The translations under genes were made by a program, and so were the position numbers. A model generated the notes under the pieces. The model saw only the letters and a program-made list of their open reading frames with translations, searched no databases and had not been told where the DNA came from. 64,000 bases of DNA from an uncultured candidatus Brocadiaceae bacterium. GTDB taxonomy: Bacteria; Planctomycetota; Brocadiia; SM23-32. This document shows positions 1 through 64,000 of this stretch, one piece after another. The DNA lies in the NCBI GenBank assembly GCA_964448935.1, contig CAYVBE010000001.1, positions 9,422 through 73,421 on the forward strand. The letters run 5' to 3'. Within the stretch, counting starts at the first letter, position 1. Each line of letters opens with the position of its first letter.

Positions 1-1
1 C

Positions 2-2041
2 GCGGTGGCCGATAAGATGTTCGAGCAACTGGCCAACGACGAACGCTCCGGCCGGCCCTACCTGAACCCCGTTTACCTGATGATGGAGTCCGGGGCCAGG
101 GGCAAGTCCCAGCAGATCAGCCAGCTTGCCGGGATGCGCGGCCTGATGGCCAAGCCCAGCGGCGAAATCATCGAGCGGCCCATCAAAGCCAACTTCCGCG
201 AGGGGCTCAACGTGCTGGAATACTTCAGCTCCACGCACGGCGCCCGCAAAGGCTCCGCCGACACGGCGCTCAAGACCGCCGAAAGCGGATACCTGACCCG
301 CCGGCTGGCGGACGTGGCGCAGAACGTGGTCATCACCGAGCATGACTGCGGCACCGCCAACGGCATCACCAAGGGGCCCGTCCTGCGCGGCGACCGCATC
401 GCGGTCCCCCTCCGGGACATCATCACCGGCCGCGTGGCGCGGGACAACATCGTGGACCTGGTCAATGACGAGATGATAGTGGAAGAGAACCAGGTCATCA
501 CCGAAGAGATCGCCCGGCGGCTGGAGGAACTGGATGAGCGCATGAAGATACGCGTGCGCTCGCCGCTGACCTGCGAGTCGCGCAGAGGCGCCTGCTCCAT
601 GTGCTATGGCATGGACCTGTCCACTAAGACCCTGGCCGAACCGGGGCTGACGGTCGGCATCATCGCCGCCCAGTCCATCGGCGAGCCGGGCACGCAGCTT
701 ACCATGCGGACCTTCCACATCGGCGGCGTGGCCATAGGCGGCGCCGAAGAGAGCGAGGTGACGTGCAAGCGCGGCGGAACCGTGAGTTTCGAAGACCTGG
801 AAGTGGTCGCCGACCCGGAGGGCCGCGACGTGGCGATCAGTCGCCGCGGCGAGCTGGCCATCCTGGATGAGAAGGGCCGGTCGTTGGAACGGCACAACAT
901 CCCCCTCGGTGCCGAAGTGCTGGTCAAGGAAGGGGAGGAGATCGAGAAGAACAGCACTCTGGCCACCTGGGACACCCACTTCACCCCCATTCTGGCCGAG
1001 GTGGGCGGGACGGTGCGTTACGAGGAGATTGTGACCGGCAAGACGCTGCGGATCGAGCGCGACGAGGCTCACGGCACCAGCCGGAAGGTGATCATGGAGC
1101 ACAAGGGCGACATGCACCCGCAGATTCTCATCGAGGGTCCCGACGGGGGCATCCGCAGCCTGCACCCCCTGCCGGAGAAGGCCATCGTCGAGGTGGATGA
1201 CGGCCAGGAGATCACAGCCGGCACCCGGCTGGCCAGAACGCTCCGCGAGGTGCGCCAGACGCAGGACATCACCGGCGGCCTGCCGCGCGTCACGCAGTTG
1301 TTCGAGGCGCGCACGCCGAAATCGCCCGCCGTCATGAGCGAGATTGACGGCGTCATCACCGACATCGAGCGCAAGCGCGGCCGGACCATGATCAAGGTCC
1401 AGGACCCCGAGTCCGAAATCGAGTCCGAGCACAGCGTGCCGGCCGGAAAGCACCTGCGTGTTCACCGGGGCGACCACGTTACCGCCGGCCAGCCGCTGGT
1501 GGACGGACCACTGGTGCTGGACGAACTGCTGGAGATCTGCGGTGAGGAGGCCCTGCACGAGTACATGCTGCAGGAGATCCAAAACGTCTACCGCACGCAG
1601 GACGCAACCATTGATGACAAGCACTTCGAGGTGCTCATCGCCCAGATGACCCGCCGGGTGCGCGTCACCAGGTCGGGCGACACCTCCTTCCTGCCGCAGC
1701 AGTTGGTGGACAGGTTCGAGTTCCGGGACGTCAACGAAGAGGTGATGCAGGAGGGCGGCGACCCGGCCCAGTCGGAGCCCGTCATCCTGGGCATCACCAA
1801 GGCGGCGCTCAACAGCGAAAGTTTCATCAGCGCCGCATCGTTCCAGAACACCACCCGCGTGCTCACGCGCGCCGCGCTGGGGGGCGCCGTGGACCCGCTG
1901 GAAGGGCTGAAGGAAAACGTGATCCTGGGTCACCTGATACCCTCGGGCACGGGCTTCCCGGCCCTGAGGGGCGGCAAGGCGCAGAGGACGGAGCTGGGCA
2001 AGCCCTCCCGTGGGCTTGAAGAGCCGGCCGAAACGGGCTAA
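2..2041 (+). CDS. rpoC: DNA-directed RNA polymerase beta' subunit, C-terminal portion (5' end lies upstream of window)
   Basis: Translation carries conserved beta' C-terminal segments ([40 protein letters not shown], trigger-loop/jaw region). The frame is open to the window edge. It is followed by rpsL-rpsG-fusA, the classic str operon neighbourhood. Confidence 0.95.
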
Positions 2042-2100
2042 AATGAAACTCCGACGGTTCACCTGAAATCCCTTTGTTGAGTGACGAGAGGGCCGCGTAT

Positions 2101-2472
2101 ATGCCTACGATCAACCAGTTGGTCCGCAAGGGCCGCAGCAGAAAGAGAAAAAAGCAGAAGCGGCCCGCCCTGGGCGGCTGTCCCCAGAAAAGGGGGGTCT
2201 GCCTGTATGTGACCACGCGGACGCCCAAAAAGCCGAACTCCGCGCTGCGGAAAGTGGCGCGCGTGCGGCTGAGCAACGGCCGCGAGATTACCGCCTACAT
2301 CCCCGGCGAAGGTCACAACCTGCAGGAGCATAACATCGTGCTCGTGCGCGGCGGGCGTGTGCGGGACCTGCCCGGCGTGCGCTACCACATCGTGCGCGGC
2401 ACGCTGGACACCATGGGTGTGCCGGACCGCCGACGCAGCCGTTCGCACTACGGCACCAAGAAACCCTCGTGA
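2101..2472 (+). CDS. rpsL: 30S ribosomal protein S12
   Basis: [12 protein letters not shown]...[58 protein letters not shown] is the canonical S12 sequence. ATG at 2101 is chosen over the upstream in-frame 2074 start. Confidence 0.95.
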
Positions 2473-2502
2473 GAGCGGCCTTAGCGGAGAGACTGACAGA
2501 CG

Positions 2503-2979
2503 ATGATTACCGACTACGACTTCCCGGACCCCTACCTGAAGCCGGACCCCCGGTTCAAAAACAAACTGGTCAGTAAGTTTATCAACTACCTGATGAAGCG
2601 GGGGAAGAAGAGCACGGCCCAGAGGATCTTCTACGATGCCATGGACCTGGTGGCGGACCGCCTGGACGTGGAGCCGCTGGAGGCGTTCCAGACGGCGCTG
2701 TCCAACGTGGCGCCCATCATCGAGGTCCGCTCGCGCCGCATCGGCGGTATGACCTATCAGGTGCCCACCGAGGTGAGCGACAAACGCCGCATCAACCTGG
2801 CCATGCGCTGGATGGTGGGGGCCGCCCGCGACAAGAAGGGCCGGCCGATGCACCTGCGGCTTGCCGACGAGATAATGGACGCCTATCACCGCCAGGGCAC
2901 CGCCTACGAGCGCCGGGAGAACACGCACAAGATGGCCGAGGCCAACCGGGCCTTCGCCCACTTCTCCAGACGGCGCTGA
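2503..2979 (+). CDS. rpsG: 30S ribosomal protein S7
   Basis: KFINYLMKRGKKSTAQRIFYDAMDLV...EVRSRRIGGMTYQVPTEV are classic S7 motifs. It sits directly downstream of rpsL. Confidence 0.95.
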   Translation: MITDYDFPDPYLKPDPRFKNKLVSKFINYLMKRGKKSTAQRIFYDAMDLVADRLDVEPLEAFQTALSNVAPIIEVRSRRIGGMTYQVPTEVSDKRRINLAMRWMVGAARDKKGRPMHLRLADEIMDAYHRQGTAYERRENTHKMAEANRAFAHFSRRR

Positions 2980-3085
2980 CCGACCGGCCGAGCACGCGGT
3001 GTTCCGATGCACCATAAGGGGTGCGGGAAATTGCCCGCGCCCCTGACTTTTAGAGAGCCCCGTTGCTGCTGGAGCGTGCATCTGC

Positions 3086-5167
3086 ATGAGCACGGACCTG
3101 ACCCACCTGCGAAACATCGGCATTGCCGCCCATATTGATGCCGGCAAGACCACCGTCACCGAGCGCGTCCTCTACTACAGCGGCCGCCTGCACCGCATGG
3201 GCAGCGTGGACGAGGGCACCGCCACCATGGACTGGAAGCCCCAGGAGCAGGAGCGGGGCATTACCATCGTCTCGGCCGCCACCTCCTGTTTTTGGAAGCT
3301 TCCCCGCACCGGCAACGACTCCCAGCGGGAGCAGCAGTTCCAGGTTAACATCATTGACACGCCGGGGCACGTGGACTTCACCGTGGAGGTCGAGCGCTGC
3401 CTGCGCGTGCTGGACGGTGTGGTGGTGGTCTTCTGCGGCGTGGCCGGCGTGCAGGCGCAGAGCGAGACCGTCTGGCACCAGGCCGAGCGATACGGCGTCC
3501 CGCGCATCGTGTTCGTCAACAAAATGGACCGCGTCGGCAGCGATTTTCCGCGCGTGGTGGAGGACATTCGCGAGCGGCTGGGGGCCAACGCCGTGCCCGT
3601 CCAACTGCCCCTGCGCCGGGACGGCGAATTCGTGGGCGCCATTGACCTGATCCAGCGCGAGGCCGTCTTCTACGAGGAAGAATCTCTCGGCGCGCGCTAT
3701 GAGGTCGCGCCTATCCCCGAAGAGCGTATGGACGAGGTCGAGTACCGGCGGGAAAGTCTGGTGGAGGCCGTCTGCGAGGAGGTCGAGTGGATGGCGGACA
3801 AGTTCCTGGCCGAGGAAGCGATCACCGTGGATGACATCCACCGGGGCCTGCGCCAGGCGTGCGTGGCCGGCGACCTGCACCCCGTCCTCTGCGGCGCCGC
3901 ACTGCGCAACCGCGGCATACAACAACTGCTGGACGCGGTCTGCCGCTACCTGCCCTCGCCCGGCGACATGCCGCCCGTGCGGGGCGCCAACCCCCGCAAC
4001 GGGGATGAGGTGGAACGCCACGCCGACCCCGAGGAGCCCCTCAGCGCCATCGCCTTCAAAATCCAGGCCGACCGCCACGGGGACCTCTTCTACACCCGCG
4101 TTTACAGCGGCGTGCTGGAGGACCGCTCGCGGGTCTACAACGCCAACCAGGACCGCATGGAGAACGTCACGCGCATCTACCGGATGCACGCCAACTCGCG
4201 CCAACAGCTCGATCAGGCGGGCCCGGGTGCCATTGTTGCGCTGGTGGGCCTGCGGGAGACCGTCACCGGCGACACCCTCTGCGACCGCAGCGATCCGATT
4301 GTCTGCGAGCGGATGGAGTTCCCCGAGACCGTCATCTCCATGGCCATCGAGCCCAGGACACAGGCCGACCGCAAAAAGCTGGACCAGGCCCTGGAGGAGC
4401 TTGCCCGCGAGGACCCAACCTTCCACCAGGGTGTGGACTCACAGACCGGCCAGTTGCTCATCAGCGGCATGGGTGAGCTACACCTGGACATCATCCGGGA
4501 CCGCCTGCTGCGGGAGTTCAACGTCGAGGCGCGCATCGGCGAGCCCCGCGTCTCCTACCGCGAGAGCCTGAAGGAAGCCGTGACCGTGGGGGAGACCTTC
4601 CAGAAGGAGATGGAGGGCAACGCGCAGTTTGCGCGCGTTGAGATACACTTCGAGCCGAACCGCGGCCAGGGGCTGGTCTTCCGCAACGAGGTGCCCAAGG
4701 AGCAACTGCCCCTGCCGATGGCCCACGCCGTGGAGGAGACTCTGACCACCGCGCCGTCGGGGCCGCTCTACGGTTTTCCGTTGATTGACGTTACCGCGAC
4801 GCTTCTGCGCGCCGAGGTCCGCCCCGGTGAGTCCACCGAACTTGCGTTCGAGGCAGCGGCCGCCGGCGCGCTGCGTGAGGCACTGGAGGAGGGCGGCTGC
4901 GAGCTGTACGAGCCGTACATGCGTCTGGAAATCGTCACCGGCGAGGAGAACCTGGGCGACGTCATCAGCTACGTCACCAGTTGCCGGGGCGCCATTCTGG
5001 AGATGCACCCCCGCGATAACCTGCGGGTGATCCGCGCCGAGGCGCCCCTGTCCGAGCTGTTCGGTTTCGCCACGCAACTGCGTTCCCTCACCCAGGGACG
5101 CGGCACTCACACCATGGAACCGTGGGAATATCGCCCCGTGCCCGAAGATATGGTTGACTTTACGTGA
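3086..5167 (+). CDS. fusA: translation elongation factor G
   Basis: N-terminal G domain [22 protein letters not shown]...[13 protein letters not shown], 693 aa full-length EF-G architecture. Confidence 0.95.
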
Positions 5168-5231
5168 CGGGCCGCTATGCTTGTCACGTTTGGCACGGAA
5201 GGCTTAGACACCCATTCGGAAGGCGATTTCG

Positions 5232-7085
5232 ATGAAACGAGAAACCCACCGTGTGACCTTCGAGCCCGAAGGCCGCAGCGTCTTTGTCCTGGACGGAACC
5301 AAACTTGTGGAAGCGGCCGGGCGGGCCGGCGTCATCCTGAACCAGCCCTGCGGCGGCGAGGGCACCTGCGGCAAGTGCCGCGTGGAGGTCCTCGAACACG
5401 CTCCCCCGCCCACCGAAGCCGACCGCCGGCACCTTTCGGACCAGCAACTTGAATCCGGATGGCGGCTCGCCTGCCAGCTCTCCGTCCAGGGCGACATTGT
5501 GGTCTCCGTGCCCCAGGAAACGCGCTTCTTCGAGCAGCTTGTGCTTACCGAGGGGGAGGGGTGCAAATACCCCTTCGAGCCCTACGTGCGCAAAGTCTTC
5601 ACCGAGGTGCCGGCTGCCACCGTCGAGGACCAGCGCAGTGACCTGGACCGCGTGAAGGACGCCGTGGGCGACGGCGCCCTGAAGGCCGATCTGGCCCTCA
5701 TCCGCGCGCTGCCGGGCATTCTGCGGGAGTCCACCGATGGCGTAACAATCGTGCTGGAAGGGCAGGAAATCCAGCACGTCGAAAGCGGCAACACCGTGCA
5801 GGACATGTGGGGCGTGGCTTTCGACATCGGGACCACCACCATCGTGGGCTCGCTGATGAACCTGGCCGGGCCCCCGGGTTCGTCCTCCCACGCCGTAGCA
5901 GCGCGGACCAATCCGCAGCTCCACTTCGGCGACGACGTGGTCAGCCGAATCAGCTACGTGGAGAAGAACCGCGATGGCCTGGACAAGCTGCGCAAGCGCC
6001 TGCTGGCCTGCCTGAACGAGATCATCATCGAACTGTGCGAGGCGGTGGACACCGATCCGGAGTTCATCTACGAGGTCACCGCCGTCGGCAACACCACCAT
6101 GAGCCACATCTTTCTGGGGATTGACCCCTCGCCGATAGCGCACGCCCCCTACGTTGCCGTGGTGCGGGAGGCGGTGGACGTCAAGGCGCGGGAGGTGGGC
6201 CTGGACGTGAACCGCAATGCCAACCTCCACATGCTGCCCAACATCGCCGGTTTCGTGGGCAGCGACACCGTCGCGCTCATACTTGCTTCCGGCATGGCCA
6301 AGGAGGACGGCGTGCGGCTGGCCATTGACATCGGCACGAACGGCGAGGTGGTGCTGGGCAACCGGGACAGGCTGCTGGCCTGTTCCTGCGCGGCGGGGCC
6401 GGCCTTCGAGGGGGCGCGGATACGCTACGGCATGCGCGCCACGGAGGGCGCCATAAGCAAGGTCATCATCAACGACGAGATCGAGGTGGCCGTCATCGGC
6501 GGCGGCCGGGCCACGGGCATCTGCGGCAGCGGGTTGATTGACGCCGTCGCAGCGCTGCTGGACGCCGGGGTGATAGACGAGACGGGTCGGATTCTGAACC
6601 CGGAGGAGGCGTCGTCCGATCAGCCGGAGGCTCTGCGCGAGTCGCTCACCTCCTTCGAGGACCAGCCGGCGGTGATCCTGGTGTCCGCGCGGGAGAGCAA
6701 GACGGGCGAGCCCGTGCTGCTGACGCAGCGTGACGTGCGGGAGGTCCAACTGGCCAAGGCGGCCGTTCAGGCGGGCATACAGGTGCTGCTGGACGAGTTC
6801 GGTATACAGGCGGGGGATATCGCGCAGGTGCTGCTGGCGGGGGGATTCGGCAACTTCATCCGGCGCTCCAACGCCAAGCGCATCGGCCTGCTGCCGCAGG
6901 TCAGCAACGATCACATCGAGTTCCTGGGCAATGCGGCGTCCACCGGCTCCAAGACGGCGCTGGTCTGTGCGTCATGCCGGGAGGAGGCGGAGCGGCTGAG
7001 CCGTTCCACCGAGTACGTGGAACTGGCCACGCGGACGGACTTCCAGCTCTATTTCAGTGAAGGGATGATCTTCGGGGCAGGATAG
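5232..7085 (+). CDS. [2Fe-2S] ferredoxin-domain / ASKHA-fold ATPase (COG3894, RACo-like corrinoid-activation family)
   Basis: N-terminus has a plant-type ferredoxin Cys cluster (CGGEGTCGKCRV...C). It is followed by actin-like ATPase phosphate-binding motifs (AFDIGTTTIVG and AIDIGTNGEVVLG...SCAAGPAFEG) typical of the reductive activator of corrinoid proteins. Confidence 0.75.
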   Translation: MKRETHRVTFEPEGRSVFVLDGTKLVEAAGRAGVILNQPCGGEGTCGKCRVEVLEHAPPPTEADRRHLSDQQLESGWRLACQLSVQGDIVVSVPQETRFFEQLVLTEGEGCKYPFEPYVRKVFTEVPAATVEDQRSDLDRVKDAVGDGALKADLALIRALPGILRESTDGVTIVLEGQEIQHVESGNTVQDMWGVAFDIGTTTIVGSLMNLAGPPGSSSHAVAARTNPQLHFGDDVVSRISYVEKNRDGLDKLRKRLLACLNEIIIELCEAVDTDPEFIYEVTAVGNTTMSHIFLGIDPSPIAHAPYVAVVREAVDVKAREVGLDVNRNANLHMLPNIAGFVGSDTVALILASGMAKEDGVRLAIDIGTNGEVVLGNRDRLLACSCAAGPAFEGARIRYGMRATEGAISKVIINDEIEVAVIGGGRATGICGSGLIDAVAALLDAGVIDETGRILNPEEASSDQPEALRESLTSFEDQPAVILVSARESKTGEPVLLTQRDVREVQLAKAAVQAGIQVLLDEFGIQAGDIAQVLLAGGFGNFIRRSNAKRIGLLPQVSNDHIEFLGNAASTGSKTALVCASCREEAERLSRSTEYVELATRTDFQLYFSEGMIFGAG

Positions 7086-7095
7086 CTTCGTGTCA

Positions 7096-7127
7096 TTGCC
7101 AGCCCGCGCCGTTCGCGGGGGCGGCAA
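7096..7127. terminator. GC-rich hairpin between convergent RACo-like gene and frr (candidate bidirectional terminator)
   Basis: ttgcc-a-gcccgcg-ccgtt-cgcggggg-c-ggcaa forms a nested inverted repeat in the 70-bp gap between two convergent stop codons. There is no U-tract, which is common in high-GC genomes. Confidence 0.4.
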
Positions 7128-7158
7128 TCCGGCCGTCGGCATGCGTGCGGACGCCGGG

Positions 7159-7719
7159 TCAGACCTTCATGATATCTTCCGTCTTCTTCTCGAGCGTCTC
7201 GTCAATCTCGTCTTCGTACTGATCGGTCAGATCCTGGACCTGCTCTTTGGCGCGGCGGCAGATGTCTTCGCTGACGCCGGCCTGTTTCTCCTCCTGGTCT
7301 ACCTGGCGGTTGGCGTCCCGGCGGACGTTACGCACGGCGATGCGCGCCTCTTCGGCCAGGGTTCGGACGCGGTTGGCCATCTTCTCACGCCTTTCCTGGC
7401 TAAGGGGCGGCACGGCCAGGCGGATCACCTTGCCGTCGTTCTGCGGGTGGATGCCCACGTCGCTGGTCTGTATGGCCTTCTCGATCTCGCCCAGGGAGTT
7501 CGGATCGTAGGGCTTGATGACGATCAACTGCGGGTCGGGCACGGCGATCTGGGCTATCTGCTTCAGCGGCGTGGGGGAGCCGTAGTAATCCACGCGGATG
7601 CTGTCCACCAGCCCGGCGCTGGCCGTTCCCGTGCGGATGCCCCGCAGGTTGTCCCGTAAGACTTCCACGGCTTTCTCCATCCGCATCTCTGCGTCCAGCA
7701 GGATTTCATCAATCGGCAT
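7159..7719 (-). CDS. frr: ribosome recycling factor
   Basis: MPIDEILLDAEMRMEKAVEVLRDNLRGIRTGTASAGLVDSIRVDYYG...QLIVIKPYD is canonical RRF, 186 aa. Confidence 0.95.
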   Translation of the reverse strand: MPIDEILLDAEMRMEKAVEVLRDNLRGIRTGTASAGLVDSIRVDYYGSPTPLKQIAQIAVPDPQLIVIKPYDPNSLGEIEKAIQTSDVGIHPQNDGKVIRLAVPPLSQERREKMANRVRTLAEEARIAVRNVRRDANRQVDQEEKQAGVSEDICRRAKEQVQDLTDQYEDEIDETLEKKTEDIMKV

Positions 7720-8440
7720 CTTCCGAGCTCCGTATGAGAGTTCCCACGTTCTCGCCGGCGGCTGCGCGCCGGATATTGGCCCCTCGGGCGAAGTTGAACA
7801 CCCGCACCGGCAGGTCGTGCTGCATGCACAGGGATATCGCCGCGAGGTCCATCACCCCAAGCCTGTGCTCCAGTATCCGGCGGTAGGATATCTGGTCGAA
7901 CAGTTGCGCCCCCGCGTCCTCCTCGGGATCGGCGGAATAGACGCCGTCCACCCGTGTGGCCTTCAGCAGCAGGTCCGCGCCAATCTCCACGGCGCGCAGG
8001 GCGGCTGCGGTGTCGGTGGTCAGCAGGGGGTTACCCGTGCCGCCGGCCAGCAGGACGATGTTCCCCTCCTGCAGGTCGGCCATGCAGCGGTCGGGCTCGA
8101 AGGCTGTGGCCATGCGGGGTATGGCGAAGGCACTGTAGTGCGTGGCCGGCACGCCGCGGGCCTGCAGCACGTCGCGCAGCAGCAGGGCGTTCACCACGGT
8201 GGCCAGCATTCCGGCGTAGTCGGCCAGTATTCGGCCGCGGCCCTCGGGGCAGAAGGTGGCGCCCCGGATGACGTTGCCCCCGCCCAGGACGACAGCGAGT
8301 TGGGGCCCCGAGCCGTGAACCGCCGCCAGCTCTTCACCGAGGAACTGGAGCGCTTCCTTCTGGAAGGGCGCCGGCCCCTCGCCGGAGAGCGCGTTACCGC
8401 TCAGCTTCAGCAGCACGCGTTGTGGCGCAGGCTCCTCCAT
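7709..8440 (-). CDS. pyrH: uridylate (UMP) kinase
   Basis: RVLLKLSGNALSGEG...LAVVLGGGNVIRG...LLAGGTGNPLLTTDTAAALRAVEIGADLLLKATRVDGVYSADP is the UMP-kinase signature. The start is trimmed to the ATG at 8440 (MEEPAP...), because the longer ORF to 8659 would overlap tsf. Confidence 0.9.
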   Translation of the reverse strand: MEEPAPQRVLLKLSGNALSGEGPAPFQKEALQFLGEELAAVHGSGPQLAVVLGGGNVIRGATFCPEGRGRILADYAGMLATVVNALLLRDVLQARGVPATHYSAFAIPRMATAFEPDRCMADLQEGNIVLLAGGTGNPLLTTDTAAALRAVEIGADLLLKATRVDGVYSADPEEDAGAQLFDQISYRRILEHRLGVMDLAAISLCMQHDLPVRVFNFARGANIRRAAAGENVGTLIRSSEDAD

Positions 8441-8454
8441 CGGTCTCCCTCCCG

Positions 8455-9051
8455 CTACTCTTCGCCCATCTCCATGCGGACGAAGCGGACGATCTCGATG
8501 TTCTCCCCGAGTGTGGCAATCTGCTGCTTTACGTGTTCGGCAACGGTCAGGGAGTCGTCGCCGATGTACTCCTGTTCCAGCAGGCAGCACTGGCTGTAGA
8601 ACTTGCGCAGCTTGCCCTCGACGATTTTCTCCTGGATGTGCTCGGGCTTGTCGGCGCACTGCTGCCGGTATATCTCGCGTTCGGCCTTGACGATATCCTC
8701 GGGCAGCTCCTCGGGCCGGACCGCCTGCGGCTTCATGGCGGCTACCTGCATGGCTATCTGGCGGCCAAGCTCCTGGAATTCATCGCTTCGGGCCACGAAG
8801 TCGGTCTCGCACGCCAGCTCCACCAGGACGCCCAGGCGGTTGTTGTGGTGCACGTAGGCGAAGACGGCGCCTTCGGCGGTCTCGCGCCCGCGTTTCTCCT
8901 GCGCCATGGCCAGGCCCTTCTCGCGCAGCAGCGTGAGCGCCTTGTCCATGTTGCCTTCGGCCTCGACCAGTGCTCTTTTGCAGTCCATCAGTCCGGCGGA
9001 CGTCTGATCGCGCAACTCCTTCACCTGTTGAGCGCCGATCTCCATGTGCAT
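8455..9051 (-). CDS. tsf: translation elongation factor Ts (short form)
   Basis: [44 protein letters not shown]...[30 protein letters not shown], 198 aa. Confidence 0.93.
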   Translation of the reverse strand: [198 protein letters not shown]

Positions 9052-9118
9052 CTGTCTCCTGCGGTGTTGTTGTCCGGTTTATATTCGGTGGGTCCGTTCC
9101 GGACAGGGCGGCGGGGGC

Positions 9119-9982
9119 TCAGGCTTCCGTCGCCTGCCCGGTGGATGACTCGACTGCATCTTCCTGCTTTTCCGCTTCGTCGGCCGGTGCCTCTTCAGCG
9201 TGCTCGGAGGCTGTCTCTTCGTCGGCCGGCGCTTCCTCTGCCTCGGCCTCTTCGGCGGGTTGTGCCTCTTCCTCCGGTGCCTGCCGGGGGCCCCGCCCGC
9301 TTCTCTGCAGCCCGGCGTTCACGGCGTCGGCCATGGTCTGGAGAAATATCTCGATGGCGGCAATGGAATCGTCGTTCCCCGGCACAACCACGTCAATGTC
9401 GGCCGGGTCGGCGTTGGTGTCGGCCAGGGCCACGATCGGGATATCGAGCTTGACGGCCTCGCGGACGGCGATATGCTCGCGCGCGGGGTCCACCATGACA
9501 ATCAGGCCGGGCAGCCTGTCCATCTCGCGCACGCCGCCCAGGTTGCGCAGAATCTTGCGTTTCTCGCGGCGCAGCGCGGAGACCATTTTCTTGCTGTACA
9601 TGCCCATCTGTCCGGTGCGCTCCAGGTCTTCGAGCTCTTCCAGCCGGTCCAGCCGGTCTCGGATGGTGACGTAGTTGGTCAGCAGTCCGCCGGGCCACCT
9701 GTCGGCAACGTAAGGCATGCCACAGCGTTCCGCCTCGCGCCTGACCAGGGGGGCGGCCTGTTTTTTGGTGCCGGCGAACAGGATGTATTTCCCGCGCCCG
9801 GCGATGGCCCGGGTCAGCCTCTGCCCCACGATGAGGCCGCGCAGCGTCTCGCGCAGGTCAATGATGTGGATCAGGTTGCGGCGCTTGAAGATGTACGGCT
9901 TCATGGCCGGGTTCCAGCGGCTCGTTCGATGGCCGAAGTGGAAGCCCGCTTTGATCAGTTCTCTGATGTTGATTCTGTCCAA
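9119..9982 (-). CDS. rpsB: 30S ribosomal protein S2 with Ala/Glu-rich acidic C-terminal extension
   Basis: IRELIKAGFHFGHRTSRWNPAMKPYIFKRRNLIHIIDL...LVMVDPAREHIAVREAVKLDIPIVALADTNADP is S2. The likely start is the TTG at 9982 (GGGAGAAGAGC-TTG, giving MDRINIRELIKAG). The six-frame ORF runs on to 10186 but has no S2 homology there. The C-terminal roughly 90 aa are EEAxA/EEAPADE low-complexity. Confidence 0.88.
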   Translation of the reverse strand: MDRINIRELIKAGFHFGHRTSRWNPAMKPYIFKRRNLIHIIDLRETLRGLIVGQRLTRAIAGRGKYILFAGTKKQAAPLVRREAERCGMPYVADRWPGGLLTNYVTIRDRLDRLEELEDLERTGQMGMYSKKMVSALRREKRKILRNLGGVREMDRLPGLIVMVDPAREHIAVREAVKLDIPIVALADTNADPADIDVVVPGNDDSIAAIEIFLQTMADAVNAGLQRSGRGPRQAPEEEAQPAEEAEAEEAPADEETASEHAEEAPADEAEKQEDAVESSTGQATEA

Positions 9983-10382
9983 GCTCTTCTCCCAAAGTGC
10001 ATATGCCGTTGTGCAAGTGAAGCCGGCCCTCCACCCCGCAGCACCGCGCCGGCATATTGTTGTACGCGTAATGCCCCGTGGCGTGGAACAGGCCGAGGTA
10101 CGCAAGGAAAGCTCACACCCGAAAGGTCCAACACCGGCAATATACCCAATTGCAGTCCCTCTGTCAAGCAAACCGGCCGGCGACATCCCCGTGTCCCTCC
10201 GGTATTTGCCACCGAGCCGGGCCCCCGATTCGGTCTATATGTGTTGGGTGGCTTGCAGCGCCGTCGGGACGCTGCTATGATGGCGTGTGCTGTTTGGCAA
10301 GATGCGGGAAGGTGCGCGCAGGAGCGGCGTGCAGGAAGTGTCCCACACCTGGATGGTTTGCACGTGTTTCCGGAGGTGTCCG

Positions 10383-11432
10383 ATGAGTGACGACGAGGCG
10401 GGCCGTGATCCGGCTGCGGTGATTGACAAAGAGGACGACATCGAGACGGTCGAAGCGCTGGGCATGGCCTACCGGAAGATGGCCGAACACCTCGGTCGTG
10501 TCATCGTCGGGCAGACAGACGTCATCGAGCAGGTGATGATCACCATGTTCTGCCGGGGGCACGCGCTGCTGGTCGGCGTGCCCGGCCTGGCGAAGACCCT
10601 GCTGGTGCGCACGCTGTCGGACCTGCTCGATCTGGAATTCAGCCGAATCCAGTTCACCCCGGACCTGATGCCCTCCGACATTACCGGCACGGACGTGCTG
10701 GAGGAGGACCGGACCTCGGGCAAGAGGTTCTTCCGCTTCGTGCACGGGCCGCTGTTCGCCAACATGATCCTGGCCGACGAGATCAACCGCACCCCGCCGA
10801 AGACCCAGGCCGCGCTGCTGCAGGCCATGCAGGAGCGGGAGGTGAGCGTGGGCGAGACGACCCACGACCTGCCCGCGCCGTTCGTGGTGCTGGCCACCCA
10901 GAACCCCATCGAGCAGGAGGGCACCTATCCACTGCCGGAGGCGCAGCTTGACCGGTTTATGCTCAAGATCATGGTAGACTACCCCGACGCCCAGGAAGAG
11001 CTGGAGATCATGAAGCAGGTGACCGGCACGATGGAGCAGCGGCTGGAGCCGATCATCGGGGGAGAGGAGATCATGCGGCTGCAGCACGTGGTGCGCCGCG
11101 TGCCGGTGGCCGAGCACGTCTTCGAGTACGCCCGCGCCCTGGTGCGTGCGTCCCGTCCCGGTGAGGAGGAGGCGCCCGATTTCGTCGAGGAACTGGTCGA
11201 ATGGGGGGCCGGACCGCGTGCGAGCATCTTCCTGATCCTCACCGCCAAGGCCCGTGCCGTGCTCCACGGCCGCTATCACGCCACCACCGAGGACGTCCGC
11301 GCCCTGGCGCCGGCCGTGCTCCGACACCGGGTCATCACCACGTTCAACGCGGAGGCGGCCGGCCTGCGCTCGGACGACGTGGTCGAGCGCCTGTTGGAAG
11401 TCGTGCCCGAGCAGGCGGAACAGATCGTCTGA
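10383..11432 (+). CDS. MoxR-family AAA+ ATPase (AAA_3)
   Basis: Walker A GVPGLAKT, Walker B ILADEINR, and ...[28 protein letters not shown], typical of MoxR/RavA-like ATPases. It is the first gene of the MoxR-DUF58-vWA operon. Confidence 0.92.
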
Positions 11433-11464
11433 TGCCACCCCAGCGTCCGTAAACGGAGCCACAC

Positions 11465-12403
11465 ATGCCGGAGCAGGCCGCACCGGAGTACGCACGCCTT
11501 CTGGACCCGGACACGCTGGCCAAGGTACACCGACTGGAGCTGGTGGCGCGGGGGACGGTCGAGGGGTTCGTCAGCGGCCGCCACCAGAGCGTCTATAAGG
11601 GCGCCTCCGTCGAGTTCGCCGAGCACCGCCAGTACGTGCCCGGGGATGACGTGAAGGGCCTGGACTGGCGCGTTTACGCCAGGACCGACCGCTACTACGT
11701 GAAACAGTTCATGGAGGAGACGAACCTGCGGGCCACCATGCTGGTGGACGCCTCCGGCTCGATGGGCTACACCGGGGAGGAGGCGGCCCGGCACAACGGG
11801 ACCCGCCTCAGCAAGCTGGAATACGCCAAGTACATGGCCGCCTCGCTGATGCACATGATGATCCACCAGCAGGACGCCGTGGGGCTGGTGACCTGCGACG
11901 TGGATGTCAGGAGATACATCCCCGCCCGCAGCCGCGTCACCCACCTGCGGACGATGCTGGAGGAACTGGTCGGCACCGAACCGGGTGAGGAGACGGCCCT
12001 GGCGCCGATCTTCCACGACATCGCGGAGAGAATACACCGGCGCGGACTGGTGATCATCATATCCGACCTGTTTGACGACGCGGAGGACATCCTCAAGGCC
12101 CTGCACCATTTCCGCTACCGCAAGCACGAGGTCATCGTCTTCCACGTGATGGCCCGTGAGGAACTCACCTTCCCCTTCCGCGGGCAGGCACGCTTCCGTG
12201 ATCTGGAGGCCATGGCCCGCACGCTGCAGCTCGACGCCGGGGCGATCCGGGCCGAATACGTCGAGCGCGTGCGGGAGTTCGTGGGCCTCATGGAGCGCGG
12301 CTGCGGGCGGATGCAGGTGGATTATGTGCCCGTGTGCACGGAGGACCGCTTCGATGTCTCGTTGACCGAATACCTCGCGCGTCGGAGGCGTCGGACCAGA
12401 TGA
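11465..12403 (+). CDS. DUF58 family protein (MoxR partner)
   Basis: HRLELVARGTVEGFVSGRHQSVYKGASVEFAEHRQYVPGDDVKGLDWRVYARTDRYYVKQF is the DUF58 core. The stop overlaps the next start (ATGA at 12400-12403). Confidence 0.88.
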   Translation: MPEQAAPEYARLLDPDTLAKVHRLELVARGTVEGFVSGRHQSVYKGASVEFAEHRQYVPGDDVKGLDWRVYARTDRYYVKQFMEETNLRATMLVDASGSMGYTGEEAARHNGTRLSKLEYAKYMAASLMHMMIHQQDAVGLVTCDVDVRRYIPARSRVTHLRTMLEELVGTEPGEETALAPIFHDIAERIHRRGLVIIISDLFDDAEDILKALHHFRYRKHEVIVFHVMAREELTFPFRGQARFRDLEAMARTLQLDAGAIRAEYVERVREFVGLMERGCGRMQVDYVPVCTEDRFDVSLTEYLARRRRRTR

Positions 12404-14931
12404 CGTTTCTCAATCCCGCCATACTGATCGGACTGGTCGCGGTCTCCATACCCATCATCATCCACCTGCTGCACCGGCGCAACGCCAAGATGGTAGACTG
12501 GGCCGCGATGCGCTTTCTGCGCGACAGCCTGGCGGCGCGGAACCGGCGCATACTGCTGGAGGAGATGCTGTTGATGGCGCTGCGGTGCGTGGCGGTGGCG
12601 CTGCTTGTGATGGCGGCGGCGCGGCCGTTCCTGCCGGCGCAGTCGGCCATCCCCTGGATGGCGGTGCTGCCGGCGGCTCTGGCGGGCGCGGCGTGCGCGG
12701 GTGTGGGCACGGTCATGTGGTCGCACAGGCGGGCCGCGTGGCTGCTCATCGGGCTGGCGGTGCTGCTGCTGGGCGGCTCGGCGGGTTCCGCCGTGGCCGC
12801 GCACTTTCTGCAGGACGATCGCTGGTCTTCCGGCACGGAGGCCCGGGACATCGCCCTGGTCATTGACGGTTCCATGTCCATGTCCCTCAAGGTGGACGGG
12901 CGCACCAACTTCCAGCGCGCACTGAACGAGGCGGCGGTCCTGATCAAGCGGAGCCGGCCCGACGACGCCTTCTGCGTCATCGAGGCGGGCGCGCTGCCCA
13001 TTGCCGCCACCAGCGGCCCCATACGCGACCGCGAAAAGCTGCGGGAGGCCCTGGGCGGCCTCCAGCCCACGGGCGGCTCGATGGACCTGCTGAAGAACCT
13101 GACCTTCGCGGCCGCCAGGCTCCTGGAGGGGCAGAACCCCGGCAAGGAGATCGTGCTGCTGACCGACGGGCAGCAGGTGGGCTGGTCGCTGGACAACCGC
13201 GCGCGGTGGCAGTTCCTGGCCTCGACGCTGGACCGGTTCGGCGAACGGCCCGGGATAGTCTGTCGCACCTTCCCGCTGCCCACGGAGTGCCACAACTGTG
13301 CCGTGGGCGACGCCACGCGCTCGCGCCGCGTCGTGGGCATGGACCGGCCTGTGCACATGGGGTTCCAGGTGCTGAACGCCGGCACCGGGCGGAGCGGCCG
13401 GCTGGTGCTCAGGCTCAGCGTGGACGACGCACCGGCGCGCTCGCGCCAGCTGGCCCCCATGCGGCCGGGCGCGTCCGAGGAGATCGAGTTCGCCCATCGG
13501 TTTCTCAGGCCCGGGGCGCACGTGGTGCGCGCCGCGCTGGCCGGGCGGGACCAACTGCGGGGGGACGACGAGGCGGCGTTCGTGGTCAACGTTCTGGAAA
13601 GTCTGCCCGTGCTGATTGTCGAAGGCGCCCCGACGGGACGGCCCCTGGCCGGGGCGGCCTCGTTCATGGACGTGGCCCTGGCGCCGATGCCCGGCGAAGA
13701 GGGTGAGGAGGAGGCGGGCAGAAGGGCCGGGGAGTTCGTTGACACGACCGTGGTTCCGATCACGGAAATCGCCCGGGTCCGCAATCTGGCGGACTATTCG
13801 GTGGTCATTCTGGCCGACGTGCCCAGGCTGCCGGAGGAGACGGTCGGGCGCCTGCAGGTGTTCGTGCGCGAGGGCGGCGGCCTTCTGGTGGCGCCCGGCC
13901 GCCGGGCCGACCGCGAGTTCTACAACGGATGGCAGGTGGACGAGGGCCGGCCGATGATGCCGGCGGTCCTGGTGGAAAGAAAGGATGTCGGCGAGGACGA
14001 AGAGCCCGTCACGCCCGCTGTGAAGACCATCAGCCATCCCGCGCTTTCGCTGGTGGCCGACACCGACCGATCGGACCTGGGCTCGGCGGTCATCCGGTCC
14101 TACTGGCGGCTGCACGCGGACGAAAGCCATGGAAAGGTCATCAGGGCCGCCGCCCTGAGCAACGGGGAACCGTTCGTGATCGAGGGCAAGGTGGGCAGGG
14201 GACGGGTGCTGATGACTGCGCTGTCGCTGGACCACCGGGACAGCTCGCTGCCCACCCTGCACTGCTATGTGCCGATGGTCCATGAGCTGGTTTACCACCT
14301 GGCCGCTCCGCGGCTGCCGCAGCTCAACGTCAGCCCGGGGTCGCCGGTCAGCTTCCCGCTGTCGGAGCAGATGGCGGCCGAGGTGTTCGGGTCGGACGGG
14401 CCGTCGCAGGAGCGCTCGGTGGAGGTGCTCACGCCGTGGAACGCGGTGCGCTCCGGCGCGCTCCAGCCGGCGTCCGAGGGCTGGCGGCTGAGCTTCGCCG
14501 GCACGCGCGAGCCCGGGCTGTATCACTTCTCCTTGCCGCCTGCTCCGGGCAAGCAGAAGGCGACGCGCCTGCCGTTCACCGTGCCGCGTAAGCTGGAGGA
14601 GAGCCTGATCGCGTCGCTGTCCGAGCATGACCTGAAGATGCCGCGGGAATACGTGGAGCTGATGACGGCGGCAAGTTCGGAGGACCTGGTGGACGTCATA
14701 TCCGGAGACGTGCCCGGCCGAGAGATATGGAGGCGCCTGCTGTTCTGCGTCATCCTGGCCCTGCTGCTCGAGATCGCGCTGTCCCGGTGGATAACCCTCA
14801 CGCGCCGGACGCAACGCGTCCGGGAGGTCGAGTTCGGCCGGCAGGTGTCGGACCCGGAGACCCTCCGCGCGCGCTTCGAGCAGCAGCGCGCGGACGCCCT
14901 GGCTGAAGCGCGGGAAAGCGAAGAGAAATGA
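12400..14931 (+). CDS. BatA-type membrane protein with vWA (MIDAS) domain
   Basis: N-terminus MTFLNPAILIGLVAVSIPIIIHLL matches the aerotolerance-regulator (BatA) N-terminal motif. A vWA domain with MIDAS DGSMSMS and ...VLLTDGQQ follows. Each junction is a 4-bp ATGA overlap (12400-12403 and 14928-14931). Confidence 0.85.
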   Translation: MTFLNPAILIGLVAVSIPIIIHLLHRRNAKMVDWAAMRFLRDSLAARNRRILLEEMLLMALRCVAVALLVMAAARPFLPAQSAIPWMAVLPAALAGAACAGVGTVMWSHRRAAWLLIGLAVLLLGGSAGSAVAAHFLQDDRWSSGTEARDIALVIDGSMSMSLKVDGRTNFQRALNEAAVLIKRSRPDDAFCVIEAGALPIAATSGPIRDREKLREALGGLQPTGGSMDLLKNLTFAAARLLEGQNPGKEIVLLTDGQQVGWSLDNRARWQFLASTLDRFGERPGIVCRTFPLPTECHNCAVGDATRSRRVVGMDRPVHMGFQVLNAGTGRSGRLVLRLSVDDAPARSRQLAPMRPGASEEIEFAHRFLRPGAHVVRAALAGRDQLRGDDEAAFVVNVLESLPVLIVEGAPTGRPLAGAASFMDVALAPMPGEEGEEEAGRRAGEFVDTTVVPITEIARVRNLADYSVVILADVPRLPEETVGRLQVFVREGGGLLVAPGRRADREFYNGWQVDEGRPMMPAVLVERKDVGEDEEPVTPAVKTISHPALSLVADTDRSDLGSAVIRSYWRLHADESHGKVIRAAALSNGEPFVIEGKVGRGRVLMTALSLDHRDSSLPTLHCYVPMVHELVYHLAAPRLPQLNVSPGSPVSFPLSEQMAAEVFGSDGPSQERSVEVLTPWNAVRSGALQPASEGWRLSFAGTREPGLYHFSLPPAPGKQKATRLPFTVPRKLEESLIASLSEHDLKMPREYVELMTAASSEDLVDVISGDVPGREIWRRLLFCVILALLLEIALSRWITLTRRTQRVREVEFGRQVSDPETLRARFEQQRADALAEARESEEK

Positions 14932-17900
14932 CCTTAGCCGCAATAGATCAGACGCTGCTTCCGGCGGGCATCCCGGCGCCGCTCGTGTGGCTCGGGGCGG
15001 TCGTGGTGGCGGGCGCCTGGTACCGATCGCACCGGTCGCTGCGCCCGGAGGGCGGGCCGTGGTGGCGGGCGGGCCTGTTTGTGGCGGCCAGATTCCTGAT
15101 CGGCTCGGCGGCCCTGCTGCTGATACTGGAAGGGATCGGGCGGCTGGGCGTGTTTTCCCTGGTCACCAACCTGCCGCTGTGGGCGTTTTGCCCGCTCGGA
15201 GCGGCGGGGGTGGAGGGCGTGGTGCTGCTGTACCGGGCGGAGCGCAGCCGCGTCTCGCCCACGGCGGGCCGGCTGCTCATGGCGCTCCGGGTGGTGCTGC
15301 TACTTCTGGTAATACTGATGCTGGCGCAGCCGGTGTTCGTGGAGGAGAACAGCCGCGAGTTGAAACGCACCGTGGCCGTGCTGCTGGACGATTCGCTGTC
15401 CATGCAGGTTCCCGATACTCACCTGGCGCCGTGGGAGAAGGTGCGGCTGGTGGAGGCCCTCGGGGCGTTGCCGGCCGAGCGGCCGGTGCAGTTGGAGGAG
15501 GTGCAGTGGGTGCTGGGAGAGCTGGCGGACCGAGTGGCCACCCAGGCCGAGTGGCTGGGTATGGCGGGCGGCCTGAAGCCCGAGGTGTTGGTGGAGCACC
15601 TGCGCGACCGCGCGAAGGACCTTCGCACCACGATCGCCGACGTGCGTCGGGAACTGCGCGCCCAGGGCGACAGGCTGTCGAAGGCATCGGAGACCGCTCA
15701 GTCCGCCGGGGACGAGATCAGGGCGTCGCTGAAGACTCTCGCCGAGGGGATGGAGCAGCAGGTCCACGCGCTCCTGGAGGCGGCAAAGGACCTGCTGTCC
15801 CGAGAGCCGGCGGAACTGGCCAGGCGCCACACGGAGCTTCTGCAGAAGCTGCAGAGCGCCGCCATCGCGCTGGACGCCCTGGCACAGCAGGTGAAGGGCC
15901 ATGCGCGAGAGGTGGACGCCGCCTTCTACGCGGCCCTGCCGGCCGAGCAGCGCGAAGCGGTGGACAGCATGGCGGGAATGACCCGCCTGCAACTGGCTCG
16001 GCGCCTGCTGCTGCCGCAGGAGGACGGCGAAACGGACGAGGCAAAGGCGGAGACACTCCTCGACCTGGTGGTGCCGCAGTACGGGCTCAAGGCGTACCGC
16101 TTCGCGGAGGAGGCGACGGAGATGCGGCTGCACCGCCCCGCCGAGGGTGAGGGCGATGGGGAGGACTCACCGGAAGCGCCCCGGACGCTGGAGGCGGGAC
16201 GGGCGGACAGCACGGATTTCGCGGCCGCCGTTGACCGGGTGCTCAGGGACCTGCCGGCGGAGAGGCTGGCGGGGATCATGTTCCTGACCGACGGCCGCCA
16301 CAACGCGTCCGCTTCGGCCGAAGCGGCGGCCCGGCAGGCGGGAACGGCGGGCCTGCGCATCCTGCCCGTGATGTTCGGCGCGACGGCCCCGCCACGTGAC
16401 GCGGCGGTGGTCAGCCTGGACGTGCCGGACGTCGTGTATGAGAAGGACACCGTGTACATCGGGGCCGATGTGAAGCTGGATGGGCTGGCCGGAAAGACGG
16501 CCACGTTGACCCTCCGGCGGACAGGGGAGGAGCAACCGCTGGCGACAAGGACCATAGACGTCGTGCGTGACCGGCACCGCGAAAAGGTGGAACTGAGCTA
16601 CACCCCGGAGGAGGCCGGAATACAGAATTTCGAAGTGGCGCTGAACACCTTCGAGGACGAGGTGTTCAAGGACAACAACCGCTGGCCGCTCAGCGTGCGG
16701 GTGAGCGAGGATAAGACCAGGCTGCTGGTTATCGAGGGCTACCCGCGCTGGGAATTCCGCTACCTGAAGAATCTGTTCGCGAACCGTGACCAGTCGGTCC
16801 ATCTGCAGTACGTGCTGTTCCGGCGGGACAAGGTCGGCGGCACCCAAGAGCTGCCCGAGATACCGGCCTCGGCCACGCGCGAGGAGGCCCAGGCCACCGC
16901 GCTGCCCCGCGACGAGATGGAGTGGCTAAAGTTCGACGTTATTGTCCTGGGCGACGTGCCGCCGGACCAGTTCGATGCCGCGGACCTGGATGCGCTGCGG
17001 CGTTTCGTGGAGGACCGGGGCGGCGTGCTCGTGGTCTTAGCCGGGCCCCGACACATGCCGCACGATTACACCGGCACGGTGCTGGAGAGCATCGTGCCCG
17101 TCCGCATAGACCGCAGCCAAGAGAAGGACGTTCTGGACGTTGCGGACAAGGGATATCACATCCGCCTCAGCCCAGAAGGGCGGCAGAGCGTCGTCATGCG
17201 CCAGAGCCTGAACCCGGAGGCGAACCTGGAGACCTGGCGCGGCTTCCCGCCGATCTACTGGCGCCATCCGCTGGTGAGCGCCAAACCCGGCGCCCGGGTC
17301 CTGGGATACGCCGTCGAGGCGACGGACGATGAGGATGAGTTGGCGGACGCAGGCGCGGACAATCCGGGCCACACGCCCGTGCTGGCCAGAGAAGCGCCGC
17401 TGATTCTGCTGCAACAGGTTTCTCTGGGACGGGTTATGATGCTGTGCTTCGACCGCACCTGGCGGCTGCGCTACCGCGCCGGGGACGAACACCACCACAA
17501 ATTCTGGGGCCAGGTCATGCGCTGGGCGACCGCCGGCAAGCTGGCCGCCGGAACGAACCTGGTCAAGCTGGGAACGGACAGGGCGCGCTACGCCCCCGGC
17601 TCCACGGTCACGGTGCGGGCCAGGATATTGGAGACCGACCTGTCGCCCGTCGCGAATGCCGAGGTAGCGGTCAACGTCTACCGGGGCGAGGAGCTGACGG
17701 AGCGGAAGGTGCTGCAGTACCTGTCGGACTCGCCCGGCATCTACGAGTGCCAGTTGGAGGCACCCCGTTCCGGGTCCTACCGTGTGGAACTCGATGCGCC
17801 GCGCGCGCGGTCCATACTGGCCTCGGAGGGCGCGGAGCAGGTGGTGGCGGAGTTTGCGGTGGACCCGGCCATGTCGCCGGAGAAGGTGGAACTGAGTCCG

Positions 17901-18116
17901 GACGGGGCGCTGTTGGAGCGGCTGGCGGAGTTGAGCGGGGGGGACGTGGCGGCTCCCTGGGAAGTGGGCCGTCTCCTTGAGCTTCTGGCTCCCAGCGTCT
18001 ATGTTCAAGAGGAGCGGCGCGAATATCCTCTGTGGAATTCCTGGCCGTTCTTGCTCGCCATTATAGGGGTCGCCACGGCGGAATGGCTGCTTCGTAGAAG
18101 GAGCGCGTTACCATGA
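14928..18116 (+). CDS. large multi-pass membrane protein of the BatA-like operon (degenerate vWA end motif plus glutamine-amidotransferase-like/DUF4159-like region)
   Basis: About four N-terminal TM helices. The segment GIMFLTDGRHNAS resembles a vWA C-terminal motif. ...LLVIEGYPRWEFRYLKNLF...VIVLGDVPPDQFDAADLDALRRFVEDRGGVLVVLAG matches the class-I GATase-like fold seen in BatA-operon partners. It is translationally coupled on both sides. Confidence 0.7.
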   Translation: MTLAAIDQTLLPAGIPAPLVWLGAVVVAGAWYRSHRSLRPEGGPWWRAGLFVAARFLIGSAALLLILEGIGRLGVFSLVTNLPLWAFCPLGAAGVEGVVLLYRAERSRVSPTAGRLLMALRVVLLLLVILMLAQPVFVEENSRELKRTVAVLLDDSLSMQVPDTHLAPWEKVRLVEALGALPAERPVQLEEVQWVLGELADRVATQAEWLGMAGGLKPEVLVEHLRDRAKDLRTTIADVRRELRAQGDRLSKASETAQSAGDEIRASLKTLAEGMEQQVHALLEAAKDLLSREPAELARRHTELLQKLQSAAIALDALAQQVKGHAREVDAAFYAALPAEQREAVDSMAGMTRLQLARRLLLPQEDGETDEAKAETLLDLVVPQYGLKAYRFAEEATEMRLHRPAEGEGDGEDSPEAPRTLEAGRADSTDFAAAVDRVLRDLPAERLAGIMFLTDGRHNASASAEAAARQAGTAGLRILPVMFGATAPPRDAAVVSLDVPDVVYEKDTVYIGADVKLDGLAGKTATLTLRRTGEEQPLATRTIDVVRDRHREKVELSYTPEEAGIQNFEVALNTFEDEVFKDNNRWPLSVRVSEDKTRLLVIEGYPRWEFRYLKNLFANRDQSVHLQYVLFRRDKVGGTQELPEIPASATREEAQATALPRDEMEWLKFDVIVLGDVPPDQFDAADLDALRRFVEDRGGVLVVLAGPRHMPHDYTGTVLESIVPVRIDRSQEKDVLDVADKGYHIRLSPEGRQSVVMRQSLNPEANLETWRGFPPIYWRHPLVSAKPGARVLGYAVEATDDEDELADAGADNPGHTPVLAREAPLILLQQVSLGRVMMLCFDRTWRLRYRAGDEHHHKFWGQVMRWATAGKLAAGTNLVKLGTDRARYAPGSTVTVRARILETDLSPVANAEVAVNVYRGEELTERKVLQYLSDSPGIYECQLEAPRSGSYRVELDAPRARSILASEGAEQVVAEFAVDPAMSPEKVELSPDGALLERLAELSGGDVAAPWEVGRLLELLAPSVYVQEERREYPLWNSWPFLLAIIGVATAEWLLRRRSALP

Positions 18117-21100
18117 CCAGCGAAGCTGTTTCTGGGCCGGAAAGCACTGTCCCACGCACCATCGTCAGCGTGCTCAGAAGCGTTATCCGCCGCGTGCGAT
18201 TCGTCATCGGACTGCGTGGCGTCTGCGTCGTCGCAACGGCCACACTGGCGGCCCTGCTGATCGTGATGGCCGTTGACCGGTCCATCGTGATCCTCGCGCA
18301 GTGGCCCCGGTGGATTCTGTCCCTCTGGGTGCTGGCCGTGGCGATCGGCAGCGCCGTGTTCTTCCTGATACGTCCCCTGGCGCATAGCTTCACCCTGCCC
18401 GGCATAGCGCGGGCGCTGGAGCTGCGCCACCCGGAGCTGCACGAACGCATAAGCTCCGCGGTGGAGCTGCTGGGAAGCCACGACCGGCCCGAGGTGCGGG
18501 GGTCGGAGGCGCTGATCGCCGCTCTGGCGGAGGAGGCCAGCCGGGACGTCAGGGAGCTTCGGCCCTCCCGCGAGGTCACCTTTCGGGCGGCGCGGCCTTT
18601 CCTGCTGGCCATGGCCGGGGCCCTGGCTATCATCGTCGGACTTCTGGCGTACTGGCCGGACCAGACGCGCCGGCTGCTGGCGCGCGCCGTGGCACCCTTC
18701 GCCAACCTGCCCAACGTCGCCGCCTATCAGTTGTCCGTGAGACCCGGCGACACCGTCAGCCTGCCGGATGACGCCGTCCGCGTCGAGTTGGCGGTGTGCA
18801 ACGACAGGGTCAACAAGGCCGTTCTGTACAGGGTGAGCCCGGATGGGCAGAGAGTGCGGTCCAATATGACCCGCATCGCGGACGGCGAGGAGGGGGCGCG
18901 GCGCTTCACGGTGACCTGTCCGCCCGCCCGCGCGGACTACCGCTACCGCGTCCGTGCGGCGGACGCCCTCAGCCGCTACTACAAGGTGCGCGTGGTGCCG
19001 CCGCCCGCCGTGGAGGGGCTGACGGTGCGCTACGACTATCCCGAATACGTCGGGCTGGAGCCGCGGGTCGTTGGGGGTTCGGACGGCGAGATAGAGGCCG
19101 TCGAGGGCAGCCGCGTGACCGTGACCGCCGCGCTGAACAAGACCGTCAGTAAGGCGTTGCTGATGGTGGATGACTGGAAGGAGCCGGTGGCTGGGGGAAC
19201 CGTGAAAGAGGACAGAGACGGCCGGGTGGCCTGCACGTTCGCCTTCGAATTGATGCCGGGGGTGGACGGCTCCTGGCGTATGGAAATCGCGGACGAGCAC
19301 GGCTTCCGGAACGATCAGACCGAGTATCCCATCCGCGCCCTGCCGGACACCGCCCCCACGGTGCGCGTCGGGCACCCTGAGAAGAGGCGCATACGCTGCC
19401 GGCCCTCGGACCGCCTGCCGGTTACCTACGCGGCCGTGGACGATTTTGGACTGGGCAACATAGAGCTTCTGCTGAAGGCCGACGACGGCAAAGTGAGGTC
19501 CCGCGTGCTGCCGTTGCCCGAGGAGGACAGGGGACCGCCGCTCGGGACGAGCGGTCGAGAGACGCTGGATTTCGCCTCGCGGGCGTTCGAGGGCGTGTCA
19601 AAGCTGGAATTCCAGGTTGCCGCGCAGGACAGGCTGCCGGCGGAAGACGACGGTCCGCAGGAGGGGCTGTCCAGGGTGTTCACCGTGATTCTGCAGCGGG
19701 AGGCGCCATCCTATACCTCGCAGTTGTGGCAGGAGATATACCGCGAGATGAGCGTCGGCCTGGAGGAGGTGCTCGAGGAGCTGAAGGCGGCCAAAGAGCA
19801 ATCCGCCGAGGCCCGCAAGTCTATGGCCGAAGAGTCCGAGGAGGCGGCGCAGAAGGCCGTGGAGAAGATGAATGAACTGAGCGAGCATCTGACCGATGCA
19901 GACTCCACTGCCCGCGAACTGGCGGCCGAGATGCAGCCCGGTCCGTATCAGAGCGTGGCGGAGCGGCTGGAAGACGTGGCCGACGAGCACATCACCCCCG
20001 CCGGCGAAGCGGCGGACGAGATGAAGCTGAACGAGGATGCTGAACAGCGCGGCGAGCTGGCCGACGAGGTGGACACGCACGTGGACGGCGCGATCGCGGC
20101 CATCGAGGAGATGCAGCAGGACGTGGAAGCCCTCACCGAGATGGGGGAGCGGCTGGAACGCCTGACGGAACTCACAGAGCGGGAGAAGGAGCTTGCACAG
20201 GCGCTGGAGGAAATGAGGGAAGATGCCGCTCAGGCTGCGATGTCGGAGGAGGGCTGGGAAGAGGCCCAGAGGGGACTGACCGATGAGGTGGGTCGCCTGC
20301 TGGAGGAGACCCCCGGCGGCCTGCAGGCCCAGGCCACACAGGACAGGCAGAGACTGAGCGACTACGCCGAAGAGGCGAAGCGCCTGAGCGAGCAGCAGGG
20401 GTCCCTGGCTGAAGATGCACAGCACGAGAGCGAACTGGCCGAGGTCGAGAAGGCGTTGGACGAGCTCGCCGAGAAGCAGCAGAAGCTGGCCGAGGATACC
20501 GGCGGGGAGAAACTGACGCGGGACCTGAAGCCACCGATGTCGGAGGTCTCGGACCGGATCAAGCAGCGCGAACTGGAGCAGGCCCAGGAGGGACAGAAGG
20601 AGGCGGAGAAGGAGCTGCGAAACCGGGCAGACGCGCTCCAGCGCGAGCAGAAGACCGAGGACCTGCTGCCGGACACGAAGAAGTTGGCTGAGGAGCAGCG
20701 GCACCTGGCGGACAAGGTCCAGAAGCTCCGGGACACCGCCGAACAGGTGGACGTTGCGAAAAAGGCCAAACCCCAGGCGGACAGGCTGGGGCGAGAGCAG
20801 GAGCAGCTCGCCCGGCGAGCCAAAAACCTGGAGGACAACGTGGCCAAAAACGAGGCCGCCGCGAAGCAGGGCAAGGCCAAACCGTCACAGGAGATGGACG
20901 CCGCCGCCCGGGAACTCAAGCAGGGCAAGGCGCAGGAAGCCTCTGCGGCTGCGCAGAAGGCGGCCGAAAAGGCGGAGGAGTTGACCCGACAGCTCCGCGA
21001 GGCTCAGAAGGCGGAGGGCGCCCAAGGCGTGGACAATTTGGCCAGAGAGGCCGACCGTATCGCCGATGCCCAGGCCAAACTGGCGAAGGAGATGGCGAAA

Positions 21101-22732
21101 TTGCCGGAGGGGCTAAAGGAGGAATTTGCCGCCCCGCAGGCCACGGCGCAGAAGAAAAGTGAAGCGATAGAGTCCGCGCGCGGTCTCGCAGAGCCCCAGC
21201 AGGCGCTGCGCGAGCAGATGGAGAAGGCGCGCCGGGAGTACAACCAGGCCACGCCGGAGGCTCGCAAGGCGTTTCACGACAAGGCGCCGATCTGGCACAC
21301 CGACCAGGTGAAGAAGTCGCTCCAGCGTGGCAAGCTGGAGGATGCCGCTTCACGGGCGCAGGAGTCTGCTGAGCGCCTGGAGCAGGCGGCTGAGGAGGTC
21401 GGCGAGCAGGCGGAGCAGATGGAGGAAGTTGCCGACAGGCCGAAGAAGGCCGAGGAGGTCGGCCACCTGGCGGAGCAGCAGGAGGAGCTGCGCAGGGAGC
21501 TGGCCGAGCTGAGCGAGAGGCGCGAACGGCTCCGTGAGAACCTGCGCGACCGGCAGTTGGAATGGCTGAAGGCCGAGCAGGCAGCGGTGGCGGAGGAGAC
21601 CGCGAAGCTGGCCTACCGCGCGCAGAACGTCTCGCTACAGGAGGACGGCCTGGAGCGTAACGCCTCGCGCGCGGCCGCCCGCGCCTCGCGTCAGATCGAG
21701 TCCCTGCAGATGCACGAAGCGTCCGATAGCGCCGACCAGGCGGCCCGAGACCTGGATGAGCTGGCGGAGCGATTCGAGGAGAAGGCGGAAGCCATGGCGG
21801 AAGCGGCCCTCGATGAGGCCGCCCCCGACCAGGAGTCCGCTGCGGCGCGAGTCGAGGATACCGCCCGGCACCGTGAGATAGCCGAACAGAGCGCCGCGCT
21901 GGCGGCGCGCGAAGAGGCGGTGGCCCAGGGGCTGGAGGCGCTGGCCGGCGAGCAGCACCCGGCCGTCACGCAGGCCGCGCAGCAGGAGATGACCCGCCGT
22001 GCCCGGACGCTGCAGCAGGGCGCGCAGGGAGTGCGGGACCGCCTGGCCCAGAGTTTCCCGGAGCACAGGGCGCACCAGCAGGCCGCCGAAGGCACGGAGC
22101 GGCTGGAGCAGGCCGCCGAAGCGGCCGAGCAGGCCGAGGATTTCCTGGGCCGGGAGCAGCCCGCCGAGGCCTTGCCCCAACAGCAGCAGGCATCCGACCA
22201 CCTGCAGGCCGCCGCCCGGGCGCTGGAGGATGCGGCGCGTCAATACGACCGCGCGCTGGCCGCTGCCGAAACGCCCGATCTGGCCGCAGCTGCCGCGGAG
22301 GATAGCCAGCCCCTTGCCGCCGCCTATGACGATGCCCACCAGGCGGCGCTCTCGGCGCAGGAGCTGGACACGGCACTGGCTGCCCAACGGCTTGAAGCCG
22401 CTCGGGCGCGCGCTGCCGCGCGGGCGCAACGGATGGACATTGCGCCGTTCTCGCTGTCGCAGCAGAACCTGCCGCAGATGGCGATGAGTCAGGCCGCCGA
22501 CCCTGAAACCGGCATCAAGGCCGTGCCGGCCGAGCAGACGGTGGCGAAGCTGCAGCGTGCCGGCATTGATCTGGATGACTGGGGCCGGCTGCCCAGCCAG
22601 CTTCGCAACGACATCCTGCAGGCGCCCGAGGAGAAGAGCCCCCGGGAGTATCGGGAACTGATCCGACGGTACTTCCGCGAGATCGCCCGCCGGGGGGCCG
22701 AGGAACCGGAGGGCAGGGAGCAAGAGGAATGA
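18113..22732 (+). CDS. 1539-aa membrane-anchored protein with about 1000-aa Ala/Glu/Gln/Lys-rich coiled-coil region (possibly DUF4175-like)
   Basis: N-terminal TM segments. The mid region is beta-rich. Residues from about 520 to the C-terminus are heptad-like low complexity (AEELTRQLREAQKAEGAQ..., EQAAEEVGEQAEQMEE...). ATGA overlaps with both neighbours (18113-18116, 22729-22732). Confidence 0.7.
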   Translation: MTSEAVSGPESTVPRTIVSVLRSVIRRVRFVIGLRGVCVVATATLAALLIVMAVDRSIVILAQWPRWILSLWVLAVAIGSAVFFLIRPLAHSFTLPGIARALELRHPELHERISSAVELLGSHDRPEVRGSEALIAALAEEASRDVRELRPSREVTFRAARPFLLAMAGALAIIVGLLAYWPDQTRRLLARAVAPFANLPNVAAYQLSVRPGDTVSLPDDAVRVELAVCNDRVNKAVLYRVSPDGQRVRSNMTRIADGEEGARRFTVTCPPARADYRYRVRAADALSRYYKVRVVPPPAVEGLTVRYDYPEYVGLEPRVVGGSDGEIEAVEGSRVTVTAALNKTVSKALLMVDDWKEPVAGGTVKEDRDGRVACTFAFELMPGVDGSWRMEIADEHGFRNDQTEYPIRALPDTAPTVRVGHPEKRRIRCRPSDRLPVTYAAVDDFGLGNIELLLKADDGKVRSRVLPLPEEDRGPPLGTSGRETLDFASRAFEGVSKLEFQVAAQDRLPAEDDGPQEGLSRVFTVILQREAPSYTSQLWQEIYREMSVGLEEVLEELKAAKEQSAEARKSMAEESEEAAQKAVEKMNELSEHLTDADSTARELAAEMQPGPYQSVAERLEDVADEHITPAGEAADEMKLNEDAEQRGELADEVDTHVDGAIAAIEEMQQDVEALTEMGERLERLTELTEREKELAQALEEMREDAAQAAMSEEGWEEAQRGLTDEVGRLLEETPGGLQAQATQDRQRLSDYAEEAKRLSEQQGSLAEDAQHESELAEVEKALDELAEKQQKLAEDTGGEKLTRDLKPPMSEVSDRIKQRELEQAQEGQKEAEKELRNRADALQREQKTEDLLPDTKKLAEEQRHLADKVQKLRDTAEQVDVAKKAKPQADRLGREQEQLARRAKNLEDNVAKNEAAAKQGKAKPSQEMDAAARELKQGKAQEASAAAQKAAEKAEELTRQLREAQKAEGAQGVDNLAREADRIADAQAKLAKEMAKLPEGLKEEFAAPQATAQKKSEAIESARGLAEPQQALREQMEKARREYNQATPEARKAFHDKAPIWHTDQVKKSLQRGKLEDAASRAQESAERLEQAAEEVGEQAEQMEEVADRPKKAEEVGHLAEQQEELRRELAELSERRERLRENLRDRQLEWLKAEQAAVAEETAKLAYRAQNVSLQEDGLERNASRAAARASRQIESLQMHEASDSADQAARDLDELAERFEEKAEAMAEAALDEAAPDQESAAARVEDTARHREIAEQSAALAAREEAVAQGLEALAGEQHPAVTQAAQQEMTRRARTLQQGAQGVRDRLAQSFPEHRAHQQAAEGTERLEQAAEAAEQAEDFLGREQPAEALPQQQQASDHLQAAARALEDAARQYDRALAAAETPDLAAAAAEDSQPLAAAYDDAHQAALSAQELDTALAAQRLEAARARAAARAQRMDIAPFSLSQQNLPQMAMSQAADPETGIKAVPAEQTVAKLQRAGIDLDDWGRLPSQLRNDILQAPEEKSPREYRELIRRYFREIARRGAEEPEGREQEE
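19690..22700 (+). repeat. protein-level low-complexity/coiled-coil coding region (A/E/Q/K/R/L rich)
   Basis: About 3 kb of coding sequence that translates to continuous charged, Ala-rich heptad-like sequence. There are no exact DNA repeats, only compositional periodicity. Confidence 0.6.
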
Positions 22733-23790
22733 GTTTTCTGTGGCATTACAGTAAGTACGCGGCCTGCGTCGGCGTGGCTTTTGCCGCGCTCCTGGCGCTG
22801 GGGGCCGGCGAGCCGGCGCCGGACGAGGACTCCCTGAAGCAATACGAGGAAAAGACCGACCGGGCCGTTGATCTGGGCCTGAAGTTCCTGGCCTCACAGC
22901 AGCAGAACGACGGCGCCTTCCGGGGCAAATGGACCCACAACACCGGCATTGCTTCACTCTGCGTGATGGCGTTCCTCGCCGGGGGCTACACGCCGGGCAC
23001 CGGTCCGCACGGGGAGACCATCAACAAGGGCATTGATTACGTGCTGAGCGCCCAGAACAAGGACGGCATGATCCTGGGGCGCCAGAAGAGCCACGGGGGC
23101 ATGTACAGCCACTCCATCTCCACTCTGCTGCTCTCCGAGGTGTCGGGCATGGTGGATGGGGAGCGGCAGAAGAAGATTGACGAAGCATTGCCCAGGGCTC
23201 TGCACATCATCCTGTCGGCGCAGAAACTCGACAAGAACAATCGGTTCGACGGCGGGTGGCGCTATAACTCCAACAGCCGCGACAGCGACATCTCCTGCAC
23301 CGGCTGGCCTTTGATGGCGCTGCGGTCGGCGCGCAACAACGGCGCAGCGGTCCCGAAGGACGCCATCGAGAACGGCCTGAAATTCGTGCTGAACTGCCGC
23401 AGCGGTGATGGCGGGTTCGCCTATCAGCCGGGCAGAGGTTCGGGAGTGGCCAGGACGGGCACCGCGCTGCTGTGCCTTGAGCTCTGTGGCATGCACGAGA
23501 GCAAGGAGGCGCAAGGGGCGGCCGAATACCTGCTCAAACACGGGCACGACAATAGCTGGTTCTACTACGGCATCTACTACTGCGCGCAGGGCATGTACCA
23601 GCTCGGCGGCCGCTACTGGCAGGAGTACGGCCCGTCCATCTTCAAGACGCTTCTGGACAGGCAGAACGATGAGGGCTCCTGGCCGGACAACTCGGGCGGC
23701 GGGGGCCGCGCCGGCAAGAGCTACTCCACCGCCATGTCCGTCCTCGCCCTCAGCGTTCCCTACTGCCAGTTGCCCATCTACCAGCGCTGA
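22729..23790 (+). CDS. secreted prenyltransferase/squalene-oxidase (terpene-cyclase-like alpha/alpha-toroid) repeat protein, paralog 1
   Basis: Signal peptide, then repeated QxxDGGF/GGW motifs (QQQNDGAFRG, SAQNKDGMILG, NRFDGGWRYN, RSGDGGFAYQ, RQNDEGSWPD) characteristic of the SQHop-cyclase/prenyltransferase repeat fold. It is the last, translationally coupled gene of the MoxR/BatA operon. Confidence 0.8.
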   Translation: MSFLWHYSKYAACVGVAFAALLALGAGEPAPDEDSLKQYEEKTDRAVDLGLKFLASQQQNDGAFRGKWTHNTGIASLCVMAFLAGGYTPGTGPHGETINKGIDYVLSAQNKDGMILGRQKSHGGMYSHSISTLLLSEVSGMVDGERQKKIDEALPRALHIILSAQKLDKNNRFDGGWRYNSNSRDSDISCTGWPLMALRSARNNGAAVPKDAIENGLKFVLNCRSGDGGFAYQPGRGSGVARTGTALLCLELCGMHESKEAQGAAEYLLKHGHDNSWFYYGIYYCAQGMYQLGGRYWQEYGPSIFKTLLDRQNDEGSWPDNSGGGGRAGKSYSTAMSVLALSVPYCQLPIYQR

Positions 23791-23800
23791 CGGGGCCCGG

Positions 23801-24565
23801 TCAGCCGGTCGGATAGCCCGCCTTGCTCAGGATGCCGGCCACCGAACGGCTGGCGGGGGAGTCCTCGGGCAATTCCAGCAGGGACCGGCCCTCCCAGTCG
23901 AACTGCGGCACGGCTTCGTCCGCCTCGACGCGTCCCAGGAAGGTCGCCCCGTCCGGGCTCTCCACCCGGTCTTCCATCTCCGGCGTAAACCGGTAGTTTC
24001 CGACCAGATACATGTTCTCGAACCTTACCCCGATCTCGTCGGCAATCTCGATCAGGCGGCGGGCGTTGCGCACGGCCTTGGCGCTGGGGTCTATCATCAC
24101 GAACATGTCCTTCACGTCCCGCACCACGCGGCGGTTCACGTGTTCCAGTCCCGCCGGGGAGTCCAGGAGGGCGTAATCATAGTTCTTCGCCAGTGTCGGC
24201 AGCAGGCCCTGCAGGATATTGTTCGGCTGGCAGTAGCAGCCGCGGGTCCACTTGACCCCCAGCGTCACCAGATCGAACCCTTCGGCTTCGTACAGGCAGT
24301 CCATGCCGACCAGATACTCCATCTTCTGCGCCAGCGGCATCGAGCCCAGCTCCTCGTAGGCGTCCGGCTTCTGCAGCTTGTAGAGCACATCCGAGATGGT
24401 GTTGATCCCCTGTTCCTGAAGGTCCACGCCCAGCAGTTGCGCCAGGCTCTGGTCCGGGTCGGCGTCTATCAGCAGCGGCGCCGGGGGCAGGTGCCGCACG
24501 GCCAGCGCCGCGAAGGTGCTCTTGCCGGCTCCGCCCCGGCCGGTCACTACGGTCATCTTGGCCAT
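23801..24565 (-). CDS. CooC/AcsF-like MinD-family ATPase (CXC nickel-insertion accessory family)
   Basis: Deviant Walker A VTGRGGAGKST. The conserved CXC motif (TRGCYCQPNN) is typical of CO-dehydrogenase maturation factor CooC. GGAGGAcgtg precedes the ATG at 24565. Confidence 0.7.
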   Translation of the reverse strand: MAKMTVVTGRGGAGKSTFAALAVRHLPPAPLLIDADPDQSLAQLLGVDLQEQGINTISDVLYKLQKPDAYEELGSMPLAQKMEYLVGMDCLYEAEGFDLVTLGVKWTRGCYCQPNNILQGLLPTLAKNYDYALLDSPAGLEHVNRRVVRDVKDMFVMIDPSAKAVRNARRLIEIADEIGVRFENMYLVGNYRFTPEMEDRVESPDGATFLGRVEADEAVPQFDWEGRSLLELPEDSPASRSVAGILSKAGYPTG

Positions 24566-24600
24566 CACGTCCTCCGTGTTCTGCGGTTCCTTGTCTTACG

Positions 24601-25953
24601 TCACTTTTGCCCCGCTGCTGCAACGGTCTGTAGCTGCTCGTGCTCGAACTTGTGCGCCCGGCGGTTCTCCTCCTCCGGGTCGCATATCCGCCGCAGCTCC
24701 GCCTCCAACTCCTCGGCAATCTCCGGACGCGTTCCGTAAGCGTTCTCCAACTCCTCGGGGTCCTCCCGCAGGTTGAACAGCAGGTGGGGCGCCTCAATGC
24801 AGTATATCAGTTTCCAATCGCCTTTGCGGACCATATAGGCGCCGGAGCGCGTGCCGTGGCCGTGGTATTCGCAGAACGCCACGGACTCGGGGTCCCCCGC
24901 ACGGTCGCTCAAGGGCGTGCCGCGCCATTTCTCCGGCCTGTGGGCGTCGAAGATGCGGAACAGCTCCGCCTGCAGGTCCAGCAGTCCCACCGGGCTGCCC
25001 ACCCGTTCTCCGGCGTCGAAATCCGGCCCGCGCGCAATCAGCGGGACGCGCGCGGAGTCCTCGTACAGGCTGCACTTCCACCACATGCCGAACTTGCCCA
25101 GCATCTCCCCGTGGTCGGTGGTGTAAACAACGTTCGTTTTGCCGCCGAGTCCGGACTCCTCAAGGGCCTCCATCACGCGGCCCACCTGGCGGTCCACGAA
25201 GGTAACGCACCCCAGGTAGCCGCACCTCAGTCCGCGTATCTGCTCGTCGCTGAAATGGTCCGTCTCGAAGTGGTCGCGCAGGTCACGCGCGTAGGCATGG
25301 TTGGCCGAGGCGCACTCGCCCCCGTGCGCCGGCAGGTCGCCGTGCCCTTCGTAGAGGTCCCATAGCTCCTGCGTCACGTAGTGCGGAAAATGCGGCTTGC
25401 CCGTGTTCACCACCAGCAGCCAGGGCCTGTCCAGCCCGGGCGCCGTTTGGTTAAGCCACTCCACCGCTGCGTCCACACGTCGAAGGTCGCCGCCAAACGG
25501 GTCTTCGCGCGGCCCGAAGCCGTCGGCCCGGCCGGCGGAGCCCTCCCGGATGGAAAGGGGAGTGCGCCCGTGATTCGTGTCCCCCGGCCAGCCGCGGTCC
25601 CCGGGCAGGATCATTTCCGAGAAGCCCAGGTTCTCGCCGCGGTCGTACACGTCCACCTTGCCGATGTAGGCGGTATGGACACCTTGCTCCGCCAGCACAC
25701 GACCGTAGCTCGGCAGGTCTGATCTCAGGTTCACGGTGCAATTACTGTAAGTCTGCGTCTCGTGCACGTAGCGCCCGCTCATGAACGAGGAGCGGCTGGG
25801 CAGACAGAGGGGCGACTGGCAGTAGGCGTTCTCGTAAACCGTCCCCGAATCCGCCAGCCGCTGCAGATTGGGCGTCACCACGTCCTCGTGCCCGTAAGGA
25901 CTGCTGAAGCGCGGGTTGTGCTCGTCCGACATGAAAACCACAACGTTGCTCAA
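24601..25953 (-). CDS. arylsulfatase-family sulfatase, no signal peptide (predicted cytoplasmic)
   Basis: VVFMSDEHNP...CQSPLCLPSRSSFMSGRY carries the CxPxR formylglycine motif, with the full sulfatase fold downstream. The likely start is the TTG at 25953, preceded by GGGAGGAGGA-cgcacc. No hydrophobic leader is present. Confidence 0.85.
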   Translation of the reverse strand: MSNVVVFMSDEHNPRFSSPYGHEDVVTPNLQRLADSGTVYENAYCQSPLCLPSRSSFMSGRYVHETQTYSNCTVNLRSDLPSYGRVLAEQGVHTAYIGKVDVYDRGENLGFSEMILPGDRGWPGDTNHGRTPLSIREGSAGRADGFGPREDPFGGDLRRVDAAVEWLNQTAPGLDRPWLLVVNTGKPHFPHYVTQELWDLYEGHGDLPAHGGECASANHAYARDLRDHFETDHFSDEQIRGLRCGYLGCVTFVDRQVGRVMEALEESGLGGKTNVVYTTDHGEMLGKFGMWWKCSLYEDSARVPLIARGPDFDAGERVGSPVGLLDLQAELFRIFDAHRPEKWRGTPLSDRAGDPESVAFCEYHGHGTRSGAYMVRKGDWKLIYCIEAPHLLFNLREDPEELENAYGTRPEIAEELEAELRRICDPEEENRRAHKFEHEQLQTVAAAGQK

Positions 25954-26406
25954 GGTGCGTCCTCCTCCCGTGTCAGGAAAAGTACAGCATAAGGGCGCAG
26001 CGCCGCCGCCGCAACGGGGCCGCCCTTCGGGCGGCGAGGAAGAATGCGCTGCATTCTTCACTGCGTTGGGTTGCAGACGTTGGCGTTCAAGCCGAAAACG
26101 GCCTCAGGCGAGGGCGCCTGAGGTAAACGAGGTCCCTGCGGCGGACACGGTTGGTGTGTGGCGCAGCCGCCCTCGGCGGCAGTCGTTGCCGTCCCGTCCG
26201 TGTTTGTCCGTGTGGCGTCATTCCGCTGTGGAGCGGAATTGTGCGTTTGTGCGCCACCCGACCGTGATGTAGAATCACGCCAGCGAAAAACGAGGCTCAA
26301 AGGTATCCTGGTGTTGGCCGCGATCATCGTTCCGTTTGTGGCATCCGCTTTGAGGCTGGTCGTCATACTGCACGCGGTGTGCTCTGGCATCACGGGAGAA
26401 AACGAC

Positions 26407-26438
26407 TTGACTTCGATGGACTTAACGTGTAGGTTAAG
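26407..26438 (+). promoter_or_regulatory. candidate sigma70-like promoter plus palindromic operator of the toxin-antitoxin operon
   Basis: TTGACT (26407-12), a 17-nt spacer, then TAGGTT (26430-35). The -10 is embedded in the inverted repeat CTTAAC-gtgtag-GTTAAG (26421-26438), immediately upstream of the toxin start. Confidence 0.45.
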
Positions 26439-26440
26439 GC

Positions 26441-26833
26441 GTGATGGCGCAAGGCGGCGACAGGCAAGGAAAGTGGCGGATCGTGGAGTTCCCGGCGGAT
26501 GAGCGTCCCATCTCGCGTTTTATGAGCGAGAGGCTCCAAGAGGAGCAGTTAAAGGTCGTTGCGGCCTATCTCAGAAAATGCAAACAACATCCGAAGGGGC
26601 CATTCTGGAATTCCTACAAGTTCAAGAAACTGAGTGGGTCGGAGAATATCTGGGAGAGGAAACCCGGTGGCCAGGTCCGTCTTCTCGGTTTCTTCGACCC
26701 CGACGAGAGGCGTGTTTTTGTTCTCACAAACGGTTTTGTCAAGAAGCAAGACCGAACTCCGCGACGGGAGATTGAGCGGGCCGAAAAAGCGCATAGGCGG
26801 TTGATCCGGGCCCGAGAAGGGAGAGGGAAATGA
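26441..26833 (+). CDS. type II toxin, HigB/RelE-ParE superfamily (phage Gp49-like, DUF891)
   Basis: WRIVEF...FWNSYKFKKLSGSENIWERKPGGQVRLLGFFDPDERRVFVLTNGFVKKQDRTPRREIERAEK matches Gp49-like/HigB toxins. It is 130 aa and overlaps the downstream HTH gene by ATGA. Confidence 0.8.
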   Translation: MMAQGGDRQGKWRIVEFPADERPISRFMSERLQEEQLKVVAAYLRKCKQHPKGPFWNSYKFKKLSGSENIWERKPGGQVRLLGFFDPDERRVFVLTNGFVKKQDRTPRREIERAEKAHRRLIRAREGRGK

Positions 26834-27114
26834 GCACGAACGATCTCGGACCTTTGCTCGATGAGTTTCACGACCGGTTCAAAGACGACGCGACTTATCG
26901 GGCGCAATCCCTGTACAACGATATAACAGCGGATATCCTGAGTCATATGGACAAGCACGGCATCAGCCGGGCCGAACTCGCCCGCAGGATGGGCGTGTCG
27001 GAGGCACGCGTTTCGCAGATTTTCGGTGAGACCCAGAACTTTACGTTGGAAACCCTGGCCAGAATGGCGGCGGCTCTTGGGCTCGATCTGAAGGTCACCG
27101 TTCGCCAGGCGTAG
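26830..27114 (+). CDS. HTH XRE-family antitoxin (HigA-like)
   Basis: ...ISRAELARRMGVSEARVSQIFGETQNFTLETLARMAAALGLDL is a Cro/C1-type helix-turn-helix. Its position downstream of the toxin is the HigBA gene order. Confidence 0.8.
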   Translation: MSTNDLGPLLDEFHDRFKDDATYRAQSLYNDITADILSHMDKHGISRAELARRMGVSEARVSQIFGETQNFTLETLARMAAALGLDLKVTVRQA

Positions 27115-27196
27115 GAGCGCGCACTGCGATCCGGGGTGCCTCTCTTCACAGGGAGCAGCCGGGACACACTTAGGGGTCTTTCACGGACCGACAGGG

Positions 27197-28150
27197 ATGA
27201 TTGACTGCAAGAGTTGGCGACTCCGCATCGCCGCGATCGGTGCCGGGTGGCATAGCCGCACTTCCCATCTGCCGGCGCTGCGGTGGTGTGTGGCTGAGAA
27301 CGGGGGTGCGTTCACGCTCGCGGCGCTCTGCGACGCTGACGAAGAACGGGCGGCCGCGGCGGCCGGGGAGTTCGGCTTCGGGAAGGCATTTACCGACATC
27401 GAGGAAATGCTGGATCGGGTCCGGCCCGACGCCGTGGTGGCTGTGACGCCGATGGCACTGAACGCGCCCTGTGCGCTGGACCTGATCGAACGAGGCATTC
27501 CGGCGCTCATCGAGAAGCCGCCGGGGGCGACCCCGGAGGAGGCGCGGGCTCTGGCGCGGGCGGCCGCCGAGGCGGACATGCCGGTCATGGTCAGCATGAA
27601 TCGCCGGTTCGATCCCTCCCTGACCGCCGGCGTGGCCTGGATGGGGGAGAGGCCCGTTCATTACGTGCGCGGCGCCATGCTGCGCCCGAACCGGACGAAC
27701 CCTGAGTTCATGACGGGCACGGGTATCCACGCCGTGGACGCCGTCCGCGCGCTGGGCGGGGATGTGGCAGCGTCCGACCGCCGCACGATGGACGTGAACG
27801 GTATCACCTGGTACTCTGTATCTCTGGAGTTCGAGGGCGGCGCCTCGGGCACGCTGGAGGTCATACCCACCGCCGGCGTGGCGGAGGAGAAGTACGAACT
27901 GTTCGGCGACCGCCGGCGGGTCGTTATCCGCACCGGGACGCAGGACCGCGGGGACCTGACGTGCTGGGACGCCGGAGATCTCGCGCTGCACACGGACCCA
28001 GCCGAGGGAGAGCCGCTTTTTGTGCGCGACGGGACGTATGCCGAGACGTGCGAGTTTCTGAACGCGCTTCTGGAGGGCCGCAGGCCGCATCCCACGCCGC
28101 AGGACGTTCTGCAGTCGGTGGAGCTGTGCCACCTGTGGCGAGGGGAGTAA
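27197..28150 (+). CDS. Gfo/Idh/MocA-family NAD(P)-dependent oxidoreductase
   Basis: N-terminal Rossmann LRIAAIGAGWHS..., ...DAVVAVTPMALNAPCALDLIERGIPALIEKP, 317 aa. Confidence 0.85.
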   Translation: MIDCKSWRLRIAAIGAGWHSRTSHLPALRWCVAENGGAFTLAALCDADEERAAAAAGEFGFGKAFTDIEEMLDRVRPDAVVAVTPMALNAPCALDLIERGIPALIEKPPGATPEEARALARAAAEADMPVMVSMNRRFDPSLTAGVAWMGERPVHYVRGAMLRPNRTNPEFMTGTGIHAVDAVRALGGDVAASDRRTMDVNGITWYSVSLEFEGGASGTLEVIPTAGVAEEKYELFGDRRRVVIRTGTQDRGDLTCWDAGDLALHTDPAEGEPLFVRDGTYAETCEFLNALLEGRRPHPTPQDVLQSVELCHLWRGE

Positions 28151-28171
28151 ATCAAAAGGGAGTAACCAACG

Positions 28172-29236
28172 ATGCAGCTCAGGGCCATGAGGCTCCTGTT
28201 CGTCTGCTGTCTGGCGATCGCAGTCGCTTCGTTGCCCGTCCTCGTCGCGGAAGAGGCAGCGGAGCCCGATGAGGACCCGCTGAAGGCATACCGGGAGAAG
28301 GTGGACCGTGCCGTTGACCGCGGACTGCAATTTCTGGTCGAGCGGCAGCGGGAGGACGGTGCTTTCCGGACCGACTGGAACGACAACACCGCCGTCGTCT
28401 CCCTGTGCGTTATGGCTTTCCTTGCCAGGGGCTACACTCCGGGCGTTGGTCCCCACGGAGATGTTATCAACAGAGGCCTTGATTACGTTCTGGGCTGCCA
28501 GAAGGAAAGCGGCATGATCGTGGGCTCAAAGAAGCAGCGCGGGGGCATGTACAGCCACTCCATCTCCACCCTTATGCTCTCCGAGGTCTCCGGCATGGTG
28601 GACATGGAGCGGCAGAAGAAGATTGACGAGGTGCTGCCCGAGGCCCTGCAGGTGATCCTTTCCGCCCAGAAGGTCAACAAAAACCAGCAATATGCGGGCG
28701 GCTGGCGCTACAACTCCAACAGCCGCGACAGCGACATCTCCTGCACCGGCTGGCCGCTTATGGCGTTGCGCTCGGCGCGTAACAACGGCGCCGCCGTTCC
28801 GGAGGACGCCACCAAGAAAGGGTTGGGGTTCGTTTTAAGGTGCCGTAAAGGCGACGGCGGTTTCGCCTACCAGCCCCACCGTAATTCCGGCGTTGCCAGG
28901 ACGGGCACCGCCTTGCTTTGCCTTGAACTGTGCGGGATGCACGAGAGCGAGGAGGCCGTCGGGGCGGCCGAGTACCTGCTTGAACAGCGGCACGACGGCA
29001 AGTGGTTCTATTACGGGGTATACTACTGTGCACAGGGCATGTACCAGATCGGCGGCCGCTACTGGCGGGAATATGGGGTTTCCCTGTTCAAGACTCTTCT
29101 TGAAAGGCAGAATGATGACGGCTCGTGGCCGGCCAACAGAGGCGGCGGCGGGCGTGCAGGCAAGGCGTATTCCACCGCCATGGCCGTGCTGGCGCTCAGT
29201 GTGCCCTACTGCCAGTTGCCCATCTACCAGCGCTAA
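28172..29236 (+). CDS. secreted prenyltransferase/squalene-oxidase repeat protein, paralog 2
   Basis: Signal peptide plus the same repeat architecture as 22729..23790. It is about 75% aa identity to paralog 1, with long stretches of near-identical DNA (for example ...aactccaacagccgcgacagcgacatctcctgcaccggctggcc... and the shared 3' end ccctactgccagttgcccatctaccagcgc). Confidence 0.8.
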   Translation: MQLRAMRLLFVCCLAIAVASLPVLVAEEAAEPDEDPLKAYREKVDRAVDRGLQFLVERQREDGAFRTDWNDNTAVVSLCVMAFLARGYTPGVGPHGDVINRGLDYVLGCQKESGMIVGSKKQRGGMYSHSISTLMLSEVSGMVDMERQKKIDEVLPEALQVILSAQKVNKNQQYAGGWRYNSNSRDSDISCTGWPLMALRSARNNGAAVPEDATKKGLGFVLRCRKGDGGFAYQPHRNSGVARTGTALLCLELCGMHESEEAVGAAEYLLEQRHDGKWFYYGVYYCAQGMYQIGGRYWREYGVSLFKTLLERQNDDGSWPANRGGGGRAGKAYSTAMAVLALSVPYCQLPIYQR

Positions 29237-29261
29237 AGCGCGAGCACTTGAGGAGCGACAC

Positions 29262-30095
29262 ATGCAACCAATGCTGGCTACTATAGCCGTCGAGCCGCGC
29301 CGGTGGGCCAGCCCCCGCCGGCCGGCCATGACGCTGCTTTACCTGTTGCCCCACGTCGCCGAAACCGGCTTCACCGATATCGAGGCCTGGCAGTGGCATG
29401 TCTCCACGCTCAGCGTGGACGGCCTGCACCTGGTCCGCGACCTGGCCGATTCGTTGGGCGTCACAATCTCCACTATCGGCGTCTACCCGAGCTTCCAGAC
29501 CCGCGAGGGCGACGGCGACCTGGAGGAGATGCTGATGATGGTCGAGCGCGCGCAGGTGCTGGGCGCCACGCGGCTGAAGGCGCTCTTCCTGGGTGGGAAG
29601 GGCGCGGAGATGGACGAGGCGGCCTGGGAGCGATTCAATCGGCGACTCGATAAGTGGCACGCCGCCTGCCGAGATGCCGGTATCGAGATACTGGCCGAAC
29701 TCCACGGGGGCACGCCGTTCGATCCGCCCGAAGTGGGGCTGAAGTGGCTGGAGCAGCATCCCGAACTGGACGTGGGCATCTGCTACCAGCCCTATGATTT
29801 TGCCAACACCGGGGCGGCCATCGAGCTGGCCGAGATGTTCGCGGGGCGCATCCGCCACATCCACCTGCAGGCCCACGACCGGGAGGGCGACTTCTGCCGC
29901 CTGGCCGACAGCCCGCTGGATTACGCCGCGGTGCTCGCCGCATTGCTGGAGGCCAACGATTCGACCACCGCGGCCATCGAGTTCGTGCGCAGTTCCATAC
30001 AGGAGGGGCCGGCCTTTGATCTGGGCGCCGCTCTCGCCGATGCCCGTGCCGACGCGGCCTGGGTGCGCGGGGTGGTGGCCGGTCTGGAGGTCTGA
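29262..30095 (+). CDS. sugar phosphate isomerase/epimerase (xylose-isomerase-like TIM barrel)
   Basis: ...RLKALFLGGKG...EILAELHGGTPFD...IRHIHLQAHDREGD pattern of the AP-endonuclease-2/xylose-isomerase-like TIM fold. GAGGAG lies 6 nt upstream of the ATG at 29262. Confidence 0.75.
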   Translation: MQPMLATIAVEPRRWASPRRPAMTLLYLLPHVAETGFTDIEAWQWHVSTLSVDGLHLVRDLADSLGVTISTIGVYPSFQTREGDGDLEEMLMMVERAQVLGATRLKALFLGGKGAEMDEAAWERFNRRLDKWHAACRDAGIEILAELHGGTPFDPPEVGLKWLEQHPELDVGICYQPYDFANTGAAIELAEMFAGRIRHIHLQAHDREGDFCRLADSPLDYAAVLAALLEANDSTTAAIEFVRSSIQEGPAFDLGAALADARADAAWVRGVVAGLEV

Positions 30096-30205
30096 TCGTG
30101 CGCCATTGCTGAGAGCCGTTGCGGCTGCTATAGTACGCGTGGGGTAGCCAGAAACCGGCCGGGGGGCCGGGCCCCGTTCGTCAATCGAAGAAGCGGAGGC
30201 TGCGC

Positions 30206-31111
30206 ATGAAGTACCGTACACTCGGCAAGTCGGGTCTCAAGGTGTCTGTGGTCGGCGTCGGCACGTGGCAGTTCGGCGGTAGCTGGGGCAAGGAGTTCGA
30301 CGAGGAGGAAGCCGGCGCCATGCTGGGCCGCGCCCGCGAGCTCGGGATCAACCTGATAGACACCGCTGCGTGCTACGGTCCCGACCATCGCTCGGAGGAA
30401 CTGATCGGCGGCTTCCTGGAAGGGGAGAACCGGGAGGACTGGATCGTCGCAAGCAAGTTCGGCCATGCGCCCGGTTGGGAGCCCGCCGAGGTGGAGCAGA
30501 CGCTGGAGGACTCGCTGGCCGCGCTGCGGACCGATTACCTCGACCTCTTCCAGTTCCACTCCGGCAACGACGAGGAGTTCGACACGCCCGGCCTGTGGGA
30601 GATGCTCAACGAGAAGGTCGCGGACGGCAAGATCCGCCACCTCGGCATCTCGCTCTCACTGGGCAGCGAGAGCGCCTATCAGACCGAGCAGGCTCCGAAG
30701 GTCGGCGCGTCGGCCATCCAGGTCAACTACAGCCGCCTGCGCCGCGTCGCGGAGGAGGAGATATTGCCCGCCTGCCGCGAGCACGATCTGGGCGTTCTGG
30801 CGCGCACCCCGCTGGCCAGCGGTTTCCTGAGCGGGAAGTACGACGAAGAGGCCGACTTCCCCGAGAGTGACGTGCGCTCCAAGCGCGACCGTGAGGATAT
30901 CCGGCGCACGGTGGCCGAGGTGCAGAGCATCCGCGAGGAGGAAGTGCCCGAGGATGTGGCCATGGCACAATGGGCCCTGGCCTGGTGCCTGACCAATCCG
31001 GCCGTCACCTGCGTGATCCCCGGCTGCAAGACCGTGGGCCAGGTGGAGACCAACGCCGCGGCGGCCGATCTGGACATCGTGCCGGACGACCACCCGCAGG
31101 CGTGCGACTGA
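30206..31111 (+). CDS. aldo/keto reductase
   Basis: MKYRTLGKSGLKVSVVGVGTWQFGGSWG...GINLIDTAACYG...ASKFGH is the AKR signature. Confidence 0.9.
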   Translation: MKYRTLGKSGLKVSVVGVGTWQFGGSWGKEFDEEEAGAMLGRARELGINLIDTAACYGPDHRSEELIGGFLEGENREDWIVASKFGHAPGWEPAEVEQTLEDSLAALRTDYLDLFQFHSGNDEEFDTPGLWEMLNEKVADGKIRHLGISLSLGSESAYQTEQAPKVGASAIQVNYSRLRRVAEEEILPACREHDLGVLARTPLASGFLSGKYDEEADFPESDVRSKRDREDIRRTVAEVQSIREEEVPEDVAMAQWALAWCLTNPAVTCVIPGCKTVGQVETNAAAADLDIVPDDHPQACD

Positions 31112-31116
31112 CGCCG

Positions 31117-32538
31117 CTACTCCCCGGGCAGCAGATCGTCGGGGGCTTCCAGCAGGGCGCGTACCGTCTGCAGGAACTCCGCGGCGGCCACGCCGTCTAT
31201 GATGCGGTGGTCGCAGGCGGCGGTCAGCTTCATCAGCCGGCCCACCTCGACCGAATCGTCCTTCACCACGGCCGCCGGCAGGGCGGACGCGACCGCCAGC
31301 GTGATGGACGAGGGCGGGTTGATGATGGGCTCGAAGTGCTCCACGTCGTACATGCCCAGGTTCGTGACGGTGAAGCCCGGGTGCCGCCGCTGCTCGGCCG
31401 ATAGCTTGCCCGATCGCGCGCGCTCGACCAGCTCCTTTGCGCGAGCCGCAAGGTCTTTGAGCGATAGCTCTGCGGCATCCCGCACGACCGCCACGGTCAG
31501 GCCCTGGTCGGTCTCGATGGCCAGGCCCAGGTTTACGCCTTTCCACTTGATGACCCGCCCCCGGTCGTAGCTGCGGTTCACCTCGGGGTGCTGCTGCAGC
31601 GCCCGGATGCAGGCAAGCATGACCGCGTGGGTGATGGTGGCGCCGTGCCTGTCCTTGAGTTCTTCCTTGCGCTCCATCAGCGCGGTGACGTCCGCCGCGC
31701 GCGTCACGTAGAAGTGGGGTATGGCGTGCTGGGAGCCGATGACGCGGCGGGCCTGGGTCTTCAGGCGGAAGGGCGCATCCTCGAGCTCCGCCTCCTCTTC
31801 GCTGACCTCCAGCGCCGGCATCTCTTCGTCGGGCAGGGGCTGGCGTTCCTCGCGGACGGCCTGCCTGCGCACGCCCACCACGTCGTCCACCGTGACCCTG
31901 CCGCCGGGGCCGGTGCCCTCGATCTCGGCCAGGTCCAGCTCATAGCGGACCGCCAGTGCGGCCGCCAGCGGCTCGGCGTTCACCTTGCCGGAGGGCGCGG
32001 CTGCCGGCGCTTCGGCGGTTTCCCGCGCGGGCGCTTTCCCGCGGGCGGCTTCCTCGATGTCGCGGGCCACGATCCGGCCGTCCGGGCCGGAGCCTTCGAT
32101 GGTGCGATAGTCCACGTCTTTCTCATCGGCCAGCTTCCGGGCGTAGGGGGAGATGGCCACCCGCTCCTCTTCTTCCTCGGGCGCCTTCTCTTCGGCCACC
32201 GCTGGTTCTTCTTCAGGTTCTTCCTCAGGGGTTTCTTTGGGTTCGGGCGGGGCGGTCTCTTCTTCGGGTTCCCGTTCCTCGGCCTCCTCGGCCGGCGCTT
32301 CCTCCCCGGTGTCGATCAGGGCGATCAGCTCTCCGACCGGCACCTCTTCGTCGTCGCCGTGCACGATCTTCTCGATCACGCCGTCGCGGAAGCACTCCAG
32401 CTCCATGACCGCCTTGTCGGACTCGACCTCGGCCAGCACGTCCCCCTGGCTGACTTCCTGCCCCTCCTTGACTTTCCACTCGATAATCTTGCCCACTTCC
32501 ATGCTGTCGGACAGCTTGGGCATCGTGACTTCGTACAC
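31117..32538 (-). CDS. pdhC: dihydrolipoamide acetyltransferase (E2) of pyruvate dehydrogenase complex
   Basis: Lipoyl domain (VLAEVESDKAVMELE), E3-binding domain, and catalytic domain with ...DHRIIDGVAAAEFLQ. Confidence 0.9.
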   Translation of the reverse strand: MYEVTMPKLSDSMEVGKIIEWKVKEGQEVSQGDVLAEVESDKAVMELECFRDGVIEKIVHGDDEEVPVGELIALIDTGEEAPAEEAEEREPEEETAPPEPKETPEEEPEEEPAVAEEKAPEEEEERVAISPYARKLADEKDVDYRTIEGSGPDGRIVARDIEEAARGKAPARETAEAPAAAPSGKVNAEPLAAALAVRYELDLAEIEGTGPGGRVTVDDVVGVRRQAVREERQPLPDEEMPALEVSEEEAELEDAPFRLKTQARRVIGSQHAIPHFYVTRAADVTALMERKEELKDRHGATITHAVMLACIRALQQHPEVNRSYDRGRVIKWKGVNLGLAIETDQGLTVAVVRDAAELSLKDLAARAKELVERARSGKLSAEQRRHPGFTVTNLGMYDVEHFEPIINPPSSITLAVASALPAAVVKDDSVEVGRLMKLTAACDHRIIDGVAAAEFLQTVRALLEAPDDLLPGE

Positions 32539-32557
32539 GGTTTCCCTCCTCGATGTT

Positions 32558-33532
32558 TCAGGCCAGTGTCTTCAGGGCGGCCTCCACCACGTCCGGGGGG
32601 TGGGGTATGCATGCCTGCTCCAGCTCCTTGGCGTAGGGCAGGGGCACGTCCGCCCCGGAGACCCGTTGGATGGGCGCGTCCATCTGGTCGAAGGCCAGCT
32701 CGTAGACGTTCGTGGCCACTTCCGTCCCGATGGCGCACATGGGCGGGCATTCCTCGACCACGACCACGCGGTGCGTCTTCGACGCCGATTCCACCACGGC
32801 GTCCCTGTCCCAGGGCCTGAGGGTCAGCAGGTCGATCACTTCGGCTTCGTAGCCCTCTTCGGCCAGTTGCTCGGCCGCCTCCAGGCACACGCGGGTCATG
32901 CCCCCGTAGCCCACGATGGTTACGTCCCCGCCGCTGCGGGCGATGCGGGCCTGCCCGATCGTGCCCGGGGGCAGATCGTCTTCCACCTCGCCCTCGCTGT
33001 TGTAGAGCCCTTCATGCTCAAGGAAGATCACGGGGTTGTCGTCCCGGATGGATGCTTTCAGCAGGGCCTTCGCGTCGCGGGGCGTGCCGGGATAGACGAC
33101 TTGCAGGCCAGGGGTGTGGACGAAGTGCGCCTCGAGGCTGTGGGAGTGCTGACTTCCGAGCTGGTGGCCGCCCCCGCCGGGCATGCGGATGGTGACGGGG
33201 AGGGTCACCTGGCCGCCGAACATGTAGCGCATCAGCGCCAGGTGGTTGCATATCTGGTCCATGGCGAGGTAGGAGAAGTTGACGGTCATCAGCTCCGGCA
33301 CCGGCCGCAGCTCGCCCATGGCCGCGCCCGTGGCCATGCCCACGATGGCCGCCTCCGAGATGGGCGTGTCCACCACGCGGTCCTCGCCGAACTCGTCCAT
33401 CAGGCCCTTGGTGACCTTGAACGAGCCGCCGTAGAGCCCCACGTCCTCCCCAAGCACGACCACGGAGGAGTCGCGCTCCATCTCCTCCCAAAGCGCCTCG
33501 TTCAGTGCCTTGCGGTAACTTATCTCAGGCAT
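32558..33532 (-). CDS. pdhB: pyruvate dehydrogenase E1 beta subunit
   Basis: SYRKALNEAL...VVVLGEDVGLYGGSFKVTKGLMDEFGEDRVVDTPISEAAIVGMATGAAMGELRPV is the transketolase-like E1 beta. Confidence 0.92.
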   Translation of the reverse strand: MPEISYRKALNEALWEEMERDSSVVVLGEDVGLYGGSFKVTKGLMDEFGEDRVVDTPISEAAIVGMATGAAMGELRPVPELMTVNFSYLAMDQICNHLALMRYMFGGQVTLPVTIRMPGGGGHQLGSQHSHSLEAHFVHTPGLQVVYPGTPRDAKALLKASIRDDNPVIFLEHEGLYNSEGEVEDDLPPGTIGQARIARSGGDVTIVGYGGMTRVCLEAAEQLAEEGYEAEVIDLLTLRPWDRDAVVESASKTHRVVVVEECPPMCAIGTEVATNVYELAFDQMDAPIQRVSGADVPLPYAKELEQACIPHPPDVVEAALKTLA

Positions 33533-33553
33533 TTCTGAGCCTTCCCTCCGCTT

Positions 33554-34519
33554 TCACTCGACGTAAAGGTCCTCGTAAAGCCGCTCCGGGGGCAGTTCCG
33601 AGCCCGATTCGGCGAACTCGATGGCTTCCTCGATCTCCCGCTCCACCCGCTCGTCCACCTCGTCGAACTCCTCCTCACCAACCTCGAAGTCGTGCTTGAT
33701 GGCCTTCTTGATGCCGGGGATGGGATCGCGCTCTTTCCAGTGCTCGATCTCCTCCTCCGAGCGGTAGCCCTTGCCCGGGTCGGACATGGAGTGGCCGCGG
33801 TAACGGTAGCACCGGGCCTCTATGAAGGACGGCCCCTCGCCCGCCCGCGCGGCCTGAATGGCCCGCTGGGCGACGGACTGCATCTTGAAGAAGTCCATGC
33901 CGTCCACCGTGTAGGTGGGCATGTCGTATGCCTTGGCCTTGCGCGCCAGGCTCTCCTTGGCGCTGGAGCGCGGCACGCTGGTGCCGATGGCGTAGCGGTT
34001 GTTCTCGCACACCCACACCACCGGCAGCTTGTAGAGGCTGGCCATATTGAGTGATTCGTGGTACACGCCCTGATTCGTGGCGCCGTCTCCGAAGAAGCAG
34101 AGAACTATCCGGTCCTCCTCCTTCTGCTGGATCGAGTAGCCCAGCCCCACGGCGATGGGGCACATGCCGGCCACGATGGCGTAGCCGCCCAGGAAGTTGA
34201 TGTCCCGGTTGAACAGGTGCATCGAGCCGCCCTTGCCCTTGCAGCAGCCCTCTTTGTGGCCGAACAGCTCGGCCATCACCTCTTTGGTGTCCCCGCCGCG
34301 TATCAGGTAGTAGGCGTGGTCCCGGTAGGAGCCTATCACACAGTCCTCGTCCTTCAGGTGCCACATGGCGCCGACGGCCACGGCCTCCTCGCCCGAGTAG
34401 AGGTGGCAGAACCCGCCCACGTTGCCTTTGGTGTATTGCTCGGCGACGCGGGACTCGAAGGTGCGGGCGAGCTGCATCCGGTAGTACACTTCCATCAGCT
34501 CGGTTTTATTCATGGACAA
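33554..34519 (-). CDS. pdhA: pyruvate dehydrogenase E1 alpha subunit
   Basis: ...GGFCHLYSGEEAVAVGA...GSYRDHAYYL...GKGGSMHLF...YAIVAGMCPIAVG carries the TPP-binding motifs. Confidence 0.92.
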   Translation of the reverse strand: MSMNKTELMEVYYRMQLARTFESRVAEQYTKGNVGGFCHLYSGEEAVAVGAMWHLKDEDCVIGSYRDHAYYLIRGGDTKEVMAELFGHKEGCCKGKGGSMHLFNRDINFLGGYAIVAGMCPIAVGLGYSIQQKEEDRIVLCFFGDGATNQGVYHESLNMASLYKLPVVWVCENNRYAIGTSVPRSSAKESLARKAKAYDMPTYTVDGMDFFKMQSVAQRAIQAARAGEGPSFIEARCYRYRGHSMSDPGKGYRSEEEIEHWKERDPIPGIKKAIKHDFEVGEEEFDEVDERVEREIEEAIEFAESGSELPPERLYEDLYVE

Positions 34520-34906
34520 TCCCCCGTGGAGATGGTTCGCGGGCGTAATCCGTCAGGTGCTGAGTCGGTCCCCCGGTCGGATCAAACCCCCGTCAATCCG
34601 GCCCTGACTCTCTTATAGCACGTCCGGCCCGGCGCGGCAAGCAAACGGTTGCCGCCGTTCCGTCCAGAGGCCCGATAGGGCCGACTCACCGTTAGCCCAG
34701 GGCGTAGCGCGCCAGTACGCGCGCAAGCCCTGGGAGGACGGCAAAAAACAAGACAGAGCCCCCGGACGGGGGCGACTCAGCCGGTCTCGCACTACCCGTT
34801 CTGGGATAGCCTTGAATCGCCCGCTACGCGGGCTCTGGCGTCTTTTCTCGTCTGGTTCCCCAGGGCTCCTCCGCTTCGCGGCATCGCCCTGGGCTACCCC
34901 TGACTC

Positions 34907-34923
34907 GCCCGCCGATGGCGGGC
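34907..34923 (-). terminator. stem-loop immediately 3' of the GH10 gene stop
   Basis: gcccgcc-gat-ggcgggc is a 7-bp GC stem abutting the TGA at 34924-34926 (minus strand). There is no U-tract. Confidence 0.35.
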
Positions 34924-36189
34924 TCAACCGGCAACGGCATTGTCGCTGCCTCGTTTTCGCCCCGCCCGCGTGCCGTCATTCGCCGCCTCGCCGCCCCGCA
35001 GGTCAACCTCCGCCGTGCCGTCGGCTTTGCGCAGATACACCTTCCGGCTCTTCCCGCCGCTCTCCACCAGGTGGCGGCCGTAGAATGCCTCTACCTCGCA
35101 CCGGCCCTCGCTGTCCGCCTTTCCTTCCCGGTCCGTCCACCATTCCTCGAAAACCAGCTCCCGGTAGGCGCGGGCAGCGGGGGTGGGCGTCCAGTCGCGT
35201 TTCCACAACGCTGCCTTGGGCCGCCAGTGGGCGCCTTCCCAGAAACCCCACATCAGAATCCCCGTCACCGCGGGATGGGCGAAGCAGGTGCGGTAAAACG
35301 CTTTGAGCAGGCGCGCTTTGCGCGGCTCGTCGTCGGTGTTGATGTCGAACTCCGTGATGCGGATCGGCAGGTCGAAGCGCGCCAGCCGGTCCAGGCTGCG
35401 CTTCACCTGCCCCATGTTGATGCCGCCGCCGAAATGTCCCTGACAGCCGATGCCGCCCACGGGCGCCCCGGCCTCCAGCAGGGCGGCGATCTGCTTTTCG
35501 TAGGCGTCCAGATGCCCGCCCGAAAGGACGGAGTAGTCGTTGACGTAAAGTGTCGCCTGCGGATTCCCTTCCTGCGCCCACCGGAACATATCGGCGCGAA
35601 TGCGCTGCCCCAGGCGGCGCGCGAAGAAGTTGCCGGCGATCATCTCGTTGTTCACGTCATACTCGCCTATGCGCCCCGCGTAGCGGGCCGTGAGCTCCCG
35701 CGCATGCTGACGGACGGTCTCCCGCAGGGCCTCGTCGTCCAGCTCTTTGACCCAGTTCGGCGTGTACCGTTCCTTGGCCCAGAAGATGCAGTGGCCCCGC
35801 ATGGGGATGCCGTTTGCGTCGCACCATTCCAGGATGCGGTCGGCGGTACCGTAGGAGGCCCGATCGGGATTTTTCCCGACGGCGTACCACTTCAGGGCGT
35901 TCTCGTGGACGGCGGAGTTGAAGTTCTGTTTCAGGACGGACAGGTATTTGGCGCGCACCTCGGGGTTGCGGTCGTCCCGGAATATGCCGCTGGATATGGC
36001 GGTGCCGAACCAGAACTCGTGTGCCTGCTGGGTGACGCGGACGCCGGCGCCGGGTTCCGTGCGGACGGTGATGGTGCCCGTGCGGTGCCGTGGGATGGCA
36101 TCGTCGGGCGCGGCGGCGCAGAAGGCGGCGGGCAGCAGGGGCAGGGCGGCGAGCAGCAGGGCGACGATTACGCTGGTTTGCGCTTGCAT
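34924..36189 (-). CDS. secreted glycoside hydrolase family 10 endo-1,4-beta-xylanase
   Basis: Signal peptide MQAQTSVIVALLLAALPLLPAAFC. GH10 motifs are WDVNNEM (acid/base region) and ITEFDINT (nucleophile region), with ...GIGCQGHF.... Confidence 0.85.
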   Translation of the reverse strand: MQAQTSVIVALLLAALPLLPAAFCAAAPDDAIPRHRTGTITVRTEPGAGVRVTQQAHEFWFGTAISSGIFRDDRNPEVRAKYLSVLKQNFNSAVHENALKWYAVGKNPDRASYGTADRILEWCDANGIPMRGHCIFWAKERYTPNWVKELDDEALRETVRQHARELTARYAGRIGEYDVNNEMIAGNFFARRLGQRIRADMFRWAQEGNPQATLYVNDYSVLSGGHLDAYEKQIAALLEAGAPVGGIGCQGHFGGGINMGQVKRSLDRLARFDLPIRITEFDINTDDEPRKARLLKAFYRTCFAHPAVTGILMWGFWEGAHWRPKAALWKRDWTPTPAARAYRELVFEEWWTDREGKADSEGRCEVEAFYGRHLVESGGKSRKVYLRKADGTAEVDLRGGEAANDGTRAGRKRGSDNAVAG

Positions 36190-36325
36190 CGAGGGCCAAC
36201 TCCGTTTAGTGTCTTGTGCGGGATCGAGCCACTTCGGTAAACGTTAACCGGATTCTGCGGGAATGCAACGCGCTCCGGAGGGGCGCTGATGTGATTTCCG
36301 CACGAGCGTGCTGCGAGAACAGCAC

Positions 36326-36354
36326 TTGCACGCACCGCAAGGCTCTGCTAAAAT
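36326..36354 (+). promoter_or_regulatory. near-consensus sigma70 promoter upstream of the giant secreted-protein gene
   Basis: TTGCAC (36326-31), a 17-nt spacer, then TAAAAT (36349-54). It leaves a roughly 125-nt leader before AAGGGAG-tt-ATGATG at 36482/36485. Confidence 0.5.
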
Positions 36355-36481
36355 CGGCGCGAACAAAACCGGGATTCAGGACCACTAAGTCCTGTGAAGA
36401 TTGCCTGAGAAGAGGTGTGCCATCCGCAAGCGACCGTCGGTCATCGCTCGCATGTGCCATACAAAGCGCAGAAAGGGAGTT

Positions 36482-39400
36482 ATGATGCATAAGCAAGGCA
36501 GGAGGGCGAGTTCCTGTTTCCTTTCCGTTCTCATCGGTCTGTTTGTGTTCCTTCTGGCGCAGGGAGGGCCTTCATTCTCCGCCTATGTGGAGCGCCCCAA
36601 TCCCAGGCCTTCTTCGGCGATAGCCCTTTTTGGCGATCATAGCCGAGAATTCGAGTGGTACGATACCAACAACCCCCCAGACACCGAATACCGAGTTGGT
36701 GTGAGTGAGTTGGGCGGAGGATCGGGAGTCTGGGGTTTTTACAAGATCAGCCAGACGAAGTCAACGCCGGCCGGGGAGACCGATGGACCTTTCACGGCGA
36801 ACTGCCAGAATTTCTTGATTGGAATTTCGAGGGAATGGCCCTGGCAGAGCCCTGACCTTCCGGGTGACCCGAGGGTGGTGCCGGAGGGAGAGCCCGATCC
36901 CGACGGTGAGGACTTCTACACGGGCATGTTGCCGAACTTCACTTATGCCTGGCAGGTTCAGACGAGAGCGCCGGGAGGAGACTGGGAGGAGGGTCGCCAG
37001 TGGGTGGTTCATACCCCGATAGCGAAGCCCGGAATGAATTTTGATCCATCTCCTCACGGTGCTCTCAGCGTGGGCGTGTATCCGCGTTTTGTGTGGAGTG
37101 AGCATCCGCATCTGCCGGACTTTCCCCAGGCGAAAGTCCTGCTGGTGGATCTGGACGAGGGTGACCCTAATTATAGCAAAGGTTGGGTTGATAACGATGG
37201 CAATATCAACGAGGATAGGGTTGTAAAGACCTACGCCCCCAATGACGGGGATGCGCCTGCTATTGACAAGATCCGAGAGTTCTGGCACTTCGACGAGAAC
37301 TGGCAGCGCCTGTTGCCGAATCGCAACTACGCATGGCGGATAGTCTATTGCGACGACGAGGGGAATGCTTTGTTCGACGACAGGGAGCAGCCGGGTGAGG
37401 ACCCGGAAGACCCTCCCGAAGATCCGAACGACCAGAAGGATGCCGGAGAGCCTTACCTGTGGGCAGACGGCGGTGGGGACACCGCGGATGGCTGGCAATT
37501 CAGGACTGTCGGAGAGATTACCAGTGCGGAGTTGAACAGCCCAAACACGAGATCGCTGATAATCTATTGGCAGAGCATGTACGGTACACTGGACCCGGAC
37601 CCGTGGGAGGGGGATTTCACCTTCGCGAGCGTGGCCGAAGATATTGAGTACATTCATGAGCAGATCCACGATCCTGCCATTTCAACGGCCATCGTAGGGA
37701 CACAAGAGGTGACCGCGTCCTACGGAGGGCTGCACAACGATGATGCCAGACGTGCGAACTGTACCGATCAGGCGCCCTGGCCGGACGAAATAACAGGGTT
37801 CGAAGGTTGGTACACGATGGGGCGAAGCGCTCGGAACAATGCGGGAATGGACCCGGGGCCCACCCACGTGCGCGGGACGCAAGACCGCTACAGGGAATGG
37901 ACAGCACGGGGCATACGGACGCTGTTGCAGGACACGACCAACAAAACGGGCTTTGGCGGTATCAGTGACCGTGCGTATGCGGAGCACCTGGAGCAGGTGA
38001 CTCTCCTGGGTGACGCGGACCATGTTGCGCCAAGCTTCTATCACCATTACCAGATTGGGTCGGCCCACAAGTGGGTGGGAACGGATTTCTTCTACTCCAC
38101 TCAGAACGACACGTCCGCTGTGGAGCTACACCCCGCCTTCCAAGTTAGCCGAATTCCCTTGCAGCAGAAGAGCGAAGACAATTACCGCACCTATGAGGCT
38201 TCTTTTGCTGACCCGCGAACTACGGTCGGTCGGGCTTACGCGGATCCAGAACCTGTTGTCGAGAAAATCTGGGATTTTTCCGCCATCCTGAGTGAAAGCC
38301 ACACGGGAAATCCGGCGGCCAAGTCAGACGCTTATCAGGACTGGTTCGGCCGTGCGGTGGTTGTGGCAGGAGGGACGAATCTCTGGGAATGGTTCCAGTT
38401 TTTTCCCGCATTTGTGCAGAACCTGCTCAGTGGTCAGGTTGCTGCTGTTGGCGGACCACGTGATACATTCGCCGGTCTTAAAGTCAGGCAATACAACATG
38501 TGGGGAGCTGGCGAAGAAGCGCTTAGCCCTGCCAACGTGCTACGGCATCTGACCAAACCGGAGGCCGATGCTGTGCCCGGTTTTGTCTACTTGCTTGCTC
38601 ACGGCCAGGACTGGCAGGATCTTGGTGATCAGACAGTGCTCGATCCCTTCGGCCAGGTTATCGAAGACAATGACTTCGACCGAACCTGGGATGCTCCTCA
38701 CGGGAGGCGTCCTTTGCTCATATCGGCTGCTGGCCAAAACAATCGGTTCGACACCCATCTATGGGGTTCCAATGAGCCCTGGACGTCTCTGGGAGAGGCC
38801 GCATGTCTGGCGCGAGGTGGGCCTATTGGAATCATTGGTTTTGCAAGCGCGGATTACTGGGAGTCGGCCGAACACAGCAAAACGTATCCAGACGGTGGAA
38901 CAACCAGCCGTAGTTTCCGCAGCAGCGGTGTGGACGACATCGAAGGACATGTCTGGCCAGACATAGACCAGGGCCAGGTGTCACTTGCGGCTGCCAGCGA
39001 TCCGGCTTCGCCACTGCGCGGCAAGATTGAACTGATAAAGCTCATAGCCGAGCGATATCAGAGTAGCACAAACCCGGGTATCGGGGACGTTCTCAACAAC
39101 GCTCTTGCAGAATATGTGGAAGCGCACGCCACTGAGCTTGAAAACGCTGACGACCAGTCTGTGGTTACAACTGTCTTTGGCGCTTGCTTGTTAGGCGATT
39201 CGGCGCTTTCGCTGCCCCCACGTCAACGACCCGACTTGGATAAAGCCCGGCCAGTAATCACGGATGAGAACCTCCGCTCTGTTGCTTCACCGAGTGGATA
39301 CGATGCGACTCCGGGTTATAATTCAGCAGGTATGCCAGTGCATGTCATCGCACGGTGGGATCCGGATACCGAAACTAACCCTGGCACGCCAGTAGAACTG

Positions 39401-42175
39401 ACCATTGAAACCGACGCCGACAACGTGCGCGTCCGCGTTATGACCCCGTTCGATTTCGGACTGGATGGGCAGTGGTATGATCCGACGACGGACCATTGGT
39501 CTGACACGGAGCCAGATCAGTACCTTGACAGTTCGAGCGGTTCGTGCAACTACACGTTTACGGCATTCAAGCCTTCCATCTACCTGATTGTGGTACAGGC
39601 TGAAAACCCTGCGTGGGACGGCACTGATCCCGATGATCCGTACCGCTGGCTGAAGGAAAGGTGGTTCTATGTCCAGGTGGTCAACGAGTTCGAACGCAAT
39701 CCGGATGCGAACATTCTTGTTGTGGATATGGATCAGCCGGACCGGTACTACCTCAACGGACACGGGACATTTTACTCCCATGTCGAGGACTATTATGTAA
39801 ATCTGCAGGACATAAACGATTTGGACGGATTCAACTCTGGTGACAACGGCGAGGTCGATCCGAGAACTCTCACAGAGCAACCGGCACTGCCCATACTCAA
39901 CTACCTTACGGGGCAAAACGGGCCCGGGGCTCCCTGGCCTTGGGATTACGGATACCAGTACTGGTGTACGCAGGTGTACCATACGCTCCAGCCAAATGCC
40001 CAGGCGATTCTGGATGGCCAGAGATACTATGGCGATCTGACACCGTCCGCGATCGAGTCGTTCAGGGACACATACGGTCCATTGGTGGTGTTTACCGGCG
40101 ACTCAATCGTTTCCCGTGGTGGCGCGCTAATCTCATTCCCGCACCGTTACCTTTTCCTCTATAATTCCATGCCATTTCCGGACGTAAACTTCCTCCAGAA
40201 CTTTCTCGAAATGGGCGGGAAGCTGTTCGTCACTAATCAGACCCTGTCGAACGAGACCGACAATGTTCCGTATCTCGCTACATTCCAGGAGGACTTCCTT
40301 GGTGCCGTAACCGCCACGGAAGACTCGGATTACAGCAACATGGAGGGCCTATTCGACGACACCATGAGCAAGCTCATTCAGGACCTGGAGATCGAAGGTG
40401 GGAACGGGGAAAGCAACACCATAGTCAGCGCAGAGCTGGATCCTAACGGCACAGGGGCTGCAACCGTTTTCATCTGGGATGAACAAGCAGGTGGTGGTGA
40501 ACTGAACAGCAGCAAATCAGCGGCTATCCACAACCGCCTCATTGCCAACGCCGCGCGAACACTCTACTTCCCATGGCCTTTCGAGTCTATCGACCATGCG
40601 CTCCAGGGAAATACGCTGGACTTCTCTGGCCGGGTCAATGTGATGAAGCAGGCATTGGAATGGTTGCAAAGCGTTGCCGCAGCCGGTAACCCCATCCCTG
40701 CTAACGGCGCAGTGGATGTTCCGTTGAATATTACCTTCGAGTGGAGTGAAGTGACAGAGTCCGACGGGTACGAGGTGTATTTTGCCGAAAGCGGCCAGGC
40801 GTTGACACTGGTGGCCGACATAACCAATACGGCAGACAATGACCTGGGTCCCGGTGATGCGGGTTACCCTGGTCCCCTGACAGCTGACACTCAGTATGTC
40901 TGGCGCGTGGCCACCAAGAATCCCGGTGGCGGCACCACTACACCGGATACCTTATGGCAGTTCCGGACCGTCAGCCTCACGGCCAGTAATCCGAATCCGC
41001 CGGACGGTGCGACCGGTGTCAGCCCGGCCGTAACGCTTTCGTGGAGTGGAGCGGTCGATCTGACTGATCCCGCGGAAGTGTACGAAGTTTACCTGTGGGA
41101 GGACGGCGATCAGATACAATTGGTGGACACCATAGCCGACGCCACGGAGTACACACCTCCGGCGCCACTGGCTGAGGGCATTTTGTACAATTGGCGCGTG
41201 GACAGTGTGATAGACGGAATGAACTATGAGGGTGACCCGTGGGAGTTCGAGACTGCGACGGCCGACCAGGCGTTCAACCCCGACCCGGTTGATGGTGCAA
41301 CGGGTGTGCCTGTGGACAAGACACTATCCTGGTCTGGTCCGCCCACTGCGCAGACTTACGATGTCTTTCTCGGCCAGGGGAGCCTGCCCGGAACGCCCAC
41401 GGTGTCCGGTCTGAACACGCCACAGTTCGATCCACCGACGGACCTGACCGAGGGGGCGACATACGTATGGAGGGTGGATGTGAACCACACACCTGCCAGC
41501 GGCCTGGGCACGGTACAGGGGCTCGAATGGACGTTTACTGTAGAGACAGCGGGTGCCGCATCGAACCCCGTGCCCGCTGACGGCGCCAACGGTGTCTCGT
41601 TGATTACACTTCTTTCGTGGCTGGGTCAGGCGGATAGCTACGACATCTACTTCGGCGCCGGCAGCCTGCCGGGCACGCCTAACCAGACCGGGCTCACCGT
41701 CAACTTCTGGTATCCGGGCCAGCTTACGGCCAACACGACTTATGTCTGGCGCGTTGACAGCCACATCGGCGCCAGTACAGTGATCGGCGCCGTTTGGACC
41801 TTTACCACGGGCACGCAGCAGCAGCCCGACGACGGTGGCGGCGGTGGTGGCGGCGGTGGCGGATGCTTCATTGCTACGTCTGCCATGGAGGGCGTTGCGC
41901 CTGCAGCCCCGGGTCTGGTGGAACGCAACTGCACCGGCGAGTACGTGCTGCCCGAAGACAGGGCACGGGGGCTGGAGCTTATCCGCGGCCTGCGGGACGA
42001 CCTGCTGATGCGGGCGAAGCCCGGCCGACAGTTCAGCGCCTGGTACTACGCCTTCGGGCCCTACGCCGCCGAGGCAATACGCCACCGCGAGCCGGCCAAG
42101 GCCGTGGTGCGCGGCGTGCTGCTGCGGCCTCTGGCGGGACTGTCCGAAGACTGCCTGACAAGGGAGCAGGAGTAG
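36482..42175 (+). CDS. giant secreted multidomain protein (about 1,900 aa) with a gingipain-like (peptidase C25-like) cysteine-protease region, tandem Fn3-like repeats, poly-Gly linker and a C-terminal CFIATSA-motif domain
   Basis: Signal peptide MMHKQGRRASSCFLSVLIGLFVFLLAQG. The central region has a His...Cys arrangement (VYLLAHGQDW ... EAACLARGGPIGIIGF) and a GDADHV segment reminiscent of clostripain/gingipain-type proteases (tentative). There are four to five ~95-aa repeats (NPxPxDGATGV...LSWSG...Y[DE]VY[FL]G...TY[VN]WRVD...W[ET]F[TR]T). G10 is followed by CFIATSAMEG.... The gene has lower GC than its flanks. Confidence 0.7.
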   Translation: MMHKQGRRASSCFLSVLIGLFVFLLAQGGPSFSAYVERPNPRPSSAIALFGDHSREFEWYDTNNPPDTEYRVGVSELGGGSGVWGFYKISQTKSTPAGETDGPFTANCQNFLIGISREWPWQSPDLPGDPRVVPEGEPDPDGEDFYTGMLPNFTYAWQVQTRAPGGDWEEGRQWVVHTPIAKPGMNFDPSPHGALSVGVYPRFVWSEHPHLPDFPQAKVLLVDLDEGDPNYSKGWVDNDGNINEDRVVKTYAPNDGDAPAIDKIREFWHFDENWQRLLPNRNYAWRIVYCDDEGNALFDDREQPGEDPEDPPEDPNDQKDAGEPYLWADGGGDTADGWQFRTVGEITSAELNSPNTRSLIIYWQSMYGTLDPDPWEGDFTFASVAEDIEYIHEQIHDPAISTAIVGTQEVTASYGGLHNDDARRANCTDQAPWPDEITGFEGWYTMGRSARNNAGMDPGPTHVRGTQDRYREWTARGIRTLLQDTTNKTGFGGISDRAYAEHLEQVTLLGDADHVAPSFYHHYQIGSAHKWVGTDFFYSTQNDTSAVELHPAFQVSRIPLQQKSEDNYRTYEASFADPRTTVGRAYADPEPVVEKIWDFSAILSESHTGNPAAKSDAYQDWFGRAVVVAGGTNLWEWFQFFPAFVQNLLSGQVAAVGGPRDTFAGLKVRQYNMWGAGEEALSPANVLRHLTKPEADAVPGFVYLLAHGQDWQDLGDQTVLDPFGQVIEDNDFDRTWDAPHGRRPLLISAAGQNNRFDTHLWGSNEPWTSLGEAACLARGGPIGIIGFASADYWESAEHSKTYPDGGTTSRSFRSSGVDDIEGHVWPDIDQGQVSLAAASDPASPLRGKIELIKLIAERYQSSTNPGIGDVLNNALAEYVEAHATELENADDQSVVTTVFGACLLGDSALSLPPRQRPDLDKARPVITDENLRSVASPSGYDATPGYNSAGMPVHVIARWDPDTETNPGTPVELTIETDADNVRVRVMTPFDFGLDGQWYDPTTDHWSDTEPDQYLDSSSGSCNYTFTAFKPSIYLIVVQAENPAWDGTDPDDPYRWLKERWFYVQVVNEFERNPDANILVVDMDQPDRYYLNGHGTFYSHVEDYYVNLQDINDLDGFNSGDNGEVDPRTLTEQPALPILNYLTGQNGPGAPWPWDYGYQYWCTQVYHTLQPNAQAILDGQRYYGDLTPSAIESFRDTYGPLVVFTGDSIVSRGGALISFPHRYLFLYNSMPFPDVNFLQNFLEMGGKLFVTNQTLSNETDNVPYLATFQEDFLGAVTATEDSDYSNMEGLFDDTMSKLIQDLEIEGGNGESNTIVSAELDPNGTGAATVFIWDEQAGGGELNSSKSAAIHNRLIANAARTLYFPWPFESIDHALQGNTLDFSGRVNVMKQALEWLQSVAAAGNPIPANGAVDVPLNITFEWSEVTESDGYEVYFAESGQALTLVADITNTADNDLGPGDAGYPGPLTADTQYVWRVATKNPGGGTTTPDTLWQFRTVSLTASNPNPPDGATGVSPAVTLSWSGAVDLTDPAEVYEVYLWEDGDQIQLVDTIADATEYTPPAPLAEGILYNWRVDSVIDGMNYEGDPWEFETATADQAFNPDPVDGATGVPVDKTLSWSGPPTAQTYDVFLGQGSLPGTPTVSGLNTPQFDPPTDLTEGATYVWRVDVNHTPASGLGTVQGLEWTFTVETAGAASNPVPADGANGVSLITLLSWLGQADSYDIYFGAGSLPGTPNQTGLTVNFWYPGQLTANTTYVWRVDSHIGASTVIGAVWTFTTGTQQQPDDGGGGGGGGGGCFIATSAMEGVAPAAPGLVERNCTGEYVLPEDRARGLELIRGLRDDLLMRAKPGRQFSAWYYAFGPYAAEAIRHREPAKAVVRGVLLRPLAGLSEDCLTREQE
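40688..41850 (+). repeat. tandem Fn3-like domain repeats within the giant protein (protein-level; DNA diverged)
   Basis: The four to five consecutive ~95-aa units listed above. The motif is shared at about 35-45% aa identity. Confidence 0.65.
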
Positions 42176-42179
42176 GAAG

Positions 42180-43178
42180 ATGTTCGGCAGACGCAGGGCA
42201 CTTCTGAGGCGACTGCTGACCGCGGCCTCCATACTGCTGGCCGTTGGCACGGGCGGGGCTGCCTACCTGGCCTTCTTCCGCGCATCCGACACTACGCAAC
42301 TCACCCGACCATCGGCCGATTCGGGAATGAAGTCCCGGCAGTCGGCCGATGCACCGTCCGAGGACCGCGACCTGTCCGTGCTGTGGGAGGGGCGCGACGC
42401 GCAGAAGTCCGTCGTCCCCCCGCCGATGGGGGGAGCCCTGGATGGTGAGGCGGAACGTGAGCGGGTGCCCTTCAAGCTGCGTGGGGTTATCTACTCCGGC
42501 GCGGGGGATTCCGTGGCCTTCGTCGAGGTAGGAGACCAACTGCGGCTGCTCGGGCCGGACTCCGAGCTGCAGGGCTGGAAGGTAGCCGCCATCCATCCTC
42601 GGTCCATGGTGCTCAAGCGGGACGACGCCGAGTTCAGCATCTCCATCGAGAGCCTGTCTGTGACCGAACGGCCCGTGGCCGACCTGACCGCGGGCGACGG
42701 GGCGGCGGACACTGAGGCAACCGAAGACGCGGCCAATGTGGAGAGGAGCGTGGTGACCGCAGGAACTGACTCCGAGGGGGTTGCCGACATCCGGGAAACC
42801 GCCGAGGTAAGCAGTCGGGAACGGGAGTACTCACCGCCGCCTTTGCAGGGGGCGGAGGCGCGGGTGCGCGTGCCAAAAGACCTTGTCGAGAAGGTGCGGG
42901 AGGACCCGCGCAGCGTCGAGTACGGCGTGCGCTATAGCTGGCAGCTCAGCCCGAACGGGAAGATAGCCGGCTACAGCATAGACAAGGTCGAGCCCGGCTC
43001 GCTGGCCGCCCGCTACGGCCTGGCCCCGGGGGACCGCGTGCTGGCCGTTAACGGCGTCCCGCTGGACACTCCGACCCGCGCGCTGGAACTCTACCGGCGT
43101 TACCGCAATTCCGATTCCGCCAGGGTTACCATCAACCGCCACGGGGAAACCAAAGACGTGCTCTTCTACGTGCGGTAG
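42180..43178 (+). CDS. gspC: GspC-like protein (N-terminal TM anchor, central Ala/Glu-rich region, C-terminal PDZ domain)
   Basis: MFGRRRALLRRLLTAASILLAVGTGGAAYLAFF is the TM helix. The C-terminal ...GYSIDKVEPGSLAARYGLAPGDRVLAVNGVPLDTPTRALELYRRYRNSDSARVTI is a PDZ fold. It starts 5 bp after the giant gene stop and faces the T2SS cluster. Confidence 0.55.
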   Translation: MFGRRRALLRRLLTAASILLAVGTGGAAYLAFFRASDTTQLTRPSADSGMKSRQSADAPSEDRDLSVLWEGRDAQKSVVPPPMGGALDGEAERERVPFKLRGVIYSGAGDSVAFVEVGDQLRLLGPDSELQGWKVAAIHPRSMVLKRDDAEFSISIESLSVTERPVADLTAGDGAADTEATEDAANVERSVVTAGTDSEGVADIRETAEVSSREREYSPPPLQGAEARVRVPKDLVEKVREDPRSVEYGVRYSWQLSPNGKIAGYSIDKVEPGSLAARYGLAPGDRVLAVNGVPLDTPTRALELYRRYRNSDSARVTINRHGETKDVLFYVR

Positions 43179-43183
43179 AACGG

Positions 43184-43205
43184 CCTCAGCCGCCCCCGGC
43201 TGAGG
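43184..43205 (+). terminator. hairpin directly 3' of the gspC-like stop
   Basis: cctcagcc-gccccc-ggctgagg is a perfect 8-bp stem starting 6 nt after the TAG. No U-tract follows. Confidence 0.45.
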
Positions 43206-43695
43206 TACGGGCGGTTCGTGCAGCGCGCACGGTTGATGTGTAGCGCAGCCACCCGCGGCGGCGAAAACGGATGCATGCGGAAGCCGCGGTCGGGATCGTT
43301 TCGCCTGAAAGGCGTAAACATATCAGCCCAGGGCAGAGCCCGCAGGGCGTCGCCCTGGGAACCGTGGCCGTTCCAATTGGTAGCCCTGACAGGGCGGAAC
43401 CCGGCTCTTCAATCCTCCCGTCCCTGGTGGTGAAGACGAAGGGCGGGAACGGGCACGGATAATGACGGACGCGTGTTGGCCTACTGATGTGCCGCCCTTT
43501 CAGGGCTCGATTTTCCTTCTGCGTTTCTACCCAGGGCTGCTAAAGCAGCTGGAAGAACGCTCGGCGTTCTTCATGGGACCGAGTGGCACATGAATGCCCT
43601 TCGGTCCCCGCTGCGCCCTTCGGGCTCTGCCCCGGGCTTTTATATCGCGCCCTTTCAGGGCGCCATTTACGAACGTTCTCGGTTGGTCAGGCTAA

Positions 43696-43949
43696 CCCGG
43701 ATATTTCACGAGAGTTTTCCGTCCAGCGGACGTTTTTGCCCTCATGCGGCGCCCTCCGCGCTCGCCTGTCCTCGACGTGCCTTATGGCACGCCTGCGGTA
43801 GCTCGCTTGTGCGGGCTTGCCTGAGAGCAAAACCGTCGCCCTGGTGCGTACACAGGGTGTTGCTTGTGGCTGGCCGGTTTTTTTGCTGTAAGATGCGTTC
43901 CTTTAGACAGTTGCGTGCGGTCCCGAAAAACTCTCGTGAAATATCCGGG
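43696..43949. mobile_element. MITE-like non-autonomous element: 254 bp bounded by 23-bp perfect terminal inverted repeats and flanked by CTAA direct repeats
   Basis: Left end cccggatatttcacgagagtttt (43696-43718) is the exact reverse complement of the right end aaaactctcgtgaaatatccggg (43927-43949). CTAA occurs immediately outside both ends (43692-95 and 43950-53), which fits the YTAR 4-bp target duplication typical of IS5-family transposition. The interior has no credible ORF and contains a T7 run. Confidence 0.55.
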
Positions 43950-44077
43950 CTAAACGCCTACGCCCGAACTCGGGGGACCACCGGGCCAGGCTGCGACCCT
44001 TCTCGGTTGACCACGCTGCACGCCTGAGAAGCATCCTTCCCGGTTTGCGCGGTCCGCGCAAGCGCTCGGTGCCGGCC

Positions 44078-44752
44078 CTACTCCTGCACGGCCTCATCGG
44101 GCAGCTTTGGGCGCGGGTCCACGGTGCGGTCTGCCAGGGGCATGGCGATGCACGTGGGGTGCGGCGGGTCGGCCTCGGGGTGCAGGGCCAGCTCCATCCG
44201 CACGGCTATTGGGGGCTTGTTGAGCGACCACTGCCGGCGCCACTCCGAGCCGTCGTAGCAGTCCACCAGCACGAAGGCCACCTCGTCCACCAGGCGCTGC
44301 TCCGCCGCGTGGCGCCAGTCCGGGCTGGAGCCCGGCTCGTAGGGCGTCTGCTGGCGCAGAAGCTCGTAGCCTTCCGCCTCCTCGTCGCGCGGGCGCAGGA
44401 GGTATCGGACGCGCTGCACGTCGGGCGGGGCATCCGAATGGGGCAGGGCGGACAGGGTCGTCAGTTCAAGGACCGTCCCGCCGTCCGTGGGAAACTCGGG
44501 CGGCACCACCACCGGCGGGAGTTGCTCGTCGGGAATCGGCACGAGGGCCTCCACGTCCCACCGCAGAATGCGCGCCACGCCGTAGCCCAGGCGTGCACGG
44601 CGCAGCGTCTGCCGGGAGCGCTGCATACCGCGGACCGTCAGCCGAAGAACGCCCGAGACGGTTACCATGAGCAGGGCGGTGATCGCCAGCGCACAGATGA
44701 CCTCCATGAGCGTGAAACGCCAGCGGGGCGCACCGTGGTGGGAGGCGTTCAC
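44078..44752 (-). CDS. gspJ: type II secretion minor pseudopilin, GspJ-like
   Basis: N-terminal prepilin-type segment APRWRFTLMEVICALAITALLMV (Glu+5 present, Gly-1 replaced by Arg). It is 224 aa and the last gene of the pseudopilin run. Confidence 0.6.
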   Translation of the reverse strand: MNASHHGAPRWRFTLMEVICALAITALLMVTVSGVLRLTVRGMQRSRQTLRRARLGYGVARILRWDVEALVPIPDEQLPPVVVPPEFPTDGGTVLELTTLSALPHSDAPPDVQRVRYLLRPRDEEAEGYELLRQQTPYEPGSSPDWRHAAEQRLVDEVAFVLVDCYDGSEWRRQWSLNKPPIAVRMELALHPEADPPHPTCIAMPLADRTVDPRPKLPDEAVQE

Positions 44753-45192
44753 GGGCTCTCCTCCTCCGAGGAGCGCTGCAGCAGCCAGACGGTGGCCCGC
44801 ACCTGTTCCGCAGCGCGCCGGTCTTCAACCGCTTCGCCGGGCGGGGGGGAGACGCTGACGGTGAAGGCACTGAGTCCCGACGGCGCCCCGTGGGGCGGGT
44901 CTTCTTCCGCGATGGACCAGGTGTAGCCCTCGGCATCCGGAAAGGGGCCGGTGCCCGGCTGTGCTATGCCGGCCTTCAGGTCCGCCACGCGGCCCTGGCA
45001 GAGCCGGACGGCGGTGAGGATGCGGCCTGCCCGGCCGGTGGCTTGCACAGCCCGCGCGCGGGCGACGAGCAGCCCGGCGCAGACGAGGCCCAGTATGGCC
45101 ACCGCGGCGGCGACCTCCACCAGCGTGAAGCCCGAGCGCCGTGCCGAGTCGCTACAGCTCCGATGCGGTTGTGCGTTCATAGCTCGGCTCAC
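44749..45192 (-). CDS. gspI: type II secretion minor pseudopilin, GspI-like
   Basis: ...RRSGFTLVEVAAAVAILGLV is a prepilin cleavage/methylation motif. It is 147 aa and has an ATGA overlap with the gspJ-like gene. Confidence 0.65.
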   Translation of the reverse strand: MSRAMNAQPHRSCSDSARRSGFTLVEVAAAVAILGLVCAGLLVARARAVQATGRAGRILTAVRLCQGRVADLKAGIAQPGTGPFPDAEGYTWSIAEEDPPHGAPSGLSAFTVSVSPPPGEAVEDRRAAEQVRATVWLLQRSSEEESP

Positions 45193-45655
45193 CCGTGAGG
45201 GGGCTGAATCGTATGCGAATCACGGAATATTCGCCGGTCCCCAGCAGCACTTCGTGGTCCGTCACCGTGCCGTCCGGATAGGCGAAACAGGCGGCCACCT
45301 CCTGCTGGACCGTGTTGAAGCCGAATTTGACCCATTCGAACCGCACGCCGGCGGGCAGTTTGTGGAAGGCCTGCGCCTCCTCGTCCACCTCTACCCAGAA
45401 TTGCCCTGCGGGCACGTCGTAGAGGATGCGGGCACGGTCTCCCGACAGTGCGGCGGCATTGCGTGCCCACTGGAGCGTTGTGGCCACCTGGTGGGCGGCT
45501 GCGCGGAGGCGCCAACGGGGCAGGCGGTTGAGCCTGGGCACCATCAGCGTGAGCACCAGGGCGAGCACGGCCAGCGTGACCGTCAGCTCCAGAACGGTGA
45601 AGCCGCCGTCACTCGCCGCCCTGCGCGTGGAGTTCCCAGCTATTGATGTCGGCAT
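45152..45655 (-). CDS. gspH: type II secretion pseudopilin, GspH-like
   Basis: ...SDGGFTVLELTVTLAVLALVLTLMV is a prepilin motif. The start was chosen at ATG 45655. The longer ORF to 45895 has no support. The chosen start would overlap gspG by 47 bp, so the true start may be further downstream. Confidence 0.6.
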   Translation of the reverse strand: MPTSIAGNSTRRAASDGGFTVLELTVTLAVLALVLTLMVPRLNRLPRWRLRAAAHQVATTLQWARNAAALSGDRARILYDVPAGQFWVEVDEEAQAFHKLPAGVRFEWVKFGFNTVQQEVAACFAYPDGTVTDHEVLLGTGEYSVIRIRFSPLTGEPSYERTTASEL

Positions 45656-46079
45656 CGGGACCTTCGCCTCCCTCCGTGCCGTCGCGTCCGTAGGAGATGA
45701 TGTCGAACTTGCCTTGCGCGCCGGGGTAGATGTAGTCGTATTCGTTGCCCCAGGGGTCGCGCGGGACGGCTTCCAGGTATCCGCCCTCGGGCCAGTCGGT
45801 GACGCGCTCGTCCTCCGGCGGGGTGACCAGGGCCTCCAGCCCCTGCTGCGTGGAGGGGTAGAAGTTATTGTCCTGGTAGAACAACTCCAGGGCATCCTTC
45901 AGCTCCTGTATCTGGATGCGGGCGATGCGGGTCTTCGCGCGTTCGAGCTGCCCGCTGACCACGGTGACCACGATCCCGGCGATGAGGCCGAGTATGAGCA
46001 CGACGGTCATGACCTCCAGCAGCGTCAGGCCCTCCCGCCGCCACAGGCTCAGGCGTCCGGTGTCTTCTTTTCTTCTCAT
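45609..46079 (-). CDS. gspG: type II secretion major pseudopilin GspG
   Basis: ...[24 protein letters not shown] plus the GspG signature [41 protein letters not shown]. Confidence 0.92.
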   Translation of the reverse strand: [156 protein letters not shown]

Positions 46080-46102
46080 TAAAACTGCTCCGGTTTACGG
46101 TG

Positions 46103-47311
46103 TCAGATGTTGCTCAGTTCCAGAATCGTCATCATAAGCGACAGGGCGATGAACCCCACCACGGCGGCCATAATCAGCACCAGCACGGGCTCCAGGACCG
46201 TCAGCAGCCGCCGTGAGGCGATTTCCACCTCCAGGTCGTAGGACTCCGAGACGTGTTCGAGCACTTCTTCCAGGTTTCCGCTGCGCTCTCCGACGGCCAC
46301 CATGTAGCCCACCATGGGCGGAAACAGCCGGCTCTCGCGCATCTGCGAGGACATGTCCTTGCCCTCCACCACGGCCTGTCGTATCTGGTCTATCTCCCGG
46401 CGCAGTATCTCGTTGGGCGTCAGCGAGGCCAGCGTCTCCAGCGCCTCCAGCGCGGGCACACCGGTGCGCAGCAGCGTGGAGAAGGACATGCTGAAGCGGC
46501 CCAGCAGGCTCTTCTTCACCAGCTTTCCGATGAGCGGGATGCGCAGCACCAGCCGGTCCAGGAAGATTCGGCCCCGTTCGGTGCGCCGCGCCCAGGCCAG
46601 AGCCAGGAAGAGGAGCGCCGCGAGCGGCAGCGCCAGCCAGATGTAAGTGCGCACGAATCCGCTGGCCGCGAAAAGCATGGACGAAGTGATGGGCAGCCCG
46701 CCCTGATGCTGTGAGAGCAACGGCTGCAGCATGGGCACCACGACGGCCGAGAGGAAGATGATGAGCGCCACGGCCATGACGACGAGGATGGAGGGGTAGA
46801 TCAGGGCGGTGGCCACTTGTGAGCGCAGCATGCGTCGGCGCTCCAAAAAATCCGCCAGCCGCCGGAACACCACGTCCATCATGCCGCTCTTCTCGGCGGA
46901 GGTTACCATCTCGATGTAGGCGCGATCGAAGAAGCGGGGATAGTTCCCGAGCGCTTCGGCCAGGGAGAGTCCGGAATTGACCGCCTCGCGCGCCTCCAGC
47001 AGGGCGCGGGAGAGGCCCTTGTGCTCCACCTGCCGGCTCAGCACGTCCAGGGCCTCGGCAATGGGCACACCGCTGGCCAGAAGCACCGCGAACTGGCGCG
47101 TGAAGATGGTGACGTGCTGCGCCGCCCGCGCGCCGGCGCCGGGCAGCACGGCGGGCAGGCCGCCGCCTCCGCTCTCGGCGGGCTCGACCTTTTGGGGGAA
47201 CAGCTCCATGGAGCGCAACTGCCGGCGGGCGTCCATGGGGTTGTCCGCCACCAACATGCCGCGCACCACGTCGCCGGATTCGTTGACTGCCTTGTAGCGG
47301 AAGCTGGCCAT
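46103..47311 (-). CDS. gspF: type II secretion inner-membrane platform protein GspF
   Basis: FRYKAVNESGDVVRG..., two GspF/PilC repeats (...TRQFAVLLASGVPIAEALDVL... and ...FSTLLRTGVPALEALETLA...). The start is trimmed to the ATG at 47311 (MASFRYKA), 2 nt after the gspE stop. Confidence 0.92.
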   Translation of the reverse strand: MASFRYKAVNESGDVVRGMLVADNPMDARRQLRSMELFPQKVEPAESGGGGLPAVLPGAGARAAQHVTIFTRQFAVLLASGVPIAEALDVLSRQVEHKGLSRALLEAREAVNSGLSLAEALGNYPRFFDRAYIEMVTSAEKSGMMDVVFRRLADFLERRRMLRSQVATALIYPSILVVMAVALIIFLSAVVVPMLQPLLSQHQGGLPITSSMLFAASGFVRTYIWLALPLAALLFLALAWARRTERGRIFLDRLVLRIPLIGKLVKKSLLGRFSMSFSTLLRTGVPALEALETLASLTPNEILRREIDQIRQAVVEGKDMSSQMRESRLFPPMVGYMVAVGERSGNLEEVLEHVSESYDLEVEIASRRLLTVLEPVLVLIMAAVVGFIALSLMMTILELSNI

Positions 47312-47313
47312 GG

Positions 47314-49080
47314 TCAGGAGGAATCCCGCTGAGTCACACGCAGCACCTCTTCCACCGTTGTCACGCCGGCCATGGCCTTCTGGGCGCCGTCTTCGCGGAG
47401 GACCTTCACGCGGTCGGCCACCACCTTCTGGCGTATCTCGCTGGAGGAGGCGCGGCGGTTGATCAGGCGCTGGCACTGGTCGTCTATGGGCAGCAGCTCG
47501 AAGATGCCGATTCGCCCGCGGTAGCCGGTGCCCAGGCACGCGTCGCAGCCATCGCCGCGCCGGAAAGTGGCGTCGGCCGCCTGCTCCGGCGTGAGGCCCA
47601 GCAGGTCAAGCTGCCCCTGCGAGACCTCGGCGGGGCGCGCGCAGTCCGGGCAGATGCGCCGCACCAGCCGCTGCGCCAGCACTGCCAGCAGCGCGGAGGA
47701 GATCAGGAACGGCTCCACCCCCAGGTCCAGCAGGCGTGCGATGGCGCCCGCCGCGTCGTTGGTGTGCAGGGTGCTGAACATCAAGTGTCCGGTCAGCGAG
47801 CTCTGCACGGCCATCGAGGCGGTCTCGCCATCGCGAATCTCGCCGATCATGATGATGTCCGGGTCCTGTCGCACGATGGAGCGCAGCATGGAGCCGAAGG
47901 TCACGTTCTTGCGCGCCTGCACCTGTATCTGGCTCACGCCGTCCAGCTTGTATTCCACCGGGTCCTCGATGGTGATGATGTTCATTTCGGGGGAGTTGAT
48001 CTCCATCAGCGATGCGTAGAGCGTGGTGCTCTTGCCGCTGCCGGTGGGCCCGGTGACCAGGATCATGCCGTGGGAGTAGCGGATGAGTTCTTTGAAGGTG
48101 GCCAGGTTCTCCCGATCCAGGCCGAGTTCTTCGAGGGTCAGCAGCTTCTCCTGCTTGTCCAGCAGCCGCAGGACCGCGCGCTCGCCATCGCTGGTGGGCA
48201 CCACGGACATGCGGACGTCAATCTCCCGGTCGGCGTATCGGAACGATGCCCGCCCGTCCTGCGGCGCCCGGCGCTCGGCGATGTCCATCTTGCCCAGCAC
48301 CTTGATGCGCGACATGATGCCGTCGCGGGCGGAGCGCGGCAGGTCCAGGATGTCGTGCAGGATGCCGTCCGTGCGGAAGCGCACGCGCAGGCGGTCGCCC
48401 ATGGGCTGGAAGTGGATGTCGGTGCTGCCGGTGCGGACCGCCTGGGCGATGAGCAGGGAGACGAGTTTCACCACGGGAGCCTTGCGCATCAGCTCGCCGA
48501 AGTCGGTCACCCGCTCGACTTGCGCCACGCTCTCGGCCAGCTCCTCGTCGGTCAACTCCCCGGCGGCGCTTTCCAGATATTCCGGCCGCTGCCGCACGGA
48601 CCTGTCCACGCAGTCCGCCACCTCGGAGGCGGGGGCCAGGCGGCAGGATACCGGCACGCGGAACAGCCCGCCCATCTCGCCGATTATCTGTCCGATGTCG
48701 GGGCCGGGCGCCAGGGCCAGCTCCAGTCGCTCGTCCGTCAGGGCGGTGGCGCAGACCCCTTCGCGTCGGGCGTACTCCGGCGGCACGCGCTCGAAGAAGC
48801 CCTCTGGCACGACGCAGCCCGCCAGGCTCTCCTCGCAGGGCATGCCCAGGTAGCGGGCCAGCGCGGGCAGCAGGTCCTCCTCCGGGATGCCGCCTTCTTC
48901 CATAATGATGGTGACGGCGGGGTGCCAGTCCTTGCGCATCTGCTCGCGCAGCCGCTCCGCCTCGGCCGGCGTGATGACCTCCTCGGTCAGCAGCGCGTCT
49001 ATGAGGGTGGCGTCTCTGGCGGTTGTGCTGGAAATGGCTTGATATCCCTTCCGGTTATTCCTCGGTCTTGTTCTCGTCAC
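47314..49080 (-). CDS. gspE: type II secretion ATPase GspE
   Basis: GSPII_E N-domain. Walker A LVTGPTGSGKSTTL. Asp box, His box, and C-terminal tetracysteine CPDC...CDAC... zinc motif. Confidence 0.93.
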   Translation of the reverse strand: MTRTRPRNNRKGYQAISSTTARDATLIDALLTEEVITPAEAERLREQMRKDWHPAVTIIMEEGGIPEEDLLPALARYLGMPCEESLAGCVVPEGFFERVPPEYARREGVCATALTDERLELALAPGPDIGQIIGEMGGLFRVPVSCRLAPASEVADCVDRSVRQRPEYLESAAGELTDEELAESVAQVERVTDFGELMRKAPVVKLVSLLIAQAVRTGSTDIHFQPMGDRLRVRFRTDGILHDILDLPRSARDGIMSRIKVLGKMDIAERRAPQDGRASFRYADREIDVRMSVVPTSDGERAVLRLLDKQEKLLTLEELGLDRENLATFKELIRYSHGMILVTGPTGSGKSTTLYASLMEINSPEMNIITIEDPVEYKLDGVSQIQVQARKNVTFGSMLRSIVRQDPDIIMIGEIRDGETASMAVQSSLTGHLMFSTLHTNDAAGAIARLLDLGVEPFLISSALLAVLAQRLVRRICPDCARPAEVSQGQLDLLGLTPEQAADATFRRGDGCDACLGTGYRGRIGIFELLPIDDQCQRLINRRASSSEIRQKVVADRVKVLREDGAQKAMAGVTTVEEVLRVTQRDSS

Positions 49081-51010
49081 GGCCCTCGGGTGTCGGCACG
49101 GCTTCGGAGGGCAGCATGGCTCCCTTTTCCTCCGCTTTGTCCGCCAGTTCCTGACGGCGCCGGCGTGCTTCGGCAGTCATGGTCTCCGCCGTTCTGTGCA
49201 CGGTCGGTGTGATGAAGATGCAGAGGTGCCGTTCCTCATCGGTCTCGACCGTGCGCCGGAACAGGGCGCCCAGGATGGGAATGCGACCCAGGATGGGGAT
49301 GGCGCGGACCGTCTTGGACTTGGTGGTGCGGGTCAGGCCCCCGAAGACCACCGTGTTGCCGTCCGGCACAGTGACTTCGGTCTCGGCCGTCCGCTCGGTC
49401 TTGTTGGTCAGTCTGATCCCCTCCGAGGTGGTGGTGCTGGGCAGGAACTGGTCTACTTCGGTAAGCACCTTCAGCCGCACGGTGCCCTCGTCGTTGATGT
49501 GAGGGGTGATCTCCAGGTTGATGTTGGCCTCGTGGAAGCCGCCGCTGGTGATCTCCCGCGTTCCGGCCTCCGGGGAGAGGATGCTCTTGGCGAACTCCCG
49601 CTTCTCGGCGATTGTGACGGAGGCAGCCTTGTTGTCCACCGTTGTGATACGCGGGCCGGCCACGAAGGAGATGCCCTCGTCCTTCTGCGAAGCCCGGACC
49701 AGAGCGGCTATCTTGGTGGCCTCGTCCTTGAATATACCGGCCGTCAGTCCGCCCTCCGTCGGGGGTATGGGGACTCGGCCTGCCGTGGTGAGTTCGGACA
49801 GGCCGAAGGTGGTGCCGCCGAAGCCCCGAGGGTCGTCACTCGGTCCGTCTATGGAGTTCAGCTCGATTCCGATGTCCATCAGCCGGTTGGTACTGATTTC
49901 GATCAGCACCGCCTCGATCTCCACCTGAGCCCTGGGCCTGTCCAGGTCTTCCAGCAGGGGCAGCAGTTCCTGGTAGCGCGGCTGCGTGGCGATGAGGATC
50001 AGCGCGCTGTTGGCCGCGTCCGCGATGATCTCCAGGGGCTCGCGCGCGGCGCCGCGTACCTCGCCCTCGGGGTTGCTGGCGTTCAGGACCGCGTCCAGCG
50101 TCTGTTTCAGGTCGTCCACGTCGCGGTTCAGCACGTTGTAGATGTGGTACTGCCGCGCGGATTCGTCCGGCTTCACGTCGAAGGTCTCGATGTACTTCAC
50201 GATGCGGGGTATGTCCTGCGGGTCGCCCAGGAGCACCAGGGAGTTGCGCGGGCGGTTCAGGGTGATGGAGAACTGCTCCAGCCGCTTCTTCAGCGCCGGG
50301 CTGGCCTGGCTCTTCAGGCTGTTCAGGTAGTCGGTGGCCACCGTGTGCAGGGTCTCCACGGAGCTCTGCTGTGCCTGGTAGACCCGGTGGGTTAGCTCGC
50401 CGTCGCTGCGATCGAGCTGACGGATGAGCGCGCGCATGGCGGACACGTTGACGCCGTGATCGGTGATGACGAGCTGGTTGAGGTCCGGATAGGGCTGGAT
50501 CTTCCCTGCGGCCGACTTCAGGGGGGTCAGGACGCCGGTGAGGGCCTGGGCGTCGGCGTTCTTCAGCTCCACGGTCACGGTGCGGATGGCGTCGCTCTGC
50601 AGACCCGCTGCGGCCTCTTCGCCCACGGGCAGTCCGTCCGCCTTGCCGGACGGGGCGATCTCTATGTAGCCGCCGCGGTCCAGCACGGTGTAGCCGGCCT
50701 TGCGCAGCACGCCGCTGAAGACGCCCATGGCCTTCTCACGGGAGACCTGCACCCCGGCGCCGCTGACCACGTCCACCGGGGCCTCGCCCGGAAAGCGCTC
50801 GGGCAGCAGGACGGGCTTGCCGGTCTGCTGGCTCAGAAACTCGATCACCGAACTCAACGTCACCCCGGAGAGCGTGATCTGGTATCCCTCTTCGCCTTCC
50901 GCGGGCTGCGCGGTGTCCGGCGGCCCGTTTTCCTCCGCCGAGTGGACGCGGAAGGGCGCATGCATCAGGGCCAGAAGTGCCAGGAAGACGAGCGGACCGG
51001 TCTTTCTCAT
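49055..51010 (-). CDS. gspD: type II secretion outer-membrane secretin GspD
   Basis: Signal peptide, N0/N1-type domains, and secretin core ...VQVEIEAVLIEISTN...VVFGGL...VRAIPILGRIPILGALFR. Confidence 0.9.
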   Translation of the reverse strand: MRKTGPLVFLALLALMHAPFRVHSAEENGPPDTAQPAEGEEGYQITLSGVTLSSVIEFLSQQTGKPVLLPERFPGEAPVDVVSGAGVQVSREKAMGVFSGVLRKAGYTVLDRGGYIEIAPSGKADGLPVGEEAAAGLQSDAIRTVTVELKNADAQALTGVLTPLKSAAGKIQPYPDLNQLVITDHGVNVSAMRALIRQLDRSDGELTHRVYQAQQSSVETLHTVATDYLNSLKSQASPALKKRLEQFSITLNRPRNSLVLLGDPQDIPRIVKYIETFDVKPDESARQYHIYNVLNRDVDDLKQTLDAVLNASNPEGEVRGAAREPLEIIADAANSALILIATQPRYQELLPLLEDLDRPRAQVEIEAVLIEISTNRLMDIGIELNSIDGPSDDPRGFGGTTFGLSELTTAGRVPIPPTEGGLTAGIFKDEATKIAALVRASQKDEGISFVAGPRITTVDNKAASVTIAEKREFAKSILSPEAGTREITSGGFHEANINLEITPHINDEGTVRLKVLTEVDQFLPSTTTSEGIRLTNKTERTAETEVTVPDGNTVVFGGLTRTTKSKTVRAIPILGRIPILGALFRRTVETDEERHLCIFITPTVHRTAETMTAEARRRRQELADKAEEKGAMLPSEAVPTPEGRDENKTEE

Positions 51011-51933
51011 GATTGTTCCTCCTCTATGGCGCGGCTCACATAAAGCACGCTGACGGTGGCCTCCTCCCGCCGGACGAACGCCGTCAAAGCGGTCACCATG
51101 CCCGGATGCGATCCCCGCACCCGCACCGTGAAGTACCGGCTGGCCACGTCCAGCGCGGGCACAAGTTGCCGCACCAACTGCGGCGCGTCCAGCATGGTCA
51201 GAAATGCCTCCAAATCTTCCCGCGTCTCAAACGGCTGCTCCTCCCGGCGCTTCAGCAGCCGGGCGGTCACCTGGTCGTCGCTCCACAGGGAGTTCAGCAC
51301 CTCCCGCGGCGCGGTGTTGACGTTGACCCGCAGCGGGTGCGACGTCAGCAGTCGCAGCAGCGACGGCTTGTCCGATCCTTCCACAAACAGGTCCGTCGTG
51401 ACCACGGGCGCCCGCAGCACCTCGGAGGCCCGCAGCACGGGCTCCCGTGCTGCCACCCATTGCCGGAGGGCCCGGTAATCCTGGTCCCCGCCGCCGGCCT
51501 GCAGCACGGCCCGGTACAGCGCAGGGCGCAGGTCGGGGTAGACGCGTGAGTCCCGAGGGTTGCGGGCCGCACGGTTGACGTTCAGCAGGCGGTCTTCGTC
51601 CCATATCCGGAAAACGCACGTCACCCCGCCGATCTCGATCGAATGCTCGGGCTCCGCCCAGAGTTCATCCAGCGAGTCGAATTCGTTCTCCTCCGCGTCC
51701 TCCTTCAGCATTGCCAGAGCGTACTGCAATGCCGACTCCACCGCGCGCCCGCGCCGGAAGCCGTCGCGCGCATTCAGCGCGGTTCGACGGCTGACGCCGG
51801 CAGCATAGCTGAGCGCGTAGCCCACCAGGGCCACCACGGCCAGCACCAGCACGGTCATGATCAGCACCAGGCCGCCCCTACCGCCCGACGGACGGCGACG
51901 CTGCCCGGGCCGAAAGGGTAATCTCTGCATCAA
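51007..51933 (-). CDS. gspK: type II secretion minor pseudopilin GspK-like
   Basis: N-terminal hydrophobic GGLVLIMTVLVLAVVALV, and the central ...LRVNVNTAPREVLNSL helix-hairpin-helix-like segment characteristic of GspK. Confidence 0.7.
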   Translation of the reverse strand: MMQRLPFRPGQRRRPSGGRGGLVLIMTVLVLAVVALVGYALSYAAGVSRRTALNARDGFRRGRAVESALQYALAMLKEDAEENEFDSLDELWAEPEHSIEIGGVTCVFRIWDEDRLLNVNRAARNPRDSRVYPDLRPALYRAVLQAGGGDQDYRALRQWVAAREPVLRASEVLRAPVVTTDLFVEGSDKPSLLRLLTSHPLRVNVNTAPREVLNSLWSDDQVTARLLKRREEQPFETREDLEAFLTMLDAPQLVRQLVPALDVASRYFTVRVRGSHPGMVTALTAFVRREEATVSVLYVSRAIEEEQS

Positions 51934-52411
51934 TCAGTTGCGGCACTTCCTCGTTCGGGGTTATGCGCAGCTTCGTGGTCCGCACCGCCGGGTCCAGTCC
52001 TTCGGTGGCCTGCAGGAACCTCACCAGGGCCTTATGGCTGAGGCCGACCATATCCAGTTCCACCGTCCGCTCCAAAACGCCGTCCTCGGCGGGTCCCGAG
52101 CTGGCCTCCGGGGAGCCGTCAATCCTCTCGCGCACGTTCTCCCGCGCTGCGATCCGGGTGACGGCCCGGATGTCGAACGCCTCCGGGTCCTGCAGGGTCT
52201 GGTTGGCGCGGGCGGCGCGCTCGGTCAATTCCTCGTACTCCGTCGCCATGTTTTGGATCTCGCGGAGCTGCCCGCGGGCTCTCTGCTCCTGGGCGCGCAG
52301 GCGGCTCAGCCTCACCCACAGGGCTCCCTCCGCCGCCAGGCACACGACCAGCAGGGCGATCAGCGCCGCCGGCAGCCGGTGTTTTCGTGCCCATGCAAGC
52401 ATCGGAGTCAC
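51878..52411 (-). CDS. gspM: GspM/PilO-like bitopic inner-membrane assembly protein
   Basis: Single N-terminal TM (LPAALIALLVVCLAAEGAL) followed by a coiled-coil and periplasmic domain. Its position between the gspL-like gene and gspK also fits. Confidence 0.55.
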   Translation of the reverse strand: MTPMLAWARKHRLPAALIALLVVCLAAEGALWVRLSRLRAQEQRARGQLREIQNMATEYEELTERAARANQTLQDPEAFDIRAVTRIAARENVRERIDGSPEASSGPAEDGVLERTVELDMVGLSHKALVRFLQATEGLDPAVRTTKLRITPNEEVPQLIDAEITLSARAASPSVGR

Positions 52412-53790
52412 CTGTATTTCAGCGTCATGTCCACACGAACTCGGCCGTCCTGGAGTATCGCGGCCCCCGTGTCCCCGCTGCGCCGGAATCCCGGCGCCGA
52501 GTTCAGGATGCGCTCCAGGTCCACCTCCTGCGGTGCGACGGCCTTCAGCCGGACCCGCTGCTGGTTTATGTCCAGCAGCTCGAAGTCCACGTCCGCCTGA
52601 TTGAGGGCGGACGCCAGGTCATGCCAGCGCTGCAGGCAGGAGACGGTCATCGTCTCTTCAGCCGCCAGCGCGTCGCGCCGCGCTTGCTCGACCGCCGCGT
52701 TGAGCCGGGCATAGGTTGTTACCTCGGGGCCGACCCGGCTGAGCGCCGCGCGCCGGCTTTCCTCCAGGGTCTCAATCCGCCGGCCGGCGTCGAGCATCTG
52801 TCGCACCGTGTAAACGCCGACCAGGCAGACGATCAGAACCAGCAGGGCCAGCGCGACGGCTGCCAGGCGCTCGACCTGCCGGGCGAATGCCTGATGCGCC
52901 AGCTCGCCGCGCCGCAGGTTGACGGCCGTCTCCTTCTCCTTCGCCGCCACCCGTGCCATGCGCCGGGGCACCCCCGGGGCGCCGTCGGCCGGCATCTCTT
53001 CGGCGCGTTCCACCGCCATGCCCAGGGATTCCTGCAGCGGCGCGGCCAGGTCGTCCGTCGAGTTCGAGCGGGTCAGAACCACCCGGTCGGCTTCTTCGCC
53101 GCCATAGGTCAGTCGCGCGGAGCGAAGGGCCAGGCGCGTCCTGTCACATATCTCCCGGACGCCGTCTCCCGCCGCGCGAGCGGCGCCCAGCCACTGGACC
53201 TGGCACGTCAGCGGCCGGCCGTCCCGCACCAGGACGGCCTCGGAATGATCCCCGTCCAGTCGCAGCAGCCACGACTGGCCGGGCTGCGCGTCCCACAGCG
53301 GCTGCGTGGCCGCCACCAGGGCCGGCTGCACCACGGATGGGTCCACGCCCGCCGCCTGAAAGGCGTCCAGCAGGGACCGGATGCGCTCCCGCGGGCAGGC
53401 CGACACCAGCATCCTGGACCCCTCCGCGCCCCACGGCACGATCGGGCCCAAGGGCTCCACCACATACTCCTCGATGGCCGCGGGCAGGCGGCCTTCCAGT
53501 GAGTAGTGCAACGTCTTTTCCACCCGCGACCGGGAGCGGAAAGGGAAACTCACGACCCGGTAAAGGCACCACGCGGAGGGCACGGCCACCGCGACGGTGT
53601 GCCGCCCTCGGCCCACTTCGTCCAGCAGCCGGCCGAGTGGCTCCGACAGGCGCCCGCCGGCCTCGGACGGGTCGCCCAGCGGAGGCGTAACGGGCACTTC
53701 CACCTCCCACTGGGGCTCCCGGTTCCTGCCGAACCGCCCGTAGGCAGCGGCGCGTATCGCGCCCGCCCGTATTTCGATCCCGATGATCAT
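52408..53790 (-). CDS. gspL: GspL-like protein (actin-like cytoplasmic domain, TM helix, periplasmic domain; PilM/PilN-like fusion)
   Basis: N-terminal MIIGIEIRAGAIRAAAY... is an actin/PilM-like fold. Internal TM LAAVALALLVLIVCLVGVY. It is the first gene after the 110-bp AT-richer promoter gap (53791-53900). The start was trimmed to the ATG at 53790. Confidence 0.6.
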   Translation of the reverse strand: MIIGIEIRAGAIRAAAYGRFGRNREPQWEVEVPVTPPLGDPSEAGGRLSEPLGRLLDEVGRGRHTVAVAVPSAWCLYRVVSFPFRSRSRVEKTLHYSLEGRLPAAIEEYVVEPLGPIVPWGAEGSRMLVSACPRERIRSLLDAFQAAGVDPSVVQPALVAATQPLWDAQPGQSWLLRLDGDHSEAVLVRDGRPLTCQVQWLGAARAAGDGVREICDRTRLALRSARLTYGGEEADRVVLTRSNSTDDLAAPLQESLGMAVERAEEMPADGAPGVPRRMARVAAKEKETAVNLRRGELAHQAFARQVERLAAVALALLVLIVCLVGVYTVRQMLDAGRRIETLEESRRAALSRVGPEVTTYARLNAAVEQARRDALAAEETMTVSCLQRWHDLASALNQADVDFELLDINQQRVRLKAVAPQEVDLERILNSAPGFRRSGDTGAAILQDGRVRVDMTLKYR

Positions 53791-53900
53791 CTTGTCCCAG
53801 CCGGCCCTGTTGTCCCTGTTATCTGCATGTAGAACAATAACATACGATTGCCCGCGCCGCAACCATCCGTTCGGCGATTGCGGGCCGCTGCGCACACCGG

Positions 53901-55520
53901 TCAGGGGGCGTTCAGCCGCTGGTGGCGCAATGCGCGCGACACCGGCCCCAGCGGCACCGTAACGGCCGCGTGGACGCCTTCCGCCGACGACACGCGGACG
54001 GCGGCGGTCACGCCGCGCGGCACCGGCGCAATGGCCTGCGCAGGGACGCCGGCCAGCGCGAACCACCGCTCCAGACCCTCCGGCGCGACGTAGACCAGTG
54101 CCTGAGGCCGCTCGGGCATGCCCTCGATGGAGGCGTTGAATCGCGCCTCGTCCCGCAGCGAAAAACGCCCGCTGTCCCCGAGCGCCCGTATCTGGCGGAC
54201 GCGTCTCAGGGACTCTGCGCCCACCAGCAGCGTGGTGCGTTCTTGGCCCGCATCCAGGGCGGCCTTCGCATCCTGGCCCAGCAGCCCGCCGAAGAGGGCG
54301 GCCCAGTTATCGTGCGGCACCACGTCCGCCGTGCGCACGCCGGACATGGTCCGGTCATCCGATTCTTTCGGTTCCAGCGTCAGAGGCAGGGGACGCGCGG
54401 ACGCCGGCGTTTTCGCCAGCGCCTCCCAGAGCCGCGCAGGCCGGCCGGGGTTGCTGCCTGTAGATTGCAGCAGCAACTGGAGGCGCCGGCCGTCCCCGGG
54501 CCGGGGCAGGGCAGCCAGCACCTCGGCCGCCGGCTCCTCCGGCGCCTCGCTGTCTCCCAGAACCTGCCTCAGGCGGTTCAGCGGAGCCCTCAGCAGTTGG
54601 CGACCCGCCCGGAATCGGTGCAGCAGTGCGATGATGGCGTCGTCGGGACAGCGGTGCAGTGCGTCCAGGGAGCCGCGGGGCTGCAGCCCCAAAAGCACGG
54701 ACAGCAGCGACCCCTGCAGGGGAGCCGCGCGGACGCCCAACAGGGCGCGCTCGTCGGTCAGGTCAATCCACATCTCGGCGCGGTCCACCTGGCGGGCGAT
54801 CAGGAAAGCCCTGTCGAGCTGCGCCTGGAACTCGGCCGTCTCTCCGGCGGTGGCTTCGGGCACGAAAGGCCGGTGCAGCGTCGCCTCCATCCGTTCCTTC
54901 ATAAGCTGTATCTGACGTTCCACGTCGGCGTCGAAGACCTGCAGGAGCCGTCGGACATCCGCGCGCACGGAGACCTGCCCGCGCCGCGGCCCGGAGAGGG
55001 CCGATCTCTCCACCGCTGCCCAGAATTCTCCCGGAGCGGCGTCGGGGTTGCGGGTGGCGGTGACCAGCGTTCCGCGTTCGCAGACCAGGGCATGACTTCC
55101 GGCCAGCGCTTCGCGCAGCCGGGCGGCGTCGGTCGTTCGGAATCGGAACACCCACGGATCGGCGTGCGTCGCAGGCGCACGGTAGAAGAACTCAACGGGT
55201 TGGGACAGGTCCAGGTACGTGGCGTCCGGCAGGCCCATGTGCGCGGCCAGGGCCTGGGCCAGGTCCGCCGCCTCCGTCCGGCCGTCCGCGGCCCGCAGCG
55301 GGCGGGCAAGCCGTTGCAGAAGATCGGCCGGGTCGGCGATCCTGCCCGCCAGCAGGCATTGCGAGGGGCCGGGCGGGTCGTCTGCGGTCGCCTGTTGCCC
55401 GGGGGTGGGCTGCGCCGCGGCAGCCGACAGCAGCAGGCAGGCGGCGGCCGCCGCAACACGGTAGAACGACCGTCGTCTCCGGGTCCACAGACCGAGCATC
55501 ATGGGCTTCAGGGGGATCAT
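53901..55520 (-). CDS. hypothetical exported protein (possible twin-arginine signal)
   Basis: MIPLKPMMLGLWTRRRRSFYRVAAAAACLLLSAAAAQP leader. Ala/Arg/Leu-rich with no recognisable catalytic motifs. It lies upstream of the T2SS operon on the same strand. Confidence 0.5.
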   Translation of the reverse strand: MIPLKPMMLGLWTRRRRSFYRVAAAAACLLLSAAAAQPTPGQQATADDPPGPSQCLLAGRIADPADLLQRLARPLRAADGRTEAADLAQALAAHMGLPDATYLDLSQPVEFFYRAPATHADPWVFRFRTTDAARLREALAGSHALVCERGTLVTATRNPDAAPGEFWAAVERSALSGPRRGQVSVRADVRRLLQVFDADVERQIQLMKERMEATLHRPFVPEATAGETAEFQAQLDRAFLIARQVDRAEMWIDLTDERALLGVRAAPLQGSLLSVLLGLQPRGSLDALHRCPDDAIIALLHRFRAGRQLLRAPLNRLRQVLGDSEAPEEPAAEVLAALPRPGDGRRLQLLLQSTGSNPGRPARLWEALAKTPASARPLPLTLEPKESDDRTMSGVRTADVVPHDNWAALFGGLLGQDAKAALDAGQERTTLLVGAESLRRVRQIRALGDSGRFSLRDEARFNASIEGMPERPQALVYVAPEGLERWFALAGVPAQAIAPVPRGVTAAVRVSSAEGVHAAVTVPLGPVSRALRHQRLNAP

Positions 55521-55714
55521 GGGAGAACGCCGCACAACTTTGACACGAACATTATAGCCGTACTGCCCCCCAAAGGCCAACACGTGCCCGCCGCAGTCGG
55601 GACGGGCAGCGGCTGAAGTTGCAGTGGGGGGCGGTCCGCGGTACAATGCTCTCAGCCGGCAAACGGGCGCCCCGGCGGGGCTTTGGCACTCTTTGAGGAA
55701 GCGATGGTGACGCA

Positions 55715-56101
55715 GTGAAAAAGGCAGACCTTGAGGAATTCCGCAGGATGTTGGTCGAGCTGAAGCGCAAGCTCGCCAACAACATTGACTACCTGGAGAA
55801 AGGTGCGCTGAAGACCGGCGGGGAGAGCGGGGAGGACCTGTCGGAAGTGACGGCCGAGCACATGGCCGAGCGGGGGAGCGACAATTTCGCCCAGAGCCTC
55901 ATGGTGCGTATCCTCCAGGACTGCGACGCCGAGGTGTGCGACATCAACCGCGCCCTGCAGAGAATTGACGAGGGCACGTACGGCCGGTGCGAGAACTGCG
56001 ACGGGCAGATCGGGGAGAGGCGGCTGAAGGCCCTGCCGTTCGCCAGGTTGTGCATCGAGTGCAAACACGAGCAGGAGCGCCTGCCTGCGGCCGAGGAATA
56101 G
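55715..56101 (+). CDS. DksA/TraR-family C4 zinc-finger protein
   Basis: ...CDINRALQRIDEGTYGRCENCDGQIGERRLKALPFARLCIECKHEQE is the four-Cys zinc finger of DksA/TraR. GTG start. Confidence 0.8.
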   Translation: MKKADLEEFRRMLVELKRKLANNIDYLEKGALKTGGESGEDLSEVTAEHMAERGSDNFAQSLMVRILQDCDAEVCDINRALQRIDEGTYGRCENCDGQIGERRLKALPFARLCIECKHEQERLPAAEE

Positions 56102-56140
56102 GGCAGCCGTTCGCGCGGTTTCGGGCATTCTACCAACCAT

Positions 56141-56668
56141 TTGCAGGACATCGTTTTGGAGTCACCACTGAAGCTGTTTCATTCCGGGCGGAAGTTGTTC
56201 TGGCTGCTGGCAGGTTCTGCCGTGCTGGCGGACCAGTTGACGAAGCGGTGGCTCTACGAGAGGCCGGTGGAAGGGGCGGGGCACATCGTGCACAACCTGT
56301 ATCTGCTGCGCATTGTGCGGCACCCCGGAAACCCCGGCGGCGCGTTTGGCCTGCCCGGCGGGCCGGTTCTCTACGCGGCGGCTGCGGTGCTGGGGCTGGC
56401 CCTCATTACGTTTTTCTTCGTCAGCACGCCCGCGCACGAGTCCCGCATCCACGCCGGGCTGGGTCTGATGGCAGGCGGCGCCCTGGGCAATCTGGTGGAC
56501 CGTGTGACGCTGCGCGTGGTGCGGGACTTCATCGAGTTTCCGTTCCCCTGGCCGGCGTTCAACGTGGCGGACGCACTGATTTGCGCGGGTTTCGGGCTGG
56601 TGCTGTGGGACGTGCTGGTGGAGATATGGCCCGGGTTATCCGGGGAGGCCGTTGACGACCCGGAATGA
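56141..56668 (+). CDS. lspA: lipoprotein signal peptidase (signal peptidase II)
   Basis: ...GNLVDRV...DFIEF...FNVADALICAGFGLVLW conserved LspA boxes, with four TM segments. Confidence 0.88.
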   Translation: MQDIVLESPLKLFHSGRKLFWLLAGSAVLADQLTKRWLYERPVEGAGHIVHNLYLLRIVRHPGNPGGAFGLPGGPVLYAAAAVLGLALITFFFVSTPAHESRIHAGLGLMAGGALGNLVDRVTLRVVRDFIEFPFPWPAFNVADALICAGFGLVLWDVLVEIWPGLSGEAVDDPE

Positions 56669-56793
56669 CGTTTCTGCTTGCAACAGCGATGCTGGATGGT
56701 AGAATCCGTTTCAGCGGCAGGGCCGCCCGGCCGCCGCGCGTTTGGATGTGTTGATTTGCTGACTTTTTCTCCCGGCACGGAACCGGCGTTTTC

Positions 56794-58497
56794 ATGGCAC
56801 ATCTGATTGTCGAAAAAGGCGAGAATACCGGCGAGAAGATCCCGCTGTCGAAGCTGACGAATATTGGCCGCAGCAGCGATGCGGACCTGCAGTTGGACGA
56901 CCTGACCGTCTCGAAGCGGCACGCCCGCATCCTGCGGAACGAAAAGGCCCAGTATGTCGTGGAGGACATGGGCAGCAGCAACGGCACCTACCTGAACGGC
57001 GTCCAGGTCAAAACCAAGCCGCTCAAGGAAGGCGACCAGATTCAGGTGGGCAAGACCGTTCTGACCTTCCATCGTCCCGAGGAGGAGTCCGCCGCGATCC
57101 CCCGGACCAGCACGGAGACCATGCTGGACATCGAGCGGGGCGGCAAGGACAACTCGCAGGTAAGAAGTTCGGTGGACGTTGACCTGACCGAGCAGGACGC
57201 CGCCGCCATCGGCGAGAGCACCCTTGAGGACCTCAGCCGGACCAACTACCGGCTGCGCACGTTGCTGGAGATCGGCCAGTCCATCGGCACGGCCCTGGAC
57301 GAGGACGAGCTGCTCAACAAGATTCTGGACAGCCTGTTCGAGGTCTTCCCGGAGACGAACCGCGGCTTCATCATCCTGCGTGACCCGGAAACGGGCCGCC
57401 TGACGCCCCGTGCCTCGCGCGTGACCCGGGGGGAGGGGGCCGAGGAGACGCTGCAGATCAGTGAAACCATCCTGGAATACGTGCTGAAGCGCAAGAAGGG
57501 CGTGCTGATCGAGGACACGATGAGCGACGAGCGCCTGCCCACCAGCCAGAGCATCCTGGATTTTGAGATGCGCTCGGTCATGTGCGCTCCGCTGAAGTAC
57601 GAGGACGAGGTGCTGGGCTTCCTGCAGGTGGATACGGACCGCATCGCCACCAATTACGACGAAGAGGGGCTGACCCTGCTGGTCGGCATCGCCAACCAGG
57701 CGGCCCTGACGATAGCCAACGCCAGGCTGCACCGGCAGGTCATCCAGCGGGAACGCCTGGACAGGGACCTGCAGCACGCGCGGCGCATTCAGAACAGCTT
57801 CCTCCCGCAGGAGCCGCCGAAGGTGGAAGGCTACGCCTTCGAGGACCGCTACGCCACCGCGCTGGAGGTCGGGGGCGACTTCTATGACTTCGTCGAAACA
57901 CCGGCAGGGGACCTCCTGATCGTGGTGGGCGATGTCAGCGGCAAGGGCATCACGGCCGCCCTGATGATGGCCAAGATGGCCAGCAACGTCCGCTTCTTCG
58001 CGTCCACCGCCTCCGGGCCGGGCGAGCTCCTGGAGCGCCTCAACGAGGTGGCGCTCAGCTCCGAGACGGACATGTTCGTGACCGTTCTGGTCATGTATCT
58101 GAACCCGGCGGAGCACACGATCCGCATGTCCAACGCCGGACATTGCTATCCGGTGGTGCGCAAGCAGGACGGCGACGTCCAGCGCATCGAAGGCGCCAAC
58201 GGTTTCCCCGTGGCCATCACGATGGAGGCGGAGTTCCCGGAGATAACGTTCGAGGTGGATCCCGGCGACGTGCTCTGCCTGTTCACCGACGGCATCATCG
58301 AGGCGATGGACGAGAGCAAGAACCAGTTCGGCTATGACAAGCTCAATGACTGCCTCCGGAACGCCGAGGCGTTGCCGGAGGACGTGGTCAAGCACATCCA
58401 GCGCGGCATCCGCGACCACACCGGAATGGCGCCCCAGAGCGACGACCTGACGCTGGTCTGCTTCGGCCGCACGAACGAGGTGGATTCGGGGGAGTGA
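56794..58497 (+). CDS. FHA-GAF-PP2C (SpoIIE/RsbU-like) serine/threonine phosphatase
   Basis: N-terminal FHA (NIGRSSDADLQLDDLTVSKRHARI...SSNGTYLNG), a central GAF-like region, and C-terminal PPM motifs (GGDFYDF...VVGDVSGKGITAAL...DGIIEA). Confidence 0.85.
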   Translation: MAHLIVEKGENTGEKIPLSKLTNIGRSSDADLQLDDLTVSKRHARILRNEKAQYVVEDMGSSNGTYLNGVQVKTKPLKEGDQIQVGKTVLTFHRPEEESAAIPRTSTETMLDIERGGKDNSQVRSSVDVDLTEQDAAAIGESTLEDLSRTNYRLRTLLEIGQSIGTALDEDELLNKILDSLFEVFPETNRGFIILRDPETGRLTPRASRVTRGEGAEETLQISETILEYVLKRKKGVLIEDTMSDERLPTSQSILDFEMRSVMCAPLKYEDEVLGFLQVDTDRIATNYDEEGLTLLVGIANQAALTIANARLHRQVIQRERLDRDLQHARRIQNSFLPQEPPKVEGYAFEDRYATALEVGGDFYDFVETPAGDLLIVVGDVSGKGITAALMMAKMASNVRFFASTASGPGELLERLNEVALSSETDMFVTVLVMYLNPAEHTIRMSNAGHCYPVVRKQDGDVQRIEGANGFPVAITMEAEFPEITFEVDPGDVLCLFTDGIIEAMDESKNQFGYDKLNDCLRNAEALPEDVVKHIQRGIRDHTGMAPQSDDLTLVCFGRTNEVDSGE

Positions 58498-58509
58498 GGA
58501 CCCCGCGTC

Positions 58510-59145
58510 TTACGCGTGCGAGGGCGGCAGCACGCGCACCTTGCGGTCCGCCACCTCCAGCCGCTCCTCGGCGAACAGGTTGATGGCCTCGGGGTAGGCT
58601 TCCTTTTCCTTCTCGAACACACGGTCTGCCAGCGTGTGCTCGTCGTCCCCCTCTTCCACCGGCACCGCTTTCTGCACGATGACGGGGCCGTGGTCGTAGC
58701 GGTTGTCGGCGAAGTGCACCGTGCAGCCGCTGACCTTGCAGCCGTATTCCAGCACGGCGCGGTGCACGCGGTCGCCGTAATACCCCTTGCCCCCGAAGGA
58801 GGGCAGCAGGGCGGGGTGGATGTTCATGACCCGGCCGATGTAGCGGTCCGGAATGCGGTAGAGGAACAGGAAGCCGGCCATGGCCACCAGGTCCACGTCG
58901 GCGGAGTCGAGTTCGTCCGTGATGGCGGCGCTGAACTCCTCGGTGCCGTCAAAATCGTCGGGCCGCACCACGGCCGAGTCCACGTTGTGTTTGCGGGCGC
59001 GCAGTAGGCCGTAGGCATCGGGGTCGCTGGAGATCACTTTCACCACGGTGGCCTTGAGCCGGCCGGCTTCGGAGAGGTCCAGGAAGTTCTGCAAGGTGCG
59101 GCCGCCGCCGCTTATCAGCACGCCGAGTCTGACGGGTTCGGTCAT
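58510..59145 (-). CDS. purN: phosphoribosylglycinamide formyltransferase
   Basis: VRLGVLISGGGRTLQNF..., ...NIHPALLPSFGGKGYYGDRVH...SGCTVHFAD is the formyltransferase core. Start is the ATG at 59145, preceded by GGGAG. Confidence 0.88.
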   Translation of the reverse strand: MTEPVRLGVLISGGGRTLQNFLDLSEAGRLKATVVKVISSDPDAYGLLRARKHNVDSAVVRPDDFDGTEEFSAAITDELDSADVDLVAMAGFLFLYRIPDRYIGRVMNIHPALLPSFGGKGYYGDRVHRAVLEYGCKVSGCTVHFADNRYDHGPVIVQKAVPVEEGDDEHTLADRVFEKEKEAYPEAINLFAEERLEVADRKVRVLPPSHA

Positions 59146-59319
59146 TACGTGGCTCCCATCGAGGTTCTTTTTCCGAATGATAATCTGGCCGGAGCGGGCC
59201 CTTTTGTCAAACGGAACGCGCCCGGCCCCGGCAATCGCGGCTTGCATTGAGCGCGGTTTCGCGTACAGTGATGTGACTGCACCGCGCAACAGGCGCCCTA
59301 CGGACGCGGAGGATAATCC

Positions 59320-61491
59320 ATGCAATTGATCGCAGACGCTGCCGCCACACTGGGTGGGCGGTTCAACCTGCTCTTTCACCCGCACGCGCGGGCTCTCTAC
59401 CAGCACGCGTTCGGTCCGTTTCCGGGCAAGGCCCTGGAGCTGACCGTGGGCGTAAAGGGGGGCGACGGCACCGTGTGGGCGTTGCCGTTCTGCCCGGAGG
59501 CACAGGATTTCCCCTACGTCGAGCAGTTCGCCACGCTGACTTCCATCCGCTACCGCGCGGTCCATCCCGGGATCGGCGTGGAGCTGACCATGGAGGTCCG
59601 CGCGCCGTTCTACCCGCGCGACGTGCGCCTGTCCACCGCGCCTTTGTACTATGTGGACATCGGGGTCAAGAGGCTGGAGGCGTTCCGCCATGTACAGCCG
59701 GAGTCGCCGCTGAAGCGTGGGGAGATCGTCTTCGAGCTTGCCGGCGAAGGGGTGGAGTTCGACCGCACGGAGGGAGGGTTCCGTTACTGTTTCACGGACG
59801 CTTCGGAGAGCCCTTCGGATGCGGAACCGCTGGAGGTCGAACTGAACTCATGGGTGGAATCCGAGGAGGCGGAGCCGTTCGGCGACGCCGGGCTGCGCAG
59901 GAAGTTCGACCTCGAGGTCAACGGCGGTGCCCGGATGCGGCTGATCTGGTCGAGCTGGGTGGAGGAGCCGGTCCTGCGCGTTTTCGACGAGCCGACGACG
60001 TTGAGATACCTGGAGAGCTTCGACTCCCGCGAAGAACTGGTAGCGTGGGCACGGGAGGAGCGGGATTCGATCCTGCAGAGGTGCGGCTTTCTGGACAGTG
60101 TGTTCCGGAGCTGGAGCTTCGGCACGGCCGCCTCGGACCTGAGCGCGCTGGCGCTGCACTCCTTCCTGGCCAACACGTGGTGGACGCGCCGGAAGGACGG
60201 CTCCGATTGGTTCAGCGTCTGGGAAGGGCGGTGCTATTTCCATTCCACCGTGGACGTGGAGTACAACGACGCGCTGATCTACTTCGCCCTCTGGCCCGAG
60301 CTTCTGGAGATGCTGCTGGACGAGTGGGTCGAGTTCGAGAAGGACGGGGCGGATGTGCTGGGTGCCGATGGGAAGGGGACGGCCTTCCTGTGTCACGACA
60401 TGGGCGTGGGCCACGTGGTCGGCCGGCAGGGCTACCACCATCACATGCCCGTCGAGGAGAGCGTGAACTACCTGCTGCTGCTGGCCGCCTGGACGGCCTT
60501 CACGGGCGAGGCCAAGAAGGCGGCGCAGAAACTGCCGTTCTGCCGACGCCTGGGGGAGTTCCTGGTCAAGTCCGACACCACCGGCAACGGGGTGCCCGAT
60601 GCCGGAACGGCCAACACCATTGACGACGCCAGCCCGGCCGTGCAGTACGGCCGCGAGCAGGTTTACCTGGCGGTCAAGACGCAGGCCGCGCTCTGGGCGC
60701 TGGCCGAACTGGAGGAGAAGTGCGGGGAGAAGGAGTCACGCGCCGAGCGCTGGCGGGCCTTCGCTTCCAAGAGCATCAAGACGATTGACCAACAGGCGTG
60801 GCTGGAGGACCATTACGCCGTCACGCTTACCCGCACCACGGAGGGGCTGGAAGACCCCTGGACCGGCGAGGCCCTGGAGGCCGGAGATCTGTCCGGCTGG
60901 GACGATCACACCATCTACACCGCCAACGGGCTGCTCTACCTCTTCCTGGCCGGCGTGCGGATGCCCCGCTGGCGGTTGGGGCGGATGGCCCGCGACCTGG
61001 AGAACGCCACCCGCGCCACCATGACCGCCTACGGCTGCCGACACTCCAGCACCGGCGACCGCATCGTGTGGTTCTCCCAGAACATGTGGCGGGACTACGT
61101 CGCCGCCTACCTGCAGATTGACATGCTCAGCAACGTGGAGCGCTACTGGGACTACCAGCTCACCACCGGCGGGCAGGAGAGCGGCTCGCTGTACTACGAC
61201 ACCACCGAGCAGAATTACCTGGCCTACTATCCCAGAGGGGCCACGGTGTTCGGCATGGCGCTCTGCGCGGCGGGGATGAGCCTGGACCGGCTGGAGGGCC
61301 AGCTGACCCTGAAACCCTTGCGGCCCACGCTGCGGGTGCCCCTGCTGCCCCTGGCCGATTGGCGGCAGATGCGCGTGCCCGTGCTGACCGTCAAGACGCG
61401 CCAGGGCGCCACCAGCGCGCGGATTTCGGAGCAGGACCTCCTGGGCGACCTGACCGTCACCGTGGTGGGACCGGAGCTCGAGCCGGAGTGA
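59320..61491 (+). CDS. glycoside hydrolase family 52-like protein (putative beta-xylosidase, cytoplasmic)
   Basis: 723 aa with no signal peptide. Segments FLCHDMGVGHV, EGRCYFHSTVDVEYNDALIYFALWPE, NGVPDAGTANTID...VYLAVKTQAALWALAEL and C-terminal YYPRGATVFGM align with my recollection of GH52 XynB2-type beta-xylosidases. The family assignment is from memory and not a database hit. Confidence 0.5.
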   Translation: MQLIADAAATLGGRFNLLFHPHARALYQHAFGPFPGKALELTVGVKGGDGTVWALPFCPEAQDFPYVEQFATLTSIRYRAVHPGIGVELTMEVRAPFYPRDVRLSTAPLYYVDIGVKRLEAFRHVQPESPLKRGEIVFELAGEGVEFDRTEGGFRYCFTDASESPSDAEPLEVELNSWVESEEAEPFGDAGLRRKFDLEVNGGARMRLIWSSWVEEPVLRVFDEPTTLRYLESFDSREELVAWAREERDSILQRCGFLDSVFRSWSFGTAASDLSALALHSFLANTWWTRRKDGSDWFSVWEGRCYFHSTVDVEYNDALIYFALWPELLEMLLDEWVEFEKDGADVLGADGKGTAFLCHDMGVGHVVGRQGYHHHMPVEESVNYLLLLAAWTAFTGEAKKAAQKLPFCRRLGEFLVKSDTTGNGVPDAGTANTIDDASPAVQYGREQVYLAVKTQAALWALAELEEKCGEKESRAERWRAFASKSIKTIDQQAWLEDHYAVTLTRTTEGLEDPWTGEALEAGDLSGWDDHTIYTANGLLYLFLAGVRMPRWRLGRMARDLENATRATMTAYGCRHSSTGDRIVWFSQNMWRDYVAAYLQIDMLSNVERYWDYQLTTGGQESGSLYYDTTEQNYLAYYPRGATVFGMALCAAGMSLDRLEGQLTLKPLRPTLRVPLLPLADWRQMRVPVLTVKTRQGATSARISEQDLLGDLTVTVVGPELEPE

Positions 61492-61493
61492 TC

Positions 61494-62747
61494 TCAATAG
61501 TCCCGGCTGAAGACGTGGGCGAAGACGCGGGCGTCTCCCAGCATATCGCTTACCGAGCAGCTTTCGTTGGCCTGGTGCTCGGTGCCGTTTGAGGTCATCC
61601 AGCAGGCCGCCTGCAGGCCGTGGCGGCGGAAGAGGGAGGCCACCGTCATGCCGCCTATGCCGGCTGTCTCAGGCTCGACGCCAAGGGCTTCGCGGAGGGC
61701 GGCTTCCAACAGGCCGACCACGGGGGCGTCGGTGGGCGTGGCGTCCGGGGCGTCCATCCGGGTTCTAACCCTCACCTCCGTCCGTGTTCCCATCTGCTCG
61801 TCAATCGCGCGGCACTCCCCACGCATGGACTCCAGCACCTCGTCCAGGTCGTAGTGTGGCAATACGCGGCAGTCCAGGCAGAACAGGTCCTCGCCGGGAA
61901 TCGTGTTGACGTTCGGCACGTTGGCCGCGTGCAGCGTTGGCTCAAAGGTGGAGCGCGGCGGGCGGAAGACCTCGTCGGCCGCGTCGAAGCGGCCCGGCAG
62001 CGCCTCGTCCAGCCGGCAGACCAGGCGGGAGGCCGTGCGGAAGGTGTTCACGCCGCGCTGCGGCGCCGAGCCGTGGGCCTGCTTGCCGTGCACGTTGATC
62101 TCGACCCAGAGCACGGACTTCTCGGCCACCTCGATCATCGAGCCGTCCTCGTTACCCGCGTCCGGCACGATGTGGATGTCTTTGGGCGAGAACAGGTCGC
62201 CGTGCTCCGTCAGGACGTATTCGAGGCCCAGTTCGCTGCCGGTTTCCTCGTCGGACACGAAGAGGAGCCGGACCGGATGGGGAGGGGAGATGTCGTTCTC
62301 GACCAGCGCGCGGGCGGCGAAGACCGAGCTGACGATGCTCTGCTGGTTGTCCGTGACACCGCGGCCGTAGATCGTGTCGCCTTCGCGCCGGAGCCGGAAG
62401 GGATCCGAATCCCAGCCTTTCCAGGACCCATCTCCCCTCTGCTCGCCGGGCGGCACCACGTCCAGGTGTGTCAGCACCCAGGTGCAGGGCGCCTCTCGGC
62501 GGCCGGGCACGGTGGCGATGAAGTTAGGCCGCGTGCCCTCGGGCGTGCGCTCATCCGGGGAGTCGCAGTGCCGGATGTCCGTGATCCCGCAGTCGGCCAG
62601 GTAGCCCTCGAGGAACCGCGCCTTCTCCCACTCGCCGGGTCCCCCGTTCGTGGGACCGATGGCCGGGCGGCGGGTCAGCTCGGCCTGCAGGTTGATCATC
62701 TGGTCGCTGCGGCTTTTCAGCCAGTTGCTGAGCGCGGAGAAGTTCAT
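61494..62747 (-). CDS. M20-family metallohydrolase (ArgE/DapE/ACY1-type)
   Basis: ...NFIATVPG...WVLTHLDVVPPG..., GRGVTDNQQS, ...LLFVSDEETGSELG..., with a dimerisation-domain insert. Confidence 0.8.
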   Translation of the reverse strand: MNFSALSNWLKSRSDQMINLQAELTRRPAIGPTNGGPGEWEKARFLEGYLADCGITDIRHCDSPDERTPEGTRPNFIATVPGRREAPCTWVLTHLDVVPPGEQRGDGSWKGWDSDPFRLRREGDTIYGRGVTDNQQSIVSSVFAARALVENDISPPHPVRLLFVSDEETGSELGLEYVLTEHGDLFSPKDIHIVPDAGNEDGSMIEVAEKSVLWVEINVHGKQAHGSAPQRGVNTFRTASRLVCRLDEALPGRFDAADEVFRPPRSTFEPTLHAANVPNVNTIPGEDLFCLDCRVLPHYDLDEVLESMRGECRAIDEQMGTRTEVRVRTRMDAPDATPTDAPVVGLLEAALREALGVEPETAGIGGMTVASLFRRHGLQAACWMTSNGTEHQANESCSVSDMLGDARVFAHVFSRDY

Positions 62748-62754
62748 CGCGGCC

Positions 62755-63579
62755 TCACACCCCGCTGAAGGCGCTGAATCCGCCGTCCACGGGCACCACG
62801 ATGCCGTTTACGAACCCCGAGGAGTCGCTGACCAGCCAGAGCAACGTGCCGACCAGGTCCTCCGGGTCGCCGAACCTGCCGGCCGGCGTGTGGTCCACGA
62901 TGGTGCTGCCCCTGGGGGTGAGTTCGCCGGTGTCGCGGTCCGTCAGCAGGTAGCGGTTCTGCTCGGTCAAAAAGAAGCCGGGAGCGATGGCGTTCACGCG
63001 GAAGCCCTCGCCGTAGTTCAGATTCATATGCACGGCCAGCCACTGGGTGAAATTGCTCACCGCGCTCTTGGCCGCGCCGTAGGCCGGCACCTTGGTGAGC
63101 GGGCGCAAGGCGGTCATGCTGGAGATGTTGATGATGTGCCCCTCGCCGCGTTCGGCCATCCGCCGGCCGAAGACCTGGGAGCAGAGAAAGGTGCCGAGGA
63201 AGTTGAGGTTGAACACCCACTGCACGGCGTCCTCGGGCAGGTCGAAGAAGGACTGTTCGTCGGAGGTGGTAGCCTGTGCTTTGTTGCCGCCCGCGCCGTT
63301 GACCAACACGTCCACCGGCCCCAGTTCGGCCTCGATCTTCTCGGCGGCGTCGCCGATTTGCTCTTTGTCCAGCACGTTGCAGACGACGGCGAGTGCGCGA
63401 CCCCCTTCCTGCCGTATGTCCTCCGCCACGGTCTCCGCGGCGTCTTCCGCCACGTCCAGCACCGCCACCGAGGCCCCCCGTGCGCCGAGCGCCCGTGCCA
63501 TCGCGCCGCACAGCACGCCGCCGCCTCCGGTCAGGGTCACCACCAGGCCTTCCAGATCTACGTCCAGTTCTTGCGCCAT
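62755..63579 (-). CDS. short-chain dehydrogenase/reductase (SDR)
   Basis: TLTGGGGVLCGAMARAL (Rossmann), NGAGGN, catalytic S...YGAAK. Start is the ATG at 63579, 6 nt after the upstream stop. Confidence 0.85.
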   Translation of the reverse strand: MAQELDVDLEGLVVTLTGGGGVLCGAMARALGARGASVAVLDVAEDAAETVAEDIRQEGGRALAVVCNVLDKEQIGDAAEKIEAELGPVDVLVNGAGGNKAQATTSDEQSFFDLPEDAVQWVFNLNFLGTFLCSQVFGRRMAERGEGHIINISSMTALRPLTKVPAYGAAKSAVSNFTQWLAVHMNLNYGEGFRVNAIAPGFFLTEQNRYLLTDRDTGELTPRGSTIVDHTPAGRFGDPEDLVGTLLWLVSDSSGFVNGIVVPVDGGFSAFSGV

Positions 63580-63584
63580 CTGTC

Positions 63585-64000
63585 TCACTCCGTGTCCGTT
63601 GATTGCACGTATCTTGAGAGTATATTCCGCCACTTGTCCTGTGCCTTCAGGATGAACTCCGCCAGCTCGCGCACCGCGCCGCTTCCGCCGGCCGTGTCGG
63701 TGACCATGTGGGCGACATCGAACACTTCCTCGGATGCGCCCGGCACGGTCGCCGCCAGCCGCACGCGGGCCATCACGGGTATATCGGTCAGGTCGTCGCC
63801 GATGTAGGCCACGCCGGCGTCCTCCAGCCCGGTGCGCTCCAGGATGTCGGCGTAGGCGTCCAGCTTGACCTTGGCGCCCTGTATCACGTGTTCGATCCCC
63901 AGGGACGCGGCCCGCGCGCGGACGCCCGGCATGTCCCGACCGGTGATGATGGCGGTGCGGAGGCCGGCGCGGTGGAGGTATTTGATGCCGGTGCCGTCGT
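63585..64000 (-). CDS. kdsC: KdsC-like HAD phosphatase (3-deoxy-D-manno-octulosonate-8-phosphate phosphatase family), 5' end beyond window
   Basis: ...AYIGDDLTDIPVMARVRLAATVPGASEEV...RELAEFILKAQ is the HAD motif III region. The frame stays open to the window edge (…LHRAGLRTAIITGRDMPGV…). Confidence 0.7.
   Translation of the reverse strand, partial: DGTGIKYLHRAGLRTAIITGRDMPGVRARAASLGIEHVIQGAKVKLDAYADILERTGLEDAGVAYIGDDLTDIPVMARVRLAATVPGASEEVFDVAHMVTDTAGGSGAVRELAEFILKAQDKWRNILSRYVQSTDTE

Follow-up and report, generated by a model that had tools for sequence, protein, structure and literature searches.

Few bacterial operons without a known mechanism are as widespread as the MoxR-DUF58-Bat loci. 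The Bacteroides Bat operon and its spirochaete relatives, such as bb0170-bb0176 of Borrelia, are made up of moxR, a DUF58 gene, batA, batB, batC, batD, and batE. A role in stress has been proposed for the MoxR/Bat loci of Bacteroides, Leptospira, Francisella, and Riemerella (PMC3557215, PMC11834572, PMC5700661). Alphaproteobacteria carry a shorter, four-gene arrangement of the MoxR-DUF58-BatA/DUF4159-membrane protein type. In this branch, mutant phenotypes are known to us for RL3499-RL3502 of Rhizobium leguminosarum alone. They concern envelope integrity and cell morphology (PMC3893208), and RL3499 and RL3500 were scored as growth-impaired on complex medium in a study that cites Vanderlinde 2011 by title (PMC5118466). 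The MoxR-vWA-transglutaminase operon of Zhang and Aravind (PMC3495828) was also considered as a counterpart and set aside, as its third component differs.

The locus described here lies in a window of 64,000 nucleotides (the whole stretch of DNA that was analysed) from an uncultured candidatus Brocadiaceae bacterium. Open reading frames were found on the + strand at exactly the coordinates that a first-pass annotation had given to six co-directional genes, here called g1 to g6, and the four ATGA stop/start overlaps it had reported are present at 12400, 14928, 18113, and 22729. The remaining junction, g1-g2, is a gap of 32 nt, and Shine-Dalgarno motifs (GGAGG/GGAG) precede both g1 and g2, with GGAGG lying 7 nt upstream of the g1 ATG at 10383. 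The 5′ intergenic region (10187..10382, + strand) separates g1 from the divergent rpsB on the minus strand and presumably contains the operon promoter, whose position is left unplaced because no sigma-70-like match occurs on the + strand. Within the operon interior, terminator-like sites are not above chance. Genes on the opposite strand border the operon on both sides: upstream these are rpsB and a gene for an amino-acid kinase, downstream they are genes for a ParA-like protein and a sulfatase. The GC content of the operon resembles that of the flanking DNA. Together with the conserved gene order described below, the reading-frame coordinates and ATGA overlaps support the earlier claim that this is a real, translationally coupled six-gene operon.

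Related loci across species representatives were gathered with the HPELxERIS pattern of g5, which is specific to the PVC lineage. The same gene order is found upstream in 56 of the 63 loci with enough upstream sequence, and g6 follows g5 in 47 of 50, so the arrangement is not due to chance and the last three genes are syntenic with MoxR/DUF58 in other genomes. Start codons compatible with a 4-bp overlap occur at the g3/g4 junction in 28 loci, at g4/g5 in 27, and at g5/g6 in 32. The six-gene order is conserved in Planctomycetes (Planctomycetota), Verrucomicrobia (Verrucomicrobiota), and Lentisphaerae, in aerobic and anaerobic PVC lineages alike, while the neighbouring genes differ from genome to genome; the closest relative among species representatives is a 'Brocadiaceae'-labelled MAG (62% identity). 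A sulfatase gene on the opposite strand downstream recurs in one other locus (L006). A more divergent, seven-gene version (L092) includes an extra 215-aa ORF alongside a g5-like and a g6-like gene and ends with an NPCBM (glycan-binding) protein. In about five loci (L001, L018, L059, L062, and L071) g5 is found apart from the operon, and it therefore may not strictly depend on MoxR. A tblastn search of plasmids with the g5 N-terminus gave no match. Separately, a plasmid search with DUF58 returned other operon types only, on pPL62-3 of Planctomyces sp. SH-PL62 (DUF58-BatA-VWA-hypotheticals) and, unannotated, on pSymB of S. meliloti. The first-pass annotation had suggested that this enlarged version was uncharacterised, and our literature search likewise found no published description of the six-gene form.

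The MoxR-DUF58-BatA/VWA triad recognised by that annotation is borne out by Pfam matches in g1, g2, and g3. The product of g1 (10383-11432, + strand, 349 aa) is a MoxR-type AAA+ ATPase that matches AAA_3 (5.7e-62, 207.8 bits, cutoff 27) and AAA_lid_2 (2.4e-18, 66.1 bits, cutoff 22.7), along with PDB entry 2r44 (6.6e-81) and the bpMoxR model (1.3e-14). Its Walker A (G65-VPGLAKT72) and Walker B (D132-E133) motifs are at least 95% conserved among 53 orthologs, and from these intact motifs it is predicted to be ATPase-competent. The DUF58 protein g2 (11465-12403, + strand, 312 aa) matches DUF58 (PF01882; 2.6e-47, 161.3 bits, cutoff 23.4) and VWA_2 (4e-7), with an intact MIDAS (D95-x-S97-x-S99 and S200-D201) that is at least 95% conserved, and is presumed to be the adaptor of MoxR. 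No transmembrane (TM) segment or signal peptide was detected in either protein, and both are therefore read as cytoplasmic.

The BatA-type inner-membrane protein g3 (12400-14931, + strand, 843 aa) is taken to start at the ATG at 12400 rather than at the GTG at 12334 because its BatA_N match (PF07584; 1.1e-16, 61.4 bits, cutoff 25.9) begins at residue 1. It also matches TIGR02226 in NCBIfam (2.5e-20, 72.5 bits, cutoff 23.05) and VWA_2 in Pfam (2.7e-13), with weak Pfam matches to CARDB, ThuA, and GH42M. Four N-terminal TM helices, with the N-terminus out and a conserved cytosolic loop, are followed by a predicted periplasmic portion containing a VWA domain with MIDAS, a CARDB-like sandwich, and a GATase1-like region, and then by a C-terminal TM helix and a cytosolic tail of 44 aa; the MIDAS residues D156/S158/S160 and the loop residues H22, R26, W34, F39, R49, and R50 are at least 95% conserved. 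The BatB-like protein g4 (14928-18116, + strand, 1062 aa) has a similar layout. Its four TM helices at the N-terminus precede a VWA domain with an intact MIDAS, which a helical-bundle insert of ~170 aa (189-361) splits; next come a CARDB-like sandwich, a GATase1-like domain, an MG2-like sandwich (24.8 bits, under the cutoff of 32.8), and a C-terminal TM helix. Its N-terminal region scores 17.4 bits against a BatA_N-type model, below cutoff, and aligns to g3 by hhalign, which indicates that the two proteins are paralogs. In essence, g4 resembles BatB with an added GATase1-like domain, which has a likeness to the GIFT domain of IFT52 and to ThuA-like sugar-pathway proteins. The conserved nucleophilic Cys of a Cys-His-Glu triad was not found in the GATase1-like domains of g3 and g4, and these GATase1/GIFT-like domains are predicted to be non-catalytic; neither a redox domain nor a conserved Cys pair was detected in the ectodomains. 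The polytopic protein of the first-pass annotation is indeed a 1062-aa membrane protein, but it is related to g3, being a paralog that has five TM helices and a single large ectodomain. That it extends the triad is not supported, since g4-type proteins belong to the wider MoxR-DUF58-BatA core, as in the alphaproteobacterial four-gene operon. Only g5 and g6 are add-ons to that core.

The larger of these, g5 (18113-22732, + strand, 1539 aa), is a rod protein probably related to DUF4175. From a cytosolic N-terminus, the predicted topology runs through TM1 and TM2 to a cytosolic domain of ~75 aa (87-161) and TM3. This domain, which carries HPELxERIS, is the best-conserved part of the protein, with an identity of 0.65 over residues 101-150 and invariant H106, P107, E108, E111, R112, and S114. 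About four predicted periplasmic beta-sandwich domains (~200-530) lead into a very acidic helical rod (~534-1442), after which come a disordered linker and, at the C-terminus, a small conserved motif, W1490...PxEYRxLIxxYF. Scanned whole, the protein is below threshold for DUF4175, which it does not match at E<=0.01, whereas its N-terminal 596 aa alone reach 29.3 bits against PF13779 (cutoff 27.3; profile positions 191-394 of 825). By hand count, a precomputed PF13779 match is present in 36 of 120 g5 homologs among those listed, and no NCBIfam model, TIGR02302-like or other, matches g5 or three of its orthologs. The DUF4175 family, to which g5 is probably related, comprises long membrane proteins carrying low-complexity tails; like g5, they have TM helices at the N-terminus and an extended extracytoplasmic region rich in Ala, Gln, and Glu. 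Among 1.84 billion representatives, 8390 are related to the g5 N-terminal module at E<=1e-3. An invariant cytosolic domain and a C-terminal motif of its own set apart the PVC clade (450 representatives at E<=1e-30). The DUF4175 protein of the Acinetobacter AdvA paper is a different, short protein and not comparable to g5.

The helical part of g5 had been described as an uninterrupted coiled coil of roughly 1000 residues, about 150 nm long, and this description does not hold. Residues 540-1460 favour helix (A 21%, E 16.5%, Q 10%), yet ~24 Pro and ~30 Gly fall among them, the longest Pro-free stretch being 127 residues, and a significant 3.5-residue periodicity is found in only 10-15 of 61 windows of sequence, with no continuous heptad register. 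An AlphaFold2 (AF2) model of a full-length ortholog (pLDDT 86.5) has at least 14 helices of 15-68 residues, bundled and joined by short loops at pLDDT above 90, and its best structural matches are four-helix bundles and the talin/vinculin/alpha-catenin rods. The region is accordingly modelled as a segmented, talin-like tandem helical-bundle rod. It is also not a tail missing from homologs, being present in all 30 orthologs measured, at 459-2258 aa, although residues 803-1175 form a 373-residue insertion relative to the modelled ortholog and the 850-1100 stretch is absent from most homologs. Correlations of g5 length with g3 and g4 length are weak and confounded by phylogeny, and g4 is nearly constant in length among orthologs.

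The last gene, g6 (22729-23790, + strand, 353 aa), encodes a secreted single-domain alpha/alpha-toroid protein. The signal peptide and toroid fold noted in the first-pass annotation were recovered, with Pfam matches to SQHop_cyclase_C (2.5e-12) and Prenyltrans (1.1e-9), so that the domain searches as a whole returned AAA_3, DUF58, BatA_N with VWA, and SQHop_cyclase_C. Conservation within the set is highest in g6 (55-66% identity, more than 100 clusters), which has invariant GGWRY, D185-S-D187-I-S189, and C-terminal QLPIYQR motifs and forms with g5 a pair of constant partners, one a large helical membrane protein and the other a secreted alpha/alpha-toroid. The terpene-cyclase label is best taken to denote a fold, not an activity. 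The profile match to squalene-hopene cyclase in the PDB (9.4e-12) comes from repeat-level matches only, the DxDD of class II cyclases is absent, with HMMER placing I188 opposite the catalytic Asp, and class II terpene cyclases have two barrels (beta-gamma) whereas g6 is a single barrel of 353 aa. No alpha-subunit-like gene of a protein prenyltransferase was found by Pfam among the six proteins, and the g6 sequence lacks the CxEQ thioester motif of alpha2-macroglobulin and complement, the nearest match being C-L-E-L. A g6 paralog at 28172-29236 sits between a GFO/IDH/MocA oxidoreductase gene and a xylose-isomerase-like TIM-barrel gene, and its position beside sugar-type oxidoreductases hints at a metabolic or cargo role that is not purely structural.

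How these parts could work together depends on where they reside. TIGR02226 describes a double-TM anchor of N-out orientation whose loop is cytosolic. Both TM prediction and positive-inside counts point to periplasmic VWA domains in g3 and g4, and the VWA domain of the BatA-type Borrelia protein BB0173 is periplasmic by experiment (PMC5700661). According to predicted topology and the TM helices of AF2 models, nearly all of the mass of g3, g4, and g5 lies outside the inner membrane; their ectodomains are predicted to be periplasmic, which is as far as predicted topology goes. It is hypothesized that a MoxR hexamer is recruited by the DUF58 MIDAS adaptor and that this pair docks on the BatA_N loop and tails of g3 and g4 and, above all, on the 75-residue cytosolic domain of g5, these being the only conserved cytosolic features that the membrane proteins g3, g4, and g5 would offer. 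We infer the docking onto g5 from conservation and compartment only. ATP use by MoxR could then drive the assembly or conformational remodelling of a periplasmic complex in which the two VWA MIDAS sites of g3 and g4 would clamp acidic ligands, candidates being the acidic g5 rod or envelope proteins. The rod would extend for tens of nanometres beyond the inner membrane rather than for 150 nm, and the g6 toroid, translated last and coupled to g5, may offer a ligand pocket for a glycan or isoprenoid-type molecule.

By analogy, the most likely physiological role of this complex would be building or maintaining the architecture and integrity of the envelope and periplasm, since the Rhizobium RL3499-RL3502 mutants show envelope and morphology defects. 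Against this, the analogy is to a four-gene alphaproteobacterial relative without g5 and g6, Bat operons elsewhere are tied to oxidative stress, g5 is found away from the operon in several loci, and the g6 paralog adjoins sugar-type oxidoreductases. We put at about an even chance the reading, taken jointly with the whole proposed mechanism and role, that the locus is a PVC-lineage version of the known MoxR-DUF58-BatA/BatB cell-envelope systems. A more specific form, in which the g5 rod, the g3/g4 VWA clamps, and the g6 toroid make up a PVC-specific, inner-membrane-anchored apparatus that is controlled by MoxR/DUF58 and remodelled by ATP, and that sets or senses periplasm width or passes toroid-bound macromolecular cargo inward, possibly as a counterpart of the Akkermansia MUL 'periplasmic complex', is distinctly doubtful.

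Capture or uptake of periplasmic macromolecules, with the VWA, GATase1/GIFT-like, and toroid domains binding a polysaccharide or glycoprotein cargo and the rod and MoxR powering or organising its movement into the enlarged PVC periplasm, is possible though unlikely. It would fit the resemblance of the g4 GATase1-like domain to GIFT and ThuA-like proteins, for which the Pfam matches are weak, the sugar-type neighbours of the g6 paralog, the NPCBM protein that closes the divergent operon, and the downstream sulfatase genes. The Akkermansia MUL1 locus may be MoxR/Bat-like. MUL genes, encoding 'pili and periplasmic protein complexes', are required for the intracellular accumulation of mucin products (PMC12418764, a review), and mul1A has been named a mucin transport gene (PMC12570417). 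However, the likeness to MUL1 is putative, no carbohydrate-binding or transporter domain was detected in the six proteins, the operon neighbours vary between genomes, and the alphaproteobacterial core operon adjoins phospholipid-synthesis genes rather than glycan genes. That the complex is instead a Bat-type 'aerotolerance' system, sensing or mitigating oxidative or other envelope stress, is improbable. The MoxR-DUF58-BatA/BatB core is in common, and Bat/MoxR loci have been tied to stress tolerance (PMC3557215, PMC11834572, PMC5700661), but the ectodomains carry no redox domain or conserved Cys pair, BatC/D/E (TPR, BatD) are not in the operon, aerobic and anaerobic PVC lineages both possess it, and Bat homologs themselves have no experimentally demonstrated specific function (PMC3557215).

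The conservation of g6 could also place an enzyme at the centre of the system, as an active periplasmic isoprenoid cyclase, prenyl-type enzyme, or glycan lyase/hydrolase, with MoxR/VWA as its maturation or positioning machinery in the manner of CbbQO and NorQD. Invariant D185/D187 and H128, many aromatics around the would-be barrel centre, a D-S-D-I-S segment that by eye lines up with the DxDD(T) of squalene-hopene cyclase, and a weak pectate-lyase match all speak for this. We hold it to be quite improbable, as the DxDD is not intact, with I188 at the catalytic position, the barrel is single, the operon has no prenyltransferase alpha subunit, and direct chaperoning of g6, an exported protein, by the cytoplasmic MoxR is topologically awkward. 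A machine that spans the envelope and takes its length from a continuous coiled-coil ruler of ~150 nm has in its favour the long helical region of all measured orthologs and heptad-like periodicity in some g5 stretches, but is highly improbable given the prolines and glycines, the short and confidently modelled helices, the bundle- and talin-type structural matches, and a helical-region length that varies five-fold among orthologs while g4 hardly changes. Hardly credible is a MoxR-vWA conflict or anti-phage system as in Kaur et al. 2020. Ternary MoxR-vWA systems are known in Planctomycetes and Verrucomicrobia (PMC7159879) and g1 matches the bpMoxR model, yet that source leaves DUF58 systems unmentioned and none of the six proteins contains an effector domain. 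With no PADLOC match for any of the six, flank-like GC without compositional anomaly, housekeeping neighbours, and synteny across phyla, the locus is not a defence island.

Returning to the reading as a PVC-lineage cell-envelope system, the PVC version is informative through its translational coupling and its conservation across three phyla, and high-confidence models give a full parts list with a clear split between compartments. The bundle rod and the highly conserved toroid, its two constant add-ons, are concrete experimental handles. If the g5 cytosolic domain is the dock for MoxR/DUF58, it would be, to our knowledge, the first defined client of this MoxR branch and would show how an AAA+ protein in the cytoplasm can work on an assembly in the periplasm. 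In Planctomycetes and Verrucomicrobia, Akkermansia relatives included, a tie to envelope architecture or to the uptake of polymers would be of wider interest, and the PVC-specific apparatus, if real, would take part in PVC cell organisation or 'whole-polymer' uptake as a component for which we found no description.

Among known systems, the MoxR-VWA pairs RavA-ViaA, CbbQ-CbbO, and NorQ-NorD resemble g1/g2 in combining a MoxR ATPase with a MIDAS-bearing VWA adaptor in one compartment, and a common logic is presumed, in which the adaptor grips the client by an acidic residue for remodelling by the ATPase. Those pairs act on soluble or membrane enzymes, whereas here the only plausible clients would be the cytosolic loops of a scaffold (g3/g4/g5), and four of the six proteins lie mostly across the membrane from MoxR. 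The talin, vinculin, and alpha-catenin rods are an analogy to g5 with no detectable sequence relationship, g5 being bacterial, membrane-anchored, and predicted to be periplasmic, and force-dependent unfolding of its rod would be pure speculation. For DUF4175 (PF13779)/TIGR02302, it is the beta-sandwich region of g5 that exceeds the Pfam cutoff when scanned alone. The alphaproteobacterial operons, RL3499-RL3502 included, have the gene order of g1-g4 but are four genes only, without the g5 rod or toroid, and their BatA protein has DUF4159 in place of the VWA and GATase1-like domains. In the one locus examined, a MoxR-DUF58-BatA/DUF4159-g4-like operon in a Stellaceae MAG, the fourth gene is not of the DUF4175 type but a distant g4 homolog (tblastn 1e-9, a weak match, 27% identity over 39% of the query). 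RL3499-RL3502 shares the layout of this Stellaceae operon, and its RL3501/RL3502 would be putative counterparts of g3 and g4. In contrast to the Bat operons of Bacteroides and spirochaetes, the window operon is without TPR (BatC/E), BatD, and SH3 proteins, and Pfam gave no TPR or BatD match for any of the six, even with fragments scanned at E<=10. It has instead a DUF4175-type sandwich-rod fusion and a secreted alpha/alpha-toroid, and its g3 and g4 carry extra Ig-like and GATase1-like domains and a C-terminal TM anchor.

The plus-strand operon at 10383-23790 comprises six open reading frames lying exactly where the first-pass annotation had placed them, encoding a MoxR ATPase (g1, 10383-11432), a DUF58 protein (g2, 11465-12403), a BatA-type protein (g3, 12400-14931), a BatB-like protein (g4, 14928-18116), a DUF4175-related rod protein (g5, 18113-22732) and a secreted toroid (g6, 22729-23790). 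All four of the ATGA overlaps it reported (12400, 14928, 18113 and 22729) are present, g1 and g2 are separated by 32 nt with a GGAG(G) motif ahead of each, and no terminator-like sites beyond shuffled expectation were found inside the unit. The operon is bordered upstream by rpsB and an amino-acid-kinase gene on the minus strand and downstream by genes for a ParA-like ATPase and a sulfatase, and its GC content (0.66-0.70) is like that of its flanks. Pfam and NCBIfam searches support the earlier MoxR, DUF58 and BatA-vWA domain calls, with AAA_3 (5.7e-62) and AAA_lid_2 in g1, DUF58 (2.6e-47) in g2, BatA_N/TIGR02226 and VWA_2 in g3, and SQHop_cyclase_C and Prenyltrans in g6, while whole g4 and g5 returned nothing over cutoff in either collection.

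These six genes are tightly co-inherited. A g5 search recovered 146 relatives of 900-2400 aa in Planctomycetota, Verrucomicrobiota and Kiritimatiellia, and look-ups of single homologs found all six genes in this order, 4-bp overlaps being frequent, in a relative at 62% identity and in one MAG each of Verrucomicrobiales and Brocadiia. Scanning 185,579 species genomes for g5 yielded 256 relatives, and we mapped all six window proteins onto the best 80 loci, which by hand tally are labelled Planctomycetota (37), Verrucomicrobiota (25), Lentisphaerae/Victivallales (7), 'Anaerolineales' (6) and unclassified (5). The resulting restriction to the Planctomycetes, Verrucomicrobia and Lentisphaerae lineages (PVC) is partly built in, since the peptide pattern used for the scan, HPE[LM][QH]ER[IL]S, is itself PVC-specific. 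The six 'uncultured Anaerolineales' MAG contigs (L017, L023, L036, L043, L044 and L082; 37-40% identity to g5 over the best segment) carry an otherwise PVC-restricted operon, and their bins are probably mislabelled or contaminated. The first-pass annotation had staked its proposal on the last three genes being syntenic with MoxR and DUF58 elsewhere, and they are: g1-g4 precede g5, in order and co-oriented with it, in 56 of the 63 loci with enough room, g4 adjoins g5 in 62/70, and g6 lies downstream of g5 in 47/50. Several seeming exceptions are artefactual, produced by contig ends or partial matches; the true ones, where g5 is not beside MoxR, DUF58, g3 and g4, are loci L001 (=L031), L018, L059, L062 and L071, the solitary g5 of L059 having unrelated neighbours (DUF7133, an MFS transporter and an FAD oxidoreductase). 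A far more divergent version on a 51%-GC metagenome contig (L092) runs MoxR, DUF58, BatA/VWA, a g4-like gene, a 999-aa g5-like gene and a 215-aa ORF, followed by a toroid with 34% identity to g6. The operon is large, it occurs in each of the three PVC phyla sampled, and its structural annotation is now in place.

Profile-profile comparison of the g3 and g4 ortholog alignments (98.7% probability, E 3e-16, 546 columns aligned) identifies the two proteins as paralogs. The AlphaFold2 model of g4 (pLDDT 83) has four TM helices at its N-terminus and one at its C-terminus, and between them a VWA fold, split by a helical-bundle insert (residues 189-361), followed by two sandwiches, the first a beta-sandwich, with an alpha/beta domain between them; matches to g4 include many VWA/I-domains, and its sequence profile also matches 3rht (1.3e-6). 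Orthologs of g4 are near-fixed in length (1027-1102 aa). The MIDAS residues of g4 (D154, S156, S158 and D455-G456) are invariant, and those of g3 and DUF58 are at least 95% conserved. The GATase1-like domains of g3 and g4 lack a conserved Cys and are therefore not amidotransferases. Positive-inside counts give both g3 and g4 an N-out, four-TM topology, each with a large predicted periplasmic domain, a C-terminal TM helix and a basic or mixed cytosolic tail, which agrees with the BatA-type protein BB0173, whose VWA is periplasmic by experiment (PMC5700661).

The g5 protein belongs only marginally to DUF4175 by sequence score, its N-terminal 596 residues alone reaching 29.3 bits against a cutoff of 27.3, and a PF13779 match is precomputed in 36 of the 120 homologs listed (hand count). 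Exhaustive phmmer with residues 1-560 found 450 representatives at E<=1e-30, 4397 at E<=1e-10 and 8390 at E<=1e-3. Conservation peaks between TM2 and TM3, in a stretch predicted to be cytosolic (identity 0.65 at residues 101-150; H106, P107, E108, E111, R112 and S114 invariant), is moderate at 550-800 and 1150-1539, and is low at 850-1100, where most homologs are gapped. The helical region is not the poorly conserved low-complexity tail, absent from homologs, that the first-pass annotation had named as refuting its proposal: all 30 orthologs measured have it, although over a five-fold spread of lengths (459-2258 residues, median 862). Its earlier description as an uninterrupted coiled coil is contradicted by its Pro and Gly content (about 24 and about 30 residues, the longest Pro-free stretch being 127 residues), by a patchy 3.5-residue periodicity, significant in only 10-15 of 61 overlapping 56-residue windows, and by an ortholog model. 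The composition, 21% A, 16.5% E and 10% Q with large hydrophobic residues at just 13-22%, also counts against it. We modelled P0114, a full-length Verrucomicrobiales ortholog (1184 aa) from a confirmed six-gene operon, with 97 sequences (pLDDT 86.5 overall, >90 through most helices). The model has three TM helices and, in the cytosol, a small helical domain, along with about four beta-sandwiches; short loops connect at least 14 helices, each 15-68 residues long, and the C-terminal part has a disordered linker followed by a small helical motif. These helices map to g5 save for one 373-residue insertion (g5 803-1175, window 20519-21637), itself containing 11 Pro and 11 Gly. The rod is accordingly modelled as a chain of helical bundles, not a coiled coil. 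The rod-coding stretch at 20001-22000 shows a strong AT skew (0.445) with a GC skew of 0.165, which we ascribe to purine-rich Glu/Ala/Lys/Gln codons and not to a replication feature.

The best-conserved of the six proteins is g6 (55-66% identity over >100 clusters), a signal peptide followed by a single alpha/alpha barrel. Invariant features are GGWRY, D185-S-D187-I-S189, H128, many aromatics and the C-terminal QLPIYQR. These last seven residues (window 23767-23790) do not vary among 37 aligned homologs and keep at least 95% conservation across 56 orthologs, a degree unusual for a protein terminus that suggests a docking peptide. Of the proposed terpene-cyclase-fold protein with a signal peptide, the signal peptide and the fold, a safe assignment, stand; the match to squalene-hopene cyclase in a profile search against the PDB (9.4e-12) is a sum of weak repeat-motif matches in which DxDD is not preserved, and the CxEQ thioester motif is absent from the sequence. 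A paralog outside the operon (28172-29236, plus strand, 354 aa, 75% identical) has the same signal peptide, GGWRY and RDSDISCTGWP, and its C-terminus, SVPYCQLPIYQR, is identical. It is flanked by sugar-type oxidoreductase genes, with a GFO/IDH/MocA oxidoreductase gene (27197-28150) on one side and xylose-isomerase-like TIM-barrel and aldo/keto-reductase genes on the other. Additional g6 copies are suggested by tblastn spans in loci L074 and L033. Between the operon region and the paralog lies a plus-strand Gp49-like (DUF891) gene (26441-26833), which we take to be a HigB-type toxin. Elsewhere on the plus strand, a 1924-aa ORF (36401-42175) sits in a clearly lower-GC stretch (0.56-0.60 vs about 0.66), and a RACo-type reductive activator of corrinoid proteins (5232-7085; Fer2 and RACo domains, 9.4e-79) hints that the source organism has an anaerobic, corrinoid-dependent metabolism.

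Two of the six proteins are predicted to be cytoplasmic, three anchored with periplasmic bulk and one secreted, and the ATPase and MIDAS motifs are intact in the sequences. MoxR and DUF58 would act on the conserved cytosolic elements, g5 residues 87-161 and the BatA_N loop, so that a periplasmic complex is assembled or remodelled; the periplasmic MIDAS sites may bind acidic ligands, possibly the acidic g5 rod, and g6 could be a ligand-binding subunit. We propose, by analogy, a role in envelope or periplasm organisation because of the Rhizobium RL3499-RL3502 operon, in which RL3499 is reported to be important for cell morphology and the integrity of the membrane (PMC3893208), and INSeq data show RL3499 and RL3500 to be growth-impaired on complex medium (PMC5118466). 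A cargo or uptake role ranks second to envelope organisation, and four readings rank below it. One is an aerotolerance-type stress role. Another centres on an enzyme, which g6 may or may not be. A third is the 150-nm ruler of the first-pass annotation, although a rod made of six to eight bundles would be tens of nanometres long rather than 150 nm. The fourth is a defence system, and none of the six proteins matched a PADLOC model.

Proteins of the g4 type are not peculiar to PVC bacteria. An alphaproteobacterial (Stellaceae) locus, L091, encodes MoxR, DUF58, a 906-aa BatA+DUF4159 protein and a distant homolog of g4 with 703 aa, and on a TARA contig the genes are DUF4159, g4-like, a 365-aa ORF, TPR, a second DUF4159, MoxR and DUF58; from these gene sets, the four-gene core is widespread and its helical accessory protein exchangeable, being TPR in some lineages and the g5 rod in others. 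Directly after the L091 operon, at 10143-11730, lie psd (phosphatidylserine decarboxylase) and a CDP-alcohol phosphatidyltransferase gene, a possible connection between the system and the synthesis of membrane phospholipids. A different DUF58-BatA-VWA operon occurs on the 81-kb plasmid pPL62-3 of Planctomyces sp. SH-PL62 (L088, 551-1386), where DUF58 is annotated as two overlapping CDSs, possibly through a frameshift, and the MoxR gene upstream of it would straddle the start of the record.

The Bacteroides-type Bat operon has BatC, BatD and BatE, and because all three are absent here, the window operon falls outside that narrower type. In the literature searched, neither the domain-rich g3/g4 ectodomains nor the two constant PVC add-ons (the bundle rod, with its invariant cytosolic domain, and the highly conserved toroid) appear to have been described. 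Nothing in the locus overturns expectations: it belongs to, and works like, the broad MoxR-DUF58-BatA/BatB class, and it offers testable handles on the long-standing question of MoxR/Bat function.

Follow-up and report, generated by a model that had tools for sequence, protein, structure and literature searches.

A DUF4175-family membrane protein with a predicted repeat-built helical rod, encoded in a MoxR/DUF58/BatA operon of an uncultured candidatus Brocadiaceae bacterium

The open reading frame at 18113..22732 (+ strand) of the 64,000-nucleotide stretch of DNA analysed here, hereafter the window, encodes a DUF4175-family protein of the inner membrane that may serve a Bat/MoxR-type envelope complex as a modular arm in the periplasm. 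For this reading, including the function that we infer, the probability is put at roughly 0.55. The family assignment and the overall architecture are highly probable by themselves, and a role as arm or tether within a complex devoted to envelope integrity is put forward tentatively. What had been taken for a low-complexity tail can be reread as a confidently predicted helical rod built from repeats. Together with a conserved loop, predicted to be cytoplasmic, near the N-terminus and a conserved motif tethered at the opposite end, it replaces a vague annotation by a testable architecture.

Family membership and gene neighbourhood

The 1539-aa reading frame, which runs from ATG to stop, is a genuine, conserved gene. 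An identical protein is present at NCBI (P0039), and ATGA overlaps link its start to the upstream stop codon and its stop to the downstream ATG. On sequence grounds the product is an added member of an already known, uncharacterised and large family of bacterial envelope proteins, DUF4175 (PF13779). The N-terminal 540 residues alone score 33.4 bits (E 1.7e-8) against PF13779, above the gathering score of 27.3 bits that served as cut-off for membership, and residues 307-527 are aligned to profile positions 190-392. The homologues P0036, P0024, P0030 and P0091 score 35-48 bits, and the label of the homologues at NCBI is 'DUF4175 family protein'. The full-length target has no reported match in Pfam and NCBIfam, its DUF4175 score falling under the reporting threshold, probably as a result of the bias correction that the tail causes. 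TIGR02302, which represents the alphaproteobacterial branch of DUF4175 in NCBIfam, has no match at a threshold as permissive as E<=1, whether the whole protein or each of three segments is the query, and NCBIfam searches with these segments give noise only.

The target also resembles the family in its general layout. TM helices at the N-terminus and a region rich in beta structure come first, then a long C-terminal part that is helical or of low complexity, and genes for MoxR, DUF58 and BatA lie nearby. Members from PVC bacteria are longer (1170-3653 aa), and their operons contain two additional conserved partners, which correspond to the 1062-aa membrane protein and to the alpha/alpha-toroid described below. 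The tail had been called rare for bacteria, which is contradicted within the DUF4175 family: at a threshold of E<=1e-30, the family profile picks out 4,470 representatives of clusters at 50% identity. Membership of DUF4175, the three Ig-like domains and the conserved MoxR/DUF58/BatA operon had been overlooked in the preliminary description. The sole mention found in a literature search for DUF4175 is AdvA of A. baumannii, a small division protein reported to have a DUF4175 domain and two predicted TM helices, which was judged uninformative for the target.

As read from the DNA, the DUF4175 gene is the fifth of a translationally coupled operon of six genes, all on the + strand, whose identities were assigned with Pfam and NCBIfam. 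The first encodes a MoxR-type AAA+ ATPase (AAA_3; 10287..11432) and the second a VWA-like DUF58 protein (11465..12403), both without a TM segment. The third (12334..14931, with the ATG at 12400 as likely true start) encodes a membrane protein in which a VWA domain accompanies the N-terminal double-TM domain of BatA, and the fourth (14928..18116) a multi-TM protein of 1062 aa that has a TM segment at its C-terminus and matches an MG2-like domain weakly. The sixth (22729..23790) encodes a secreted 353-aa prenyltransferase/squalene-cyclase-like alpha/alpha-toroid with a signal-like hydrophobic segment at its N-terminus; inspection by eye revealed no thioester motif (CGEQ) in this protein. The locus therefore displays the adjacent, same-strand MoxR AAA_3, DUF58 and BatA-N/VWA genes by which Bat/MoxR-DUF58-VWA loci are defined. 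In Pfam, the six proteins match neither TPR (BatC/BatE type) nor BatD. None of them matches the PADLOC defence models, those for MoxR-vWA conflict systems included, and a reading as anti-phage conflict system was rejected on this basis.

The operon is common to Planctomycetota, Verrucomicrobiota and Lentisphaerota, and the neighbours recur in 54, 58, 65, 71 and 57 of 80 related loci, many of these loci ending at contig ends. A four-gene version is found in Gemmatirosa, also the source of the single, distant match in a tblastn search against plasmids. The C-terminal part of its homologue matches the C-terminal section of PF13779 as well as the rod repeat HMM.

Membrane anchor, Ig-like domains and topology

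An N-terminal transmembrane anchor had been proposed. Membrane anchoring is upheld, with three segments in place of a single one according to hydropathy and the AF2 model. TM1 (residues ~37-57) and TM2 (64-90) form a hairpin (18221..18382, + strand; AF2 helices 15-57 and 64-90) that is connected by an uncharged loop of ~8 residues. The tail ahead of it is rich in Arg and predicted to be cytoplasmic. Between the hairpin and TM3 (157-181; 18581..18655, + strand) lies a helical loop of ~66 residues (18383..18580, + strand), recognised from invariant columns and the AF2 model and likewise predicted to be cytoplasmic. This loop shows the highest conservation anywhere in the protein, with A99, H106-P107-E108-L109, E111-R112, S114-S115 and G130-S131 as invariant residues (motif HPELxERISS). 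TM3 is followed by three tandem Ig-like beta-sandwich domains (residues ~207-294, 300-410 and 416-527; 18710..19702, + strand), which are modelled by AF2 with a pLDDT of ~90 and match multi-Ig ectodomains in Foldseek (E 4e-12 to 1e-7).

The region after TM3 is likely to be periplasmic, as suggested by positive-inside statistics, the Ig-like domains and the signal-like N-terminus of the gene 6 product. Averaged over 62 homologues, there are 5.4 K+R before TM1 and 0.16 in the first loop, and the odd number of TM segments places the C-terminal part on the membrane side opposite the N-tail. In the same statistics the K+R value after TM3 (2.3) is barely under that before it (2.9), so that the topology call depends chiefly on the TM1-TM2 hairpin. 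EzrA, a membrane-anchored spectrin-like repeat protein of the bacterial cytoplasm, is a precedent for the inverted topology, in which the Ig-like domains and the rod would form a cytoplasmic scaffold acting directly with MoxR and DUF58. Such an arrangement would agree with the lack of TM segments and signal peptides in the latter two proteins and with a K+R density following TM3 that is not low. It is nevertheless rather unlikely in view of the strong positive charge before TM1 and its near absence from the first loop, the odd TM count, the usually extracytoplasmic location of tandem Ig-like domains and the signal-like segment of the downstream protein. Furthermore, the topology observed for BB0173 of Borrelia, a BatA-type protein, is compatible with a VWA domain facing the periplasm (PMC5700661).

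The helical rod and the C-terminal motif

Residues 534-1440 (19712..22432, + strand) are predicted to form an all-alpha rod with 29 helical segments, 89% helix and a net charge of about -80 (-82 by composition). The tail had been described as rich in E, A, Q, K, R and L, and the composition of this region bears this out (A 21%, D+E 22%, Q 10%, K+R 14%). The AF2 model has a mean pLDDT of 89.3 and a pTM of 0.66, the latter pointing to intramolecular packing of the helices; pLDDT is at least 90 at 743 of 1019 residues and low only at residues ~1441-1472 and the extreme termini. The helical segments have a median length of 24 aa (longest 92 aa), and 21 of the 28 breaks between them contain Pro or Gly. 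Neither beta structure nor a globular non-helical domain is predicted, in agreement with the earlier remark that no globular part interrupts the region. Foldseek finds local matches to four-helix bundles (TM 0.56-0.76) and no global match to the rod in the PDB (best E 8.6e-3). The matches of the family profile to PDB sequences, which comprise designed antiparallel four-helix bundles, F-BAR and IncA, are weak (E>=1e-4); they were rejected as homology and taken as compositional or fold-class hints. The prediction for the tail is thus a rod with joints, composed of ~29 short helices in repeated modules of ~125 residues, with a bundle packing and an arm length that are suggested by secondary structure, pTM and the local Foldseek matches.

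The preliminary description had envisaged an uninterrupted coiled coil of about 1000 residues, with continuous heptads up to the C-terminus, comparable to golgins and myosin tails. A continuous, parallel and homo-oligomeric coiled coil of this size would measure ~140 nm and could serve as a ruler or tethering filament. In its favour are the coiled-coil-like composition, a hydrophobic a/d periodicity above that of shuffled sequences (z 8.7-10.9), good heptads in several stretches of 30-60 aa and weak global Foldseek matches to the long coiled-coil proteins Umb1, MukB and PrgA (E 0.009-0.7). When a/d occupancy was evaluated against a tropomyosin control, however, its mean was 0.42-0.54 in the target as against 0.57-0.71 in tropomyosin, with strong hydrophobics at 17% and 24%, respectively. 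Single-register windows of 28 residues with a tropomyosin-like occupancy cover 219 of 941 residues (23%), in runs of at most ~60 aa whose register differs from one to the next. Between residues 540 and 1480 there are 26 Pro and 33 Gly, and the Pro-free runs have a median length of 32 aa (longest 127 aa). In a canonical long coiled coil the heptads continue for hundreds of residues, positions a and d are hydrophobic, and Pro and Gly are virtually absent; the target does not have this character. Golgins, myosin tails and tropomyosin are similar to it in their charged, Ala-rich composition and high helix content, but they are essentially Pro-free and continuous in register, whereas the rod is split by tight turns into 29 helices in the AF2 model, and its internal repeats of ~125 aa suit bundle modules. 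A continuous coiled coil is therefore very improbable, and the likeness to golgins and myosin tails gives way to a chain of ~29 short helices with turns, in modules of ~100-135 aa, that stops at residue ~1440 and does not extend to the C-terminus.

A disordered acidic spacer of low complexity, in other words an entropic bristle in which the sequence is unimportant and the Ala/Glu richness stems from high GC, is improbable. It would be consistent with the hypervariable length of the family (582-3071 aa), the tandem low-complexity inserts of many homologues (GGQQAGGEQA, QAAGEPG, PEPGDDPEGT, KDGKG), the net charge of -82, the lack of self-similarity of the tail in BLAST and the 66% GC of the genome. 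It is difficult to reconcile with the high pLDDT of most residues, with the conserved columns and repeat motifs along the whole length of the rod, and with the rarity of indels: over 907 aa there is one relative to a homologue with 58% rod identity, and there are 4-9, all small, relative to homologues with 32-35% identity. The low order and free indel turnover of an intrinsically disordered tail are confined to residues ~1441-1472. The tail is ordered and helical and is carried by the homologues; neither of the outcomes that had been named as contrary to the earlier proposal, a disordered tail and homologues without one, was found. The parallel drawn with the tail of ribosomal protein S2 (its final ~57 aa; ORF 9119-10186, minus strand) holds for the acidic, Ala-rich composition but not for structure, as the S2 tail contains Pro and is typical of disorder. 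Long helical stretches rich in Ala, Glu and Gln in high-GC bacteria should be checked for Pro, Gly and repeats before they are called coiled coil.

The rod repeats are visible at the profile level only, and self-BLAST of the tail, with or without composition correction, detects no internal repeats. Tandem units of ~100-135 aa are found in four copies by HMM and in about six by profile comparison. Copy 1 covers residues 774-879 (20432..20749; repeat HMM i-E 2e-9, hhalign), copy 2 residues 888-1038 (20774..21226; i-E 4e-15), copy 3 residues 1024-1145 (21182..21547; i-E 2e-14) and copy 4, the seed unit, residues 1148-1280 (21554..21952; repeat HMM, hhalign), all on the + strand; hhalign relates residues 681-771 and 1282-1372 to these four as well. 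A probability above 80% is obtained for 16 of 78 hhalign window pairs, with reversed controls peaking at 2.9%, and the repeat HMM detects 162 domains as compared to 1 in reversed sequences.

Variability in length among homologues had been suggested as a check, and it is wide: among 50 complete homologues from PVC bacteria, the helical region ranges in size from 582 to 3071 aa. This variability stems in part from repeat number, which tends to rise with length (rho 0.47, p 4e-4). Within the subclade of the target, rod length is nearly constant at 32-58% identity; between lineages it shifts in large blocks, with indels of 36-91 aa in two homologues. In many homologues the rod region carries low-complexity tandem inserts of Gly, Gln and Pro, which argue against a strictly rigid arm across the family. 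Of the earlier idea of a spacer, ruler or tether, the elongated spacer or tether is retained as reasonable for an ordered tail of variable length, and the continuous coiled-coil filament is abandoned.

A predicted disordered linker with Pro, Gln, Ser and Met (residues ~1441-1472; 22433..22528, + strand; pLDDT 37-53) connects the rod to the C-terminal motif DLDDWGRLPSQLRNDILQAPEEKSPREYRELIRRYFREIARRG (22529..22702, + strand), which is recognised by its conservation in homologues. The motif comprises ~45 aa, with the consensus DW.RLP..LR..ILQ....P.EYR.LI.RYF and D1489, W1490, L1493, P1494, L1497, Y1513, R1514, Y1520 and F1521 as invariant residues. It occurs once in the window, is shared by the Gemmatirosa homologue and has a moderate AF2 pLDDT of 58-69.

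Proposed role and comparison with known envelope systems

With the N-tail inside, all parts past TM3 would be located in the periplasm. The rod may then act as a semi-rigid modular arm of roughly 30-70 nm, depending on bundle type, with a length determined by repeat number and lineage-specific inserts. It would keep the C-terminal motif distant from the inner membrane and thereby let this motif dock on a partner that belongs to an outer envelope layer or to the complex. On the other side, the TM2-TM3 loop would probably be where the cytoplasmic MoxR/DUF58 chaperone module makes contact, a module that may assemble or remodel the complex. One could go further and imagine a spectrin-like periplasmic strut of repeat-tuned length that spans or measures the distance from the inner membrane to an outer layer and that MoxR/DUF58 assembles or tensions via HPELxERISS. 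This extension is unlikely; the nearly invariant rod length of the subclade and the block changes between lineages are hints in its direction. If true, it would reveal a widespread and previously unrecognised machine for envelope spacing or envelope integrity, in view of the thousands of family clusters, and one that is especially elaborate in PVC bacteria with their unusual envelopes.

The rod of the modular arm is comparable to spectrin rods and EzrA, by analogy and not by homology, in being an elongated, membrane-anchored structure of tandem all-helical modules of ~100-130 aa. Long helices of 61-92 aa that seem to continue from module to module are another spectrin-like trait. In contrast, the units have about four helices instead of three, and the predicted location is periplasmic instead of cytoplasmic. 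The spectrin repeat PF00435, a three-helix bundle of ~106 aa, is not matched in Pfam.

In Bacteroides, aerotolerance phenotypes are known for MoxR/DUF58/BatA genes. The Bat operons of this genus, Borrelia bb0170-0176 and R. leguminosarum RL3499-RL3502 have the same core of MoxR AAA_3, DUF58 and BatA-N/VWA genes as the target operon; the Bacteroides operon also contains TPR proteins (BatC/BatE) and BatD, which have no match here. The combination of DUF4175 with MoxR/DUF58/BatA is among the larger conserved bacterial gene neighbourhoods still without a mechanism, and functional hints come from envelope-integrity and morphology defects or an envelope regulon in Alphaproteobacteria and from aerotolerance in Bacteroides. 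Envelope or stress phenotypes are reported for Bat/MoxR relatives (PMC5700661; PMC3893208), and the MoxR protein RL3499 of R. leguminosarum is important to membrane integrity and morphology (PMC3893208). In Rb. sphaeroides, the cell-envelope regulon of CenKR includes the TIGR02302 protein RSP_0730, a MoxR gene and tolQRAB (PMC9275681).

TonB and Lpp bear a looser likeness to the target, as elements that span the periplasm. The likeness to TolA goes further: an inner-membrane anchor, a long helical periplasmic domain rich in Ala, Glu and Lys, a small conserved C-terminal docking element and a tie to an energy-using module in the inner membrane or cytoplasm. Sequence and fold are unmatched, however, and the anchor of the target consists of three TM segments and Ig-like domains. 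Its rod is 4-5 times longer than that of TolA and built from repeats, and a MoxR AAA+ ATPase would take the place of the proton-driven stator as energy module.

The operon and the family of its fifth gene

The open reading frame at 18113-22732 on the forward strand runs from ATG to stop and encodes 1539 residues. It is a genuine gene, since an identical protein is present in NCBI (P0039) together with relatives at 93% and 62% identity, and 149 loci coding for relatives turned up when one genome per species was scanned. It is the fifth gene of a forward-strand cluster in which stop and start codons overlap. The cluster comprises a MoxR AAA_3 ATPase (10287-11432), a DUF58 protein (11465-12403), a BatA-N double-TM and VWA protein (~12400-14931), a 1062-residue multi-TM protein with a weak MG2-like match (14928-18116), the protein under study, and a 353-residue squalene-cyclase/prenyltransferase-like alpha/alpha toroid with a signal-like N-terminus (22729-23790). 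Read directly, the start codon of the fifth gene is shared with the upstream stop (ccATGAcc, 18113-18116) and its stop with the downstream ATG (gaATGAgt, 22729-22732). Overlaps of 4 nt are also implied by the coordinates at 14928-14931 (genes 3 and 4) and, provided that BatA begins at the ATG at 12400, at 12400-12403 (DUF58 and BatA). These overlaps suggest translational coupling from the DUF58 gene through the toroid gene. The same five neighbours, in unchanged order, are found again (54, 58, 65, 71 and 57 of 80) across related loci from MAGs of Planctomycetota, Verrucomicrobiota and Lentisphaerota (PVC), many of which are truncated by contig ends.

No operon protein matches any anti-phage defence model. 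The weak MG2 (alpha2-macroglobulin) match of gene 4 and the toroid of gene 6 form a curious pair, possibly a coincidence: the thioester domain of alpha2-macroglobulin belongs to the same alpha/alpha-toroid fold class, and the CGEQ thioester motif is absent from gene 6. The operon is directly followed, on the reverse strand, by genes for a ParA/MinD-like P-loop ATPase (23801-24568) and for a sulfatase (24601-26061), the latter a kind of gene typically carried by planctomycete genomes. Further on, a forward-strand ORF of 1924 codons (36401-42175) occupies a stretch of clearly lowered GC content (55-59%, flanked by ~66%) and is followed by a PDZ-domain protein (42180-43178); its Pfam matches are just weak (fn3, Big_5), and it may code for a giant surface protein gained by horizontal transfer. 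Neither tRNAs nor Rfam RNAs were detected in the 64-kb window.

At full length the fifth protein has no match in Pfam or NCBIfam, nor does it match the alphaproteobacterial model TIGR02302. Its N-terminal 540 residues match Pfam DUF4175 (PF13779) at 33.4 bits (cut-off 27.3), four of its homologues do so at 35-48 bits, and many homologues are named "DUF4175 family protein" by NCBI. Searching the family profile against 1.84 billion cluster representatives gave 16,638 matches at E<=1e-3, and 4,470 of these reached E<=1e-30, which makes this a very large family. Belonging to this known, uncharacterised family, the protein is not of a new kind.

Predicted structure of the helical rod

The region from residue ~534 to 1440, here called the rod, is rich in Ala (21%), Asp and Glu (22%), Gln (10%) and Lys and Arg (14%), has just 17% strong hydrophobics and carries a net charge of -82. 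The preliminary description had taken it for an uninterrupted coiled coil of 1000 residues. When the a/d hydrophobic occupancy of the best register was scanned in windows of 28 residues, heptad periodicity did exceed that of shuffled sequences (z 8.7-10.9). However, mean occupancy was 0.42 against 0.57 for a tropomyosin control, or 0.54 against 0.71 with Ala half-weighted. Tropomyosin-like single-register windows cover just 219 of 941 residues, in runs of at most 60 residues with register shifts. Furthermore, there are 26 Pro and 33 Gly between residues 540 and 1480, and Pro-free runs have a median of 32 and a maximum of 127 residues. An AlphaFold2 model of the tail (residues 521-1539; 50-sequence alignment; mean pLDDT 89.3, pTM 0.66) divides the rod into 29 helical segments separated by 28 breaks, 89% of it being helical (median segment 24 residues, longest 92). 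At 21 of these breaks the loop or the first turn of the helix holds Pro or Gly, and 16 of the 22 rod prolines are located in loops or first turns. Foldseek found no global match to the rod in the PDB (best E 8.6e-3, to Umb1 and MukB); its local matches are up-down four-helix bundles such as neoleukins, designed bundles and the Tar ligand-binding domain (target-normalised TM 0.56-0.76). Among PDB sequences, the family profile matches nothing but designed single-chain antiparallel four-helix bundles, and these weakly. Helix breakers, heptad quality, modelled structure and fold comparison thus agree in speaking against an uninterrupted coil, while the description of an unusual, long, membrane-anchored helical region was right. 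The high pTM and tight turns of the model imply that the short helices would pack intramolecularly as bundles and not as a 140-nm filament.

A disordered rod was also considered and is rejected for this protein, on the grounds of pLDDT, which falls below 50 only at residues ~1441-1472 and the extreme termini, and of the few indels against relatives. A single 1-residue indel in 907 residues separates it from its homologue P0036 (58% rod identity), and 4-9 small indels from three relatives of 1524-1544 residues (32-35% rod identity). This indicates that the rod is a folded domain, conserved in length within the subclade. The proposed parallel with the tail of ribosomal protein S2 (9119-10186, reverse strand; Pfam E 6e-79) is not borne out: that tail, ~57 residues rich in Glu, Ala and Pro (GPRQAPEEEAQPAEEAEAEEAPADEE...), looks disordered, whereas the rod is structured. 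The S2 ORF as listed probably begins too far upstream, since it has ~76 extra N-terminal residues.

BLAST self-comparison detected no self-similarity in the tail. Profile-profile comparison of 120-residue windows from a 32-sequence family alignment placed 16 of 78 non-overlapping pairs above 80% probability (maximum 95.5%, score 50), aligned across 60-100 columns at offsets of ~100-135 residues or multiples thereof; column-reversed controls never exceeded 2.9% probability or a score of 18. A repeat profile HMM seeded on residues 1148-1282 and iterated on the family recognises four copies, at residues 774-879, 888-1038, 1024-1145 and 1148-1280; across 59 proteins it detects 162 domains, compared with 1 when the sequences are reversed. 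By hhalign, residues 681-771 and 1282-1372 are also tied to these units. Each unit has ~4 helices in the model, and long helices of 61, 62, 92 and 65 residues appear to bridge adjacent units. At the DNA level, a weak tandem repeat within the rod (21392-21487, forward strand; period 30 nt, 3.2 copies, 67% matches) encodes EEVGEQAEQM, EEVADRPKKA and EEVGHLAEQQ, a small local duplication in the third copy.

Membrane anchor, distal motif and length variation

The hydrophobic N-terminal helices number three (residues ~37-57, 64-90 and 157-181). In an AlphaFold2 model of residues 1-570 (62-sequence alignment, pLDDT 87.5), a TM1-TM2 hairpin is followed by a helical loop of ~66 residues, at 91-156, that holds the most invariant residues of the protein (A99, HPEL106-109, ER111-112, SS114-115, GS130-131), then TM3 and three Ig-like beta-sandwich domains (residues ~207-527), with tandem-Ig ectodomains as their matches (E 4e-12 to 1e-7). 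Beyond the rod come a disordered linker and, at residues 1473-1530, a conserved C-terminal motif, DW.RLP..LR..ILQ....P.EYR.LI.RYF, with W1490, L1493, P1494, L1497, Y1513, R1514, Y1520 and F1521 invariant. Its moderate pLDDT (58-69) is what one would expect of a segment folding upon contact with a partner. Among 62 homologues, the 15 residues upstream of TM1 hold on average 5.4 Lys and Arg, against 0.16 in the TM1-TM2 loop; the N-tail and conserved loop are therefore predicted to be cytoplasmic and everything after TM3 periplasmic.

The suspicion that length variation would be informative was correct. Across 50 complete PVC homologues the region from the Ig domains to the C-terminal motif spans 582-3071 residues (median 880), with 14-32% Ala, 8-25% Gln, 2-10% Pro and 2-13% Gly. 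Detectable repeat copies rise with protein length (Spearman 0.47, p 4e-4), from 1 in proteins of ~1170-1210 residues to 4-5 in those of 1600-1725, and low-complexity tandem inserts are obvious in many homologues. Between lineages, length thus shifts by whole modules and disordered inserts; it is near-constant within the subclade of the protein under study. Genes often stop at contig breaks within these inserts. The variable part seems to break metagenome assemblies, so that database copies are often partial. Homologue genes at loci L005, L010, L043, L057 and L063 are cut by the contig end inside short tandem repeats, and the repeats at such cuts include QAAGEPG, GGEQAGGQQA, PEPGDDPEGT, GDKPAP and KDGKG. 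A verrucomicrobial homologue (L080:9908-20869) reaches 3653 residues, with a middle region of ~3070, and at L027:9968-15022 the DUF4175 ORF runs on into the downstream toroid gene, a possible fusion or frameshift.

A related cluster occurs in a cultured organism, Gemmatirosa kalamazoonensis (Gemmatimonadota), on plasmid 1 (NZ_CP007129.1, 728960-747463), where four genes encode MoxR, DUF58, a BatA/VWA/GATase1-like protein and a DUF4175-like protein of 1268 residues. Over 458 aligned positions, the N-terminal region of the latter shares 25.5% identity with the protein under study (E 8e-8); a related loop and a C-terminal PxYRxLVxxYF motif are present, and a single helical stretch is recognised by the repeat HMM as well as by the C-terminal part of the Pfam DUF4175 model. 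The protein also carries poly-Gly and (GGQQS)n tracts, and the cluster is followed by a MacB/FtsX-type ABC permease. This strain could serve as an experimental model.

A possible arm of an envelope complex

The operon encodes cytoplasmic MoxR and DUF58 along with one secreted protein and three large proteins of the inner membrane. We propose that the DUF4175 protein serves a Bat/MoxR-type envelope complex as its extended arm. Its periplasmic part would comprise a base of Ig domains, then the modular helical arm, and finally the conserved motif on a flexible tether. Depending on whether the units are 4-, 3- or 2-helix bundles, the arm could measure on the order of 30-70 nm, and it would set the C-terminal motif on a distal partner. 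MoxR and DUF58 would act as a cytoplasmic AAA+ chaperone pair, to which the strongly conserved loop would couple the protein for assembly or remodelling.

Observations on relatives lend this proposed arm indirect support. In Rhizobium leguminosarum, the MoxR protein RL3499 is important to membrane integrity and cell morphology (PMC3893208; cited too in PMC5700661). The topology observed for Borrelia BB0173 is compatible with a BatA-type VWA domain facing the periplasm (PMC5700661). In Rhodobacter sphaeroides, RSP_0730, which belongs to the TIGR02302 family, and a MoxR gene are under direct positive control by CenKR, in a cell-envelope regulon that also contains tolQRAB (PMC9275681).

What these results chiefly offer is an architecture, concrete enough to be tested, for an uncharacterised operon that is very widespread. 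Mechanistically, the protein resembles spectrin-repeat rods and EzrA in its modular helical bundles, although it belongs to neither family. It also recalls TolA, whose helical periplasmic domain is anchored and carries its docking element at the far end, without being a member of the TolA family.

What the first reader, a model, noticed from the sequence alone, without database searches (positions are those of the whole stretch)
36326..43205. Giant protease-like secreted protein co-transcribed with a GspC-like PDZ protein, facing a complete T2SS: candidate dedicated cargo module
A 1,915-aa exported protein with its own near-consensus sigma70 promoter is followed 5 bp later by a bitopic PDZ-domain protein with GspC topology, and a hairpin follows its stop. 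The protein carries a gingipain/C25-like core, four to five Fn3-like repeats, a Gly10 linker and a C-terminal Cys-Phe-Ile-Ala-Thr-Ser-Ala domain.

The pair converges on the 10-gene gspL...gspJ operon. GspC is the T2SS component usually implicated in substrate and secretin recognition, and here it is uncoupled from the machinery operon and coupled to a single very large putative substrate. That is an unusual one cargo, one specificity factor arrangement.

The C-terminal poly-Gly plus CFIATSA domain looks like a sorting or anchoring signal and deserves identification.
Basis: partly seen in the sequence, partly recalled or inferred. Interest (0 to 1): 0.8.

Follow-up and report, generated by a model that had tools for sequence, protein, structure and literature searches.

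The report
Dead-protease giant protein paired with GspC
An uncultured planctomycete encodes a 1,897-residue exported protein, built around a gingipain-like domain that has lost its catalytic residues, always in a two-gene unit with the GspC subunit of a type II secretion system; this makes it a plausible but unproven dedicated cargo and a possible natural model for how that machine picks its substrates.

Summary
The described genes are present. The giant ORF (36482-42175, 1,897 aa) has a Sec signal peptide, a C25-like core, four Fn3-like repeats, a Gly10 linker and a C-terminal domain. A GspC-like TM-HR-PDZ protein follows 4 nt later and converges on a gspL-M-K-D-E-F-G-H-I-J operon that has no gspC of its own.

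Three corrections:
- The "protease" is a pseudopeptidase. The canonical C25 His/Cys dyad is present in 27 of 32 distant true C25 relatives. In the giant family His occurs in 1 of 20 and Cys in 0 of 20.
- The C-terminal "CFIATSA" domain is the catalogued CFI-box-CTERM domain (NF041770). It is modelled confidently as a small helical bundle and lacks the TM-plus-basic tail seen in several canonical members examined here.
- The promoter is weak (8 of 12 matches).

New evidence: giant→gspC adjacency holds in all 10 distinct loci examined. This includes four loci where no T2SS genes lie in the retrieved flanks. In a near-identical strain the T2SS (96% nt) and the CFI-box plus gspC (89-95% nt) are conserved, but the giant body is only 62-74% identical.

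T2SS cargo status remains inference. It is a new variant of a known theme (cargo genes beside T2SS genes).

The parts
36326..36354 (+). Candidate promoter TTGCAC-17 nt-TAAAAT (weak)
   Evidence: Read from the sequence. It matches 3/6 + 5/6, and the consensus scan did not report it.
36482..42175 (+). Giant gene, 1,897 aa: signal peptide, Fn3-like N-region, C25-like pseudopeptidase core, conserved middle region, four Fn3-like repeats, Gly10, CFI-box-CTERM
   Evidence: ORF and translation. Eight full-length or near-full-length homologues at 35-52% identity. About 20 family members in the representative search.
36482..36583 (+). Sec-type signal peptide (MMHKQGRRASSCFLSVLIGLFVFLLAQGGPSFSA)
   Evidence: Read from the sequence. 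Homologues have the same basic-hydrophobic-AxA layout.
36584..37558 (+). N-terminal region related to the C-terminal Fn3-like repeats
   Evidence: hhalign of the N-region against the C-terminal repeats: probability 90%, E 1.4e-6.
37559..39301 (+). C25 (gingipain)-like core. The canonical His position is residue 707 (38600-38602, His here). The canonical Cys position is residue 751 (38732-38734, Gly here).
   Evidence: PF01364 is above cutoff in orthologues P0009, P0006, P0002 and P0007. A profile of the core retrieves bona fide C25 peptidases. Dyad tally.
39302..40675 (+). Conserved middle region of unknown fold (many invariant residues)
   Evidence: Alignment A1. No Pfam hit. Not related to the core by hhalign.
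40676..41815 (+). Four tandem Fn3/Ig-like repeats (residues 1399-1778)
   Evidence: Repeat alignment with 17 invariant columns. fn3 at 24.8 bits and Big_5 at 20.9 bits. PDB Fn3-like 3mpc at E 0.0045.
41834..41863 (+). Gly10 linker
   Evidence: A Gly-rich linker is present in nearly all family members.
41864..42172 (+). CFI-box-CTERM domain (103 aa) with a family-specific 22-residue beta-hairpin insertion and no TM tail
42180..43178 (+). gspC-like gene, 332 aa: TM about residues 12-33, HR-like block from residue 97, low-complexity linker, PDZ about residues 245-330
43181..43209 (+). Hairpin after the gspC stop, with no U-tract
   Evidence: dG -22.1 kcal/mol, z -2.2.
44078..54066 (-). Convergent T2SS operon gspL-M-K-D-E-F-G-H-I-J, with no gspC inside it
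   Evidence: NCBIfam hits for all ten ORFs. The same order is seen in L001, L004, L006, L007 and L016.

Best explanation
Shown:
- The giant gene encodes a Sec-exported, modular protein whose core descends from C25 (gingipain-type) cysteine peptidases but has lost the His/Cys dyad.
- It carries Fn3/Ig-like modules at both ends. It finishes with a Gly linker and a compact helical CFI-box-CTERM domain.
- It forms a tightly coupled two-gene unit with the only gspC seen for the neighbouring T2SS.

Inferred:
- The giant protein is a T2SS cargo.
- After Sec export it is recruited in the periplasm through GspC. Recruitment probably uses its Ig-like repeats and/or the constant CFI-box end, rather than a C-terminal peptide.
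- It is then pushed through the GspD secretin and acts outside the cell, or on the cell surface, as a binding protein (adhesin or ligand trap) rather than as a protease.
- Translational coupling makes GspC, and hence a working machine, appear together with this cargo.
- The body of the protein is exchangeable between strains, while the CFI-box end, gspC and the machine stay constant.
For: Synteny:
- Giant→gspC adjacency with a 0-17 nt gap holds in all 10 distinct loci (window). Giant identity across these falls to 35% and the outer flanks differ.
- In four arrangements (L003/L011, L009, L008, L010+L012) the pair is kept although no T2SS genes lie in the retrieved flanks.
- Every T2SS operon seen lacks gspC.
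- Only one GspC-like gene is present in the window.

GspC identity:
- TM-HR-PDZ layout, GspC models as best hits, and PDZ matches to OutC, EpsC and PulC.

Export and catalytic state:
- A signal peptide is present in all full-length homologues.
- Distant C25 relatives have His in 27 of 32 and Cys in 29 of 32. The giant family has His in 1 of 20 and Cys in 0 of 20.

Constant end, variable body:
- Compared with a near strain, the T2SS operon is 96% nt identical, and gspC plus CFI-box are 89-95%. The giant body is 62-74% nt and 67% aa identical, with the break near position 41765.
- The body also has atypical GC3 (0.66 against 0.82-0.9 for neighbours).

Precedents:
- The EpsC PDZ domain is needed for only one cargo, VesB, and the signal lies in VesB's Ig-fold (PMC12369372).
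- sslE sits immediately upstream of its T2SS genes and is co-regulated with them (PMC3707838).
- Omnitrophota giant genes lie next to T2SS-like loci (bioRxiv 10.1101/2023.11.21.568195).
Against: - No experiment or structure links the giant protein to GspC or to secretion. Linkage alone cannot separate cargo, accessory subunit or mere co-regulation.
- GspC scores fall below NCBIfam cutoffs (79 against 150; 52 against 102), and Pfam's T2SSC model does not hit.
- The CFI-box belongs to a series of putative C-terminal sorting domains. In canonical form it carries a TM-plus-basic tail, so a different, unknown sorting pathway could handle this protein.
- The constant-end/variable-body pattern may only reflect where homologous recombination can occur.
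- The core could not be modelled (pLDDT 37).
- Whether a T2SS exists elsewhere in the genomes where the pair is unlinked was not checked.
Confidence: 0.45

Rival explanations
1. Linkage without cargo specificity. This gspC is simply the machine's general GspC, and it happens to be transcribed with a large exported protein. The giant protein is exported by Sec. It then stays in the periplasm, or it reaches the surface by a CFI-box-specific route unrelated to the T2SS.
For: - This is the only gspC seen for the operon, so it must serve all substrates.
- Other exported enzymes lie nearby, such as a GH10 with a signal peptide.
- The CFI-box is a catalogued C-terminal domain also found on true C25 peptidases from other uncultured bacteria, where a TM-plus-basic tail follows it, as in sorting signals.
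Against: - The pair stays together with 0-17 nt gaps in all 10 distinct loci, even when it has moved away from the T2SS operon and the other flanks are reshuffled. This is hard to explain without a functional tie.
- The giant family's CFI-box lacks the TM tail.
Confidence: 0.27
2. The giant protein is an accessory or structural partner of this clade's T2SS rather than a passenger. For example, it could be a periplasmic or surface scaffold that docks on GspC or GspD through its constant CFI-box end.
For: - Obligate adjacency and apparent translational coupling with a machine subunit.
- The CFI-box end is co-conserved with gspC and the T2SS, while the rest of the protein varies.
- Catalytic residues are lost, which is consistent with a binding or scaffolding role.
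Against: - A body that is only 67% identical between strains whose machines are 96% nt identical is unusual for a structural subunit. It is more typical of an exposed, exchangeable product.
- No known T2SS has such a component.
Confidence: 0.15
3. The giant protein is still an active hydrolase that uses non-canonical residues. One candidate site is the HExxH motif at residues 392-396. Another is the Cys two residues upstream of the canonical position in some homologues.
For: - HE(N/S/Q)xH is invariant in the nine closest sequences.
- Five of those nine have a Cys at position -2.
Against: - HExxH is broken in most of the wider family, including P0043-P0047, P0050, P0051 and P0055.
- The -2 Cys is absent from the window protein and from the whole extended family.
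- No metallopeptidase family hits were found.
Confidence: 0.07

Closest known systems
E. coli T2SS-beta cluster yghJ(sslE)-pppA-yghG-gspC-M
   Same: A very large exported protein (about 180 kDa) is encoded immediately upstream of its T2SS genes and co-regulated with them. It is both secreted and surface-retained (PMC3707838).
   Different: In E. coli the cargo heads the whole machine operon. Here only gspC travels with the giant gene, the other ten genes form a separate convergent operon, and the pair persists without them nearby. SslE is an active M60-type metalloprotease lipoprotein (PMC4014459). The protein here is a dyad-less C25 derivative with a CFI-box end.
Vibrio cholerae EpsC PDZ domain and VesB
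   Same: The GspC PDZ domain acts as a cargo-selective element. The secretion information lies in an Ig-fold domain of a protease-family cargo (PMC12369372). VesB also carries a C-terminal sorting domain (GlyGly-CTERM; from my own knowledge).
   Different: In Vibrio, epsC sits in the machine operon and is not genetically paired with vesB. The interaction proposed here is untested.
Peptidase family C25 (gingipains, PorU)
   Same: The core is homologous. PF01364 is above cutoff in four orthologues, and the core profile retrieves C25 peptidases.
   Different: The His/Cys dyad is lost. No Propeptide_C25 domain and no T9SS-type C-terminal domain were detected. The protein is much larger and is linked to a T2SS rather than a T9SS.
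CFI-box-CTERM domain (NCBIfam NF041770)
   Same: The C-terminal 103 residues score 41 bits against a cutoff of 40. They start with the CFIAT motif and sit at the extreme C-terminus after a Gly-rich linker.
   Different: The domain has a 22-residue beta-hairpin insertion. It lacks the hydrophobic-plus-basic tail present in several canonical members examined here. No paper on this domain was found.
Omnitrophota giant genes next to T2SS-like loci
   Same: Very large exported proteins lie next to T2SS-like gene sets, and adhesion roles have been proposed (bioRxiv 10.1101/2023.11.21.568195). Both lineages are usually placed in or near the PVC group (my own knowledge).
   Different: Those proteins are far larger and have different domains. 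No gspC-cargo operon is described in that paper ('gspC' does not occur in its text).

Membership tests
GspC (T2SS inner-membrane clamp protein) | Single N-terminal transmembrane segment (bitopic topology) | tested here: met
   There is one hydrophobic stretch at about residues 12-33, following a basic N-terminus. It is conserved in 11 homologues. This was read from the sequence; no topology predictor was run.
GspC (T2SS inner-membrane clamp protein) | Periplasmic HR (homology region) domain that binds the secretin | tested here: inconclusive
   The NCBIfam GspC_delta alignment spans profile positions 59-306 of 311, and TIGR01713 spans 74-255 of 259, so both cover the HR region. Pfam gave PDZ-family hits only, with no GspC HR-domain model. 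No PDB HR domain was hit by sequence.
GspC (T2SS inner-membrane clamp protein) | C-terminal PDZ (or coiled-coil) domain | tested here: met
   PF17820 at 1.2e-9. PDB hits: OutC 6hcg_e at 2.4e-8, EpsC 2i4s at 7.7e-8, PulC 5hj1 at 2.9e-6.
GspC (T2SS inner-membrane clamp protein) | Score above the curated family cutoff | tested here: not met
   79.2 bits against 150 for NF041515, and 51.6 against 101.6 for TIGR01713. It is a divergent member at best.
GspC (T2SS inner-membrane clamp protein) | Genomic association with a T2SS that otherwise lacks gspC | tested here: met
   The gene lies next to a gspC-less L-M-K-D-E-F-G-H-I-J operon in 6 of 10 distinct loci. The whole genomes were not checked.
Peptidase family C25 | Match to PF01364 above the gathering score | tested here: inconclusive
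   The window protein has no hit at E 0.1. Orthologues at 37-52% identity score 31.8-42.2 bits against a cutoff of 23.
Peptidase family C25 | Catalytic His and Cys dyad | tested here: not met
   hmmalign to the core profile shows that 27 of 32 true C25 relatives have both residues. The window protein has His707 but Gly751 at the Cys position. The family has His in 1 of 20 and Cys in 0 of 20.
Peptidase family C25 | N-terminal Propeptide_C25 domain and/or T9SS C-terminal domain, as in gingipains | tested here: not met
   No PF08126 hit and no T9SS C-terminal-domain family appeared among the Pfam or NCBIfam hits for the window protein or its orthologues.
CFI-box-CTERM domain (NF041770) | HMM score at or above the curated cutoff, located at the extreme C-terminus | tested here: met
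   41 bits against 40, covering residues 1795-1882 of 1897 and profile positions 1-67 of 69.
CFI-box-CTERM domain (NF041770) | Hydrophobic segment plus basic tail after the domain, as seen in several members (whether this is defining is not known) | tested here: not met
   The tail is present in P0037, P0058, P0059, P0071, P0075 and P0094. It is absent from the giant family, which ends in an acidic tail.
Type II secretion system (machine) | Core genes D, E, F, G, H, I, J, K, L, M and C | tested here: met
   All have NCBIfam T2SS hits. GspG is above its cutoff, and D, E and F are close to theirs. C is encoded separately. A prepilin peptidase (GspO) was not found in the annotated parts of the window.
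T2SS substrate | Sec or Tat signal peptide | tested here: met
   The N-terminal signal peptide is conserved across homologues.
T2SS substrate | Secretion depends on the T2SS | not testable with these tools
   This needs genetics or proteomics. The organisms are known only from metagenomes.

The most novel reading that the evidence does not exclude
The Gly-linker plus CFI-box end is the constant docking or anchoring module of a T2SS-linked surface protein whose roughly 1,760-residue body is swapped between strains. GspC, always co-translated with it, would be its dedicated receptor. That would make this a natural one-to-one cargo-GspC pair and a first function for the CFI-box-CTERM domain.
Probability: 0.2. 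Interest if true: 0.75.

Novelty: new variant of a known kind. Interest (0 to 1): 0.55.

Why it matters
How the T2SS recognises its folded substrates is a long-standing open question, and no general secretion signal is known. A gene pair that stays fused as cargo candidate plus GspC, even when it is separated from the machine, offers a defined pair to test. In-silico complex prediction and heterologous pull-downs would both be feasible.

The work also gives three further leads:
- It links the uncharacterised CFI-box-CTERM domain to a secretion context.
- It shows a clear case of a gingipain-type fold re-used without its catalytic dyad.
- It shows a surface-protein-like pattern of allele exchange with a sharply defined constant end.

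Tried and rejected
- AlphaFold model of the C25-like core with nine sequences gave pLDDT 37, which is unusable, so no fold search was run on it.
- Sequence searches of PDB with the full-length profile and the core profile gave only Fn3 hits or chance antibody hits.
- The afdb50 fold library was unavailable.
- Literature searches for CFI-box, CFIATAA and NF041770 found nothing.
- A word-based homologue search with the CFI-box profile returned mostly short fragments.
- A metagenome scan with the GspC profile returned only generic PDZ proteins, with no C25 or CFI-box neighbours.
- The genome-collection scan found only three loci that were already known.
- The exact-match look-up of the window's own protein found no record.
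- The HExxH metalloprotease reading was rejected because the motif is not conserved in the wider family.
- An internal-duplication reading (middle region related to the core) was rejected (hhalign probability 0.4%).
- Classical binding of the giant's C-terminal peptide by the PDZ domain was judged unlikely, because the last residues vary.
- The sigma70 'near-consensus' promoter was rejected.
Full report
**1. What is in the sequence**

The window has about 66% G+C. It carries core chromosomal genes (rpoC, rpsL, rpsG, fusA, rpsB, tsf, frr), a sulfatase and a MoxR/BatA cluster.

A single long ORF runs from 36401 to 42175. The first ATG codons with a ribosome-binding site (AAAGGGAG) are at 36482 and 36485. 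They give 1,897 or 1,896 aa, and the database copy P0001 is 1,896 aa. The N-terminus, MMHKQGRRASSCFLSVLIGLFVFLLAQGGPSFSA, is a typical Sec signal peptide. It aligns with equivalent N-termini in the homologues.

Four nucleotides after the stop codon, an ATG at 42180 opens a 332-aa ORF whose RBS lies inside the giant gene's 3' end. A stable hairpin without a U-tract follows that ORF's stop codon (dG -22.1 kcal/mol, z -2.2).

The proposed promoter, TTGCAC-17 nt-TAAAAT, matches only 8 of 12 positions and was not reported by the scan. Promoter-like hits in the region do not exceed the shuffles.

On the opposite strand, ten ORFs from 54066 to 44078 match GspL, M, K, D, E, F, G, H, I and J, in that order. 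There is no gspC among them.

**2. The PDZ protein is GspC-like**

- Its best NCBIfam hits are GspC models. GspC_delta scores 4e-22 over profile positions 59-306 of 311, and TIGR01713 scores 1e-13. Both are below the curated cutoffs.
- Pfam sees only the PDZ domain.
- A profile of 11 homologues hits the solved PDZ domains of OutC, EpsC and PulC. It also hits DegP and RseP PDZ domains.
- The alignment shows a conserved layout: an N-terminal TM segment, a conserved block PFKLRGVIYS…GDSVAF…GW.V..I, a low-complexity linker, and a near-invariant PDZ core GSLAARYGLAPGDRILAVNG.
- I treat the protein as a divergent GspC.

**3. The giant protein**

*C25 relationship.* Pfam and NCBIfam find little on the window protein itself. 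Only eight full-length or near-full-length homologues exist in the word-indexed database, at 35-52% identity and mostly labelled Planctomycetes or Planctomycetota MAGs. Four of them exceed the Peptidase_C25 gathering score, at 31.8-42.2 bits against 23.

A profile of the core (residues 360-940) searched against 1.8 billion representatives found 217 proteins:
- About 20 are family members of 1,400-2,600 aa.
- The seven distant relatives I re-scanned were mostly bona fide C25 peptidases. Six scored 1e-29 to 1e-51 on PF01364, often with a Propeptide_C25 domain. The seventh, P0042, is a family member and had no C25 hit.

*Loss of the catalytic dyad.* I aligned all hits to the core profile.
- In the true C25 proteins, the blocks xxGHGS and PVVVSxACxNGA carry His in 27 of 32 sequences and Cys in 29 of 32. 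Both are present in 27.
- In the giant family, the His position holds R, Q, E, S or Y in 19 of 20 sequences. Only the window protein has His (residue 707).
- The Cys position is never Cys in the family (0 of 20). It is Gly751 in the window protein.
- A Cys two residues upstream occurs in five close homologues, but not in the window protein or the wider family.
- The core is therefore a C25-derived pseudopeptidase.

*HExxH motif.* An HExxH motif at residues 392-396 is invariant in the nine closest sequences but broken in most of the wider family. I do not read it as a conserved metal site.

*Repeats.* Four repeats of about 95 aa occupy residues 1399-1778. They are 33-38% identical to one another and give weak fn3, Big_5 and PDB Fn3-like hits. 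The N-terminal 330 residues are related to them (hhalign probability 90%). Residues 941-1398 are conserved but unassigned.

**4. The C-terminal domain**

After exactly ten glycines, the last 103 residues match NCBIfam NF041770, CFI-box-CTERM, at 41 bits against a cutoff of 40. Nearly all family members have a Gly-rich linker followed by this domain.

Several true C25 peptidases from other uncultured bacteria have it too, one of them labelled Candidatus Ratteibacteria. In those proteins the domain has the canonical form CFIATAAYGS…LRxFRDxYL…GRxFVxxYY, followed by a hydrophobic stretch and a basic tail.

The giant family differs in two ways:
- It has a 22-residue insertion.
- It has no hydrophobic tail, and ends in an acidic, variable sequence.

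So the domain is identified but its pathway is unknown. In this family it looks like a folded module rather than a membrane anchor.

**5. Conservation of the arrangement**

I looked at every retrievable locus.

- In all 10 distinct loci, the giant gene is followed by the GspC-like gene on the same strand with a gap of 0-17 nt.
- In six of them (window, L001, L004/5, L006, L007 and the near strain L016-19), the pair converges on the same gspC-less T2SS operon.
- In four (L003/L011, L009, L008, L010+L012), no T2SS genes lie within the retrieved flanks, yet the pair is intact.
- The upstream neighbours differ almost everywhere.
- The GspC homologues found independently map one-to-one onto giant-gene loci.
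- Only one copy of each gene is present in the window.

The two genes therefore behave as a selected unit. gspC appears to have left the machine operon to travel with the giant gene.

**6. A constant end and a variable body**

Contigs from a closely related population (four samples, one allele at 99.9% identity) compare with the window as follows:

| Region | Nucleotide identity |
|---|---|
| T2SS operon | 96% |
| From about 41765 through the CFI-box and gspC | 89-95% |
| Giant gene upstream of 41765 | 62-74% (67% aa) |

The break falls at the end of the last Fn3 repeat.

In the window, the giant body also has GC3 of 0.66, against 0.82-0.9 for its neighbours and 0.85 for the CFI-box codons. 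The more distant orthologues have normal GC3 of 0.80-0.88; the near-strain allele is also low, at 0.74.

Synonymous divergence this large cannot have arisen in the time that left the machine 96% identical. The body was therefore replaced by recombination with a divergent allele. The CFI-box, gspC and the machine form the constant side.

This fits an exposed, exchangeable product with a constrained docking or anchoring end. It could also simply mark where homologous recombination is possible.

**7. Mechanism**

*Shown:*
- an exported, dyad-less C25 derivative with Ig-like modules and a CFI-box end;
- a conserved, probably translationally coupled operon with the only gspC seen;
- a neighbouring T2SS that has all core genes except gspC and a prepilin peptidase.

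*Inferred:* the giant protein is a T2SS passenger that is recruited through GspC and works outside the cell as a binding protein.

*Precedents that support plausibility:*
- In Vibrio cholerae, the EpsC PDZ domain is required for a single cargo, VesB, and the signal resides in VesB's Ig-fold (PMC12369372).
- In E. coli, sslE lies immediately upstream of its T2SS genes and is co-regulated with them (PMC3707838).
- Omnitrophota giant genes sit next to T2SS-like loci (bioRxiv 10.1101/2023.11.21.568195).

*Against the 'one cargo, one specificity factor' wording:* this GspC is apparently the machine's only one, and other exported enzymes are nearby, such as a GH10 with a signal peptide. The giant's last residues are not conserved, so a classical PDZ-C-terminus contact is unlikely.

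*Rivals:*
- co-regulation without cargo specificity, or a separate CFI-box pathway (0.27);
- a structural or accessory role in the machine (0.15);
- residual non-canonical hydrolase activity (0.07).

**8. Verdict**

- The GspC and T2SS calls hold, and the pairing is strongly conserved.
- The protein is not a protease by the canonical C25 dyad.
- The promoter claim fails.
- The C-terminal domain is a known but uncharacterised family.
- Cargo status remains an inference.

The arrangement is a new variant of a known theme (cargo genes beside T2SS genes). It has two features worth following up: gspC segregating with the putative cargo rather than with the machine, and the sharp boundary between constant end and variable body at the CFI-box.

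Noticed in passing
window 36482-41765 versus 41765-43185 and 44077-53435; loci L016-L019: In a near-identical strain, the giant gene body is only 62-74% nt (67% aa) identical. The CFI-box plus gspC are 89-95% identical and the T2SS operon 96%. The break lies at the end of the last Fn3 repeat. The window's giant body also has low GC3 (0.66, against 0.82-0.9 for its neighbours).
   Followed up: yes
window 43179-44077: The spacer between the convergent gspC and gspJ genes is 900 bp, against roughly 6-150 bp where the operon is adjacent in the more distant loci. It holds nested inverted repeats (46-nt arms at 43304/43614; 29-nt arms, 93% complementary, at 43693/43924). It does not align with the near strain's 640-bp spacer, so it may be an inserted MITE-like element. 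There is only a sub-threshold Rfam hit (Acido-Lenti-1, 25.4 bits against 37).
   Followed up: partly
window 53901-55520 (-): An ORF of about 540 aa with a signal peptide (MIPLKPMMLGLWTRRRRSFYRVAAAAACLLLSAAAAQP…) lies directly upstream of gspL on the same strand. It has no Pfam hit. It may be an eleventh, uncharacterised gene of the T2SS operon.
   Followed up: partly
window 37655-37669 (giant residues 392-396): An HExxH motif is invariant in the nine closest homologues but broken in most of the wider family. It is probably structural rather than a zinc site.
   Followed up: yes
window 34924-36189 (-): A GH10 glycoside hydrolase with a signal peptide is transcribed divergently from the giant gene. 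It is absent from this position in the otherwise syntenic locus L001. It is another exported protein that the T2SS might handle.
   Followed up: partly
L003 1-3301, L009 1-2186: In the lineage where the pair is not next to the T2SS operon, a very large secretin-family gene (1,231-1,239 aa; STN and Secretin domains, with a faint TPR_2 hit in L003) lies about 7-8 kb upstream of the giant gene.
   Followed up: no
L008 9227-13819: In this locus the pair is followed, on the same strand, by genes with LpxK, lipid A acyltransferase, PfkB/CTP-transferase, SIS and HAD-family domains. I read these as LPS-core genes (lpxK, an lpxL-like acyltransferase, hldE-like, gmhA-like, gmhB-like). This may be coincidence or a hint of surface attachment.
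   Followed up: no
L004 1-9508, L005 1-9508: Directly upstream of the giant gene in this lineage lie further very large genes. In L004 they are 1,789 aa and at least 2,599 aa. In L005 it is a single 4,375-aa product. Their domains include Peptidase_S8 and CLIPPER.
   Followed up: no
proteins P0058, P0059, P0071, P0075, P0094 (uncultured bacteria, one labelled Candidatus Ratteibacteria): These C25-related proteins all align to the C25 core profile. P0059 (full Pfam scan) has Peptidase_C25 and Propeptide_C25 hits and an intact His/Cys dyad; P0058 has neither dyad residue in the alignment, and P0071, P0075 and P0094 were not aligned across the dyad blocks. All five carry a Gly-rich linker, a canonical CFI-box and a hydrophobic-plus-basic tail. 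C25 plus CFI-box is therefore an older, recurring architecture.
   Followed up: partly
window 10287-22732 (+): A MoxR-DUF58-BatA/VWA cluster continues into two large ORFs with almost no family hits: 1,062 aa (one weak, sub-cutoff MG2 hit) and 1,539 aa (no hit).
   Followed up: no
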